Shown: one piece after another, positions 1-24,000 of the stretch
How positions within the stretch are numbered: the stretch's first letter is position 1
Layout: every line of letters starts with the position of its first letter
Source of the DNA: Clostridiales bacterium
GTDB taxonomy: Bacteria > Bacillota > Clostridia > Christensenellales > Pumilibacteraceae
Direction of reading: 5' to 3'
DNA length: 24,000 bases
NCBI GenBank assembly: GCA_015055625.1
Contig: SVHU01000006.1
Location: forward strand, 32,325-56,324
Position numbers and translations under genes: made by a program
Notes under the pieces: generated by a model
Seen by the model: the letters and a program-made list of their open reading frames with translations, nothing else
The model's database searches: none
Told to the model about the DNA's origin: nothing

Positions 1-415
1 AGTGGTCAAAATCTTCAAGTAGCGCAAAGCAAAGCGCGTCCTTTACCGTGTTGTCGGATACGTGTTTGGCAAGAATGGCGGTAAGATCGACTGCAAGCTG
101 TTCGTAGCTTATTGTTGTTTCCAGTATGCTCTCGTCAAGCGGTTTTAGCGAGGATATAATCTTTTGCTGTTGCTGTTCGCGCCGTCTAATCATTGCAAGC
201 TCGCGTCTAATATCGTTGTTTGGGCAGTGTCTGGAAAAGTTGTGCATAAACCAGTTGGCTTCAAATTCTGTGCCGTTCATAAGAATTACACGCGTTTTGG
301 TGTAAGGCGAGGCGGTTTCTTTGTTGTAAGAATACGTGCCTATTTTTGAGTATGGCTCGTAAGTTTTTTCCACGGGTATTGCGTTTGCTTCGTTGAATGG
401 ATTAATTTTTTGCAT
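1..415 (-). CDS. hypothetical protein, 3' end cut by window edge (possible ferritin-like/di-iron fold, unverified)
   Basis: Not in the supplied ORF track because there is no stop in the window. Minus-strand ATG at 413-415, with an AAGGAG SD (rev-comp of ctcctt at 422-427) 6 nt upstream. Hand translation MQKINPFNEANAIPVEKTYEPYSKIGTYSYNKETASPYTKTRVILMNGTEFEANWFMHNFSRHCP... stays open to position 2. Confidence 0.7.
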   Translation of the reverse strand, partial: MQKINPFNEANAIPVEKTYEPYSKIGTYSYNKETASPYTKTRVILMNGTEFEANWFMHNFSRHCPNNDIRRELAMIRRREQQQQKIISSLKPLDESILETTISYEQLAVDLTAILAKHVSDNTVKDALCFALLEDFDH

Positions 416-515
416 AAAGTTCTCCTTATTTTAATAATACCTTGAGTTTTTCCAATACTTAGGTATTTTTATACATTATCATGAGTAAAAATTTTTTTAA
501 AAATTGTTTATATCA

Positions 516-544
516 TTGACAATGTTTTTTCAAAGTAGTAAAAT
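516..544 (+). promoter_or_regulatory. sigma-A type promoter for the DAHP synthase gene
   Basis: TTGACA (516-521), 17 nt spacer, TAAAAT (539-544), about 40 nt upstream of the start codon. Confidence 0.6.
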
Positions 545-584
545 TTTAGAGTAACAAATTTTAAGTAAAAGGAAGAAAGACATA

Positions 585-1613
585 ATGGGTATGACATTTG
601 AAAGAAAGCTTCCTATTCCTATGGAAGTAAAAGAAAGATATCCGCTTTCTGCATACGGAGAGCAAATCGTTTCAAAAAGAGCGGAGCAGGCTAAGGCAAT
701 TTTTTCGGGCAAAGACGATAGACTAATTCTCGTTATTGGTCCATGTTCTGCGGATAACGAGGATAGCGTTATCGACTATATTTCCCGTCTTAGAAAGGTT
801 CAGGATAAAGTTGAAGACAAAATCTTTATTATCCCCAGAATTTACACCAATAAGCCACGTACTACGGGCGACGGCTATAAGGGAATGGTTCACCAGCCCA
901 ACCCCAACGAAAAGCCAGATATGTACAAGGGAATCGTAGCTATCCGTGAGCTTCATATGAGAGCGCTTAACGAAACGGGATTTTCTTGCGCGGACGAAAT
1001 GCTTTATCCCGAAAATTACAGATATCTTTCCGATATCTTAGGCTACGTTGCAATTGGCGCGCGCTCGGTAGAAAACCAACAGCATCGTCTTGTATCTAGC
1101 GGTATTGATATTCCTGTCGGCATGAAAAACCCCACTTCCGGCGATATCTCGGTTATGATGAACTCTATCACCGCGGCTCAGCACAAGCACACCTTTATTT
1201 ATAGAGGTTGGGAAGTTCATTCCGAGGGTAACCCTTATGCTCATGCAATCTTAAGAGGTTACGTAAACAAGCACGGACAGGCTATCCCCAACTATCACTA
1301 CGAGGATATTTTACACCTTTGCGAAACGTACGAAAAGAGCGGACTTGAAAATCCTGCTATCATAATTGATACAAACCACTCAAATTCGGGCAAAAAATAT
1401 CTTGAACAAATCAGAATTGCAAAGGAAGTTTTACATTCTACCCGTCATAGCGCAGAGATCAAGAAAATGCTTAAAGGTCTTATGATCGAAAGCTATATCG
1501 AAGACGGCGCGCAAAAGATTGGCGAAGGTGTTTACGGAAAGTCCATCACCGATCCTTGTCTTGGCTGGGAAAAGACTGAACGTCTTATTCTTGACCTTGC
1601 AGATCAGTTGTAA
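585..1613 (+). CDS. aroG: 3-deoxy-7-phosphoheptulonate (DAHP) synthase, class I (AroF/G/H type)
   Basis: 342 aa ORF with an AAGGAAG SD upstream. Family-typical motifs are LVIGPCS, IYTNKPRTTGDGYKGM and IIDTNHSNS. The start could also be the second Met at 591. Confidence 0.9.
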   Translation: MGMTFERKLPIPMEVKERYPLSAYGEQIVSKRAEQAKAIFSGKDDRLILVIGPCSADNEDSVIDYISRLRKVQDKVEDKIFIIPRIYTNKPRTTGDGYKGMVHQPNPNEKPDMYKGIVAIRELHMRALNETGFSCADEMLYPENYRYLSDILGYVAIGARSVENQQHRLVSSGIDIPVGMKNPTSGDISVMMNSITAAQHKHTFIYRGWEVHSEGNPYAHAILRGYVNKHGQAIPNYHYEDILHLCETYEKSGLENPAIIIDTNHSNSGKKYLEQIRIAKEVLHSTRHSAEIKKMLKGLMIESYIEDGAQKIGEGVYGKSITDPCLGWEKTERLILDLADQL

Positions 1614-1617
1614 AATA

Positions 1618-1645
1618 AAGGAAGGGTTAAAATCCTTCCTTTTTG
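1618..1645 (+). terminator. rho-independent terminator of the DAHP synthase gene
   Basis: aaggaagg (1618-1625) / ccttcctt (1634-1641) hairpin with an 8 nt loop, followed by a T run. Confidence 0.8.
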
Positions 1646-1735
1646 AGTGGTTAGAAATAGATTGTTGTGTTGTGTGGAAGCACGCTAGGATATGTTTTTG
1701 TGCTTATCCTAATGTCAATCCGTAAACGATATAGA

Positions 1736-1764
1736 TGTAGGTAGACGACTGCCGAATCGCCCGA
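1736..1764. repeat. repeat module A, copy 1 (tgtaggtagacgactgccgaatcgcccga)
   Basis: Exact 29 bp match to the copies at 1831-1859 and 2053-2081. Confidence 0.95.
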
Positions 1765-1830
1765 AGCAACGTGACGTTGCATCCAATATGAGTGCTTTAG
1801 CAAAGCTAGTAATCAGCTACCGTTAGTTAT

Positions 1831-1859
1831 TGTAGGTAGACGACTGCCGAATCGCCCGA
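1831..1859. repeat. repeat module A, copy 2
   Basis: Exact 29 bp match to the copies at 1736-1764 and 2053-2081. Confidence 0.95.
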
Positions 1860-1875
1860 AATCACCACACAATAC

Positions 1876-1958
1876 GTCATTGCGAGCGGAGCGTGGCAAT
1901 CTCAATAGTCAAGCTAATCCTAAGAGATTGCTTCGTCACTATCGTTTCTCGCAATGAC
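1876..1958. repeat. long nested inverted repeat (potential ~83 nt hairpin)
   Basis: Outer arms are gtcattgcgag (1876-1886) and ctcgcaatgac (1948-1958). Inner arms are gcaatctc (1896-1903) and gagattgc (1924-1931). Confidence 0.7.
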
Positions 1959-2052
1959 AACAAAAAGGCAGTGCGCCTTCGCACCAACGTGACGTTGCAT
2001 CCGATATGTTGTACTTTTACTAACGTAAGTAATCAACAATCACAAGTCATTT

Positions 2053-2081
2053 TGTAGGTAGACGACTGCCGAATCGCCCGA
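2053..2081. repeat. repeat module A, copy 3
   Basis: Exact 29 bp match to the copies at 1736-1764 and 1831-1859. Confidence 0.95.
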
Positions 2082-2314
2082 TATAACTACGCTTATACGA
2101 TTTATAAAGTCAATCCGTAAACGGCATAGATGTAGGGGAAGATCTCATCTTCCCGAATTATAACTGCCCCCATCATATCGGCAGTGCGCCTTCGCACCGT
2201 GGCAATCTCTATAACAAAGCCTAATCATAGGTAAGCCTTCTCCTTTGGGGAAGGTGTCACCGTAGGGGACGGAAGGAGTAGAATATATTATCTTCCCAAA
2301 GTTATTACGACTAA

Positions 2315-2359
2315 TAAAAAATCGTCGGTATGCATTTGCATATCGACGATTTTGTTTTT
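2315..2359. terminator. bidirectional rho-independent terminator (serves the minus-strand gene 2377-3570)
   Basis: aatcgtcg (2320-2327) / cgacgatt (2344-2351) stem, with an A run upstream and a T run downstream, so it reads as hairpin plus U-tract on both strands. Confidence 0.75.
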
Positions 2360-2376
2360 ATTTAGTTAAAATTCAA

Positions 2377-3570
2377 TTAAGCGATTTTCTTAGCGCCTAC
2401 GTTTCTTACGATAGCTCCTGCAAGGTTTACAAGAGAAAGTACGAATACAACGATGGGGCAAGTTGCGCTATAAGTTACGTTACCGAACTTAACAAGCTCC
2501 TGCAATGCGTTAGCTGCAACGATAGAGAAGATCATGTAAAGAAGAGCAAATACAACGGTAGCGATGGGCATTCTAAGAGAAATCTTGGTGTTCATTGTAG
2601 AAAGATCATGAACAGCGTTCATTACGGAAGAAAGCATGATGATCATGAATACAATGTAAACAAAGAATGCAATCATTAACATACCAAATGCGTCAGCCTG
2701 CTTTTGAGTAACTTCGGAACCAAAAGACTTAACAACCGTTTCTAAAGAAACAGCAGCGGAAGCATTGGCTGTTGTATTTCCAGATGTTTCAGTAATAGTA
2801 TAAGCGGCTAAGCATACCATAATAAGTACGCAAACAACTTTTACGCCTGTTCCAACAATACCCATAATGGACTTAACGTTGATATAGGACTTAACGTCAA
2901 CTGCAATCTTGCAACCAATAGAAGCAAGAAGGAAAATTCCGCTAAGAACGATACCAGTAACACCGGCGTCATTTAATCCGGTAGCAATTGTTTGAGAACC
3001 ATTGGTAGCTTCTGAAGCTTCGAAGAAAGCATACAAGTTGGAAAGAACGAAGAAAGCAGCGAATGCAATTCCTGCAAACTTAAGGTAGTTGTTTTCTACG
3101 CCCTTAGAGATAGCTTTGATGCCTTTTACAAGAGCAATAATACTGAAAACGATAGTTACGATAATGAGCGCTAAGGTAGCAATCATACCAAATAACGAAT
3201 TAAACATATCAGCAATAGCTTTCTCGATAGAGATGCCAGCTCCAGTTTGACCAGCTAATTCAAGTTGCTTGAAAGTATCAGCGACAATTTCAAAGTAATA
3301 GAACAAGCCTTTGTTTTGTTCCTGTCCAAACAAACCAGTGGTTTTAATACCAACGGTAAAGAGGAAGATAAGAGCGAAAGCAACGGTAGCAAGAGCACAG
3401 CCGATGCCGATTTTGCCTACAATCTTCTTCCAGCCAGTAGGTGCCGAACCAGTTGTTTTCTGAGCTTCGGGTGCGGGAGCCGGAGCGGGAGCTTCAGCTA
3501 AATTTTCACCGCAAACAGGACAGAAAGCAACGCCGTCTTGAACGTTTTGTCCACATTTCTTACAAATCAT
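2377..3570 (-). CDS. zinc-ribbon domain-containing polytopic membrane protein, function unknown
   Basis: 397 aa. N-terminal CxxC-N12-CxxC (MICKKCGQNVQDGVAFCPVCG), a PAPAPAP linker, a TGWKK juxtamembrane motif, then many hydrophobic segments. GGAGAA SD upstream. Confidence 0.85.
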   Translation of the reverse strand: MICKKCGQNVQDGVAFCPVCGENLAEAPAPAPAPEAQKTTGSAPTGWKKIVGKIGIGCALATVAFALIFLFTVGIKTTGLFGQEQNKGLFYYFEIVADTFKQLELAGQTGAGISIEKAIADMFNSLFGMIATLALIIVTIVFSIIALVKGIKAISKGVENNYLKFAGIAFAAFFVLSNLYAFFEASEATNGSQTIATGLNDAGVTGIVLSGIFLLASIGCKIAVDVKSYINVKSIMGIVGTGVKVVCVLIMVCLAAYTITETSGNTTANASAAVSLETVVKSFGSEVTQKQADAFGMLMIAFFVYIVFMIIMLSSVMNAVHDLSTMNTKISLRMPIATVVFALLYMIFSIVAANALQELVKFGNVTYSATCPIVVFVLSLVNLAGAIVRNVGAKKIA

Positions 3571-3612
3571 AATTCATTCTCCTTTATTATGATAAAATTT
3601 TATAGTATCTTC

Positions 3613-3641
3613 ATTTTATCACACAACTGTCATAATGTAAA
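3613..3641 (-). promoter_or_regulatory. promoter of the 2377-3570 gene
   Basis: Minus strand reads TTTACA (3636-3641), 17 nt spacer, TGaTAAAAT (-10 at 3613-3618, extended -10 TG). Confidence 0.5.
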
Positions 3642-3723
3642 GCATTTTTTAAAAAATGTAGAAAATTTCTAGTAATTTTAGGAGGCAAAAAAAGTCGAAC
3701 TAAAAATATAATTATGTATTAGT

Positions 3724-3758
3724 AAACTAAAACCGCCCTATCGTGGATAGATAAGGCG
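3724..3758 (-). terminator. rho-independent terminator of the niaR / Q-rich membrane protein unit
   Basis: Minus strand cgccttatc / gatagggcg hairpin (3734-3758, one G-U pair) followed by ttttagttt. Confidence 0.7.
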
Positions 3759-3767
3759 ATTTGAGTT

Positions 3768-5888
3768 TTAATAACGTAGTTTAGAACTGATAATTTTTTT
3801 TGCAATGGTAACGCCCATAACGAGTAATGACATTACAAGATAGATAATCATAAATACCGGAACTCCAGTAGTGTTGTTGCCCATTATTGGCTGTAATTGA
3901 ATTATTATTATAATGTCCATAATGATACACAATAATGAAGCGGAGGAGTTGAATATATCAATCAACAGAGATTTATTATTGCTTTCTTTATCAATGTTTA
4001 CAATGGCTTTAGAAAGCGAAATGCAAAGCAGGATAATAATTGCAACGTTAAGTAGTAGGCTAAATATCGTAAATACAAGCGCAAGATTTGCATTAGATTG
4101 ATACTGGTTGTATGAGTATGGTGATGAAAACATAGAAACTATTAGCATTAGTATTTGCATATTATTCAATCTTATATCGCCACTTGAACTGTTAGACGAT
4201 ATAATGAAAGACATTGTTTCTACAACAAATGCGCAAGATACTGCTAAAAGAAGTATTTTACCTGCGTTGAAACAAAGTGTGATTACGTTCTTTTTAACAA
4301 AATACTCTCGTGGTTTTGCTATAATAGTCATTGAGATTACACTCAAAAGAGCAATTAACGTAAGGACAATACCAGCTATAGTAGCTTCGTTTAACGTTAC
4401 AGTTACAGATATAGACTGATAAGAACTATGTGTGGATTGTGAACCACAAACCAAGGTAGCAAATAGCATTGCACAACCAATAAAAGATATAACCGTATAA
4501 ACGCAATATCTAATAGGCGAGTTATAAGATTTTCCGGTAAGATATTTTATAGAATGAACTGTTGCTAGTATTGCAAATATAATGGGAAGAACAAGACACG
4601 TTATACTTATTAACGTTCCAAATACGCAGTAGAGTGTATAAGCTGTTTTGGAAATGTCGGTTAATGATGAACCGTAATTGTTGAACACATTATTCATTTC
4701 GGAATAAGCTTTGCCAAAGAAGAAGTAGATGTTTTTAGCGGTAGAAGAAGATGCGTTAGATATTGTATTATAGTTGCTTGATTCTCCGATAAAGAACGTA
4801 AAGATAAACGCAAGAACCGCACCGCTTAAAGCTAAAATTACAGATATTTTAGAAAGAGTTTTTCTCCAGCCTGTTGCTTGTCTTTGAACTGGAGCTTGTG
4901 GTGGTGGCGGAGCATAATTGTTTTGACTATATCCGCTGTTTTGCTGAGTTTGAACAGGTTGAGCGTAGTTGTTTTGTTGAATTTGTTGCGGTCTAACGTA
5001 AGAGGGCTGAGAAGGCTGAGCATAGTTGTTTTGCTGAACCTGTTGTGGCTGTTGAGTATAAGTAGGCTGAGCAAAATTATTTTGAATAGGTTGAGCGTAA
5101 CTGTTTTGTTGAACTTGCTGAGGTCTAACGTAAGTGGGCTGAGCTTGTTGCTGTGGGGCTTGGCTTGCGCGTGTTCCGCATTGAGTGCAAAACGTGCCTA
5201 TAAATTCGTTACCGCAAACGGCGCATCTATTCTTTGCTGGTGCGCTTACTCTTTCTATTTTAGCTCCGCAATTAGAGCAAAATTTTGCGTTAGTATCAAG
5301 CTGAACAGTTCCGCATGCATTACACTTCAATTCGTTTTGAACAGGTTGAGGTTGAACGGGTTGAGCGTAATTGTTTTGAATAGGTTGTCTAACGTACTGA
5401 GGCTGAGCGTAGCTGTTTTGCTGAACTTGTTGAGGCTGAGAAGGCTGTGCGTAGCTATTTTGTTGAACTTGTTGAGGCTGAGAAGGCTGAGCATAGCTAT
5501 TTTGTTGAACCTGTTGATTTTGAATGGGCTGGGCATAGCTGTTTTGCTGAACCTGTTGTGGCTGTTGAGTATAAGTAGGCTGAGCAAAATTATTTTGAAT
5601 AGGTTGAGCGTAACTATTTTGTTGAACTTGTTGAGGTCTAACGTAAGTAGGACGCGGAGGTATTTGCGGTCTAACGTAAGTAGGGCGAGGTGCTTCCGTA
5701 GTTTGTTCTACTTGGTTTGTATTAGCGTTGTCAATGTTTTGTTCTGCTTGGTTTTGCTCAATCGTATTGGTTTGAGATTGTAGTTGTTCGTTATGTTCTA
5801 GCGTATCACTAGAAGCAATTGGGTTTCCGCAATATTGACAAAAAGCTGAGCCGTCAGGCAGATTTTTGCCACACTTGGTGCATACCAT
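3768..5888 (-). CDS. triple zinc-ribbon, Q/N/Y-rich repeat, polytopic membrane protein, function unknown
   Basis: 706 aa. An N-terminal zinc ribbon (MVCTKCGKNLPDGSAFCQYCG) and two internal ribbons (CNACG...CSNCG, CAVCG...CTQCG). Two blocks of QQVQQNSYAQP-type repeats. An ATGWRK motif followed by a hydrophobic C-terminal half of about 350 aa. AAAGGAGAAAAA SD upstream. Confidence 0.85.
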   Translation of the reverse strand: MVCTKCGKNLPDGSAFCQYCGNPIASSDTLEHNEQLQSQTNTIEQNQAEQNIDNANTNQVEQTTEAPRPTYVRPQIPPRPTYVRPQQVQQNSYAQPIQNNFAQPTYTQQPQQVQQNSYAQPIQNQQVQQNSYAQPSQPQQVQQNSYAQPSQPQQVQQNSYAQPQYVRQPIQNNYAQPVQPQPVQNELKCNACGTVQLDTNAKFCSNCGAKIERVSAPAKNRCAVCGNEFIGTFCTQCGTRASQAPQQQAQPTYVRPQQVQQNSYAQPIQNNFAQPTYTQQPQQVQQNNYAQPSQPSYVRPQQIQQNNYAQPVQTQQNSGYSQNNYAPPPPQAPVQRQATGWRKTLSKISVILALSGAVLAFIFTFFIGESSNYNTISNASSSTAKNIYFFFGKAYSEMNNVFNNYGSSLTDISKTAYTLYCVFGTLISITCLVLPIIFAILATVHSIKYLTGKSYNSPIRYCVYTVISFIGCAMLFATLVCGSQSTHSSYQSISVTVTLNEATIAGIVLTLIALLSVISMTIIAKPREYFVKKNVITLCFNAGKILLLAVSCAFVVETMSFIISSNSSSGDIRLNNMQILMLIVSMFSSPYSYNQYQSNANLALVFTIFSLLLNVAIIILLCISLSKAIVNIDKESNNKSLLIDIFNSSASLLCIIMDIIIIIQLQPIMGNNTTGVPVFMIIYLVMSLLVMGVTIAKKIISSKLRY
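5019..5137 (-). repeat. dispersed direct repeat, copy 1 (partner at 5533-5649)
   Basis: About 118 bp with a handful of mismatches by eye. The copies are offset by 513 bp (171 codons, in frame). Both encode PTYVRPQQVQQNSYAQPIQNNFAQPTYTQQPQQVQQN. Confidence 0.85.
5392..5559 (-). repeat. in-frame 42 bp tandem repeat (about 4 units) encoding QQVQQNSYAQPxQP
   Basis: Units at 5434-5475 and 5476-5517 are near identical. Flanking units are degenerate. Confidence 0.85.
5533..5649 (-). repeat. dispersed direct repeat, copy 2 (partner at 5019-5137)
   Basis: See copy 1. The two copies bracket the two internal zinc ribbons. Confidence 0.85.
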
Positions 5889-5909
5889 AGGTTTTTCTCC
5901 TTTTGTAAT

Positions 5910-6431
5910 TTATTTATTGTCGTTTATAAGAATACCTAAAGCTGAAAGCGAAGCGATAATTCGTTCGTATGCCGATTCGTCTTTTACAGCAATGGTGTGT
6001 ATATGTAATCCGTCGGTTAGGTCGCATAGCAAACTAACGTCCGTTTCCGCGCTTTTTTTAGCAAATTCTTGGGCGTCAAAACGAGAAGAGATATTAAGGT
6101 CCGCCGAAATTTGACCGTAAAGCGAATGTTCTACCGTAACCGATACGACTTTTCCGCCGTTGTCGACGATTGCATAAAATTCGTCTAACGTTTTTTCTTT
6201 ACTGTGTTTGCAAATTACTGTTTTGTAGATGTCGTCGGATATTGTTTTGGGGACGGTGTATCCTAAGCGTTCGGAAATGATTTTTACACCGCTCGCTCTA
6301 AGCAACGCAACGTCGGATACTATTATTTGTCTTGTAACACCAGTAGCTTCTGCAAGCTTAGTCGCGCTAACTGGTTTTAGCGACGTAGAGAGAATATCTA
6401 TAATTTTTACTCTTCGTTTTTCTCCGCTCAT
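5910..6431 (-). CDS. niaR: NiaR/YrxA-type niacin-responsive transcriptional repressor (HTH + 3H domain)
   Basis: 173 aa. N-terminal HTH (KIIDILSTSLKPVSATKLAEATGVTRQIIVSDVALLRASGVKI). C-terminal 3H-domain histidines (VEHSLYG ... GLHIHTI). AAAGGAG SD upstream. Confidence 0.8.
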   Translation of the reverse strand: MSGEKRRVKIIDILSTSLKPVSATKLAEATGVTRQIIVSDVALLRASGVKIISERLGYTVPKTISDDIYKTVICKHSKEKTLDEFYAIVDNGGKVVSVTVEHSLYGQISADLNISSRFDAQEFAKKSAETDVSLLCDLTDGLHIHTIAVKDESAYERIIASLSALGILINDNK

Positions 6432-6459
6432 AAAATTTACTCCTTTTATTTCTTAATAT

Positions 6460-6488
6460 AGTTTAGCACAATAATACTACTTTTGCAA
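6460..6488 (-). promoter_or_regulatory. promoter of niaR
   Basis: Minus strand TTGCAA (6483-6488), 17 nt spacer, TGcTAAACT (-10 at 6460-6465). Confidence 0.5.
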
Positions 6489-6516
6489 GAATTTTTAAAC
6501 ATAATTTAGTAATATG

Positions 6517-6561
6517 TAAAAAATCTACCAAGCTAAACGTTGTGTGGTTTTAGGCTTGATA
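6517..6561 (-). terminator. rho-independent terminator of the glycosyltransferase-acyltransferase operon
   Basis: Minus strand ctatcaagcctaaa / tttagcttggtag stem (6525-6561, one bulge and one G-U) followed by attttttac. Confidence 0.7.
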
Positions 6562-6583
6562 GAGTATGTAATTTATCTCAATT

Positions 6584-7411
6584 TTATTGATTTTCCGCAT
6601 ACGTGTCAGAGTTTTGTGTGCAATCTTCAGCTTTTTTTACGTATTTTATTACTTCATAATCGCTGTGTTTTGTGTTTTCTTGCATAAATTCGTATACTTT
6701 ATTGCGAAGTTGTTTTTTCTTTTCACTTACAGTCAAGTTTTCGTCAGCAAAAATCGGCTCGCTGATATAGACGGTAACGTTTGCTTTACGTAAGAAAGAT
6801 AAAAAGCCTTTGGGTTTTGTGTACGCCGTAAAAAACGCAAAGCAGGGCGCATTGGATTTTGCAGGGTATGAAAAGGATGTGTCGGGGAAATTCCTCACTT
6901 TTGTATAGTATGGCCAAATGTGCGCTTCGGGATAGATTGTTATATTGCGCGTTTTATGCGTTTCGTCCATGGCCTTAATAAAGTTTTTAGCACTTTTTAT
7001 ATTGCCAGGAGTAGGCAAAGCGCCCAGCATTTTTACGATAGTTCTAAGTCCTTTTATCGATACTGTGTCCGGTCCTACCACTATCATGTTTTTTCGGGGC
7101 ATAGAGATGAGGTTGGGGGTAAACGCGTCAATAAATCCAGTGTGGTTACCGTACATATAATACGGTTGTTTTTTGTACGCTTTTACTGCTTTTTTGTTGA
7201 CGAATTTTACTCTTAGTATAACTCTCATAAAAAGCCATACAAGAGGAATGGCGATAACGTAGTATACAATAAATTCGAAAAATCGCCATATCGGATTTTT
7301 GTGTACGTACTTGTAATTTTCGTCAATTTGCTTGGTTTTTATATTGGTTCCGGCAAAGTCGTCGTTGTTTTCGTCATTATAATAAATTACTTTTTGCTTT
7401 TTGTTTTTCAT
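6584..7411 (-). CDS. lysophospholipid/1-acyl-sn-glycerol-3-phosphate acyltransferase family protein (PlsC-like)
   Basis: 275 aa. HX4D acyltransferase motif (NHTGFIDAF) after an N-terminal hydrophobic segment. Confidence 0.75.
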   Translation of the reverse strand: MKNKKQKVIYYNDENNDDFAGTNIKTKQIDENYKYVHKNPIWRFFEFIVYYVIAIPLVWLFMRVILRVKFVNKKAVKAYKKQPYYMYGNHTGFIDAFTPNLISMPRKNMIVVGPDTVSIKGLRTIVKMLGALPTPGNIKSAKNFIKAMDETHKTRNITIYPEAHIWPYYTKVRNFPDTSFSYPAKSNAPCFAFFTAYTKPKGFLSFLRKANVTVYISEPIFADENLTVSEKKKQLRNKVYEFMQENTKHSDYEVIKYVKKAEDCTQNSDTYAENQ

Positions 7412-8537
7412 TATATACTTCCGTTATCATTTCTTCCATTCTTTTCATGCACTCATTCTGGTCGTACACAATAGACTGCTCTAAATATTTTTGCTCATAA
7501 AATTTGCGTTTTTGAGGGTTGTCTATCCAAAAGTCTATCACTCTTGCAAGGTCTTTTGCGTTACGGTTTTTGAATATACAGCTATTGTCTATTGCAAAAC
7601 CTCGCGTAGCAGAGCGTGGGGAGGAAGACACTATCGTAAGCTTTCCGCATGCAATCGCCTCCAGACACGATATTCCCTCCAGCTCCATTTCAGCAGGGTG
7701 AACGTACATATCCGCGTAGTTTAGCACGTCTATAATTTCCGTGCGTGAATAAAACTTGAATAGGGGAGGAACGGGTAGGGAGGAAGCGAGCTTTTTGTAA
7801 TGCTTTTCCTTTACGCCCTGTCCGCCTAAAATTAATTGAATGGACGAGGCGTGTTTTGACAGTTTTACCGCTTTTATCAGAGTGTCTTGTGATTTTTCTC
7901 TTGCGTATCTGCCCGTAGTAAGTATTACGATTTTGTCCTTATACTCTTTAGGCTTTTCGCTTTCGCGCTTTTGAACGTACGAGTGCACGCCGTTAGAGAT
8001 AACGTAGCCGTTGGTCTTTTGTTTTACCGTGCTTTCAAACACGTTGCGAATAAAGTCCGTAGGATAGTGTATGCCGTCTACGTGCTTGTAAAAATGCTTG
8101 TATATAAATTTATATACGCCCTTATTAAGAGGTTTTATACCATTAAGCTTGATGTATGACGTAAAGTTTTCTGCCTGCATGTGAAAGCCTGCAGTTATCG
8201 AAATGCCAAGCTCTTTGCAAATTTTAGTCGCTTTCATTCCCAGTCCAAACGGAAGCATTGCATGGACGTGATCCGCACCCTCTATTGCTTTTCTTACAAC
8301 ATCTTCTTGCGGTTTTGCAATCGTTACGCCTATTTTTCTAATATACGCATCGAGTAGCTTGCCCAAAGAAAGGTTTGGAACAATATAATAATTCTCTTTG
8401 CCCTCTTTGTCTTGGTCTGCACACAAAATACGTACGGTGTGACCGCGACTTTGTAAAAAGCGTATTAAGTTCATAGATGCAATAGTGGTTCCGTTGTTCT
8501 CTTCACCCAAAACGTCGCATACTACGGTTATTATCAT
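7377..8537 (-). CDS. GT4-family glycosyltransferase, probable glycolipid (diacylglycerol glycosyl-) synthase
   Basis: 386 aa. GT-B/GT4 pattern with an EX7E-like motif (AEMELEGISCLEAIACG). AAAGGAGAAAAA SD upstream. The 3' end overlaps the acyltransferase start by 35 nt. Confidence 0.8.
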   Translation of the reverse strand: MIITVVCDVLGEENNGTTIASMNLIRFLQSRGHTVRILCADQDKEGKENYYIVPNLSLGKLLDAYIRKIGVTIAKPQEDVVRKAIEGADHVHAMLPFGLGMKATKICKELGISITAGFHMQAENFTSYIKLNGIKPLNKGVYKFIYKHFYKHVDGIHYPTDFIRNVFESTVKQKTNGYVISNGVHSYVQKRESEKPKEYKDKIVILTTGRYAREKSQDTLIKAVKLSKHASSIQLILGGQGVKEKHYKKLASSLPVPPLFKFYSRTEIIDVLNYADMYVHPAEMELEGISCLEAIACGKLTIVSSSPRSATRGFAIDNSCIFKNRNAKDLARVIDFWIDNPQKRKFYEQKYLEQSIVYDQNECMKRMEEMITEVYNEKQKAKSNLL

Positions 8538-8761
8538 ATTTTTCTCCTTTTAGCAGTGTAGTTTTGTGTTTTTATTGTACCTAACGAGTTTTTAAAAGTC
8601 TACTAAAACAATTATACTATTACCTCTTTTCATTCTACCGCTGTTTTTTATAACTCTACTTTCGGTTTAGTAAACTAAAATCTAGCATACGTATCTTAAT
8701 TATGTGTAAAATTTTCTAAAAAATAACACTAATAGCGTAGTTTTATTATTCAAAAATTCTT

Positions 8762-8799
8762 ATAAAAAAGACGTTACGCATAATATACGCATAACGTCT
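8762..8799 (-). terminator. rho-independent terminator of the XRE gene
   Basis: agacgtta / taacgtct stem (8769-8799), followed on the minus strand by ttttttat. Confidence 0.7.
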
Positions 8800-8825
8800 A
8801 AAAGGTTGTTTATATAAAATTTACA

Positions 8826-9026
8826 TTATTCAATTTCCGAGAAAAATTCGTCGTAGGTCAGGTCAAAAGCCTTTACGAGCGCTATAATATACGAAAGCTT
8901 GGGCTCGTTTACGTCGCGTTCCCAATAATCTATCGCCTTCTGGCTAACACCTATTTCTTTTGCCAGCTGTGCCTGCGTATACCCCTTTTCTCTTCTTAAT
9001 TCTCTTATATAATGTCCTATCTTCAT
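8826..9026 (-). CDS. XRE-family (Cro/CI-type) HTH transcriptional regulator
   Basis: 66 aa. HTH_3 signature (LRREKGYTQAQLAKEIGVSQKAIDYWERDVNEP). There is no SD. A TATAAT (9034-9039, minus strand) ends 7 nt before the ATG, so the mRNA may be leaderless. Confidence 0.85.
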   Translation of the reverse strand: MKIGHYIRELRREKGYTQAQLAKEIGVSQKAIDYWERDVNEPKLSYIIALVKAFDLTYDEFFSEIE

Positions 9027-9038
9027 ATTATATATTAT

Positions 9039-9083
9039 AGAAGAAATCTTCTTATTATGCTTGACAAAGAAGAAATCTTCTTA
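9039..9083. promoter_or_regulatory. two copies of a 16 bp palindrome-containing operator candidate (agaagaaatcttctta)
   Basis: Exact copies at 9039-9054 and 9068-9083, start-to-start spacing 29 bp. Each contains agaag-N4-cttct. Copy 2 fills the spacer of the plus-strand promoter. Copy 1 fills the spacer of the XRE promoter. Confidence 0.6.
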
Positions 9084-9089
9084 TATAAT
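9061..9089 (+). promoter_or_regulatory. perfect-consensus sigma-A promoter, divergent from the XRE gene
   Basis: TTGACA (9061-9066), exactly 17 nt spacer, TATAAT (9084-9089). Confidence 0.7.
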
Positions 9090-9095
9090 AGTAGT

Positions 9096-9314
9096 ACAAT
9101 TTGTTAAAACTGTAATAAATAGCAAAGAATTATTAAAGTTGTAGCAAAATGGTTTTAGCGAAAATATCTAAAAATACTATTCCTAAGACTTTTACAAAAG
9201 ACATTCCTATCCCTTTTAGAGAAGAGCAATCACGCCAAACCCTTGCGCGATAGCTCTTTTCTTTATTATATAATATAAAACACCTACGATTAAAATAAGT
9301 CGTAGGTGTTTTGT
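9096..9314 (+). ncRNA. candidate small transcript (~220 nt) between the consensus promoter and an intrinsic terminator; coding status unclear
   Basis: Bounded by the promoter at 9061-9089 and the hairpin at 9279-9310. The only ORF is 34 codons (9149-9253, MVLAKISKNTIPKTFTKDIPIPFREEQSRQTLAR) and it has no recognisable SD. Confidence 0.3.
9277..9314. terminator. bidirectional rho-independent terminator (ends the long minus-strand operon and the plus-strand small transcript)
   Basis: aacacctacg (9279-9288) / cgtaggtgtt (9301-9310) stem, with an A run before and a T run after. Confidence 0.8.
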
Positions 9315-9365
9315 CGTCTTAAGGATGCTGAAATTTAGCACATACAATATGGAATTGTAAGCAAA

Positions 9366-9896
9366 TTAATAATTGTAGCCTGTTTGCAAAGCTTTGATGT
9401 TTGCCTCTAACAAGCTTGCGCGCTTTGCGGAAACTACGTGTTTCATAGCTTCGGTTGCGCTTTCGAGCGTTACAAGACCTGTTTCCTTGATCATTTTGCC
9501 AAGGATAATCATGTTTGCAAGAGTGGGAGTTCCTAGCTCGTTTGCAAGACGTGTAGCAGGAATGTAGTATGCGTCAACGTCTTTACGAACAACCTCTCTG
9601 GATATAAGAGCGCTGTCTACAAAGATTTTTCCGCCAGCTACCGTTGCGTTTTCGTACTTGTCGAGCGAGGGAAGATTCATTGCTATAAGAATTGTGGGGT
9701 TAGAAACGATGGGCGAGCCAACGGGTTCGTCGCTGATAATAACTCCGCAACTTGCCGTACCACCACGCATTTCAGGGCCGTATGAGGGAAGCCAGCTAAC
9801 CTGCTTGTTTTCCTCAAGACCTTCGTATGCTAAGCATTTTCCAGCAAAGAGAACGCCCTGTCCGCCGAATCCTGCGATAAGAATTTCGTTAGTCAT
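9366..9896 (-). CDS. 2-oxoacid:ferredoxin oxidoreductase, gamma subunit
   Basis: 176 aa. IAGFGGQGVLFAGK motif typical of POR/VOR/KOR gamma subunits. Confidence 0.9.
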   Translation of the reverse strand: MTNEILIAGFGGQGVLFAGKCLAYEGLEENKQVSWLPSYGPEMRGGTASCGVIISDEPVGSPIVSNPTILIAMNLPSLDKYENATVAGGKIFVDSALISREVVRKDVDAYYIPATRLANELGTPTLANMIILGKMIKETGLVTLESATEAMKHVVSAKRASLLEANIKALQTGYNY

Positions 9897-9899
9897 AGC

Positions 9900-10652
9900 T
9901 TAGTCCTCCTTTATTTGTGAACCCTTATCCTTGTACACGCCAAGGGGGTAGTAGGGAATCATATTGGTGTCAACCCACTCCAAAGCCTTAGCGGGAGTCA
10001 TACCCCAGTTTGTAGGACAGGTGGACACGATTTCGATAAGGGAGAATCCCTTACCTTCTACCTGATTTTTAAAAGCCTTCAAGATAGCCTTTTTAGCGTT
10101 TCTAACGTTTTTAACGTTGTTTACCGCAACACGCTCGATGTAGTAGGGAGCGTCGAGAGCGGAAAGCATTTCGCTTACCTTAATGGGATAGCCTGCGGTG
10201 TTCACGTCACGGCCGTAAGGCGAGGTTTGGGTAACCTGACCGGGAAGAGAGGTAGGAGCCATTTGTCCGCCTGTCATTCCGTAGATTGCGTTGTTTACGA
10301 AAATAATAGTGATGTTTTCGTTTCTTGTCGCCGCGTGAACGGTTTCAGCCATACCGATAGAAGCAAGGTCGCCGTCGCCCTGGTAGGTAAAGATAATATT
10401 TTCGGGCATAGCGCGCTTAAGACCGGTAGCAACTGCAGGAGCACGTCCGTGAGCTGCTTCTACCATATCGCAAGCAAAGTAGTCATAAGCCATTACTGCG
10501 CATCCAACGGGAGCAACACCAACAGTCTTACCTTCGATTCCAAGTTCGTCGATAGCCTCGGCTACAAGACGGTGAATAATACCGTGCGTACAACCGGGAC
10601 AGTAATGAAAAGGAGCATCTGTTAATGCCTTGGGTTTTTCAAAAACTTTCAT
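9900..10652 (-). CDS. 2-oxoacid:ferredoxin oxidoreductase, beta (TPP-binding) subunit
   Basis: 250 aa. N-terminal CPGCTHG cysteine motif and a GDGD TPP/Mg motif (YQGDGDLASIG). Confidence 0.9.
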   Translation of the reverse strand: MKVFEKPKALTDAPFHYCPGCTHGIIHRLVAEAIDELGIEGKTVGVAPVGCAVMAYDYFACDMVEAAHGRAPAVATGLKRAMPENIIFTYQGDGDLASIGMAETVHAATRNENITIIFVNNAIYGMTGGQMAPTSLPGQVTQTSPYGRDVNTAGYPIKVSEMLSALDAPYYIERVAVNNVKNVRNAKKAILKAFKNQVEGKGFSLIEIVSTCPTNWGMTPAKALEWVDTNMIPYYPLGVYKDKGSQIKED

Positions 10653-10654
10653 TA

Positions 10655-11716
10655 TTACTTAACCTCCTTTGCCATTTTCTTAATGCTTTCCAAAACCTGT
10701 TCGGGAGAGGGGATCATACCACCTGTGCGGTTGCAAAGAACTACGGGACGAGAACAATCAATAGCAAGTCTTACGTCTTCTATCATTTGTCCCATAGAAA
10801 GCTCTACGCTAATAAAGCCCTTTACGGTTTCGGATGCTTTTTTAAGTACTGCTTTGGGGAAAGGCCAAAGGGTAATAGGACGGATAAGACCAACTTTAAT
10901 ACCCTGTTTTCTAGCCTCTACTACCGCATTTTTAGAAATACGTGAAGCAATACCGAATGAAACTACGCAGTACTCTGCGTCTTCCATCATAAATTCTTCG
11001 TACATAACCTCGTTCTTTTCAATCTCGGCATATCTTTCATAGCGTTCGAAATTGGTTTGCTCGAGCTGTTCGGGGTTGAGGTAAAGCGAATTTACGATAT
11101 TGTGTTTTCTCTCGCCCTTTGTTCCTCTTACTGCCCAAGGCTTTTCAACCTCTTTAACTTCAAGCTCGGGAAGTTCAACGGGCTCCATCATCTGACCGAG
11201 CGTTCCGTCTGCAAGAAGCATTGTAGGAACTCTGTACTTGTCCGAAAGATCGAACGACTTAATAGTAAGGTCAGCCATTTCCTGAACGGATGCGGGTGCT
11301 ACTACGATAAGACGGTAGTCGCCGTGTCCGCCACCCTTTGTTGCTTGGAAATAATCGGACTGAGAGGGTTGTATTCCGCCAAGTCCGGGACCACCACGCT
11401 GTACGTTTACGATAAGAGCGGGAAGGTCTGCGCCTGCTATGTAAGAAATTCCCTCTTGTTTAAGAGAAATTCCAGGGCTGGAAGAAGACGTCATAACTCT
11501 AAAGCCTGCGCCTGCAACGCCGTATACCATGTTAATAGCCGAAACTTCGCTTTCAGCCTGGAGGAAAGTTCCGCCGATTTTGGGCATACGTTTAGCCATA
11601 TAAGCCGCAATTTCCGTTTGGGGAGTGATGGGGTAACCGAAGTAGTGTCTGCAACCTGCTTTGATTGCAGCTTCCGCGATTGCCTCGTTACCTTTCATTA
11701 AAACTTTATTACTCAT
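10655..11716 (-). CDS. 2-oxoacid:ferredoxin oxidoreductase, alpha subunit
   Basis: 353 aa. MKGNEAIAEAAIKAGCRHYFGYPITPQTEI is typical of the OFOR alpha N-terminal domain. Confidence 0.9.
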   Translation of the reverse strand: MSNKVLMKGNEAIAEAAIKAGCRHYFGYPITPQTEIAAYMAKRMPKIGGTFLQAESEVSAINMVYGVAGAGFRVMTSSSSPGISLKQEGISYIAGADLPALIVNVQRGGPGLGGIQPSQSDYFQATKGGGHGDYRLIVVAPASVQEMADLTIKSFDLSDKYRVPTMLLADGTLGQMMEPVELPELEVKEVEKPWAVRGTKGERKHNIVNSLYLNPEQLEQTNFERYERYAEIEKNEVMYEEFMMEDAEYCVVSFGIASRISKNAVVEARKQGIKVGLIRPITLWPFPKAVLKKASETVKGFISVELSMGQMIEDVRLAIDCSRPVVLCNRTGGMIPSPEQVLESIKKMAKEVK

Positions 11717-11724
11717 AATTCACC

Positions 11725-11931
11725 TCACTTTTCGACAGTAATTACACAGTCGGGGCACATTGTAGCGCAGAACGCGCATCCAATGCACTTTTCCTGATCG
11801 GTAATTTCCGCCGGAGAATGACCTTTTGCGTTAATTCTGTCTTTTGCGATAGCCAGAATTTTTTTGGGGCATGCGTCTATACAAAGTCCGCATCCCTTGC
11901 AAAGATTGTCGTTAAAAGTTACCTTTGCCAT
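11725..11931 (-). CDS. 2-oxoacid:ferredoxin oxidoreductase, delta subunit (2x[4Fe-4S] ferredoxin)
   Basis: Two CxxCxxCxxxCP motifs (CKGCGLCIDACP, CIGCAFCATMCP). Start moved from the track's 11955 to the ATG at 11931 (MAKVTF), which has AAGGAG 9 nt upstream. Confidence 0.85.
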   Translation of the reverse strand: MAKVTFNDNLCKGCGLCIDACPKKILAIAKDRINAKGHSPAEITDQEKCIGCAFCATMCPDCVITVEK

Positions 11932-11935
11932 ACTT

Positions 11936-12607
11936 TTATATCTCCTTAATATCAAAATATTTTTTTTGTAACGTCATAGCGAACGTGTTGTCCGCGTTAA
12001 GATTTTTGCTCACCTCTTGCGTACAAGAAGTAAACAGCAACGGAAGTCCTGTTTTTTCGCAAAGCTCTTTAGCTTTATTAAACGTGCTCTCAACGTCTTT
12101 TGCCGTGGTAAGGTTGCCAAGGTTAGAGTTGTTTACAACGCTTGTAAACTTGATTTTGCACGCGTCCTCTATCTCGCGCATAACCTCGATAGCAGAGTCT
12201 GCGTCGGGAGTTAAGGGACGGAAGAAGTTTGCAACAAATACCATTTCGTAGTTGTTTTCTTCCTTTATAAAGTCTGCGTATCTGCCTAAGGCGTACGCGC
12301 CTCTGTCGTCGCCACCTACATCTAAAACAGCGTAGTAACTCTTGTCCCAAACTAGCGCGTAAAGTTGTTGAGGAAGAGCGGGAAGATCAACGTTAGAATT
12401 TGCAAAAGCAGGGGAAATAAGCTCTATGCCCGCATCGCTTAGCTCTTTAGCGCTATCCTTTGTTCTAAAGTACGGATTGACGATATCCATATCTCCAATT
12501 TTTACAGGATAACCGTTTTGCTTAATACGTATTGCGTAATTTACGGCAATATTGGTTTTACCACTACCGTAATGACCGGCAAATATCGTTATGCGTTTAG
12601 GTTCCAT
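11936..12607 (-). CDS. P-loop NTPase of unknown role (SIMIBI/GPN-loop-like)
   Basis: Walker A motif GHYGSGKT near the N-terminus. The ATG at 12605-12607 overlaps the ilvE stop as TAATG. The track start at 12616 is a TTG. Confidence 0.75.
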   Translation of the reverse strand: MEPKRITIFAGHYGSGKTNIAVNYAIRIKQNGYPVKIGDMDIVNPYFRTKDSAKELSDAGIELISPAFANSNVDLPALPQQLYALVWDKSYYAVLDVGGDDRGAYALGRYADFIKEENNYEMVFVANFFRPLTPDADSAIEVMREIEDACKIKFTSVVNNSNLGNLTTAKDVESTFNKAKELCEKTGLPLLFTSCTQEVSKNLNADNTFAMTLQKKYFDIKEI

Positions 12608-13683
12608 TATTTGCAAACCTTTACGCTCCAGCCCTTATTCTCTTCGATCTTGCCCCACTGAATACCGGTAAGGTTGTCGTAGAGTTTTTGAGTAAGAGGT
12701 CCAATTTCGTTATTGGAAACAGTGTAGTCTTTTCCGTTGTAGAAAAGATGTCCGATGGGCGAAACAACCGCTGCAGTTCCTGTTCCCCAAGCTTCTTCCA
12801 ACGTTCCTTTTTCACAAGCTTCAAATAACTCGTCGATAGAGAAAAGTCTTTCTTCAACTTCGTATCCCCAATCCTTTAGTAGCTCGATGCAAGACTTTCT
12901 GGTAATACCGGGAAGAATAGATCCGCTAAGCATAGGAGTTACTATTTTGCCGTTTATCTTGAACATAACGTTCATAGCGCCAACTTCTTCGATGTACTTT
13001 CTTTCCACACCGTCAAGCCACAAAACCTGAGCATAGCCCTTTTCTTCAGCGCGCTGACCTGCTCTCATGCTTGCAGCGTAGTTACCACCGCACTTAGCAT
13101 ATCCAGTTCCGCCTCTAACTGCTCTTACGTCCTCGCTCTCGATAGCGATTTTAACGGGCTTAAGACCAGAAGCGTAGTAAGCGCCTACGGGTGAGCAAAT
13201 AATAACGAACATTGCGTTGTGTACTGCGTGTACGCCAAGATGGGGATCGTCACCGTAAATAAAGGGACGAATGTAAAGCGAAGTACCCTCGTTGTGGGGA
13301 ACCCAATCTTTTTCGAGCTCTACAAGCTTGTTAATGATGTCCAAAGCGCCCTCTTCATCAAGAAGGGGAAGACAAATTCTCTCCGCGCTCTGGTTAAGAC
13401 GCTTAACGTTCTCCATGGGACGGAAAAGTCTGATAGATCCGTCGACAGCTCTATAAGCTTTCATACCCTCGAAGATTTCCGCTCCGTAGTGGAAAACCGT
13501 GGAAGCAGGATGTGTTGGGATAGGTCCGAACGGAACGATTCTTCCGTCGTGCCAACCCTTATCCGAAGAATATTCCATAATGAACATGTGATCGGTAAAA
13601 ATTCTTCCAAATCCAAGCTTGCTCTCGTCAGCAGGCTTTGGCTGGGGATTAGTTGTTTTAGTAATAGTGATATCGTATTTCAT
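12607..13683 (-). CDS. ilvE: branched-chain amino acid aminotransferase (class IV, long form)
   Basis: 358 aa. FGRIFTDHMF, EGMKAYR and GTGTAAVVSPI motifs. GGAGG SD upstream. Confidence 0.9.
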   Translation of the reverse strand: MKYDITITKTTNPQPKPADESKLGFGRIFTDHMFIMEYSSDKGWHDGRIVPFGPIPTHPASTVFHYGAEIFEGMKAYRAVDGSIRLFRPMENVKRLNQSAERICLPLLDEEGALDIINKLVELEKDWVPHNEGTSLYIRPFIYGDDPHLGVHAVHNAMFVIICSPVGAYYASGLKPVKIAIESEDVRAVRGGTGYAKCGGNYAASMRAGQRAEEKGYAQVLWLDGVERKYIEEVGAMNVMFKINGKIVTPMLSGSILPGITRKSCIELLKDWGYEVEERLFSIDELFEACEKGTLEEAWGTGTAAVVSPIGHLFYNGKDYTVSNNEIGPLTQKLYDNLTGIQWGKIEENKGWSVKVCK

Positions 13684-13706
13684 AATTTGTTACCTCCTGT
13701 AAAAAA

Positions 13707-16004
13707 TTATAACTTATTTCTCATAATCTTTCCGCTGGTGGTCTTGGGAAGTTCGTCGCGGAACACAACCACTCTGGGATATTTGTAAGGTGCGGTACGT
13801 TTCTTAACGTATTCCTGTACCTCTTTTTTGAGCGCTTCGGTAGGCTCTGTACCCTTAACAAGCACGATGCTTGCTTTTACAATCTGGCCTCTTACCTCGT
13901 CGGGCATTGCGGAAACTCCACACTCCAAAACGTAGGGAAGTTCCATAATAACGTTTTCGATTTCGAATGGTCCAATGCGGTATCCTGACGATTTTATGAC
14001 GTCGTCAACACGACCTACGTACCAATAATATCCGTCCTCGTCGCGCCAAGCGGTGTCGCCTGTGTGGTATAAGCCGTTACGTCTGACCTCGCTAGTCTTT
14101 TCCTCGTCCTCAAAGTAGCCGAGCGTAAGTCCGCAAGGGTTGCCTTTGCTTATATCAATAACAATTTCACCTACTTCGCCGACTGCAACGGGTTTGTCAT
14201 CACTGTTTACAAGCGAAATGTTATAAAGCGGGACGGGTTTACCCATAGAGCCAATCTTGGTTTTTGTTCCAAAAAGGTTAGCAAGCGCAACCGTGGTTTC
14301 GGTTTGACCAAATCCTTCCATAATTTGAAGTCCGGTAGCCTTTTCAAACTGACGGAAAACTTCGGGGTTAAGCGCTTCGCCTGCTGTGGTCATATGTTCT
14401 ATGGAAGATAGGTCAAAGTTGGAAAGGTCTTGTTTTATCATCATACGAAGCATTGTGGGTGGAGCGCAGAAAGTAGTAATATGATGCTTTGCAAACATGG
14501 GCATAATATCGTTTGCGTCAAACCTGTCAAAGTCGTACACGAATATGGGCGCTTCGCAAAGCCACTGACCGTATATCTTACCCCAGGCAGCTTTTGCCCA
14601 ACCTGTGTCGGAAATGGAAAGGTGTAATCCATCGGGGTTTACGCAATGCCAATACTTTGCGGTAACAAAATGTCCAAGAGGATATTTGTAGTTGTGCATA
14701 GCAACCTTGGGATTGCCCGTTGTTCCCGACGTAAAGTACATAAGCATCAAATCGTTGCCACAGGGAGAGTCTTCCGTTCTTTCGAACTTGCTGGAATATA
14801 AAGTATATTCTTCGTCAAAGTTTCTCCAGCCCTTTTTTTCGCCGTTTACGATAATTTTATGTTCAAGACAGGGAGCAAACTCGCTTGCCTTTTCTACCTC
14901 GTCCGAAACGTCGCCGTCCGCTGTACAAAGAATCATTTTTACGCCAGCTTTATTAAGACGGTATGTTATATCATGCTCTTTAAGCTGATTGGTAGCTGGA
15001 ATTGCAATAGCGCCTATCTTGTGAAGAGCGACCATAGCAAACCAGAACTGATAATGGCGCTTTAGGATAAGCATAACCTTGTCGCCCTTTTTTATACCTA
15101 AAGACTTAAAGTAGTTAGCGGTTTTTGCCGACATTTTCTTTATATCGGTAAATGTAAATCTTCTTTCCGTCTTGTCCTTAGCAATATGCAAAAGAGCAAG
15201 CTTGTCGGGATGAGCGGTTGCCATTGCGTCGATTACGTCAAAGCCGAAGTTGAACGTATTTTCGTTTTCAAAAGCGATCTTTTCAAGCTGACCGTTTTCG
15301 TTTTCGGTAGGAATAATAAACTTATTCCAAACGCGCTTAGGCTCGGGCTTTTTGTTTTGCTTTCTAACCGTGATAAATTCTCTTGCTCCGCCGTGAACGA
15401 GCTTAGAGATAGGCTCGGACGCAGGGTTAAGTACGATTGCGTAGAAGATACAGTCTGCTCCGCCTGTTGCAATCATTCCGTGAGGGGTGGAGGAGTCGTA
15501 GTAAATACTATCACCTTCGCCCAAGATTTCAACGTGGTCACCAACTTGCACTTTAAGCGTGCCCTTAACAACGATATCACATTCCTGACCTTCATGGGTA
15601 GTAAGCTCGATGTCCGCGTTTTGCGCGTTTTCGTCATAGTCGGAAATAACGTACAAGGGTTCTGCAATACGATTTTTAAAAGCAGATGCTAAGTTAAAAT
15701 ACGTCATACCGTGCGCTTTCTGAATTTGTTGTCCCTCACCCTTTCTTGTAACGGTATAGCCTGCAAGACGAGGGCCTGTTCCTTCGATAATTTCGGTAAC
15801 GTCTACGTTAAGCGCAAGAGCGCAACGGTACAAAAACGCGAAGTTAAGGTCGGATTTTCCGCTTTCGCAGTCTAGGTATTCCTGTAAAGTTACTCCAGTC
15901 TTTGTCGCCATATCCATTGTCGTAAGACCGATAATTTCACGCAAAGTCTTAATTCTTTGCGCCATTTCCTGAATCTTAAATTCAAGACCTGTTGCTGTTT
16001 GCAT
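13707..16004 (-). CDS. fusion protein: XRE HTH + cupin domain + medium-chain AMP-forming acyl-CoA synthetase (paralogue A)
   Basis: 765 aa from the ATG at 16004 (MQTATGLEF...), with AAGGAGG 6 nt upstream. The track's extra 55 N-terminal codons run through the T-box terminator. It has an HTH (TMDMATKTGVTLQEYLDCESGKSDL) and a cupin (GTLKVQVGDHVEILGEGDSIYYDSSTPHGM). The adenylation motifs are FTSGTTGNPK, SDTGWAKAAW, YHTGD, GRVDDVIKSSGYRIGPFEIE and PKTTSGKIMR. Confidence 0.9.
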   Translation of the reverse strand: MQTATGLEFKIQEMAQRIKTLREIIGLTTMDMATKTGVTLQEYLDCESGKSDLNFAFLYRCALALNVDVTEIIEGTGPRLAGYTVTRKGEGQQIQKAHGMTYFNLASAFKNRIAEPLYVISDYDENAQNADIELTTHEGQECDIVVKGTLKVQVGDHVEILGEGDSIYYDSSTPHGMIATGGADCIFYAIVLNPASEPISKLVHGGAREFITVRKQNKKPEPKRVWNKFIIPTENENGQLEKIAFENENTFNFGFDVIDAMATAHPDKLALLHIAKDKTERRFTFTDIKKMSAKTANYFKSLGIKKGDKVMLILKRHYQFWFAMVALHKIGAIAIPATNQLKEHDITYRLNKAGVKMILCTADGDVSDEVEKASEFAPCLEHKIIVNGEKKGWRNFDEEYTLYSSKFERTEDSPCGNDLMLMYFTSGTTGNPKVAMHNYKYPLGHFVTAKYWHCVNPDGLHLSISDTGWAKAAWGKIYGQWLCEAPIFVYDFDRFDANDIMPMFAKHHITTFCAPPTMLRMMIKQDLSNFDLSSIEHMTTAGEALNPEVFRQFEKATGLQIMEGFGQTETTVALANLFGTKTKIGSMGKPVPLYNISLVNSDDKPVAVGEVGEIVIDISKGNPCGLTLGYFEDEEKTSEVRRNGLYHTGDTAWRDEDGYYWYVGRVDDVIKSSGYRIGPFEIENVIMELPYVLECGVSAMPDEVRGQIVKASIVLVKGTEPTEALKKEVQEYVKKRTAPYKYPRVVVFRDELPKTTSGKIMRNKL

Positions 16005-16030
16005 TAAAAACCTCCTTGGTAGGGCTCTTA

Positions 16031-16308
16031 TATAAAAACTCGCCCCAAACGATAAAATCCTTTGAGACGAGTAAAATTCTTTATACCCGCGGTACCACTC
16101 AAATTGTACGCTTATTTTGCGTACCACTTTCAGGCTCTGACAAGCCGTATGCCTTAACGCAGCAATCACGAGGAAGTTCTACTTAAAAACTCTTTCTTCT
16201 TCCCTGCTCTGAAGTTACATCAAACGCTTTTACGTGGCGGTTTTCACCCTGTTCCGCCTCTCTGTAACGCAATTTTACGCGGTTGAACTCTTCGTCTATG
16301 CATTTGTA
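16031..16308 (-). promoter_or_regulatory. T-box riboswitch leader, putative specifier GUA (Val)
   Basis: On the minus strand I see these elements:
- Stem I with an AGAGAG bulge and a GGGTGAAAA distal loop.
- An F-box-like CGTGATTGCTGCGTTA.
- A stem III hairpin gtacgc...gcgtac.
- The T-box sequence AATTTGAGTGGTACCGCGGG (16086-16105).
- A terminator actcgtctcaaa/tttggggcgagt (16038-16072) followed by TTTTT.
The candidate specifier GUA is at 16216-16218, followed by A and then the CUUC lower stem. Confidence 0.85.
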
Positions 16309-16314
16309 CAAGTG

Positions 16315-16344
16315 ATTATAGCATACTAAGTGAAATCTTGTCAA
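16315..16344 (-). promoter_or_regulatory. promoter of T-box leader A
   Basis: Minus strand TTGACA (16339-16344), 18 nt spacer, TGcTATAAT (-10 at 16315-16320). Confidence 0.7.
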
Positions 16345-16373
16345 TAAAAATTAGAGTTTAATTTAATAATAAA

Positions 16374-18644
16374 TTAAAGTTTATTTCTCTGAATTTTTCC
16401 GCTGATAGTTTTAGGAAGCTCGTCCTTAAACACAATAACTCTTGGGTATTTATAGGGAGCGGTGTGTGATTTTACGTAGTTTTGAATTTCTTTTTTAAGT
16501 TCTTCTGAAGGCTCGGTGCCCTTAGTAAGAACAATACTTGCTTTTACAATCTGTCCACGGATTTCGTCGGGAACGGCGGATACACCGCATTCCACAACGT
16601 ATGGAAGTTCCATAATAACGCTTTCGATTTCGAACGGTCCAATGCGGTAGCCAGAAGACTTGATAACGTCGTCTATACGGCTAACGTACCAAAAATATCC
16701 GTCCTCGTCTTTCCAAGCGGTGTCGCCCGTATGATACATTCCGTCGTACCAAGCATCGTTTGTCTTTTCTTCGTCGAGATAATATTCTCTAAAGAGTCCG
16801 CAAGGAACGTTTTTGTCGGTGTGAACAACAATTTCACCAACTTCACCGGGAGCAACTGATTTGCCTTCGCTGTCCACGATATCAATATCATACTGGGGAG
16901 AAGCTTTACCCATAGATCCAATCTTGGGAGTTGTTCCGTAAAGGTTAGCGATTGTAAGAGTGGTTTCGGTTTGACCAAATCCTTCCATAATTTCAAGCCC
17001 GGTAGCTTGCTTAAACTGTTTGAATACTTCGGGGTTGAGCGCTTCGCCTGCCGTAGTCATGTGGTGGATAGAGGAAAGATCGAACTTGGATAAGTCACCT
17101 CTGATAAGCATACGGAGCATTGTGGGAGGAGCGCAGAATGTGGTGATCTGGTACTTTGCAAACATGGGAAGAATGTCGTTTTCGTCAAACTTGTCAAAGT
17201 CGTATACGAACACCGCGCCCTCGCAAAGCCACTGTCCGTAAAGCTTACCCCACAAAGATTTACCCCAACCGGTATCGGAGATTGTAAGATGTAAGCCGTC
17301 GCGTTCGCAACAATGCCAATATTTAGCGGTTACAAAATGACCTAAAGCGTAGGTGTGCTTGTGCGCAGCCATCTTAGGATTGCCGGTAGTTCCGGACGTG
17401 AAGAACATAAGAGCAATGTCGTCGCCACAAGACGCGTCTTCGGGACGAACGAAACGGCGAGAGAAGAACTTGTATTCTTCGTCAAAGTCGTGCCAGCCCT
17501 CTTTCTTTCCGCCCACCAAAATACGGGTTTGAACGGAAGGACACTTAAGAGAAGCGGAGTATGCGATATCCGCAACGTCGCCGTCAGCGGTACAAACGAT
17601 TGCTTTTACACCAGCCGCGTTGTAGCGGTATTCAAAGTCGTGTTCTTTAAGCTGGTTGGTTGCAGGAATTGCAACAGCGCCAAGCTTGTGAAGAGCTACC
17701 ATAGCAAACCAGAACTGGTAATGACGCTTAAGAACGAGCATAACCTTATCACCGCGCTTGATGCCAAGAGAAGCAAAATAGTTAGCAGTCTGGTTACTTG
17801 CGTCCTTGATATCTTTGAAGGTAAATCTTCTTTCGTTTTTATGCTTGTCAAGATGCAACATTGCAAGTTTATCGGGATACGTACGCGCGATTTGGTCAAC
17901 AATGTCAAAACCGAAGTTGAACGAATCGGTGTTTTCGAACGTGATGCTTTCAAGCTTTCCGTCCTCGCTTTCCACGGGTTTTACAAACTTTTCGCAAATG
18001 AGTTTTTCCTGACTTCTTGCCGTGATGATAGTACGCTGAACGATATCTTCCTTGGTGTCTTCGCCTGCGATAACTACCGCGCAGAAGGTACAGTCCTTAC
18101 CGTCTATTGCAATCATTCCGTGAGGAGTGGATGAGTCGTAGTAAATGCTGTCGCCCTCGTGCAAAATCTCGGTGTGGTTGCCAACCTGAACTTTCAAAGT
18201 TCCGCTAAGAACAAGGTCAAACTCGTGTCCGCTGTGTGTGGTAACGTGAATGGGCTTGTTTTGAAGCGAAGCCGAATATTCGTAGGTTACGTAATAAGGC
18301 TGAGCGAGTTTGTTACGGAACTTAGATGCAAGGTTTTGAATGGTTATACCGTCCTCTTTAGCGGTGGTAAGACCTTGACCTTTTCTAGTTACAGTGTAGT
18401 TAGAAAGGCGTGTTGCTCTACCTTCCAACAACTCTGTCATTTCAATATTGAAAGCAAGCGAACATTTGTGAATGAATGTAAATGGAATGTCCGCAGTTCC
18501 GCTTTCATAAGCGTTATAAAGTTCGGTAGAAACGTCGGTTTTTACAGCCATTTCTTCCTCGGTCCAGCCCATAATTTCACGCATTTCTCTGATACGTGTT
18601 GCGATATCTGATAATCTGCGCATAGAATTGTTTTGGTTGTTCAT
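16374..18644 (-). CDS. fusion protein: XRE HTH + cupin domain + medium-chain AMP-forming acyl-CoA synthetase (paralogue B)
   Basis: 756 aa, same architecture as paralogue A. It has an HTH (EEEMAVKTDVSTELYNAYESGTADI) and a cupin (HSGHEFDLVLSGTLKVQVGNHTEILHEGDSIYYDSSTPHGM). The adenylation motifs are FTSGTTGNPK, SDTGWGKSLW, YHTGD, SRIDDVIKSSGYRIGPFEIE and PKTISGKIQR. AAGGAGAA SD upstream. Confidence 0.9.
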   Translation of the reverse strand: MNNQNNSMRRLSDIATRIREMREIMGWTEEEMAVKTDVSTELYNAYESGTADIPFTFIHKCSLAFNIEMTELLEGRATRLSNYTVTRKGQGLTTAKEDGITIQNLASKFRNKLAQPYYVTYEYSASLQNKPIHVTTHSGHEFDLVLSGTLKVQVGNHTEILHEGDSIYYDSSTPHGMIAIDGKDCTFCAVVIAGEDTKEDIVQRTIITARSQEKLICEKFVKPVESEDGKLESITFENTDSFNFGFDIVDQIARTYPDKLAMLHLDKHKNERRFTFKDIKDASNQTANYFASLGIKRGDKVMLVLKRHYQFWFAMVALHKLGAVAIPATNQLKEHDFEYRYNAAGVKAIVCTADGDVADIAYSASLKCPSVQTRILVGGKKEGWHDFDEEYKFFSRRFVRPEDASCGDDIALMFFTSGTTGNPKMAAHKHTYALGHFVTAKYWHCCERDGLHLTISDTGWGKSLWGKLYGQWLCEGAVFVYDFDKFDENDILPMFAKYQITTFCAPPTMLRMLIRGDLSKFDLSSIHHMTTAGEALNPEVFKQFKQATGLEIMEGFGQTETTLTIANLYGTTPKIGSMGKASPQYDIDIVDSEGKSVAPGEVGEIVVHTDKNVPCGLFREYYLDEEKTNDAWYDGMYHTGDTAWKDEDGYFWYVSRIDDVIKSSGYRIGPFEIESVIMELPYVVECGVSAVPDEIRGQIVKASIVLTKGTEPSEELKKEIQNYVKSHTAPYKYPRVIVFKDELPKTISGKIQRNKL

Positions 18645-18691
18645 ATTACTTTCTCCTTGTAAATAAAAGTTTAGATTTTAGGTCGAGGCAA

Positions 18692-18959
18692 TAAAAAAAT
18701 TCGCCTCAAAAACTTTGAGACGAATTATAAAAATCCGTGGTACCACTCAAATTGCGTAAATTTTTACGCCACTTCAGACTCCAACAAGCCCTATGCACTA
18801 ACGTAGCAATCACGTAAGTCTTTACTTACTTTCGCTTTCAAAACTTCAGCTTGGAAGTGATAAGATATTCGAAGTTTGTTTGTCGGTTTTCACCATGCCC
18901 AACTCTCTGTAAAACTCACATTCGACTCCGTCTTCGTCGTAGCCTTTGATTAAATTGAT
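18692..18959 (-). promoter_or_regulatory. T-box riboswitch leader, putative specifier AUC (Ile)
   Basis: On the minus strand I see these elements:
- An AGAGAG bulge and a GGTGAAAA distal loop.
- An F-box-like CGTGATTGCTACGTTA.
- A stem III hairpin gcgtaaa...tttacgc.
- The T-box sequence AATTTGAGTGGTACCACGG (18735-18753).
- A terminator attcgtctcaaa/tttgaggcgaat (18699-18725) followed by TTTTTTT.
The candidate specifier AUC is at 18859-18861, followed by A and then the CUUC lower stem. Confidence 0.85.
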
Positions 18960-18965
18960 GTAGCA

Positions 18966-18994
18966 ATTATAACACCGCATTTCGCACTTGTCAA
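18966..18994 (-). promoter_or_regulatory. promoter of T-box leader B
   Basis: Minus strand TTGACA (18989-18994), 17 nt spacer, TGtTATAAT (-10 at 18966-18971). Confidence 0.7.
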
Positions 18995-19047
18995 GGATTT
19001 TTTTAAAATTTCCAAAAATTTTTTTCAAACGTAAAATTTCTGATTTT

Positions 19048-19281
19048 CTAATCCTCAAAATCATTAAAATAGTCTTTGTTGAAAAACTCGGACAAAGTAA
19101 TGTTTGCGCCTTGACAAAATGCTTTAATCGTGGAAACTTTAGAACATTTGGTTCTGCCCTTAATCAAATCGTATAAAGCCGATGGGGATTTTCCTCCGTT
19201 TAAGGACGCTCCGCATACGTTTATGTTCTTTTCTTTGCAAATTTCCTCAATTCTTCTGATAATCGCATCATTTATATTCAT
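19048..19281 (-). CDS. small XRE-like HTH DNA-binding protein
   Basis: 77 aa from the ATG at 19281 (MNINDAIIRRIEEICKEK...), with GAAGGTGG SD 7 nt upstream. The track start at 19320 adds 13 unsupported codons. Confidence 0.7.
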   Translation of the reverse strand: MNINDAIIRRIEEICKEKNINVCGASLNGGKSPSALYDLIKGRTKCSKVSTIKAFCQGANITLSEFFNKDYFNDFED

Positions 19282-19294
19282 ACATAACCACCTT

Positions 19295-19368
19295 CGTGGA
19301 ATTCCATACAGGTATTCCACGAAAATAGTATAAGAATTTTAAAAATTATTATCTCGTGGAGTTCCACG
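19295..19368. promoter_or_regulatory. operator candidates built on GTGGAA/TTCCAC half-sites
   Basis: IR1 is cgtggaat-N11-attccacg (19295-19321) and contains tggaattcca. IR2 is cgtgga-gt-tccacg (19355-19368). Both lie in the divergent intergenic region between the XRE-like gene and the SMP-30-family gene. Confidence 0.5.
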
Positions 19369-19396
19369 ATTGTTGACATTGTAGCGTGTTTTTTTG

Positions 19397-19426
19397 TTGA
19401 CAGCGTTTATTGTTTAATGATAAAAT
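19397..19426 (+). promoter_or_regulatory. promoter of the SMP-30/gluconolactonase-family gene
   Basis: TTGACA (19397-19402), 18 nt spacer, TGaTAAAAT (-10 at 19421-19426). Confidence 0.55.
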
Positions 19427-19472
19427 ACAAGAGGAAGTAAAGAGTTTATATAATAAATTAATGGAGATTGTT

Positions 19473-20339
19473 ATGGGCAAATTAGATATTATTAAAATTA
19501 TATCCGAAAAACGTTGTATTATCGGCGAGGGCCCGATTTGGAACGAGTGTGAAAACACGCTGTATTTTACTAACGGAATGGGCGGTGAGATTTGCTCGTA
19601 TAATTTTACTAATGATAAGCTGAGCGTAAGACCGCTTCCGTTTTCGGTTTCGGCGTTTGCTTTTGACAGACAAAACCGTTTGATTGTATCGAATGTAAAT
19701 GGCGTACATTTTCTCAATTCAGATAATACGTTATCGCCTATTTATGACCAAAATACAAAAATAGAGTATGCAAACGATATGAAAGTGGGCCCGGATGGCG
19801 CGATATACGTGGGAACTCAAAGCGGAAAAAGAAAGGGTGTTTCGGATAAGATTGACGGCAAGCTTTATAGAATTGCGCCGAGTGGAGAAGTAGAAATTCT
19901 GCTTGATAATTTAATTTTGTCAAACGGTATGGAGTGGTCGATAGATGAGAAAAAATTCTATCACACCGATAGCGATACGAGAATAATAAAGGAATATGAT
20001 TTCGACAGATCTACCGGGAAAATAAGTTATACAGGCAGAGAGATTTATATAAGGGGAGTGGACGGCTTTACTATTGGTCAAGACAATAATTTATACGTTG
20101 CTTGTTGGGCGCAAGGACATATCGCCGTTATTGATACTCAGACGTTGCAGATTAAAGAGTTTATCGACGTGCCGTGTCGTATTCCTGCAAGCTGTGGCTT
20201 TTGCGGAAAGGATATGGACGTTCTTGCAATAACCACCGCAAGCTATCACGCTGATATGGATAACGATAAAAACGCAGGCTTTACGGTTTTAGCTAAAATG
20301 CAAATAAAGGGAAGGCTTCCTTATATTTTTGCAAAATAA
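19473..20339 (+). CDS. SMP-30/gluconolactonase/LRE-family (six-bladed beta-propeller) protein
   Basis: 288 aa from the ATG at 19473 (MGKLDII...), with GGAGA 5 nt upstream. EGPIWNE, NDMKVGPDG and SNGMEWS motifs are typical of the SGL family. The track start at 19410 is a TTG with no SD. Confidence 0.8.
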   Translation: MGKLDIIKIISEKRCIIGEGPIWNECENTLYFTNGMGGEICSYNFTNDKLSVRPLPFSVSAFAFDRQNRLIVSNVNGVHFLNSDNTLSPIYDQNTKIEYANDMKVGPDGAIYVGTQSGKRKGVSDKIDGKLYRIAPSGEVEILLDNLILSNGMEWSIDEKKFYHTDSDTRIIKEYDFDRSTGKISYTGREIYIRGVDGFTIGQDNNLYVACWAQGHIAVIDTQTLQIKEFIDVPCRIPASCGFCGKDMDVLAITTASYHADMDNDKNAGFTVLAKMQIKGRLPYIFAK

Positions 20340-20363
20340 TCCGTTATATACAGTTTATCAAAA

Positions 20364-20403
20364 CAAAAAATTCGACTTGAATTAAATCAAGCCGAATTTT
20401 TTG
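20364..20403. terminator. bidirectional rho-independent terminator between convergent genes
   Basis: aattcgacttga (20369-20380) / tcaagccgaatt (20387-20398) stem with one mismatch, an A run before and a T run after. Confidence 0.75.
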
Positions 20404-20404
20404 T

Positions 20405-22861
20405 TTACTTTTTAAGTCCAAGCATTTCTTCGGACTGTTCTTTCATCTTGTACTTCAAGATTTTGCCCGCAGCATTCATGGGGAAGGTTTTTGCAAATAC
20501 GATGTATCTGGGAACTTTGTGTAAAGCCATGTGAGCTTTTCCGTAGTTCTTCATTTCTTCCTCACTGCTTTCCATTCCTTCGTGAAGGATAATCCAAGCG
20601 CAAGCTTCTTCGCCATAACGAGGATCGGGAACGCCAACAACCTGTACGTCGCGAACTTTTTCGTGGGTTAAGTAAAACTCTTCGATTTCTCTGGGATACA
20701 AGTTTTCTCCGCCACGGATAATCATATCCTTAAGTCTGCCCGTAATTTTGTAGTATCCGTCCTCGGTCTTGCAAGCAAGGTCGCCACTGTGAAGCCAGCC
20801 GTCTGCGTCAATAGTTTGAGCGGTTGCTTTGGGCATTTTGTAGTAGCCTTTCATTATATTAAAGCCTCTTGCTACAAATTCGCCGTTTTGACCTGCAGGA
20901 AGTTCGTCGCCTGTTTCGGGATCGATAATTTTACACTCAACGCCGGGGAATGCGCTACCAACGGTTTCCACTCTGTGGTCGATATCCTCGTTAACCTCGC
21001 CCATAGTACATCCGGGCGATGCTTCGGTCTGACCGTAAACGGAAAGAATTTCTTTCATATTCATTTCGTCCGCAGCTCTTCTCATTAGGTCAGCAGGGCA
21101 GTTTGCGCCCGCCATAATTCCCGTACGCATATATGAAAAGTCGGTTTTAGCAAAGTCTTCGTGGTTGAACATTGCGATAAACATTGTGGGAACGCCGTTA
21201 AAGCAGGTTATCTTTTCGGCATTGATGCACGCAAGCGAGGACTTGGGGCTAAAGTATGGCATAGGACATACCGTTCCGCCGTGAGTCATAAGGTTGGTCA
21301 TAGAAAGTACCATTCCAAAGCAGTGGAACATAGGTACTTGAATCATCATTCTGTCAGCGGTAGAAATATCCATTCTGTCGCCGATGGTCTTACCGTTGTT
21401 GATGATGTTGCGGTGAGTAAGCATAACGCCTTTAGGGAAGCCTGTTGTTCCTGACGTGTACTGCATATTACATACGTCGTCGGGTTTTACAGCAGAAGCT
21501 CTTCTTCTTACTTCCTCTTTTGGAACAAGCGAGGAACGAAGCAACATTTCTTCCCACTCCAAGCATCCGTCCATCTTAAAGCCTACCGTTACAACGTTAC
21601 GAAGGAAGGGAAGCTTTTTAGAATAGAGGGGAGCGCCGGGGGTAAGCGTTTTAAGCTCGGGGCAAAGCTCTTCGATAATAGCCTTATAGTCAGAGTCCTT
21701 ACAGCTGTCTATCATAACGAGTGTATGCGTGTCGGACTGACGAAGCAAGTATTCGGTTTCGTGAATTTTGTAAGCGGTGTTTACTGTTACGAGTACCGCG
21801 CCGATTTTTACCGTTGCCCAAAAGGTTATGAACCACTGGGGAATATTGGTTGCCCAGATTGCAACGTGATGCCCGGGCTTTACGCCAAGAGATATAAGCG
21901 CTGCCGCCGTTCTGTCCACATCGTCCCTGAACTGCGAGTAAGTTCTCGTGTAGTCGAGCGTTGTATACTTAAACGCATACTGGTCGGGATAGTAGTCTAC
22001 CATAGTGTCGAGAACCTGTGAGAATGTAAGATCGACAAGATCGTATTTTTTCCAAGGATGAGTACCTGTTTTGCTTCTGTTATAATATACCGGACGGGCA
22101 GGTTTTTCTTGTGGCATAACCGACGCCATAAAGCGAGTAAAATGAGTAAGGATAATGTCTTCGTCGTCAATATCGTCATTCCAAAGCGCGCAAACGTATC
22201 CGTCAAAGTTGAGCGAACGGAGAGCGTTAATAAAGTCTGCTACCGGCAAATCGCCCTCGCCAATCAGACAGTTAACGCCGTCTTTTTTGTCGCCTATAAG
22301 AACGTAGTTAATGTACGCGCCCAAGGTTTGAATAGTAGCATCCGCGCTCTCTGAAGATGTAAAGAAAGTTTCTCTTACGTTCCAAGCAACACCAAGCGCG
22401 CCGGAAGCAAAAATGTTCAAAATGTCGATAACGTTTTGCGTTTTTGCGTACTTTCCGCTAGTTTCAATAAGTACCATTACGCCCAAATTTTCTGCTTTTT
22501 TAACAAGAGGAGCAATGGTAGAAATAAGCGCGTCAATCGTTTCGTTGTCGTCAAGTGATACAACGAGATTTTCAATTTGTGCGGTTGCGCAATACTCCAA
22601 ATATTCGTTTGCCTCGTCAATATCCAAAGAAGCGTTTACTTTTTTAGGATATGCAATCGCGCTGATACCGATGTGGCGGTTGACAAGCTTACGCTTAGCG
22701 CCTGCGGTATTGTTGGAGTGGAATATACTGTCTTTATGTTGCGTTTTTTCCTGTTTTGCGTCGTAAATTTCAAAGCCGTCAAAACCGTAGTCTTTAACCT
22801 TGTTACAAAGCTCAAGAAAGGAAGATCCGCACACGTGTTTTGTAGAAAATGCAAGTTTCAT
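20405..22861 (-). CDS. fusion protein: xylose-isomerase-like TIM-barrel (AP_endonuc_2-type) domain + AMP-forming acyl-CoA ligase (FadD-like)
   Basis: 818 aa. The first ~250 aa resemble the sugar-phosphate isomerase/epimerase TIM barrel (FDGFEIY ... LIETSGKYA ... FDGYVCALW). The rest carries adenylation motifs YTSGTTGFPKGVMLTH, GWLHSGD, GRLKDMIIRGGENLYPREIE and AAGKILK. Confidence 0.85.
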   Translation of the reverse strand: MKLAFSTKHVCGSSFLELCNKVKDYGFDGFEIYDAKQEKTQHKDSIFHSNNTAGAKRKLVNRHIGISAIAYPKKVNASLDIDEANEYLEYCATAQIENLVVSLDDNETIDALISTIAPLVKKAENLGVMVLIETSGKYAKTQNVIDILNIFASGALGVAWNVRETFFTSSESADATIQTLGAYINYVLIGDKKDGVNCLIGEGDLPVADFINALRSLNFDGYVCALWNDDIDDEDIILTHFTRFMASVMPQEKPARPVYYNRSKTGTHPWKKYDLVDLTFSQVLDTMVDYYPDQYAFKYTTLDYTRTYSQFRDDVDRTAAALISLGVKPGHHVAIWATNIPQWFITFWATVKIGAVLVTVNTAYKIHETEYLLRQSDTHTLVMIDSCKDSDYKAIIEELCPELKTLTPGAPLYSKKLPFLRNVVTVGFKMDGCLEWEEMLLRSSLVPKEEVRRRASAVKPDDVCNMQYTSGTTGFPKGVMLTHRNIINNGKTIGDRMDISTADRMMIQVPMFHCFGMVLSMTNLMTHGGTVCPMPYFSPKSSLACINAEKITCFNGVPTMFIAMFNHEDFAKTDFSYMRTGIMAGANCPADLMRRAADEMNMKEILSVYGQTEASPGCTMGEVNEDIDHRVETVGSAFPGVECKIIDPETGDELPAGQNGEFVARGFNIMKGYYKMPKATAQTIDADGWLHSGDLACKTEDGYYKITGRLKDMIIRGGENLYPREIEEFYLTHEKVRDVQVVGVPDPRYGEEACAWIILHEGMESSEEEMKNYGKAHMALHKVPRYIVFAKTFPMNAAGKILKYKMKEQSEEMLGLKK

Positions 22862-22863
22862 AT

Positions 22864-24000
22864 TTAGTTTTCCTCGTATACGATTTTGTTAAGAGCGTTT
22901 ATATATGCTCTGATGCACGCGCCGATAACGTCTGTGGATACACCGCTGCCCGAATACAGCTTGCCGTTTGCGATAAGACGAATAAGCGAAGAAGCCGCAG
23001 CCTCTCTACCCTTTGTAATAGACTGAATCTGGAAGTCGTCAAGTTCGTAGTGATGACCGATAATTTGCTCGATTGCATGAAAAGCTGCGTCAACAGGACC
23101 GTCCCCTGCACTTACGCCAATAAGGTTCTCGCCATCCTTTTCCAAGGTTATGCTTGCAGTTGCGGTAATAATGTTTCCGCTGTTTACAACGTAGTTTACG
23201 AGATGGAAAGTTGAGGGAACTTGCATTGCGGTACTTGCTACTATTGCATCAAGTTCACGTGTTGCAATATTTCCCTTTCTTTCGCTTACGCGCTTAAACT
23301 CTTCATAAACTTTGCCGTTATCCTCGTCCGAAAGCTCGTAGCCGAGTTCTTTGATCTTTTCGATAATAACGGAAAGAGAAGCGGATGCGTCAATGGTAGA
23401 ACCTGCGTCTTTATTGGGCTTAGATGTAGGCTCGTTGTCCGAGATAGTAGATACCGTATTGTGGATAGACGTACAATCGAGGTTGCAATCAAACTGAATT
23501 TCGTCGCCCTTTGCTCTCATAAGGTCAGCAAATTTGTCTGGGCGCATAACGTCGCCGTCGGTTGCGGTCTTAACGCCAATCGCGCCGTTTTCTAAAGATG
23601 CTACCGCGCAAGCACAAGCAAGAGAAATCTTGTCTGAGGTTGCTACGTATACTTTTACTTCAGGAGCAACGCTACATACTTCTTTTATAAGCGCACCCAT
23701 TTTGCAAGGGAATGCAATTCCTGCATCGTCGCATACGGTAATCTCGGTTGCCCCATTTTCAATAGCAACTTTTGCGCACTGAGCAACAAAACCGTTTTCA
23801 GCTCTCGTTGCGTCTGTTGCAACAAATTCTACCGTATAGCCCGTTTCACTAGCTTTTTTAGTGATAGATGCAATTTTTTCCAGCATCTTAGGTGCTTTTA
23901 AGTGGTAGGTGTACTCCATAACCACGGTGGACGTGGGCATAATAACCTGCAAAACTGCGTTTTCGGCATTCTTTGCCATTTCGATTGCAGCGGTAAAGGA
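22864..24000 (-). CDS. 2-isopropylmalate synthase-like protein with a degenerate catalytic domain and an intact LeuA_dimer regulatory domain; 5' end outside the window
   Basis: The frame stays open to 24000. The C-terminus matches the LeuA allosteric domain (GDGPVDAAFHAIEQI ... GSGVSTDVIGACIRAYINALNKI). The upstream HMGL-like part aligns to LeuA, but DTVGY is DDAGI and the HxH(N/D)D metal motif is ATSDK. The stop lies 2 nt from the start of the next gene. Confidence 0.75.
   Translation of the reverse strand, partial: SFTAAIEMAKNAENAVLQVIMPTSTVVMEYTYHLKAPKMLEKIASITKKASETGYTVEFVATDATRAENGFVAQCAKVAIENGATEITVCDDAGIAFPCKMGALIKEVCSVAPEVKVYVATSDKISLACACAVASLENGAIGVKTATDGDVMRPDKFADLMRAKGDEIQFDCNLDCTSIHNTVSTISDNEPTSKPNKDAGSTIDASASLSVIIEKIKELGYELSDEDNGKVYEEFKRVSERKGNIATRELDAIVASTAMQVPSTFHLVNYVVNSGNIITATASITLEKDGENLIGVSAGDGPVDAAFHAIEQIIGHHYELDDFQIQSITKGREAAASSLIRLIANGKLYSGSGVSTDVIGACIRAYINALNKIVYEEN

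Follow-up and report, generated by a model that had tools for sequence, protein, structure and literature searches.

T-box leaders with isoleucine and valine specifiers precede acyl-CoA synthetase fusions and a VorB-type oxidoreductase in a Clostridiales bacterium: a probable salvage system for branched short-chain fatty acids

The window, i.e. the whole 24,000-nt stretch of Clostridiales DNA that was analysed, contains an operon of eight co-directional genes on the minus strand, which runs from a consensus promoter to a terminator (18994-9277) and includes two T-box leaders (Table 1). All of the genes were found, in the order reported in a preliminary description of the locus, at or beside the positions given there, and recomputation of the intergenic gaps downstream of ACS-A gave the same values, i.e. 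23 nt, a TAATG overlap, and then 4, 8, 2, and 3 nt. The upstream promoter that had been placed at 18966-18994 matches the consensus at 12 of 12 positions with an extended TG, and a promoter like it lies ~25 nt 5' of every orthologous leader. The terminator that had been placed at 9277-9314 corresponds to a hairpin at 9312-9277 (-16.8 kcal/mol, z = -4.7), which was missed by the consensus terminator scan solely because its loop is 10 nt long. No tRNA genes were found within the window.

Table 1. Positions of the genes and regulatory elements in the window
Feature	Position	Strand	Evidence or remark
Third arm (LeuA-like synthase and TIM-barrel-synthetase fusion)	20405..24000	-	Upstream of the region covered by the preliminary description
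LeuA-like synthase	22864-23979	-	Cut by window end; Pfam and NCBIfam matches
TIM-barrel (AP_endonuc_2) + acyl-CoA synthetase fusion	22861-20405	-	Pfam and NCBIfam matches
Promoter P1	18966..18994	-	TTGACA, 17-nt spacer, TATAAT, extended TG; 12/12 consensus
T-box leader 1, Ile-specific	18713..18949	-	RF00230, 103.6 bits
Leader 1 intrinsic terminator + U-run	18698..18726	-	Terminator scan; -14.2 kcal/mol, z = -5.1
ACS-B, XRE-HTH + cupin + AMP-forming acyl-CoA synthetase, 756 aa	16374..18644	-	Pfam domains
Promoter P2	16315..16344	-	TTGACA, 18-nt spacer, TATAAT, extended TG; 12/12 consensus
T-box leader 2, Val-specific	16060..16307	-	RF00230, 99.0 bits
Leader 2 terminator + U-run	16038..16072	-	-19.6 kcal/mol, z = -6.4
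ACS-A, XRE-HTH + cupin + AMP-forming acyl-CoA synthetase, 765 aa	13707..16004	-	Pfam domains
ilvE, branched-chain amino acid aminotransferase, class IV (IlvE type II), 358 aa	12607..13683	-	
P-loop NTPase, SIMIBI class, 223 aa	11936..12607	-	Walker A GHYGSGKT
Oxidoreductase delta, 2x[4Fe-4S] ferredoxin-like, 68 aa	11725..11931	-	Fer4 family Pfam matches
Oxidoreductase alpha, VorB subfamily, 353 aa	10655..11716	-	POR_N + PFOR_II domains
Oxidoreductase beta, TPP-binding, 250 aa	9900..10652	-	TPP_enzyme_C domain
Oxidoreductase gamma, 176 aa	9366..9896	-	PF01558 POR, 123 bits
Operon-end intrinsic terminator	9277..9312	-	13-bp stem, 10-nt loop, U-run; inverted repeat 100% complementary

T-box leaders turn genes on when their cognate tRNA is uncharged, i.e. 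when the amino acid is scarce. The Rfam search with RF00230 (gathering score, 93) that had been suggested in the preliminary description returned two minus-strand matches above the gathering score, both covering model positions 1-219 of 219. The covariance match of both leaders includes the K-turn, specifier loop, AGAGA bulge, distal loop, UGGU T-box sequence, and terminator/antiterminator switch, which is the same full covariance-model architecture as that of the T-boxes preceding aminoacyl-tRNA synthetase, biosynthesis, and transporter genes in Firmicutes. The specifiers read from the specifier loops of leaders 1 and 2 are AUC (18861-18859) and GUA (16218-16216), respectively, each followed by A and then by CUUC, which pairs with GAAG behind the GA motif. 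The T-box sequence of leader 1 is AAUUUGAGUGGUACCACGG at 18753-18735 and that of leader 2 is located at 16104-16087; the sequence AAUUUGAGUGGUACC(A/G)CGG, with the UGGN for pairing with the NCCA of the tRNA, is present in both. Leader 1 precedes ACS-B, and leader 2 precedes ACS-A, ilvE, and the genes for the P-loop NTPase and the VorB-type oxidoreductase. Judged from their sequences, both leaders are true T-boxes, the first having an Ile (AUC) and the second a Val (GUA) specifier, and they appear not to be interchangeable, the former gating ACS-B and the latter gating ACS-A and the remainder of the operon.

ACS-B and ACS-A are 64% identical to each other. The AMP-binding domain (PF00501) scored 223.7 and 218.8 bits in the two synthetases and AMP-binding_C (PF13193) scored 77 bits, and both proteins contain the core motifs TSGTTGNPK, GFGQTET, YHTGD, and PKT(I/T)SGKI together with the catalytic Lys. 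The ATG at 16004, which is preceded by AAGGAGG and agrees with the gene call of the source metagenome, was taken as the start of ACS-A, and an 820-aa version from a GTG at 16169 in a mechanical ORF list, which overlaps the second T-box, was rejected. As the preliminary description had proposed, the synthetase domains belong to the medium-chain group with branched-acid members: the closest solved relative is Methanosarcina acetivorans Macs (PDB 3etc; E = 4e-188 for ACS-B and 1.5e-178 for ACS-A), whose preferred substrate is 2-methylbutyrate (PMC10455477), and the best NCBIfam match is Staphylococcus aureus MbcS. The scores of 451.0 and 431.7 bits against an equivalog cut-off of 850 (NF047394) indicate enzymes related to MbcS rather than orthologues of it.

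The catalytic fold and core motifs are common to Macs, MbcS, and the enzymes described here, but only the latter carry an N-terminal XRE-HTH and cupin module (~215 aa) and are gated by T-boxes. In ACS-B, this module was recognized by HTH_19 (33.8 bits; cut-off, 30.2), HTH_3 (30.9; 23), and Cupin_2 (46.4; 27.2), and in ACS-A by Cupin_2 (49.5 bits), with the HTH falling below the cut-off. The module is the main site of difference between the two paralogues and probably acts as a second, paralogue-specific sensor; its AF2 model is poor (pLDDT 59.5), and visual inspection of the promoter regions revealed no conserved operator. The combination of an adenylate-forming enzyme with a helix-turn-helix is also found in BirA-type enzyme-repressor fusions, but this is a resemblance only, as the type of HTH (XRE) and the enzyme fold differ and a cupin lies between them in the present proteins, the DNA-binding function of which is putative.

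IlvE passed two equivalog models, namely NF009897 (478.6 bits; cut-off, 307) and TIGR01123 (400.3 bits; cut-off, 250.05). The P-loop protein scored just under the Pfam cut-offs for ParA (25.9 bits versus 27.1) and CbiA (20.4 versus 25.4), and its Walker A motif lacks the signature Lys of KGGxGK[ST]; its assignment to the MinD/ParA/Mrp group is thus not supported. Its AF2 model (pLDDT 83) matched SRP54/FtsY, ATPase-type HypB, and FleN in Foldseek (TM ~0.55), suggesting a SIMIBI-like fold that fits no single family, and all of its homologues bearing a name, among the matches listed, are called 'hypothetical protein'. The gene is located immediately 5' of the oxidoreductase delta gene in 48 of 48 loci. 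The P-loop protein is an obligate neighbour of the oxidoreductase and probably functions in its assembly or maturation.

The alpha subunit of the oxidoreductase scored 565.6 bits against the VorB model NF005507 (cut-off, 399), with residues 2-350 covering positions 2-350 of the 352-position profile. The other three subunits all contain the expected Pfam domains and passed no substrate-specific NCBIfam cut-off, i.e. 122 bits versus 364 for PorB/KorB family matches (beta), 125 versus 235 for NF006323 (gamma), and 51 versus 125 for PorD/KorD family matches (delta). Activity of the complex on branched 2-oxoacids, or on branched acyl-CoA and CO2, is predicted from the setting of its genes, namely T-box control of the Val or Ile type and a position next to ilvE.

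The conservation of synteny, a check proposed in the preliminary description, was analysed in ~80 species-level gut genomes from ruminant and other gut sources. The arrangement of T-box, fusion synthetase, and oxidoreductase recurs across dozens of these genomes and is thus not due to chance. AUC is kept in 62 of 62 leaders classified as Ile-type, and GUA or GUC is found in 49 of 49 leaders classified as Val-type (a subset of the leaders was confirmed with Rfam); many Ile leaders have C instead of a purine after the specifier. In the loci of the species-level genomes, the leader preceding ACS-B-type genes is always AUC and that preceding ACS-A-type genes is always GUA or GUC. In a neighbour-joining tree of 104 full-length fusion synthetases, the root divides Val-gated from Ile-gated enzymes with a single exception (103/104 fit), ACS-B and ACS-A falling into the Ile- and Val-gated clades, respectively. 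Even in locus L088, where the members of the fusion family are only 56% identical, the specifiers are AUC and then GUC, the second enzyme has DTGWAK, and the rule holds.

Only one position in the catalytic domain separates the clades, namely that in DTGW[G/A]K, which is Gly in 61 of 61 Ile-type enzymes (Gly461 in ACS-B) and Ala in 42 of 42 Val-type enzymes (Ala470 in ACS-A). This position presumably aligns without gaps with the acyl-pocket residue following DVGW in Escherichia coli acetyl-CoA synthetase. Macs has Gly at this position (DSGWGK), as do the Ile-type enzymes, and the equivalent residue of the Methanothermobacter thermautotrophicus enzyme, Ile312, belongs to a group of four residues in the pocket by which acyl specificity is determined (PMC3477478). 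On the basis of this co-segregation of specifier, clade, and pocket residue, ACS-B and ACS-A are predicted to be a 2-methylbutyrate-CoA ligase and an isobutyrate-CoA ligase, respectively.

Other substrates have to be considered for these enzymes. The Ile arm could activate propionate, from which the oxidoreductase would form 2-oxobutyrate for Ile synthesis via IlvBNCD, or the oxidoreductase could be a 2-oxoglutarate or pyruvate synthase supplying an amino donor or carbon. Isoleucine synthesis from propionate via reductive carboxylation is known in anaerobes. Of the four subunits, only alpha exceeds a VOR-specific cut-off, and the solved structures that match it best belong to 2-oxoglutarate or broad-specificity enzymes. 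Macs also adenylates propionate, but this enzyme, which shares the Gly, carries out the full reaction only with 2-methylbutyrate (PMC10455477). The pocket with Gly in the Ile type is roomier than that with Ala in the Val type, which is wrong for a C3 acid if the Val-type substrate is isobutyrate (C4) but right for 2-methylbutyrate (C5). In most genomes, moreover, the specifier that gates the oxidoreductase is of the Val type, and we regard these other substrates as quite improbable.

An alternative use of the acyl-CoA products is the supply of lipid primers. The gated synthetases would then provide the branched acyl-CoA from which branched-chain fatty acids are started when primers derived from branched-chain amino acids are short, with amino-acid synthesis playing a minor part or none. 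MbcS, the best NCBIfam match, feeds isobutyrate and 2-methylbutyrate into branched-chain fatty acid synthesis (PMC10026030, PMC11167679) and serves lipid rather than amino-acid synthesis (PMC10026030), but the present synthetases score far under the MbcS cut-off. In 52 loci, the sequence extends at least 3 kb past the last synthetase. Of these, 12 contain a T-box-gated synthetase without any oxidoreductase in the locus, so that the acyl-CoA could be put to another use, but 38 continue straight into the P-loop and oxidoreductase genes, in most cases accompanied by ilvE, and primers require neither the oxidoreductase nor IlvE. Primer supply as the main function therefore appears unlikely. Primer supply and amino-acid salvage are mutually compatible uses.

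A third, Leu-type arm lies upstream of the operon. A Leu T-box precedes leuA just beyond base 24000 (4075-4312 in source contig L001; RF00230, 117.1 bits), and the specifier is CUC or CUG in all of the LeuA leaders read. The TIM-barrel-synthetase fusion follows LeuA in 34 of 34 loci.

These data suggest that the locus probably encodes a demand-controlled salvage system, in which branched short-chain fatty acids are converted to branched-chain amino acids under T-box control. Branched short-chain fatty acids abound in the gut, methanogens have an anabolic VOR, and rumen anaerobes, according to labelling studies and enzyme assays reportedly made by Allison and co-workers in the 1960s-70s, carboxylate isobutyrate, 2-methylbutyrate, and isovalerate to Val, Ile, and Leu. 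The same three steps, i.e. activation, ferredoxin-dependent carboxylation, and transamination, are predicted here, with an alpha subunit of the VorB subfamily. We infer the substrates, the response to tRNA, and the direction in which the oxidoreductase works as follows. Each arm would be transcribed from a strong constitutive promoter into a T-box leader that ends transcription unless its cognate tRNA is uncharged. Uncharged tRNA-Ile would read AUC in leader 1, allowing ACS-B to be made, and uncharged tRNA-Val would read GUA in leader 2, allowing synthesis of ACS-A, IlvE, the P-loop protein, and the four-subunit oxidoreductase, while the upstream Leu T-box would control the LeuA-like enzyme and the third synthetase. 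ACS-B (Gly in the acyl pocket) and ACS-A (Ala) would convert 2-methylbutyrate and isobutyrate, respectively, to their CoA thioesters with cleavage of ATP to AMP and PPi; the VorB-type oxidoreductase would then carboxylate the acyl-CoA reductively with reduced ferredoxin, and IlvE would transaminate the 2-oxoacid to Ile or Val. Since the oxidoreductase and IlvE genes are located only behind the Val leader in the window, Ile salvage would also need leader 2 to be open, or basal read-through.

The same enzymes could in principle run in the opposite direction, with Val and Ile being fermented by IlvE and then decarboxylated oxidatively to acyl-CoA by the oxidoreductase, and the AMP-forming synthetases working backwards to gain energy from AMP and PPi. 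2-Oxoacid:ferredoxin oxidoreductases are reversible, Stickland-type fermentation of branched-chain amino acids uses the same three enzyme classes, and an AMP-forming synthetase in Syntrophus reportedly runs in reverse in a pyrophosphate-dependent manner. However, the T-boxes switch on when Ile or Val is scarce, and breaking these amino acids down at such a time would defeat its own purpose; the specifier varies together with the enzyme clade and pocket residue, as expected when a precursor is matched to the needed product; and domain and family profile searches found no ptb/buk-type or ADP-forming synthetase genes in the operon. Starvation induction, an AMP-forming ligase, and the absence of ptb/buk-type genes from the operon would fit synthesis rather than fermentation, and a catabolic role is very improbable. 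The anabolic conversion of branched acids to Val and Ile that the preliminary description had put forward is thus supported, the computational tests (T-boxes, specifiers, likeness to Macs and MbcS, VorB, and IlvE) all being in agreement.

In all characterized T-boxes, the specifier corresponds to the amino acid supplied by the controlled genes (PMC2494555), and the specifiers described here likewise agree with the amino acids predicted as products of the genes behind them. The present leaders differ from known T-boxes in that they control acyl-CoA synthetase fusions and a 2-oxoacid:ferredoxin oxidoreductase, and in that three leaders specific for branched-chain amino acids partition three synthetases in one locus. 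Neither gene type appears in the T-box regulon surveys found by our literature search, which, in line with the preliminary description, also retrieved no publication connecting a T-box with an acyl-CoA synthetase or a VOR and no bacterial operon or regulator assigned to the branched-acid reductive carboxylation pathway; nor did it retrieve any connecting a T-box with branched-acid salvage. In contrast to the rumen pathway as described, the genes and their order can be named here, as can a conserved accessory P-loop protein and a regulatory signal. If the salvage reading is correct, the locus would provide the gene set and control logic for a pathway known only from labelling work of the 1960s.

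The operon forms a single compact unit on the minus strand, from position 18994 to position 9277 of the window, and each of its two acyl-CoA synthetase genes, ACS-B and ACS-A, stands behind a T-box leader of its own (leaders 1 and 2, respectively; see the table of features). Both T-boxes claimed in the preliminary description were recovered over their full length by a scan with the Rfam model RF00230 (gathering score, 93), and the intergenic gaps described there (23 nt, a TAATG overlap, and 4, 8, 2, and 3 nt) are all correct in the sequence. The specifier, which was read from the four bases located 5' of the helix above the K-turn, is AUC in leader 1 (18861-18859) and GUA in leader 2 (16218-16216), with A as the next base in both. 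A longer reading of ACS-A, an 820-aa ORF with a GTG start (16169-13707), was rejected, as this start lies inside T-box 2 and the ORF spans the leader and its terminator. The true start is the ATG at 16004, which follows AAGGAGG and agrees with the gene call of the source metagenome. Leader 2 would be hidden by annotation pipelines that choose the longest ORF for ACS-A.

Features of the operon and its surroundings (positions in the window unless L001, the source contig, is named)
Feature	Position	Strand	Remarks
DAHP synthase gene	585-1613		window neighbour
Two large zinc-ribbon proteins	2377-5888		no other recognisable domain
HTH_11 + 3H-domain regulator, NiaR-like	5910-6431		window neighbour
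Small XRE-family HTH gene	9026-8826	-	downstream of operon; own terminator 8799-8769
Operon-end terminator	9312-9277	-	13-bp hairpin and U-run, -16.8 kcal/mol, z = -4.7
Oxidoreductase gamma	9896-9366	-	behind leader 2
Oxidoreductase beta	10652-9900	-	behind leader 2
Oxidoreductase alpha	11716-10655	-	behind leader 2
Oxidoreductase delta	11931-11725	-	behind leader 2
P-loop protein gene	12607-11936	-	behind leader 2
ilvE	13683-12607	-	behind leader 2
ACS-A	16004-13707	-	765 aa; first of seven genes behind leader 2
Terminator of leader 2	16072-16038	-	intrinsic, -19.6 kcal/mol, far better than shuffled sequence
T-box leader 2	16307-16060	-	RF00230, full length, 99.0 bits
Promoter of leader 2	16344-16315	-	TTGACA-18-TATAAT, perfect sigma-70-type, extended -10
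ACS-B	18644-16374	-	756 aa; behind leader 1
Terminator of leader 1	18726-18698	-	intrinsic, -14.2 kcal/mol, far better than shuffled sequence
T-box leader 1	18949-18713	-	RF00230, full length, 103.6 bits
Promoter of leader 1	18994-18966	-	TTGACA-17-TATAAT, perfect sigma-70-type, extended -10
77-aa HTH-like gene	19281-19048	-	upstream of promoter of leader 1
TIM-barrel (xylose-isomerase-like, AP_endonuc_2) + FadD/PRK12583-type synthetase fusion	22861-20405	-	
LeuA-like gene	22864-23979	-	cut by window end; directly upstream of TIM-barrel fusion
T-box of LeuA-like gene	L001 4075-4312		just past base 24000; 117.1 bits; directly before leuA

Two small HTH genes flank the operon. Just upstream of the start of the XRE-family gene, the internally palindromic 17-nt sequence AGAAGAAATCTTCTTAT occurs twice in identical form (9039-9055 and 9068-9084), and the copies overlap a promoter-like site called on the plus strand (9061-9089); this gene has the appearance of an autoregulated repressor. 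In front of the 77-aa HTH-like gene lies the inverted repeat TTCGTGGAATTCC / GGTATTCCACGAA (19293-19323); the gene was found only in the lineage of the window (L001-L003) and not in the other species compared. Both genes were considered as regulators of the operon and set aside as neighbours, the former for the operator-like repeats upstream of its own start and the latter for such repeats and its lineage-confined distribution. None of the DAHP synthase, zinc-ribbon, and HTH_11 + 3H genes is conserved beside the operon in other genomes.

ACS-A and ACS-B share the architecture XRE-HTH, Cupin_2, AMP-binding, and AMP-binding_C, are 64% identical, and retain the core adenylation motifs and the catalytic Lys. 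Their nearest solved relative, by a wide margin, is Macs of Methanosarcina acetivorans (PDB 3etc; E = 4e-188 for ACS-B and 1.5e-178 for ACS-A), which prefers 2-methylbutyrate and carries only this substrate efficiently to the CoA ester (PMC10455477). The best NCBIfam model for both is MbcS, named after the Staphylococcus aureus enzyme that activates 2-methylbutyrate and isobutyrate (PMC10026030); because the scores of ACS-B and ACS-A (451 and 432 bits, respectively) lie below the cut-off of 850, the two proteins are regarded as relatives of MbcS and not as its orthologues. A plain synthetase (P0126), 57% identical, lacks the N-terminal module and has neither a T-box nor a related gene context, which ties the system to the fusion family.

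Contigs identical to the window sequence are present in JGI metagenomes. Relatives were found in uncultured Oscillospirales (Acutalibacteraceae, Oscillospiraceae, 'Faecousia', and others) and in MAGs labelled Christensenellaceae, from the guts of yak, goat, sheep, deer, cattle, horse, chicken, and human. In a search of 1.8 billion representatives, only three other clusters (50% identity) among the best 150 have the full-length fusion architecture; even so, a relative is encoded in at least 597 species-level genomes. Eighty of these genome loci, together with metagenome loci, were analysed using tblastn and an iterated nhmmer profile seeded with the two T-boxes of the window.

The synteny, the conservation of which the preliminary description proposed to check, recurs in other genomes: the P-loop gene and the oxidoreductase lie directly downstream in 38 of the 52 loci whose sequence extends 3 kb or more beyond the last synthetase. 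The P-loop gene is located directly upstream of delta in all 48 loci (48/48), with a median gap of ~25 nt, and ilvE usually follows gamma (27 loci), its position before the P-loop gene, as in the window, being rarer (2 loci). The genes for the synthetase, P-loop protein, oxidoreductase, and aminotransferase are tightly linked, and this arrangement is widely conserved. In 12 of the same 52 loci, a gated synthetase is present with no oxidoreductase at the locus. A role in priming the synthesis of branched-chain lipids, like that of MbcS, could account for these 12 loci and may well be a further use of the same acyl-CoA, but it leaves the linked oxidoreductase and IlvE unexplained.

The placement of leaders and oxidoreductase varies. 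The oxidoreductase lies directly behind an Ile-gated synthetase in L012, L013, L032-L034, L042, and L061, and in L029, L035, L043, and L051 the second synthetase follows the first after ~90-110 nt without a leader of its own. The wiring is therefore evolutionarily plastic. In the latter four loci, which are 'Faecousia'-like, both paralogues and the oxidoreductase are located behind one Ile leader, and their close relatives L046, L047, and L049 retain the second leader. The most distant member of the fusion family (L087 1432-7978; 45% identity) has an Ile T-box followed by two tandem synthetases, the second with DTAWEK instead of DTGW[G/A]K, and then a class I/II aminotransferase in place of IlvE. 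A fusion synthetase was also found in a MAG binned as Kiritimatiellaeota (L082 10001-12238), with no T-box detected and no oxidoreductase nearby, which may reflect horizontal transfer or a binning error. One locus contains a Gut-1 RNA (RF01706; L027 280-352; 51.5 bits, gathering score 50) far from the operon.

A T-box precedes practically every fusion synthetase. As automatic parsing of the specifiers was wrong in ~15% of cases, exceptions were re-read manually and a stricter pattern was applied; the synthetases were assigned to the A or B type using a tree, since best-hit assignment is ambiguous for distant members. The specifier is AUC in every leader before ACS-B-type genes and GUA or GUC in every leader before ACS-A-type genes. 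The root of a neighbour-joining tree of 104 full-length enzymes separates a clade of all Val-gated enzymes from a clade of all Ile-gated enzymes, with one exception. Even L088, from a cluster only 56% identical to ACS-B, obeys the rule, with AUC before its first gene and GUC before its second. The exceptional enzyme, L055_12293 (12293-14892), has a Val leader (GUA), is nested in the Ile clade, keeps Gly in DTGWGK, and groups with its own genomic neighbour (L055 9673-12244); it has the appearance of a recent duplicate whose leader was the first part to change.

Thirteen positions discriminate between the clades (at least 85% conserved inside each clade and differing between them), and 12 of these are located in the N-terminal HTH-cupin module (residues 11-117). 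The sole discriminating position in the catalytic part of ~540 residues lies in the motif DTGW[G/A]K, which has Gly in 61/61 Ile-type enzymes (Gly461 of ACS-B) and Ala in 42/42 Val-type enzymes (Ala470 of ACS-A). Specifier, enzyme clade, and pocket residue thus co-vary. Macs has Gly at this position (DSGWGK), and a distant Val-gated enzyme (P0122) has Ala. In an ungapped BLASTP alignment with a stretch of Escherichia coli acetyl-CoA synthetase, the internal numbering of which agrees with the known V310, V386, and W414, the position corresponds to the Val after DVGW. This Val is one of four acyl-pocket residues and is equivalent to Ile312 of the Methanothermobacter thermautotrophicus enzyme, in which the use of isobutyrate and butyrate is associated with a smaller residue (PMC3477478). 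Acetyl-CoA synthetase is restricted to acetate by a Trp (PMC8383264), the position of which is occupied by Gly in both ACS-A and ACS-B (GFGQTET).

Judging from the sequences, the Ile-gated pocket is the roomier, as expected for 2-methylbutyrate (C5), and the Val-gated pocket the tighter, as expected for isobutyrate (C4), so that one methyl group of the enzyme tracks one carbon of the predicted substrate. We therefore lean towards a pairing of ACS-B with 2-methylbutyrate and of ACS-A with isobutyrate, with some reserve. Use of the Ile arm for the conversion of propionate to 2-oxobutyrate would also lead towards Ile but is disfavoured, since the pocket of the Ile-type enzymes exceeds that of the Val-type in size, the reverse of what propionate would call for, and matches that of Macs.

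The N-terminal module differs from the remainder of the enzyme in its divergence. In the alignment of 104 synthetases (loci L001-L084), its identity is 0.435 between the clades versus 0.57-0.61 within them, whereas the corresponding values are 0.67 versus 0.70 for the N-terminal part of the catalytic region and 0.86 versus 0.87 for the C-terminal lid. The pattern would fit either a catalytic part that has evolved in concert or a divergence limited to the sensor module. It suggests that the module has a paralogue-specific function, such as ligand or DNA recognition. The ~110 nt upstream of all leaders, aligned and read by eye, contain no clear palindrome that could serve as a shared operator; what these regions have in common is limited to the promoter and the 5' T-box consensus. 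A PDB sequence search with the module returned nothing at E <= 0.01, and an AF2 model based on an eight-sequence alignment had a pLDDT of 59.5 (<50 in the cupin part).

IlvE scores above its equivalog cut-off (478.6 versus 307), and the alpha subunit matches the VorB subfamily (2-oxoisovalerate type) end to end and above its cut-off (565.6 versus 399). The beta, gamma, and delta subunits contain the expected domains and passed no substrate-specific model. The substrate of the oxidoreductase is the weakest enzymatic link, its basis being the family assignment of one subunit and the context. The P-loop protein has only sub-threshold matches to ParA and CbiA and no sequence relative in the PDB, and all of its named homologues among the database matches listed are annotated as 'hypothetical protein'. 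Its AF2 model is good (pLDDT 83) and resembles SIMIBI-class NTPases generally (SRP54/FtsY, ATPase-type HypB, and FleN; TM ~0.55) without belonging to any of these families. The invariant adjacency to delta and the analogy with SIMIBI NTPases suggest that this protein may help to assemble or activate the oxidoreductase or take part in its Fe-S maturation.

A third arm is located upstream. In all loci with sufficient sequence (34/34), the gene after the LeuA-like one is that of the TIM-barrel synthetase, and in many genomes the pair adjoins the Ile/Val unit, either divergently or downstream. The specifier of the LeuA leader is CUC or CUG in all cases read. In this neighbourhood, three acyl-CoA synthetases are therefore under the control of three branched-chain amino acid T-boxes, specific for Ile, Val, and Leu. 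With a score of 230, the LeuA-like protein (456 aa) falls well short of the isopropylmalate synthase cut-off of 532, and one idea is that the Leu arm may provide a route from isovalerate to leucine.

Taken together, the locus is likely to be a T-box-gated system for the salvage of branched acids to branched-chain amino acids. Uncharged tRNA-Ile or tRNA-Val would stabilise the antiterminator, and the synthetase thus induced would turn the corresponding branched acid, taken from outside the cell, into its CoA ester. The oxidoreductase, acting as a synthase with reduced ferredoxin and CO2, would then form 2-oxo-3-methylvalerate or 2-oxoisovalerate, which IlvE would convert to Ile or Val. Since the oxidoreductase and IlvE are behind the Val leader in the window, Ile salvage needs leader 2 to be open or basal read-through. 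The strongest argument for the anabolic direction is the starvation-inducible control; further support comes from the AMP-forming nature of the ligase and from the lack of ptb/buk-type genes in the operon. A fermentative role, in which the same enzymes would work catabolically, conflicts with the logic of the T-box, as Val breakdown would be induced while tRNA-Val is uncharged.

An extension of the salvage scheme, which we regard as speculative and rather doubtful as a whole, is that the synthetases are sensor-enzymes and the P-loop NTPase is a maturation factor of the oxidoreductase. The HTH-cupin module would bind a paralogue-specific ligand (the cognate amino acid, branched acid, or acyl-CoA) that tunes the enzyme or transcription in addition to the T-box, and salvage would then respond both to demand, through tRNA charging, and to supply or product, through a metabolite. 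The P-loop NTPase would be a dedicated nucleotide-dependent assembly or activation factor of the anabolic oxidoreductase. The location of 12 of the 13 discriminating residues in the module and its low identity between the clades point to the first part, and the constant position of the P-loop gene before delta points to the second.

T-box riboswitches, synthetases that activate branched acids, VOR-type oxidoreductases, and the reductive-carboxylation route to branched-chain amino acids are each established separately. The apparent novelty lies in their combination into one regulon, with a T-box before an acyl-CoA synthetase and before an oxidoreductase, in the three-way partition among Ile, Val, and Leu, in the fusions of a synthetase with an HTH-cupin module and with a TIM barrel, and in the oxidoreductase-linked P-loop protein. 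The T-box regulon surveys examined mention no acyl-CoA synthetase or oxidoreductase genes of this kind. Full-text literature searching likewise bore out the preliminary description, in that it found no described T-box regulon with such genes and no paper linking T-boxes with branched-acid salvage, VOR, or these synthetases, although an earlier mention is possible.

It has been known for sixty years that branched-chain volatile fatty acids are required or used by many fibre-degrading anaerobes of the rumen and hindgut, which convert them to Val, Ile, and Leu. The same fatty acids have been studied as supplements for dairy cattle (PMC11770298). Our literature searches found no paper naming the bacterial genes for this route or their regulation. 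The locus offers a complete candidate gene set, present in hundreds of gut Oscillospirales species, with a readable regulatory code in which the AUC, GUA, and CUC specifiers show which arm serves which amino acid, and substrate choice is reduced to a single-residue prediction (Gly versus Ala) that is testable by point mutation. Metagenomes and metatranscriptomes could be scored for dependence on branched acids, and two unstudied proteins, the oxidoreductase-linked P-loop NTPase and the enzyme-fused HTH-cupin module, are flagged for biochemistry. T-box control would be extended from making, charging, or importing the amino acid to scavenging its fermentation product, and a long-standing question of rumen and gut microbiology gains genes, a regulatory code, and a prediction at the level of a point mutation.

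Follow-up and report, generated by a model that had tools for sequence, protein, structure and literature searches.

A helix-turn-helix–cupin module joined to branched-chain acyl-CoA ligases, by fusion in gut Clostridia and by gene pairing in other phyla, as a candidate sensor acting on the enzyme

Two tandem genes, A and B, on the minus strand of the window (the whole stretch of 24,000 nucleotides that was analysed) code for proteins in which a helix-turn-helix (HTH)-like lobe and a cupin barrel precede a complete AMP-forming acyl-CoA synthetase. The same architecture recurs, full-length, in hundreds of relatives, which come from Clostridia of gut and rumen and fall into at least three clades. 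In other phyla module and ligase are encoded by two adjacent genes, a split pairing that is new here. Fused or split, the two behave as one unit. We propose, with moderate confidence and on the evidence of sequence, that the N-terminal part may be a cis-acting ligand-sensing or oligomerisation module, acting on the enzyme rather than on DNA.

The sequence-only reading of this region had seen in both paralogues an HTH and a cupin domain fused to a complete AMP-binding enzyme, and Pfam confirms it, with the succession HTH_3/HTH_19, Cupin_2, AMP-binding and AMP-binding_C (Table 1). In B, the matches to HTH_19 (residues 17-75, 33.8 bits) and HTH_3 (30.9 bits) are above the cutoff, and are followed by Cupin_2 (136-190), AMP-binding (251-622) and AMP-binding_C (672-750); in A the last three domains are clear, while HTH_19 (28.2 bits) and HTH_3 (19.7 bits) fall slightly below the Pfam cutoffs. 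Protein A begins at the ATG at 16004, downstream of an AAGGAGG ribosome-binding site; the 820-residue frame obtained mechanically from a GTG at 16169 was rejected, as its start falls within the T-box leader. The junction had been described as leaving no linker gap, which needs a slight correction: residues 193-245 are variable, the least conserved segment of all (0.35 identity between the paralogues), and part of them aligns, in a PDB search, with the N-terminal extension of free-standing ligases. The motifs GTLKVQVG and GDSIYYDSSTPHGM are common to A and B, as had been noticed. The first cupin motif reads THSGHE in B and THEGQE in A, but the difference at position 140 (His in B, Gln in A), from which distinct ligand or metal sites had been surmised, is not consistent between the two types of paralogue.

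Table 1. Features of the ligase operon in the window
Feature	Coordinates	Strand	Basis and remarks
Ligase B	16374..18644	-	756 aa, HTH-like + cupin + AMP-forming acyl-CoA synthetase; Pfam, 3etc, MbcS, Ile specifier
B, HTH-like five-helix lobe, residues 10-75	18420..18617	-	HTH_19/HTH_3 matches, AlphaFold helices
B, cupin barrel, residues 92-192	18069..18371	-	Cupin_2 match, invariant H137/E141/D165/H175, predicted strands
B, variable linker and ligase N-terminal extension, residues 193-245	17910..18068	-	Lowest conservation, low pLDDT
B, ligase proper, residues 246-756	16377..17909	-	Motifs A3, A7, A8 and A10 intact; Pfam; PDB search
Ligase A	13707..16004	-	765-aa paralogue; Pfam; 64% identity to B; Val specifier in leader
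A, HTH-like lobe	15780..15977	-	
A, cupin	15429..15731	-	
A, ligase	13710..15242	-	
T-box leader of B	18713..18949	-	Specifier AUC (Ile); Rfam RF00230, 103.6 bits, above gathering score
T-box leader of A	16060..16307	-	Specifier GUA (Val); Rfam RF00230, 99 bits, above gathering score
Promoter of B	18966..18994	-	TTGACA 18989-18994, 17-nt spacer, TGTTATAAT, -10 box 18966-18971; boxes conserved across loci
Promoter of A	16315..16344	-	TTGACA 16339-16344, 18-nt spacer, TATAAT 16315-16320; conserved
Branched-chain amino acid aminotransferase	12607..13683	-	Final route step; Aminotran_4; NCBIfam PRK13357, 478.6 bits, above cutoff
P-loop (ParA/CbiA-like) protein, 226 aa	11936..12616	-	Weak ParA/CbiA Pfam matches
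Four-subunit 2-oxoacid:ferredoxin oxidoreductase	9366..11931	-	POR_N, PFOR_II, TPP_enzyme_C, POR matches; synteny
Oxidoreductase, delta subunit	11725..11931	-	68-aa ORF, 2x[4Fe-4S]-like
Oxidoreductase, alpha subunit	10655..11716	-	
Oxidoreductase, beta subunit	9900..10652	-	
Oxidoreductase, gamma subunit	9366..9896	-	

A search for HTH-cupin-AMP-binding fusions, the check that had been proposed for this architecture, showed them to be widespread in Clostridia. Counted as clusters at 90% identity, the fused relatives make up at least 120 clusters with the full architecture, at about 755 residues, and another 120 that belong to a clade of 766-residue proteins; two motifs of the N-module, searched for in species-representative genomes, brought up at least 594 confirmed stretches. 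In each of the 80 loci kept, the match to B runs from the N-module into the ligase part, and it reaches the C-terminus in about 65 of them, the contig ending first in the remainder. Full-length architecture in hundreds of independent assemblies rules out an assembly or frameshift artefact. The literature on the fusion, on trigger-enzyme ligases and on a Bacteroides counterpart yielded no study of an HTH-cupin-ligase.

In 80 loci the order of genes is conserved: T-box, ligase B, T-box, ligase A, aminotransferase, 2-oxoacid:ferredoxin oxidoreductase, and the P-loop protein keeps its position between the ligases and the oxidoreductase in most of them. The pairing of these ligases with T-box control, which the sequence-only reading had assumed, is real: besides the Rfam matches of both leaders, the specifier region 'ATC A' is kept in 66 aligned B-type leaders, and GTA or GTC, followed by a purine, in 51 A-type leaders. 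At L170, a locus of the 766-residue clade, the T-box upstream of the gene is plain by eye and was missed by Rfam at the gathering threshold. The operon is likely to be a route from branched short-chain fatty acids to valine and isoleucine. In this salvage route the branched acid would be activated to its acyl-CoA by the ligase, reductive carboxylation by the ferredoxin oxidoreductase would yield the 2-oxoacid, and transamination the amino acid, each ligase being presumably transcribed under its own T-box, of Ile specificity for B and Val specificity for A.

By their motifs and domain matches, A and B are AMP-forming acyl-CoA synthetases of the ANL superfamily. PF00501 (223.7 and 219.1 bits) and PF13193 (77 bits) match both proteins, and the core motifs are present: A3 FTSGTTGNPK, A7 YHTGD, the A8 hinge DDVIKSSGYRIGPFEIE, and A10 with its catalytic lysine, as PKTISGKIQR in B and PKTTSGKIMR in A. 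In a PDB search the ligase part of B (residues ~238-756) aligns over its whole length with 3etc (E 2.6e-188), and the best NCBIfam match is MbcS, with 451 bits for B and 431.9 bits for A, both below the 850-bit equivalog cutoff of that family (NF047394). MbcS is a ligase for 2-methylbutyrate and isobutyrate (PMC10026030). Judging from the T-boxes (Ile and Val), the operon and the similarity to 3etc, B is probably a 2-methylbutyrate:CoA ligase of the isoleucine branch and A an isobutyrate:CoA ligase of the valine branch. MacsMa of Methanosarcina acetivorans (MA4008, the protein of 3etc) and MbcS of Staphylococcus aureus thus share the ligase part with A and B, and the acids of MbcS are those expected from the two T-boxes; unlike A and B, these enzymes have no N-terminal HTH-cupin module, and the context of MbcS is fatty-acid priming, whereas that of A and B is amino-acid synthesis by reductive carboxylation.

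What is the module, then? A PDB search with its single sequence gave no match, and a profile was needed. By fold and by profile the module comes closest to HppE, Psf4, HEPD and MPnS, and it matches the putative regulator 1y9q equally well; Foldseek aligns the module with 1zz9 (HppE) at E 3e-13, covering 192 columns at about 18% identity, and hmmsearch matches its profile to HppE-type enzymes at E 5.4e-12. PuuR is a true homologue too (hhalign probability 96%). Fifteen columns are invariant across 113 N-module sequences; in the cupin, H137, E141, D165 and H175 are invariant in the family, and H137, E141 and H175 across the 113 sequences. This His/Glu/His triad aligns with the motif GHAGNEF...PHA of HppE, where the corresponding residues are the Fe(II) ligands, and it aligns with PuuR. 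As PuuR keeps the same residues, the triad cannot tell a sensor from an enzyme or a regulator, and we dropped it as proof of an HppE-like enzyme. HppE, Psf4, HEPD and MPnS are iron enzymes of phosphonate pathways that combine an HTH-like alpha domain with a cupin, as the N-module does, so that this architecture does not imply DNA binding; the HTH-like lobe of HppE, HEPD and MPnS is not known to bind DNA. The full-length AlphaFold model (pLDDT 65.9, pTM 0.56) is too poor to show the interface between module and ligase.

The HTH-like lobe of B is predicted by AlphaFold to adopt the canonical five-helix fold (helices 3-25, 29-35, 40-48, 55-65 and 69-74), and we may compare its surface with that of the DNA-binding proteins PezA, PbsX, DdrO and PuuR. 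The lobe has a net charge of -5 in B and -4 in A, with a mean of -6.3 among free-standing relatives (n=111), against about 0, by a hand count, for PuuR, whose role as a repressor is established by experiment. Within the HTH, variability peaks in helix 2 and in the turn with helix 3 (1.47 and 1.56 bits of entropy in B), and helices 4 and 5 hardly vary at all (0.40 and 0.61 bits). The 'recognition' helix is rich in glutamate: its positions 40-42 are 25-100% acidic and 0-9% basic in the fused proteins, while the aligned DNA-binding relatives have Arg, Asn, Gln, Ser, Thr or His there. In the loop between helices 3 and 4, Asp52 is invariant, at a site where PezA and PuuR have serine and many other DNA-binding relatives probably lysine or arginine. 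Judged by charge, entropy and residue counts, a DNA-reading surface, made of polar or basic helices 2-3 and a basic loop conserved in orthologues, is absent.

The search for operators gave a similar picture. No conserved operator appeared in 58 B-type and 48 A-type promoters, where conservation is limited to the T-box and the two promoter boxes (-35 and -10), and no dyad other than A/T tracts was enriched in these 106 fused-gene promoters. Palindromes upstream of the free-standing genes were at chance level, in 20 of 62 loci against 18.5 in shuffles, and no palindromic operator was found in four other lineages that have the module-ligase pair. Three candidates were discarded. The AT-rich inverted repeat TTTAATTTA-TTAT-TAAATTAAA, at the B stop codon and upstream of promoter A, is unconserved in 51 aligned loci; the A/T-tract 'dyads' (TTTTT...AAAAA) upstream of the B -35 box in 14 of 58 loci are read as low-complexity, UP-element-like tracts; and the TCGTGGARTTCCA palindromes at 19294-19369 occur at no other place in the window and in none of 170 fetched loci, and they belong to a small window-specific ORF.

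The module is less conserved than the ligase. The modules of A and B are 50% identical and their ligase parts about 70%, in keeping with what had been seen by eye, and the trend is the same across 55 B-type and 43 A-type orthologues, with between-type identities of 0.47 for the HTH, 0.60 for the cupin, 0.67 for the ligase N-domain and 0.86 for its C-domain. Among orthologues of one type the N-module retains 0.67-0.81 identity, and its sequences indicate purifying selection. Paralogue-specific positions are 3-6 times denser in the N-module than in the ligase; positions 102, 117, 133 and 142, among others, differ consistently between A-type and B-type proteins, and some adjoin the cupin triad (F142C, Y117L, I102Y, H133E), a distribution that fits different ligands for A and B.

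The same module, of about 185 residues, is a separate gene directly upstream of an orthologous ligase in Bacteroidota, Armatimonadota and other Clostridia. In a Bacteroidales-type clade of metagenome loci, module and ligase are adjacent and on the same strand in all 74 loci that have at least about 260 nt of downstream sequence. The spacer has a median of 17 nt, is 20 nt or less in 33 of 69 loci and only 1-7 nt in several, and in 21 of 70 loci the module gene follows the end of another gene of its strand by 40 nt at most, so that it lies inside an operon there. Spacers of 1-20 nt and internal position suggest stoichiometric co-production. The pair is also present in Marinilabilia, Acetivibrionales, Armatimonadia and two further lineages, and in four lineages it stands alone as a unit of two genes, with 200-400 nt of DNA lying upstream; two of the closest free-standing relatives (P0327 and P0328) have no adjoining ligase. 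Upstream of the free-standing pairs no leader matched Rfam, and none did at the two Bacteroidales loci scanned (L084 and L087); T-boxes are not known from Bacteroidota.

We may picture the N-terminal ~195 residues as a domesticated XRE-cupin protein. Its cupin pocket (His137, Glu141, Asp165 and His175, possibly with a metal) would bind a small molecule, perhaps the amino-acid end product, a 2-oxoacid or the acid itself, while the HTH-like lobe would provide protein-protein contacts through the invariant helices 4 and 5; together they may adjust the activity of the ligase, allosterically or through oligomerisation, in addition to the T-box, which governs its synthesis. In the split pairs of other phyla, this role would fall to a small protein of its own, encoded directly ahead of the ligase gene. 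A familiar parallel is IlvN/IlvH, the ACT-domain small regulatory subunit of acetohydroxyacid synthase: there too, a branched-chain or aromatic amino-acid route has a small ligand-binding protein encoded beside its catalytic protein or fused with it. A further parallel is locus L170, which has a 143-aa ACT protein beside a 435-aa PaaK-like adenylate-forming ligase, under a T-box. The fold differs from ACT, being here a cupin with an HTH-like lobe, and such a subunit would here regulate a ligase.

The main competing explanation is that of a BirA-like trigger enzyme, put forward in the sequence-only reading: a dimeric XRE-cupin repressor, bound to an operator and switched by its cupin ligand or by the acyl-adenylate state, would add to the T-box a substrate input at the DNA level. 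Trigger enzymes such as BirA, NadR and PutA (the concept is that of Commichau and Stuelke) have demonstrated operators and DNA-binding surfaces. Like A and B, they join an N-terminal HTH-type domain and an enzyme in one polypeptide, and BirA also forms an acyl-adenylate; its HTH is of an unrelated type, a winged helix, and the surface of A and B seems unsuited to DNA. The homology of the module with PuuR and 1y9q, the above-cutoff HTH_3 and HTH_19 matches of B, the canonical fold and the purifying selection on the HTH all speak for a regulator. XRE-cupin transcription factors, among them PuuR of E. coli and ErfA, PsdR and PauR of Pseudomonas, typically act as repressors of the genes next to them and bind to palindromes in dimeric form (PMC7901475), so that the module-ligase pair also resembles a local repressor: the module-then-ligase order is that of a repressor-first operon, and the upstream DNA of the isolated pairs would leave room for an operator. 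The Bacteroidota pairs, with no leader matched at the loci scanned, would need another regulator, and operators diverge fast and could lie elsewhere in the genome. Two-domain HTH_3-type and Cupin_2 architecture, cupin triad and link to a neighbouring metabolic gene are indeed shared with these factors. Nevertheless, the module described here is fused to its partner enzyme or co-transcribed within a few nucleotides of it; its lobe is acidic, its reading helix is acid-rich and the least conserved part of the HTH, Asp52 is invariant, no conserved or enriched dyad lies in the 106 fused-gene promoters or upstream of the 62 free-standing genes, the gene spacing suggests co-production with the ligase, and the fused genes are already under T-box control. 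With the HppE-type folds added, these features disfavour the trigger enzyme, which we regard as somewhat unlikely, and the alternative that had been set beside it, an allosteric or oligomerisation module without DNA binding, fits the sequence evidence better. In a more specific version, A and B would be bifunctional ligase-repressors whose acidic HTH binds an as yet unfound target, for example a branched-acid transporter or the ilv genes, with dimerisation and binding gated by the cupin or by the ligase in its acyl-adenylate-bound form; this seems to us unlikely.

The resemblance to HppE, Psf4, HEPD and MPnS, together with the invariant triad, raises another question: could the cupin itself be catalytic, a metal-dependent enzyme of the kind of HppE, HEPD or other cupin isomerases and lyases? 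Its substrate would be the acid, the acyl-CoA or the acyl-adenylate, its task for example proofreading or the editing of stereochemistry, and the HTH-like lobe would be a structural lid as in HppE. This reading is quite improbable. PuuR, a regulator and not an enzyme, has the same three residues, identity to HppE is low, and neither the window nor the conserved loci contain phosphonate or other matching pathway genes near the ligases, whose neighbours are those of branched-chain amino-acid salvage. The hosts are gut and rumen anaerobes, where dioxygen-dependent chemistry would be out of place, and nothing points to it here; no further reaction is required in the salvage route, and isobutyrate is achiral. 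One might also see in the module a relic, left from the fusion of a neighbouring repressor and now serving folding or solubility at most, since it evolves faster than the ligase and since the free-standing ligases 3etc and MbcS work without it (PMC10026030). A relic would hardly be kept full-length in hundreds of species of three clades, with its 15 invariant columns and nearly invariant helices 4 and 5, nor would its association with the ligase persist across phyla as a separate gene, and we give this explanation very little credit.

Many fibre-degrading bacteria of the rumen and gut depend on branched short-chain fatty acids. In hundreds of species the enzyme that opens the salvage route comes with an XRE-cupin module, by fusion or as an upstream gene, which points to an unstudied layer of control. 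Were the proteins bifunctional ligase-repressors, each branch would respond both to tRNA charging, read by the T-box, and to the availability of acid, read by the enzyme itself, and a module that binds DNA would define a new class of trigger enzymes. If it is instead a sensor subunit that does not bind DNA, a large group of proteins that now bear the annotation 'XRE family transcriptional regulators' would be misnamed, and adenylate-forming ligases would gain a new kind of regulatory partner.

The minus strand of the window carries a single long gene array, running from promoter B down to the oxidoreductase gamma gene in the order promoter, T-box, ligase B, promoter, T-box, ligase A, aminotransferase, P-loop protein and oxidoreductase. 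The HTH, Cupin_2 and AMP-binding architecture that the sequence-only reading had proposed for both paralogues is borne out by their Pfam domains, the HTH matches of A being slightly below Pfam cutoffs, and every motif quoted there was found in the sequences. A starts at the ATG at 16004, preceded by an AAGGAGG site; a longer mechanical ORF was rejected, as its start falls within the T-box. The P-loop protein, ParA/CbiA/NUBPL-like, is conserved between the oxidoreductase and either the ligases or the aminotransferase in most of the related loci. It matched no NCBIfam family and might serve the oxidoreductase in Fe-S cluster delivery or maturation.

Features of the window, with strand and domains or remarks
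Feature	Position	Strand	Domains or remarks
T-box leader of B	18949-18713	-	
Ligase B	18644-16374	-	HTH_19/HTH_3, Cupin_2, AMP-binding, AMP-binding_C
T-box leader of A	16307-16060	-	
Ligase A	16004-13707	-	HTH_19/HTH_3, Cupin_2, AMP-binding, AMP-binding_C
Class IV branched-chain aminotransferase	13683-12607	-	
226-aa P-loop protein	12616-11936	-	
2-oxoacid:ferredoxin oxidoreductase, four subunits	delta 11931-11725, then alpha, beta, gamma to 9366	-	
LeuA-like protein, 371 aa	22864-23979	-	partial HMGL-like domain, LeuA_dimer
Third ligase	20405-22861	-	xylose-isomerase-like TIM barrel (AP_endonuc_2) fused N-terminally to AMP-binding
Palindromic repeats	19290-19369		three to four copies
77-aa ORF	19048-19281	-	
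HTH_11 + 3H-domain regulator, 173 aa	5910-6431	-	apparently unrelated to the fusion
Zinc-ribbon protein, 706 aa	3768-5888	-	apparently unrelated to the fusion
Zinc-ribbon protein, 397 aa	2377-3570	-	apparently unrelated to the fusion
DAHP synthase	585-1613	+	apparently unrelated to the fusion

Over its whole length the ligase part matches the Methanosarcina acetivorans MA4008 ligase (PDB 3etc, E 2.6e-188), an enzyme that prefers 2-methylbutyrate, and ANL motifs are intact in both paralogues. Their best NCBIfam model, at 451 (B) and 432 (A) bits and thus below the 850-bit equivalog cutoff, is MbcS, which in S. aureus activates 2-methylbutyrate and isobutyrate (PMC10026030, PMC11167679). The leaders of B orthologues (B-type) conserve an 'ATC A' specifier, that is Ile (66 aligned leaders), and those of A orthologues (A-type) 'GTA' or 'GTC' then a purine, that is Val (51 leaders). 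With oxidoreductase and aminotransferase genes after the ligases, the operon is most simply read as a salvage route that turns branched acids into amino acids through reductive carboxylation, in which B would lead from 2-methylbutyrate to isoleucine and A from isobutyrate to valine, both being presumed substrates.

Assembly or frameshift artefact is excluded, since the full-length fusion recurs across related genomes. The clusters (90% identity) of about 755 aa retrieved with B as query number at least 120. Nearly all show the HTH, Cupin_2, AMP-binding, AMP-binding_C set, only the HTH annotation being missing in a few, and the database names are merely 'AMP-binding protein' or 'cupin domain-containing protein'. 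Scanning one genome per species with two motifs of the N-terminal module (HTH-like lobe plus cupin) gave at least 594 confirmed stretches, and the 80 loci retained are from metagenome-assembled gut and rumen genomes that fall in Acutalibacteraceae, Oscillospiraceae, Christensenellaceae and unclassified Clostridia. The match to B spans the module into the ligase part in all 80 and reaches the C-terminus in about 65, the remainder stopping at a contig end. The recurring order is B, A, (aminotransferase), P-loop, oxidoreductase, with a single ligase in a few. A third, equally populous fusion clade (766 aa) is 61% identical to B; in one related locus, L170, a clear T-box, recognized by eye at 6620-6945, lies 5' of its gene (promoter, AGAGA box, specifier 'ATC A', TGGTACCGCG box, terminator), unreported by Rfam at gathering threshold.

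The module also exists apart from the ligase. A profile of the two modules matched 4258 proteins among 1.84 billion representatives, many of them proteins of about 185 aa that cover the whole module (E 1e-52 to 1e-31) and bear XRE-regulator or cupin-protein annotations. In Marinilabilia and Bacteroidales the module gene stands directly 5' of a same-strand AMP-binding gene (550-560 aa), in one case with a 1-nt gap. Within the Bacteroidales-type clade, a ligase about 50-57% identical to the ligase part of B over full-length alignments follows in 74 of the 74 metagenomic loci with enough downstream sequence (median spacer 17 nt; at most 20 nt in 33 of 69). The same pair is found in Acetivibrionales, Armatimonadia and two further lineages; the exceptions, close relatives P0327 and P0328, adjoin a LysR gene with no ligase nearby. 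Module and ligase subfamily thus form an old unit that spans several phyla, encoded by separate genes in some lineages and by one fused gene in Clostridia. A few Bacteroidales-type loci (L091, L109, L097, L110) have a long spacer (150-790 nt), in which a direct repeat, approximately TTTTATCCC, occurs three times at intervals of some 20 nt just 5' of a promoter-like TTTG element before the ligase; these repeats, which are not palindromes, could be binding sites for a regulator.

The module is truly homologous to PuuR (hhalign probability 96%) and to the putative regulator 1y9q, AlphaFold gives residues 1-200 with confidence (pLDDT 90.4) as five canonical helices then a cupin barrel, and XRE-cupin factors repress neighbouring metabolic genes via palindromic sites (PMC7901475), all of which would suit a working repressor, the BirA-like trigger enzyme of the sequence-only reading. 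Yet over its first 78 residues B carries a net charge of -5 and A one of -4, PuuR is near 0 across the same region, and the free-standing relatives average -6.3 (n=111, range -12 to +1). Helix 2 and the turn with helix 3 are the most variable parts (entropy 1.47 and 1.56 bits in B-type, 1.36 and 1.08 in A-type), helices 4 (0.40, 0.51) and 5 (0.61, 0.23) being nearly fixed; the reverse pattern would be expected of a reading head that recognizes a conserved operator. Helix-3 positions 40-42 are 25-100% acidic and 0-9% basic in the fused proteins, whereas the DNA binders PezA, PbsX, DdrO and PuuR have R, N, Q, S, T or H there, and D52, in the loop that follows, is invariant in all three groups. 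Promoter-region alignments of both types conserve only TTGACA, an extended -10 box and the T-box, and fused-gene promoters hold no enriched dyad besides A/T tracts. Of 62 loci with free-standing genes, 20 have perfect 6+6 inverted repeats upstream, where shuffles give 18.5, and four other lineages share no palindrome; the module gene begins at most 40 nt after a same-strand gene in 21 of 70 loci. Together these observations weigh against DNA binding, without proving its absence, and the trigger enzyme is rather unlikely.

An HTH-like lobe with a cupin need not belong to a regulator: in both profile and fold comparisons, 1y9q ties for best match with the phosphonate enzymes HppE, Psf4, HEPD and MPnS, which join such a lobe to an iron-holding cupin. 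The family-invariant H137, E141 and H175 (B numbering) align with the HppE motif GHAGNEF...PHA, at the residues that are its iron ligands. This triad indicates a functional cupin pocket but not its role, because PuuR has the same three residues; a catalytic cupin seems improbable, and a functionless relic more improbable still. The favoured reading, at about an even chance, is a cis-acting sensor or oligomerization module that modulates the ligase after translation, atop T-box control of its synthesis; a small share of the probability is assigned to none of these four readings. The full-length AlphaFold model (pLDDT 65.9, pTM 0.56) is too weak to show a module-ligase interface.

That the paralogues diverge more in the module than in the ligase was confirmed: fixed differences between B-type and A-type reach 0.065-0.16 per residue there, 3-6 times denser than in the ligase (0.027 in its N-domain, 0 in its C-domain), although the proposed H/Q140 contrast proved inconsistent across orthologues. 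Among these differences, sites 102, 117, 133 and 142 lie next to the triad; the pattern fits paralogue-specific ligands or partners.

The 77-aa ORF just 5' of promoter B weakly matches a prophage Cro/CI-like protein (PDB 3b7h, E 0.0015) and is preceded by the palindromic TCGTGGA(A/G)TTCCA(CGA), a motif confined to this place in the window and absent from all 170 fetched loci; the ORF is missing from the 80 related loci. ORF and repeats seem to form a small repressor system that regulates itself and is particular to this genome, and they illustrate how a genuine operator appears here. P0159 (758 aa), a divergent fusion, keeps the module with a more basic HTH, and in its ligase the nucleotide-binding motif has degenerated (QSYSYGMAKP replacing TSGTTGNPK); it could be a pseudo-enzyme derivative moved towards a purely regulatory role.

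Among the neighbours, the LeuA-like protein and the third ligase it precedes are conserved as a pair 5' of ligase B in many loci, behind a T-box (1475-1713) in L035, and may be the leucine/isovalerate counterpart. In L170 a 435-aa PaaK-like adenylate-forming ligase (4326-5633, minus strand), a 143-aa ACT-domain protein (3875-4306, minus strand) and DAHP synthase follow a T-box at 5753-6004; here again a ligase in an amino-acid setting has a small ligand-binding protein as its partner.

Literature searches yielded no work on either the fusion or the gene pair, and databases list the proteins under generic names. Ligase and pathway are of known kinds; what is new is the conserved XRE-cupin partner, along with the signs that this partner might not act as a transcription factor.

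Follow-up and report, generated by a model that had tools for sequence, protein, structure and literature searches.

A T-box leader with a valine specifier and the probable isobutyrate-to-valine salvage operon downstream of it in a Clostridiales bacterium

The window (the whole 24,000-nt stretch of DNA that was analysed) carries two T-box leaders in Rfam release 15, both on the minus strand: leader A (16307-16060) and leader B (18949-18713). Apart from these two, no T-box and no other Rfam family was found in the window at E-values up to 0.1. Leader A is followed by genes for an acyl-CoA synthetase (ACS-A), a branched-chain amino acid aminotransferase (IlvE), a P-loop protein, and the delta, alpha, beta and gamma subunits of an oxidoreductase of the OFOR type (Table 1). 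The start of ACS-A is the ATG at 16004, which comes after an AAGGAGG Shine-Dalgarno sequence (16017-16011), and not the GTG of the ORF list; its homologues are 765 aa long. The P-loop protein weakly matches NUBPL, a family of iron-transfer NTPases. A second synthetase, ACS-B, lies between leader B and leader A.

Table 1. Features of leader A, its operon and the sister units, in window coordinates
Feature	Coordinates	Strand	Basis or remark
Sigma-70 promoter A, extended -10	16344-16315	-	TTGACA 16344-16339, 18-nt spacer, TGcTATAAT 16323-16315; 12/12 plus TG
Stem I	16301..16206	-	Rfam alignment and Stem I model R1, 58.9 bits
Stem I base	G16301-C16300 with G16207-C16206	-	Rfam alignment
K-turn-like AUAGAC	16299-16294	-	Within Stem I base
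Stem I lower stem	GAAG 16293-16290 with CUUC 16214-16211	-	Rfam alignment
AGAGA bulge	16263-16259	-	Stem I
Distal hairpin GGCGG-AACAGGGUGAAAA-CCGCC	16258-16236	-	Stem I; contains GGUGAAAA
Specifier triplet GUA (Val)	16218..16216	-	Followed by A16215 and lower-stem CUUC 16214-16211
Stem II	about 16203-16172	-	Aligned by RF00230 model
Stem IIA/B / F-box region CGUGAUUGCUGCGUUA	16170-16155	-	Alignment to model consensus
Stem III hairpin	16124-16106	-	Rfam alignment
T-box sequence AAUUUGAGUGGUACCGCGGG	16105-16086	-	Rfam alignment
T-box sequence and antiterminator	16105..16061	-	Fold -10.3 kcal/mol, canonical 7-nt bulge
Intrinsic terminator	16072..16033	-	12-bp stem 16072-16061 with 16049-16038, then U run
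ACS-A, 765 aa	16004-13707 (with Shine-Dalgarno from 16017)	-	XRE-type HTH, cupin and AMP-forming acyl-CoA synthetase (Pfam)
IlvE, branched-chain amino acid aminotransferase	13683..12607	-	NF009897, 478.6 bits (equivalog cutoff 307)
ParA/CbiA-like P-loop protein	12616..11936	-	Weak Pfam matches
OFOR delta, 2x[4Fe-4S] ferredoxin, 68 aa	11931..11725	-	Family search
OFOR alpha, VorB family	11716-10655	-	NF005507, 565.6 bits (cutoff 399)
OFOR beta, TPP-binding	10652-9900	-	Pfam
OFOR gamma, POR gamma	9896-9366	-	Pfam
Operon-end intrinsic terminator	9312..9277	-	-16.8 kcal/mol, z -6.26
Sister unit B: promoter	18994-18966	-	12/12
Sister unit B: T-box leader B	18949-18713	-	103.6 bits; specifier AUC (Ile)
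ACS-B, paralogue of ACS-A	18644-16374	-	64% identity; immediately upstream of leader A
TIM-barrel/AMP-ligase fusion, 818 aa	22861-20405	-	Xylose-isomerase-like TIM barrel (AP_endonuc_2) and AMP-binding acyl-CoA ligase
T-box, Leu (CUC)	L081 8292-8529 (source contig, just past window position 24000)	- (window)	117.1 bits

Leader A aligns to the whole of the Rfam T-box family RF00230 (16307..16060, model positions 1-219) with 99.0 bits and an E-value of 5.1e-21, above the gathering score of 93 bits and far beyond chance. A first-pass annotation, made from the sequence by eye, had proposed an AG bulge, a distal hairpin, an F-box-like region, a stem III and a match to the T-box consensus; every one of these lies on the minus strand where it had been placed, and the model also aligns a Stem II that was not in that list. 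The proposed K-turn-like base is at its place too, but its K-turn reads AGA, not the UGA of the consensus and the orthologues, the region being AUAGAC...AGAGC in leader A and UGAC...GAGC in the orthologues. The S-turn 'GAA' ahead of the codon is GAU in leader A and missing from most orthologues. The tRNA-elbow platform is present as AGAGA plus GGUGAAA, in columns that are invariant or nearly so (alignment A2), the distal helix of Stem I shows many compensatory changes, and GAGTGGTACCGCG is kept in nearly all orthologous leaders. Single-sequence minimum free energy folding, of the leader or of Stem I alone, did not yield the canonical Stem I, and RNAalifold on a MAFFT alignment recovered the distal helix only. 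Because folding missed Stem I, we based the structure call on explicit pair counts, on a custom model of stated structure and on the alignment to RF00230. Save for its degenerate K-turn and S-turn motifs, leader A is an ordinary T-box leader, for which a response to tRNA is predicted.

The extended -10 promoter that had been proposed upstream of the leader was found, with a full 12/12 match and the TG. Among the orthologous leaders, 65/75 have a match of at least 11/12 about 18 nt upstream of Stem I, and 11/12 was reached in only 3/400 control windows. At the other end of the leader, strand 16072-16061 is common to two folds, as 5′ arm of the terminator and 3′ arm of the antiterminator. The terminator (-19.6 kcal/mol, z -6.65; 0/200 shuffles equally stable) has the 12-bp stem and U run of the first-pass annotation, but the Shine-Dalgarno sequence begins about 20 nt past the end of the stem, not 27. 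The antiterminator has the bulge UGGUACC at 16097-16091, whose UGGU (16097-16094) would pair with the tRNA 3′ end ACCA. This UGGU is compatible with any A73 tRNA and does not discriminate Val from Ile or Leu.

The Rfam alignment of the specifier region reads ...GCGUUU-GAU-GUA-A-CUUC-AGAGC, with GUA in the specifier position and no other triplet placed there. GUA sits in the '+0' specifier frame as used by TBDB (PMC7778990). For comparison we used 80 genome loci with relatives of the downstream synthetase, the best-scoring relatives out of at least 593 related stretches in GTDB species representatives; all belong to uncultured Clostridia of the gut or the rumen, under labels such as Acutalibacteraceae, Oscillospiraceae and Christensenellaceae. 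A T-box core motif was seen upstream of nearly every ACS orthologue in these loci. With the gathering threshold, Rfam recovered a T-box in only 1/7 related loci, because the RF00230 threshold is high; with an E-value threshold, the sampled related loci gave full-length T-boxes of 68-85 bits, and three of them aligned with GUC or GUG at the specifier position.

A Stem I covariance model (R1), built from 28 leaders with its structure stated, found 139 Stem I copies, and the codons that it assigns divide by the gene downstream. The 77 leaders before ACS-A orthologues carry GUA (71), GUC (5) or GUG (1), all Val; all 48 before ACS-B orthologues carry AUC (Ile); and the 14 before leuA-type genes carry CUC (13) or CUG (1), both Leu. 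TBDB usage of these triplets is 0.61 (GUA), 0.29 (GUC) and 0.02 (GUG) of Val, 0.99 for AUC and 0.77 for CUC. The nucleotide after the Val codon is G or A in 77/77 ACS-A leaders; after AUC in ACS-B leaders it is A in 27 and C in 21, often no purine. The 4-bp lower stem that frames the codon is 99.6% paired over the 139 leaders, with compensatory changes at 4/4 pairs, and the whole tested Stem I structure has 98% of its cells paired, against 30-56% in control structures whose partners were slid by 1-3 columns; the percentages come from a model-fitted alignment, which favours the structure, but the result for the slid controls, and the different types of pair that occur, still speak for a real framing stem. 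The GUA call, which had been offered as provisional, is thereby supported, with a Val codon in every orthologous leader and a covarying stem around it.

If the specifier lay in another frame, the leader would respond to a different tRNA, and the -1 frame is indeed also well conserved, with UGU (Cys) in 72/77 ACS-A leaders. The remaining five have CGU (Arg) there; read in the +0 frame, 77/77 give Val, and the third-base variation among A, C and G is synonymous in the +0 frame only. UGU makes up 0% of the Cys T-boxes in TBDB (usage 0.00), and the gene content belongs to branched-chain metabolism, not to sulfur. Bacterial tRNA-Cys normally has U73, which would not pair with UGGU. The +1 frame gives stop codons, UAG or UAA, in 71 of the leaders. 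One amino acid is specified throughout in the +0 frame only; the -1 and +1 frames, neither of them amino-acid consistent, were rejected, and we rate a specifier outside the +0 frame as exceedingly improbable. Leader A thus most likely senses uncharged tRNA-Val, to judge from codon, frame and covariation. A gene for tRNA-Val, of which the anticodon UAC and the discriminator A73 are predicted, turned up neither in the window nor in the source contig stretch, nor in 60 related loci.

The genes that the first-pass annotation had put under this leader, namely ACS-A, ilvE and the OFOR genes, do follow it in line. From ACS-A through OFOR gamma the intergenic gaps are at most 23 nt, or the genes overlap, and between 16033 and 9312 there is no strong terminator, only weak consensus matches, before the one that ends the operon. 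Control of the distal genes, ilvE to OFOR gamma, by leader A is what this layout suggests. It is also conceivable that the Val-specific T-box controls ACS-A only, ilvE and the OFOR genes being uncoupled from it, for instance by relying mostly on a promoter inside the operon. A promoter-like site within ACS-A (14530-14503, 11/12 match) could express them independently, though it is a mere consensus match in coding sequence. Among the 70 loci with enough downstream sequence to be counted, in 17 the Val T-box/ACS-A unit is on its own, with no OFOR gene or ilvE in the fetched flank, and in 5 further loci a gap ahead of ilvE, or other genes, intervene; yet in 48/70 the adjacency is kept, ACS-A being followed directly by the P-loop gene or ilvE, together with OFOR genes. 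Given this conservation, the short gaps and the lack of a convincing terminator before 9312-9277, control of ACS-A only seems unlikely to us.

In most loci the P-loop gene keeps its place after ACS-A or ilvE and ahead of the OFOR genes, directly 3′ of ACS-A in 42, and its product may be a factor for the Fe-S clusters or the assembly of the oxidoreductase. In one of the loci with a gap between ACS-A and ilvE (L058, 12289-13101) the gap holds a 270-aa ORF that looks carbon-nitrogen hydrolase-like by eye, and three others (L053, L066, L067) have gaps of about 820 nt, similar in size. An omega-amidase in the L058 gap would fit glutamine-dependent transamination.

Taken together, 16344-16033 (minus strand) is, we think, quite probably a promoter and transcription-attenuating Val T-box that gates an isobutyrate-to-valine salvage operon. 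When valine is scarce, tRNA-Val would be left uncharged and would dock on Stem I, its anticodon on GUA and its elbow on the platform of AG bulge and distal loop, while its free ACCA end would pair with the bulged UGGU. The weaker antiterminator (-10.3 kcal/mol) would thus be stabilised against the terminator (-19.6 kcal/mol) and RNA polymerase would read through, into a transcript that most likely spans ACS-A, ilvE, the P-loop gene and the OFOR delta, alpha, beta and gamma genes. ACS-A would convert isobutyrate to isobutyryl-CoA in an ATP-dependent step, the VorB-type OFOR would convert isobutyryl-CoA to 2-oxoisovalerate by reductive carboxylation (with reduced ferredoxin and CO2), and IlvE would convert 2-oxoisovalerate to valine by transamination. 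Salvage induced by valine starvation is then the likely function of the operon, with isobutyrate as the predicted substrate of ACS-A, both judged from sequence. We infer the anabolic direction because of the starvation-sensing logic and because an AMP-forming ligase drives acid activation.

The curated family closest to both synthetases is MbcS (NF047394), the best NCBIfam match of ACS-A with 431.9 bits and of ACS-B with 451.0 bits, both below the equivalog cutoff of 850; the two proteins would accordingly be described as MbcS-like, not as members of MbcS. MbcS is known for priming branched-chain fatty acid synthesis, and VOR enzymes, like other 2-oxoacid:ferredoxin oxidoreductases, are reversible. 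An operon that does not make valine can therefore be imagined, in which the acyl-CoA goes to branched-chain fatty acid synthesis, or the OFOR and IlvE run catabolically. Induction by uncharged tRNA-Val, however, suits valine supply, not breakdown or lipid priming; AMP-forming ligases drive the activation of acids, not their release; and the parallel T-boxes, for Ile on the paralogue and for Leu on leuA, suggest a module that supplies amino acids. On balance such an operon appears improbable, and we keep to valine salvage.

Leader A resembles the Val T-boxes known from valS leaders of Firmicutes in its full architecture (Stem I, specifier loop, elbow platform, Stem II, IIA/B, Stem III, UGGN bulge and competing terminator) and in GUA, the commonest Val specifier in TBDB. 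It differs from them in the degenerate K-turn and S-turn and in what it controls, which is an acyl-CoA synthetase, IlvE and VOR operon where valS leaders control an aminoacyl-tRNA synthetase. The ilv-leu operon of Bacillus subtilis, which is controlled by a Leu T-box alone, encodes the de novo route from pyruvate (the acetolactate pathway). Both operons couple the charging of a branched-chain tRNA to branched-chain amino acid supply, and in both the tRNA of one amino acid gates enzymes common to several; unlike ilv-leu, the operon of leader A is predicted to salvage short branched acids by way of a CoA ligase and a carboxylating oxidoreductase that depends on ferredoxin.

The Val and Ile T-boxes predict isobutyrate and 2-methylbutyrate as the acids to be activated, and it is exactly these two that MbcS, the methylbutyryl-CoA synthetase of Staphylococcus aureus, activates selectively (PMC10026030). 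Besides their scores of 432-451 bits against a cutoff of 850, ACS-A and ACS-B differ from MbcS in an extra N-terminal HTH and cupin module of about 240 aa; MbcS itself serves fatty-acid priming and has no reported T-box control. The oxidoreductase shares with the VOR (2-ketoisovalerate:ferredoxin oxidoreductase) of anaerobes and archaea the four subunits delta, alpha, beta and gamma, with an alpha subunit above the VorB cutoff; it differs in the extra conserved P-loop gene ahead of the subunit genes, and its substrate range and direction are predicted.

Rumen fibre-degrading anaerobes have long been described as making valine from isobutyrate, isoleucine from 2-methylbutyrate and leucine from isovalerate by reductive carboxylation; the carboxylation of isovalerate to leucine is cited elsewhere (PMC7356843). 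Three T-boxes, for Leu, Ile and Val, lie at the locus described here. ACS-B, under the Ile leader, is predicted to activate 2-methylbutyrate. No terminator was found between ACS-B and leader A, so that a transcript started at promoter B would run into the Val-gated terminator; valine status alone thus seems to decide the expression of the shared IlvE and VOR. The Leu T-box lies upstream of leuA, which is cut by the window end, and 3 nt past leuA begins the gene for the TIM-barrel/AMP-ligase fusion, which is presumably under the Leu T-box as well; an isovalerate-related role for this fusion would be a guess. In many related loci a Leu T-box with the leuA/ligase pair stands downstream of ilvE.

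All three classes of leader have a common promoter in L001-L080, TTGACAA, a 17-nt spacer and TGTGnTATAAT with an A/T-rich upstream part, in a region of 70-100 nt before Stem I. It is unusually strong, and strong promoters fit control by attenuation. The N-terminal 240 aa or so of ACS-A and ACS-B, an XRE-type HTH with a cupin, amount to a putative DNA-binding sensor fused to the enzyme. This HTH-cupin-synthetase fusion is kept in thousands of database proteins, and the only solved structures matched by the first 215 aa are generic HTH proteins of the XRE/434-repressor type. No conserved operator for the HTH-cupin module was found around the promoters of 130 leaders; only the -35, the extended -10 and the A/T-rich upstream part are conserved.

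A broader reading, which we put forward tentatively and with more doubt than confidence, is that the Leu unit (leuA and ligase fusion), the Ile unit (ACS-B) and the Val unit (ACS-A, IlvE and VOR) form a three-way tRNA-gated module that might explain genetically why, as has long been known, rumen and gut Clostridia depend on branched-chain volatile fatty acids. The specifier would then reveal the acid preference of each synthetase, and the HTH-cupin module might supply a second input, such as acid availability, making an AND gate of starvation and precursor.

The riboswitch mechanism itself is known and brings no surprise; the regulon, a salvage gene set under a T-box, seems unreported. Our literature search found no report that links a T-box, or specific genes, to the branched-acid salvage route, and an earlier description is possible. 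The main text of the 2008 survey by Wels et al. has no mention of oxidoreductase, acyl-CoA or ilvE. Here the T-box specifiers label the genes from within: each predicts the amino acid that its acyl-CoA synthetase paralogue serves, and together they mark a cluster conserved in most of the 80 uncultured Clostridia loci as an amino-acid supply pathway. They thereby provide gene-level hypotheses for the classical pathway from branched-chain volatile fatty acids to amino acids in gut and rumen Clostridia, with relevance to ruminant nutrition, where these acids serve as supplements. Alongside synthetases, transporters and de novo biosynthesis, the range of T-box operons would now include a salvage pathway.

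Two smaller features of the minus strand were seen to either side of the operon. At 19290-19375, two palindromes CGTGGAA(n)TTCCACG stand ahead of a small ORF (19280-19048) for an HTH-like protein of about 77 aa, which, lying between the SGL gene and T-box B, has the look of a small repressor that regulates itself. At 9040-9100, AAGAAGATTTCTTCT occurs twice, overlapping the TTGTCA...TATAAT promoter of a small XRE-type HTH gene (about 9025-8825), and this repeat is probably an autoregulatory operator.

Follow-up and report, generated by a model that had tools for sequence, protein, structure and literature searches.

A probable tRNA-Ile-specific T-box leader precedes an acyl-CoA synthetase gene in a clostridial cluster with a proposed role in branched-chain amino acid supply

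T-box riboswitches of the ileS type (Rfam RF00230), exemplified by Bacillus subtilis ileS and by the structurally solved ileS leaders of Nocardia and Mycobacterium, read the codon AUC and carry a Stem II S-turn, IIA/B elements, a UGGN bulge, and a purine after the codon (PMC7583486). T-boxes also govern biosynthesis genes: the Leu T-box of Bacillus subtilis ilv-leu, with the specifier CUC, couples tRNA charging to the supply of branched-chain amino acids (BCAA), which are made de novo from pyruvate or threonine. Rumen and gut anaerobes need isobutyrate, 2-methylbutyrate, and isovalerate, and they carboxylate these branched-chain fatty acids (BCFA) to valine, isoleucine, and leucine; to our knowledge, the BCFA assimilation genes of the abundant uncultured Clostridia and their control are poorly defined. 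The enzyme pair needed for this reductive carboxylation in the rumen comprises VOR, a four-subunit (delta/alpha/beta/gamma) oxidoreductase, and IlvE. In known tandem T-boxes, such as Bacillus thrZ and other contiguous riboswitches (PMC12452182), adjacent copies of the same specificity sit in one leader and act as successive gates. The acyl-CoA synthetase Macs of M. acetivorans prefers 2-methylbutyrate and adenylates many C3-C8 acids (PMC10455477).

We analyzed a window of 24,000 nucleotides from a Clostridiales bacterium (contig SVHU01000006.1, positions 32,325 to 56,324), with emphasis on a T-box leader, here termed leader B, in front of a synthetase gene, ACS-B (Table 1). Leader B is very likely a transcription-attenuating T-box riboswitch specific for tRNA-Ile, with a proposed role in the conversion of BCFA to isoleucine, in a cluster laid out as three modules. 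It belongs to the same class as the ileS-type T-boxes, with the same AUC and the elements named above, and, like the Firmicute members, it would act through a terminator and an antiterminator. Unlike them, it controls an acyl-CoA synthetase rather than an Ile-tRNA ligase, an additional covarying helix reduces its specifier loop to a 2x5 loop, in place of the canonical S-turn loop (AGUA/GAA), and its orthologues score just under the Rfam threshold. The coupling of tRNA charging to BCAA supply resembles ilv-leu, and the Leu leader of the cluster has the same CUC specifier; however, the route is apparently BCFA salvage by reductive carboxylation, and the cluster carries three different specificities in a row. 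As in known tandem T-boxes, successive gates lie on one potential transcript, but here the specificities differ, a 2.3-kb gene lies between them, and each has its own promoter. ACS-B shares the GWGK and AKYW motifs with Macs, the closest solved relative of its catalytic part, whereas both ACS-B and its paralogue ACS-A possess an N-terminal HTH_XRE plus cupin module of 230 residues that Macs and MbcS lack. The four oxidoreductase subunits encoded beside ilvE match the VOR pathway known from physiological work on rumen bacteria, and VOR activity is predicted here. A literature search for T-boxes linked to BCFA, acyl-CoA synthetases, or VOR returned nothing, an earlier mention in Vitreschak 2008 being possible; the cluster apparently represents a known riboswitch class in an unreported regulon.

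Table 1. Features of the three-module cluster, in window coordinates
Feature	Position	Strand	Details
Leu unit upstream	20405..24000	(-)	LeuA-like gene from 22864 to past the window end; TIM-barrel + AMP-ligase fusion 20405-22861
Promoter P_B	18966..18994	(-)	TTGACA 18994-18989, 17-nt spacer, TATAAT 18971-18966, TG extension
T-box leader B	18713..18949	(-)	Rfam RF00230; Stem I, Stem II, IIA/B, Stem III, antiterminator
Stem I of leader B	18848..18944	(-)	Basal helix, K-turn, lower helix, AG bulge, distal loop
Specifier AUC (Ile)	18859..18861	(-)	Followed by unpaired A18858
T-box sequence AAUUUGAGUGGUACCACGG of leader B	18735..18753	(-)	UGGU bulge 18745-18742
Intrinsic terminator of leader B	18691..18726	(-)	13-bp hairpin 18726-18698 + U-run; -14.2 kcal/mol
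ACS-B	16374..18644	(-)	HTH_XRE + cupin + AMP-forming acyl-CoA synthetase, 756 aa; RBS AGGAG 18657-18653
Promoter P_A	16315..16344	(-)	TTGACA, 18-nt spacer, TATAAT; 12/12 matches
T-box leader A	16060..16307	(-)	RF00230, 99 bits
ACS-A	13707..16004	(-)	Paralogue of ACS-B, 765 aa, 64% identical
IlvE, branched-chain amino acid aminotransferase	12607..13683	(-)	NCBIfam PRK13357, 478.6 bits vs cut-off 307
CbiA/ParA-like P-loop protein, conserved	11936..12616	(-)	Weak Pfam matches only
Four-subunit 2-oxoacid:ferredoxin oxidoreductase	9366..11931	(-)	delta 11725-11931, alpha 10655-11716, beta 9900-10652, gamma 9366-9896

Leader B matched RF00230 end to end (model positions 1-219) with 103.6 bits and E = 3.4e-22, far beyond chance and above the gathering score of 93 bits. 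The initial annotation had described two T-box leaders, A and B, on a common scaffold. Each motif that it listed for leader B lies on the minus strand where it was placed, the -35 hexamer and the U-run past the terminator hairpin mark the exact limits of its 18692-18994 span, and leader A shares these boxes, GUA-A-CUUC being at 16218-16211. In Stem I, the lower helix is formed by GAAG (18935-18932) and CUUC (18857-18854). The tRNA-elbow platform motifs, AGAGAG in the AG bulge (18908-18903) and GGUGAAAA in the distal loop (18894-18887), are sequence-conserved among orthologues; the box CGUGAUUGCUACGUUA is also present on the minus strand. The UGGU bulge occurs in 73/74 B leaders, 60/60 A leaders, and 16/16 Leu-type leaders, which implies a tRNA with A73. 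According to the Rfam alignment, the antiterminator consists of the helices UGAG/CUCA and ACGGA/UUCGU, and UUCGUCUCA serves as both the 5' strand of the terminator and the 3' strand of the antiterminator. Terminator-like hairpins of -10 kcal/mol or lower occur in 70 of the 74 B leaders. P_B matches the consensus hexamers at 12 of 12 positions, and a match of at least 10/12 precedes 67/68 orthologous B leaders, compared to 2.65% of random 82-nt windows. These data confirm that leader B is a genuine full-length T-box leader with its own consensus promoter and intrinsic terminator. The free-energy fold of the whole leader was a non-T-box fold (z = -1.11), a method that is uninformative for a multidomain, ligand-dependent RNA. 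The 3' K-turn strand reads CAAGC in the window and CGAGC in most orthologues.

The specifier lies in the context ...CUUAUC-A-CUUCC. By the TBDB rule, the specifier is found at nucleotides 2 to 4 of the specifier loop, counted from its 3' end (PMC7778990), and the base following it is usually an unpaired purine (PMC7583486); leader B follows this register with AUC and then A. We compared the leaders with their orthologues in further Clostridia genomes from gut and rumen, using MAFFT/RNAalifold alignments, and read the remaining leaders by eye; the Rfam alignment of this region, being of low confidence (posterior 3-4), was left out of the codon call. All 69 aligned B leaders have AUC, separated by a single base from the lower helix, while the positions on either side vary; the other five B leaders in which Stem I is kept also showed AUC on visual inspection. 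The preceding base is a pyrimidine in 68/69 orthologues. In leader A, GUA (16218-16216) is followed by A and then CUUC, and its 50 orthologues have GUA (45) or GUC (5). Thus, the assignment of Ile to leader B and Val to leader A in the initial annotation held across the orthologous leaders, whose specifiers sit in the same register beside a covarying lower helix. The base after AUC is A in 48, C in 19, and G in 2 of the 69 orthologues; the C in place of the usual purine counts against the Ile reading.

Covariation supported the paired elements that frame the specifier. The lower helix changes from GAAG/CUUC to GAGG/CCUC among B leaders, and A leaders show GAAA/UUUC, GGGG/CCCC, GGAG/CUCC, and AAAG/CUUU. 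Across Stem I of the 69-orthologue alignment (A2), 94% of cells were paired and 15 of 22 pairs had changes on both sides; none of 500 shuffles matched the observed score, and slid controls were 33 to 55% paired. In the B family, moreover, a 5' GGNN pairs with a 3' NNCC (columns 16-19 with 92-95; 91.8% paired, three of four pairs double-changed), which leaves the compact 2x5 specifier loop. In the window, this extra helix contains only G-U, G-C, and A-U pairs. It occupies the place of most of the 7x8 S-turn loop seen in canonical leaders, a point against this reading of leader B; given the full model match, we regard the loop as a structural variant that keeps its T-box membership. A search for tRNA genes in the window and 60 related loci found no relevant one, the sole find being one tRNA-Met.

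ACS-B matched Pfam AMP-binding (223.7 bits) and AMP-binding_C (77 bits). For both synthetases, the best NCBIfam model was MbcS (ACS-B, 451 bits; ACS-A, 431.9 bits), with scores under its equivalog cut-off of 850, so they are MbcS-related and are not called MbcS. The closest PDB chain to ACS-B was 3ETC, that of Macs (E = 4.3e-188, residues 230-754), and the HTH-cupin module had no match in the PDB by sequence at E <= 0.01. In a neighbor-joining tree, the synthetases fell into a clean 74|46 split in which specifier type and clade cosegregate perfectly (74 Ile/B, 46 Val/A). The tree excluded the 5'-truncated leaders L008 and L030, which were mislabelled by score; with both in, there was no A|B split. 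Only one catalytic-domain residue separates the clades, Gly461 in 73/74 B enzymes and Ala in 46/46 A enzymes. It lies in the GW[G/A]K motif, aligned with the GW(I/V)T motif of acetyl-CoA synthetases, which we take to line the pocket. Macs uses an alternative acyl pocket (PMC10455477), and residue 461 is hence a putative substrate contact at most.

ACS-B is most likely a 2-methylbutyrate-CoA ligase, and ACS-A is predicted to be an isobutyrate-CoA ligase. The initial annotation had proposed subfunctionalized paralogues, and the cosegregation of specifier and clade, together with Gly461 versus Ala, lends this indirect support. The strongest competing view, which we regard as somewhat unlikely, is that both enzymes share one broad substrate range and that regulation alone diverged, providing two inputs for one activity. 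The paralogues are 64% identical and have nearly all catalytic-domain motif residues in common, 8 of the 10 clade-discriminating residues lie in the HTH-cupin part rather than the catalytic part, Macs accepts many C3-C8 acids (PMC10455477), and genomes with only the B enzyme would need it for more than one amino acid. On the other hand, the paralogues are reciprocally monophyletic and retain their own specifier in all 120 cases, and the single discriminator in the catalytic domain is a Gly/Ala size switch within GW[G/A]K. Divergence of substrate preference along with the specifier is the reading that we prefer.

Leader B is the middle of three T-boxes, Leu, Ile, and Val, in one cluster. The third T-box (CUC; 117.1 bits) precedes the LeuA-like gene about 330 nt past the window end, at L081 4292-4529, equivalent to window positions of about 24333-24570. 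Nearly all leaders of the A, B, and Leu types have kept a near-consensus promoter; for A leaders, a P_A equivalent with at least 10/12 matches precedes 50/52 orthologues. An own near-consensus promoter at each T-box implies that the units are modular. A Leu-specific member of the same scaffold ahead of an ACS gene was sought with the metagenome pattern CUY-N-CUUCYGAGY ... CGUGAUUGCU, and none was present among 111 matches. These matches were near-identical sequences of an unrelated human-gut Leu T-box family that lacks a downstream ACS, plus chance matches.

The initial annotation had further noted that no terminator lies between the ACS-B stop codon (16374) and leader A, and had concluded that the two T-boxes form a serial AND gate. 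Nothing terminator-like was found in the 29 nt up to the -35 hexamer of P_A (16344), and P_B transcripts would therefore reach T-box A; this part of the proposal stands. The gate itself needs qualification, since leader A has its own 12/12 promoter and ilvE and the oxidoreductase genes would be subject to the Val gate alone rather than to both gates. A scheme in which these genes are transcribed mainly from P_B and need limitation of both amino acids is doubtful, even though the B-then-A gene order is kept at most loci. In several genomes, 1 to 1.7 kb of unrelated genes part ACS-B from leader A, and in seven genomes that have no Val unit, the Ile T-box and ACS-B stand directly ahead of the oxidoreductase genes. 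Tandem duplication of a promoter/T-box/ACS cassette explains the arrangement equally well. We favor independently transcribed modules, with read-through from B to A as a possible addition. VOR and IlvE, which isoleucine synthesis would also require, sit behind the Val gate in this window.

The order T-box(Ile)-ACS-B-T-box(Val)-ACS-A-(IlvE)-P-loop-VorDABC is kept in most of 80 genomes, and the P-loop gene is syntenic at nearly all loci that reach far enough. The oxidoreductase carries the Pfam domains POR_N/PFOR_II, TPP_enzyme_C, POR, and Fer4. Its alpha subunit passes the NCBIfam "VorB" model PRK07119 (565.6 bits; cut-off, 399), the beta, gamma, and delta subunits have Pfam/NCBIfam domain matches under the equivalog cut-offs, and the delta subunit has 2x[4Fe-4S]. 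The reaction of AMP-forming ligases proceeds in the direction of acyl-CoA, and T-boxes are activated by shortage of an amino acid. From the direction of the ligases and the T-box signal, we infer that the cluster works in the biosynthetic direction, probably turning branched short-chain fatty acids back into BCAA. The reverse flow, in which IlvE and oxidative decarboxylation by VOR would degrade BCAA to acyl-CoA and the T-boxes would sit on a catabolic or fermentative route, is very improbable. VOR-type enzymes and IlvE are reversible and work oxidatively in many amino acid fermenters, but a switch that responds to scarcity of the amino acid is ill matched to catabolism, AMP-forming ligases spend ATP on acyl-CoA and do not suit energy-conserving acid release, and the neighboring Leu T-box controls a LeuA-like enzyme of the biosynthetic type. 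We rejected a catabolic role on these three grounds.

In the proposed salvage mechanism, RNA polymerase would start at P_B. Stem I would expose AUC in a small internal loop that adjoins the upper end of the K-turn-proximal helix, and the tRNA elbow would dock on a platform built by the AG bulge and distal loop. Uncharged tRNA-Ile(GAU) would pair through its ACCA end with UGGU and lock the antiterminator, and ACS-B would be transcribed; with charged tRNA, the 13-bp terminator and U-run would form and transcription would stop. From 2-methylbutyrate, ACS-B would then make the CoA thioester, which the VOR-type ferredoxin oxidoreductase would convert by reductive carboxylation to 2-keto-3-methylvalerate, and IlvE would transaminate the latter to isoleucine. 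The three promoter/T-box/gene modules would comprise Leu (CUC; LeuA-like enzyme and TIM-ligase), Ile (AUC; ACS-B), and Val (GUA; ACS-A, ilvE, the P-loop gene, and vorDABC). It appears that tandem duplication produced the Ile and Val modules and that specifier and enzyme then diverged together; any transcript reading through from B would be halted at the Val T-box unless tRNA-Val were also uncharged. More tentatively, and with a little less than even confidence, we propose a three-channel salvage regulon governed by tRNA charging, in which the Leu (CUC), Ile (AUC), and Val (GUA/GUC) cassettes each feed their own precursor into a shared core of ferredoxin-dependent carboxylation and transamination. 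The whole unit of riboswitch and enzyme would have been duplicated and retargeted by a new specifier triplet, a Gly-to-Ala change at one position of the pocket, and alterations in the surface with which the fused HTH-cupin sensor binds ligand or DNA.

All of this presumes that leader B reads AUC, and the chance that another amino acid is sensed through UCA (Ser; one base downstream of AUC), UAU (Tyr; right after GAA), AAU (Asn; requiring a UCUU stem), or CUU (Leu) is very small: GAAUAUCUUAUCA in the window sequence alone permits several frames, the Rfam alignment is uncertain at this point, the variable A/C/G after AUC would yield UCA, UCC, or UCG, all Ser codons, and CUU is followed by a purine, but the comparative data contradict every one of them. 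UAU and AAU, which the initial annotation had kept as alternatives, and CUU fall in nonconserved columns or in the strand (columns 92-95) that pairs with the 5' side in the covarying helix. A Ser frame gives no account of the invariant A97, would touch the lower helix directly with no spacer base, and, applied to the paralogous A leaders, would read UAG or UAA, both of them stop codons; moreover, UGGU implies an A73 tRNA, whereas bacterial tRNA-Ser has G73. The gene context of branched-chain amino acid metabolism likewise argues against specifiers for other amino acids, and these four candidates were rejected in favor of AUC.

With the Ile reading of leader B, the T-box specifier names the amino acid served by its gene. 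It marks two otherwise indistinguishable ACS paralogues as "Ile" and "Val," and the Leu T-box marks the neighboring LeuA-like/ligase pair as "Leu"; the cluster ties all of them to a VOR-type oxidoreductase and IlvE. These labels yield concrete, testable enzyme assignments, and the locus offers a clean natural case of a riboswitch and an enzyme duplicating and switching specificity together. If the three-channel regulon is true, the specifiers would assign the long-sought BCFA assimilation enzymes of uncultured gut and rumen Clostridia gene by gene. Orthologous B and A leaders scored 80 to 91 bits against RF00230 (E of about 1e-16 to 1e-18), just under the gathering score; thus, the regulon is probably under-annotated.

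The initial annotation had placed a T-box leader, leader B, at 18692-18994, and on the minus strand these bounds coincide exactly with a perfect sigma-70 promoter at one end and, at the other, with the U-run that follows a terminator hairpin. Leader B matched the Rfam model RF00230 over its entire length, and both it and leader A, the second T-box leader, scored above the curated threshold of 93 bits (see the table of features), which excludes a chance resemblance. Moreover, all of the boxes named in the annotation are present in leader B and recur in leader A. Membership of leader B in the T-box family follows from the match to the model, from Stem I, from a specifier that obeys the positional rule, and from the presence of both the T-box sequence and the terminator switch; its specifier loop lacks the canonical S-turn. 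Its antiterminator helices, UGAG/CUCA and ACGGA/UUCGU (the usual G-U pair included), enclose the seven-base bulge UGGUACC, and the antiterminator 3' strand UUCGUCUCA doubles as the terminator 5' strand, an arrangement that is standard for transcription attenuation (PMC7583486). Terminator-like hairpins of -10 kcal/mol or lower follow 70 of 74 B, 57 of 60 A, and 15 of 16 Leu-type leaders.

Features of the Leu, Ile, and Val T-box cluster (window positions unless stated otherwise)
Feature	Position	Strand	Remarks
LeuA-like gene	extends past window end	minus	upstream of the TIM-barrel/AMP-ligase fusion
Third T-box (Leu)	L081 4292-4529 = window ~24333-24570, outside the window		117.1 bits
TIM-barrel/AMP-ligase fusion	22861-20405	minus	farther upstream of leader B, past the insert
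P_B, promoter of leader B	TTGACA 18994-18989; TATAAT 18971-18966	minus	17-nt spacer, TG extension
Leader B	18949-18713	minus	RF00230, entire model length, 103.6 bits, E = 3.4e-22
Terminator hairpin of leader B	18726-18698	minus	13 bp, then U-run
ACS-B, acyl-CoA synthetase	18644-16374	minus	756 aa; HTH_XRE + cupin + AMP-binding + AMP-binding_C
P_A, promoter of leader A	16344-16315	minus	12/12 consensus matches
Leader A	16307-16060	minus	RF00230, 99 bits
ACS-A, acyl-CoA synthetase	16004-13707	minus	765 aa, 64% identity to ACS-B
IlvE, aminotransferase	13683-12607	minus	478.6 bits vs cut-off 307
CbiA/ParA-like P-loop protein	12616-11936	minus	
Four-subunit 2-oxoacid:ferredoxin oxidoreductase (VOR-type)	11931-9366	minus	alpha subunit above NCBIfam 'VorB' cut-off, 565.6 vs 399

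The specifier could not be decided from the window alone, and the Rfam alignment is unreliable in the specifier loop. We therefore turned to relatives of the synthetase (577 from a scan, one genome per species). The best 80 of these 577 loci, all from uncultured gut or rumen Clostridia and 69-83% identical, yielded 134 leaders by nhmmer with both window leaders as queries; without exception, full-length leaders gave the better score with the window leader of matching type, B for those before B-type synthetases and A for those before A-type synthetases. In a Stem I alignment, the triplet 4-2 bases 5' of the lower helix is AUC, the usual Ile specifier, in 69/69 B leaders, preceded by U (27), C (41), or G (1) and followed by A (48), C (19), or G (2). 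By eye, AUC was likewise read in the five remaining B leaders in which Stem I is preserved. The lower helix, which sets the specifier register, covaries, being GAAG/CUUC or GAGG/CCUC in B leaders and also GAAA/UUUC, GGGG/CCCC, GGAG/CUCC, or AAAG/CUUU in A leaders. Across Stem I, which spans 18848-18944 in the window copy, 94% of cells are paired in the 69 B leaders and 15 of 22 pairs show changes on both sides; the covariation score was reached by none of 500 shuffles, and slid controls were 33-55% paired. The same register, which is also the rule in TBDB, a database of T-boxes (PMC7778990), gave GUA (45) or GUC (5), then G or A, in 50 A leaders, and both triplets are Val codons. Thus, the comparison of orthologous leaders that the initial annotation had proposed bore out its Ile reading of leader B, with AUC invariant in a register fixed by a covarying helix.

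The annotation had cautioned that the specifier loop of leader B is long and might be read as UAU or AAU. These triplets, and likewise CUU, fall in columns that vary freely among orthologues and were rejected. Moreover, alignment columns 92-95 pair with columns 16-19 of the 5' strand (GGNN/NNCC; 91.8% paired, double changes in 3 of 4 pairs), so the apparent long loop is partly helical and the specifier lies in a compact 2x5 internal loop; the window copy of this helix is weak (G-U, G-C, A-U). Canonical T-boxes have a 7x8 loop with an S-turn, whereas the Ile-type leaders carry a covarying helix in place of the S-turn part. This departure probably explains why Ile and Val orthologues of the leaders reach only 80-91 bits; annotation at the Rfam threshold of 93, just above these scores, would miss them. 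One other frame, UCN (Ser), requires argument given the variable base 3' of AUC. It leaves the invariant A unexplained, provides no spacer base between triplet and helix, and would make the paralogous A leaders read UAG or UAA. Furthermore, every leader contains UGGU, which would pair with a tRNA ending in A73-CCA; Ile, Val, and Leu tRNAs carry A73, while bacterial Ser tRNAs carry G73. The Ser frame was thus rejected in favor of Ile.

Two extra nhmmer matches with CUC led to a profile, which detected leaders of a third type at 16 loci, always upstream of a LeuA-like gene and always with CUC. On L081, a JGI metagenome contig covering the window and its flank (3300031555, Ga0318466_10003924), this T-box lies ~330 nt past the window end and reads ...GUCUCGUAUC..., that is, CUC then G; together with leaders B and A, the cluster therefore has consecutive T-boxes for Leu, Ile, and Val. 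The Leu unit (window 20405-24000 side) comprises two genes, a divergent LeuA-like protein (HMGL-like plus LeuA_dimer; 214 bits vs the IPMS cut-off of 532) and a fusion of an AMP ligase with a xylose-isomerase-like TIM barrel, and it occurs with a CUC leader in 16 other genomes. A targeted metagenome scan found no Leu-reading copy of the B/A scaffold before a synthetase. The scan (L083-L162; e.g., L085 2238 and L100 1689) did return an abundant, nearly identical human-gut Leu T-box, CUC-C-CUUC, with a LeuA-like C-terminal domain ~2.9 kb downstream and no relation to the synthetase cluster. Between the Leu unit and P_B lies a 1.4-kb insert (19048-20339), absent from most relatives, with a plus-strand SMP-30/gluconolactonase-like gene (19410-20339), opposite in strand to leader B, and a small HTH-like ORF (19048-19320).

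The initial annotation had further viewed leaders B and A as a serial AND gate. Any P_B transcript extending past ACS-B would indeed run into the Val T-box, and the gap from the ACS-B stop codon to P_A is only 29 nt; yet ilvE and the oxidoreductase genes can be transcribed from P_A, needing the Val gate alone, and from ACS-A through vorC intergenic gaps are at most 23 nt or the genes overlap. Near-consensus promoters (at least 10/12 matches; 2.65% of random windows) lie 16-19 nt 5' of Stem I in 67/68 B, 50/52 A, and 12/12 Leu-type leaders, so each T-box heads its own transcription unit. The serial layout is best explained by a promoter/T-box/synthetase cassette having been duplicated in tandem; leaders B and A are alignable over their full length. 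Seven genomes (L004, L035, L051, L063, L067, L068, and L070) have no Val cassette, and in them the P-loop gene, vorDABC, and ilvE come immediately after the Ile T-box/ACS-B unit; these may represent the ancestral single-cassette state or secondary loss. Several genomes carry unrelated genes between ACS-B and the Val T-box (L015 8443-9894, L026 8257-9207, and L045 8269-9588), encoding an ACT plus metallo-beta-lactamase protein, a TIM-barrel protein, and a GDSL esterase, indicating that this junction is an insertion hot spot.

The proposal that the synthetases were sub-functionalised is supported indirectly. In a neighbour-joining tree of 120 synthetases, which left out two 5'-truncated leaders whose type was assigned wrongly by score, all 74 proteins after an Ile leader separate from all 46 after a Val leader. 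Ten columns of the alignment tell the clades apart: eight in the HTH-cupin module, one at the linker start (position 215), and one in the catalytic domain, position 461, which is Gly in 73/74 B and Ala in 46/46 A proteins. This residue lies within GW[G/A]K, which aligns with GW(I/V)T, an acyl-pocket-lining stretch of acetyl-CoA synthetases. Among solved structures, that of M. acetivorans Macs (3ETC; E = 4.3e-188) is closest; Macs shares Gly with ACS-B at the equivalent position and prefers 2-methylbutyrate (PMC10455477). A larger pocket for a C5 acid (Ile precursor) in B and a smaller one for a C4 acid (Val precursor) in A would fit the specifiers; Macs uses an alternative acyl pocket, which keeps this reading conditional. 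The N-terminal HTH_XRE plus cupin module (17955-18644, ACS-B residues 1-230; 15315-16004 in ACS-A) is built like a DNA-binding regulator that senses small molecules, and no sequence relative was found in the PDB. The location there of eight of the ten discriminating residues suggests an additional role, specific to each clade, in sensing or DNA binding.

Mechanistically, uncharged tRNA would turn the genes on through the T-box, the AMP-forming ligases would make acyl-CoA at the cost of ATP, and the route would run from acid through acyl-CoA and 2-oxo acid to amino acid. The T-box signal, ATP-costing ligases, VOR-type enzyme, and IlvE together argue for synthesis rather than degradation. The analysis shows the RNA anatomy with its conservation and covariation, the promoters and terminators, the synteny, and the co-segregation of specifier and clade; tRNA binding, substrates, and the direction of flux are inferred. 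Known tandem T-boxes are adjacent copies of one specificity, whereas this cluster combines three. In the literature covered, which did not include the main comparative T-box-regulon survey, no paper was found to connect T-boxes with VOR or with the activation of branched-chain fatty acids; the family is known, and the regulon is apparently undescribed.

The P-loop protein (226 aa; CbiA/ParA/NUBPL-like) lies between ilvE and the oxidoreductase delta gene in nearly all loci, had no match in an NCBIfam search, and may serve the oxidoreductase in maturation or iron-sulfur delivery. Past vorC are a minus-strand 66-aa XRE-type HTH ORF (8826-9026), a strong 14-bp terminator (8799-8769), and a plus-strand 12/12 consensus promoter antisense toward vorC (9061-9089); region 8769-9089 matched no Rfam family. 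Elsewhere, the window encodes an HTH_11 plus 3H-domain regulator, a DAHP synthase, and two zinc-ribbon proteins (585-1613 and 5910-6431 noted), and one related locus, L046, carries an FMN riboswitch (13982-14106).
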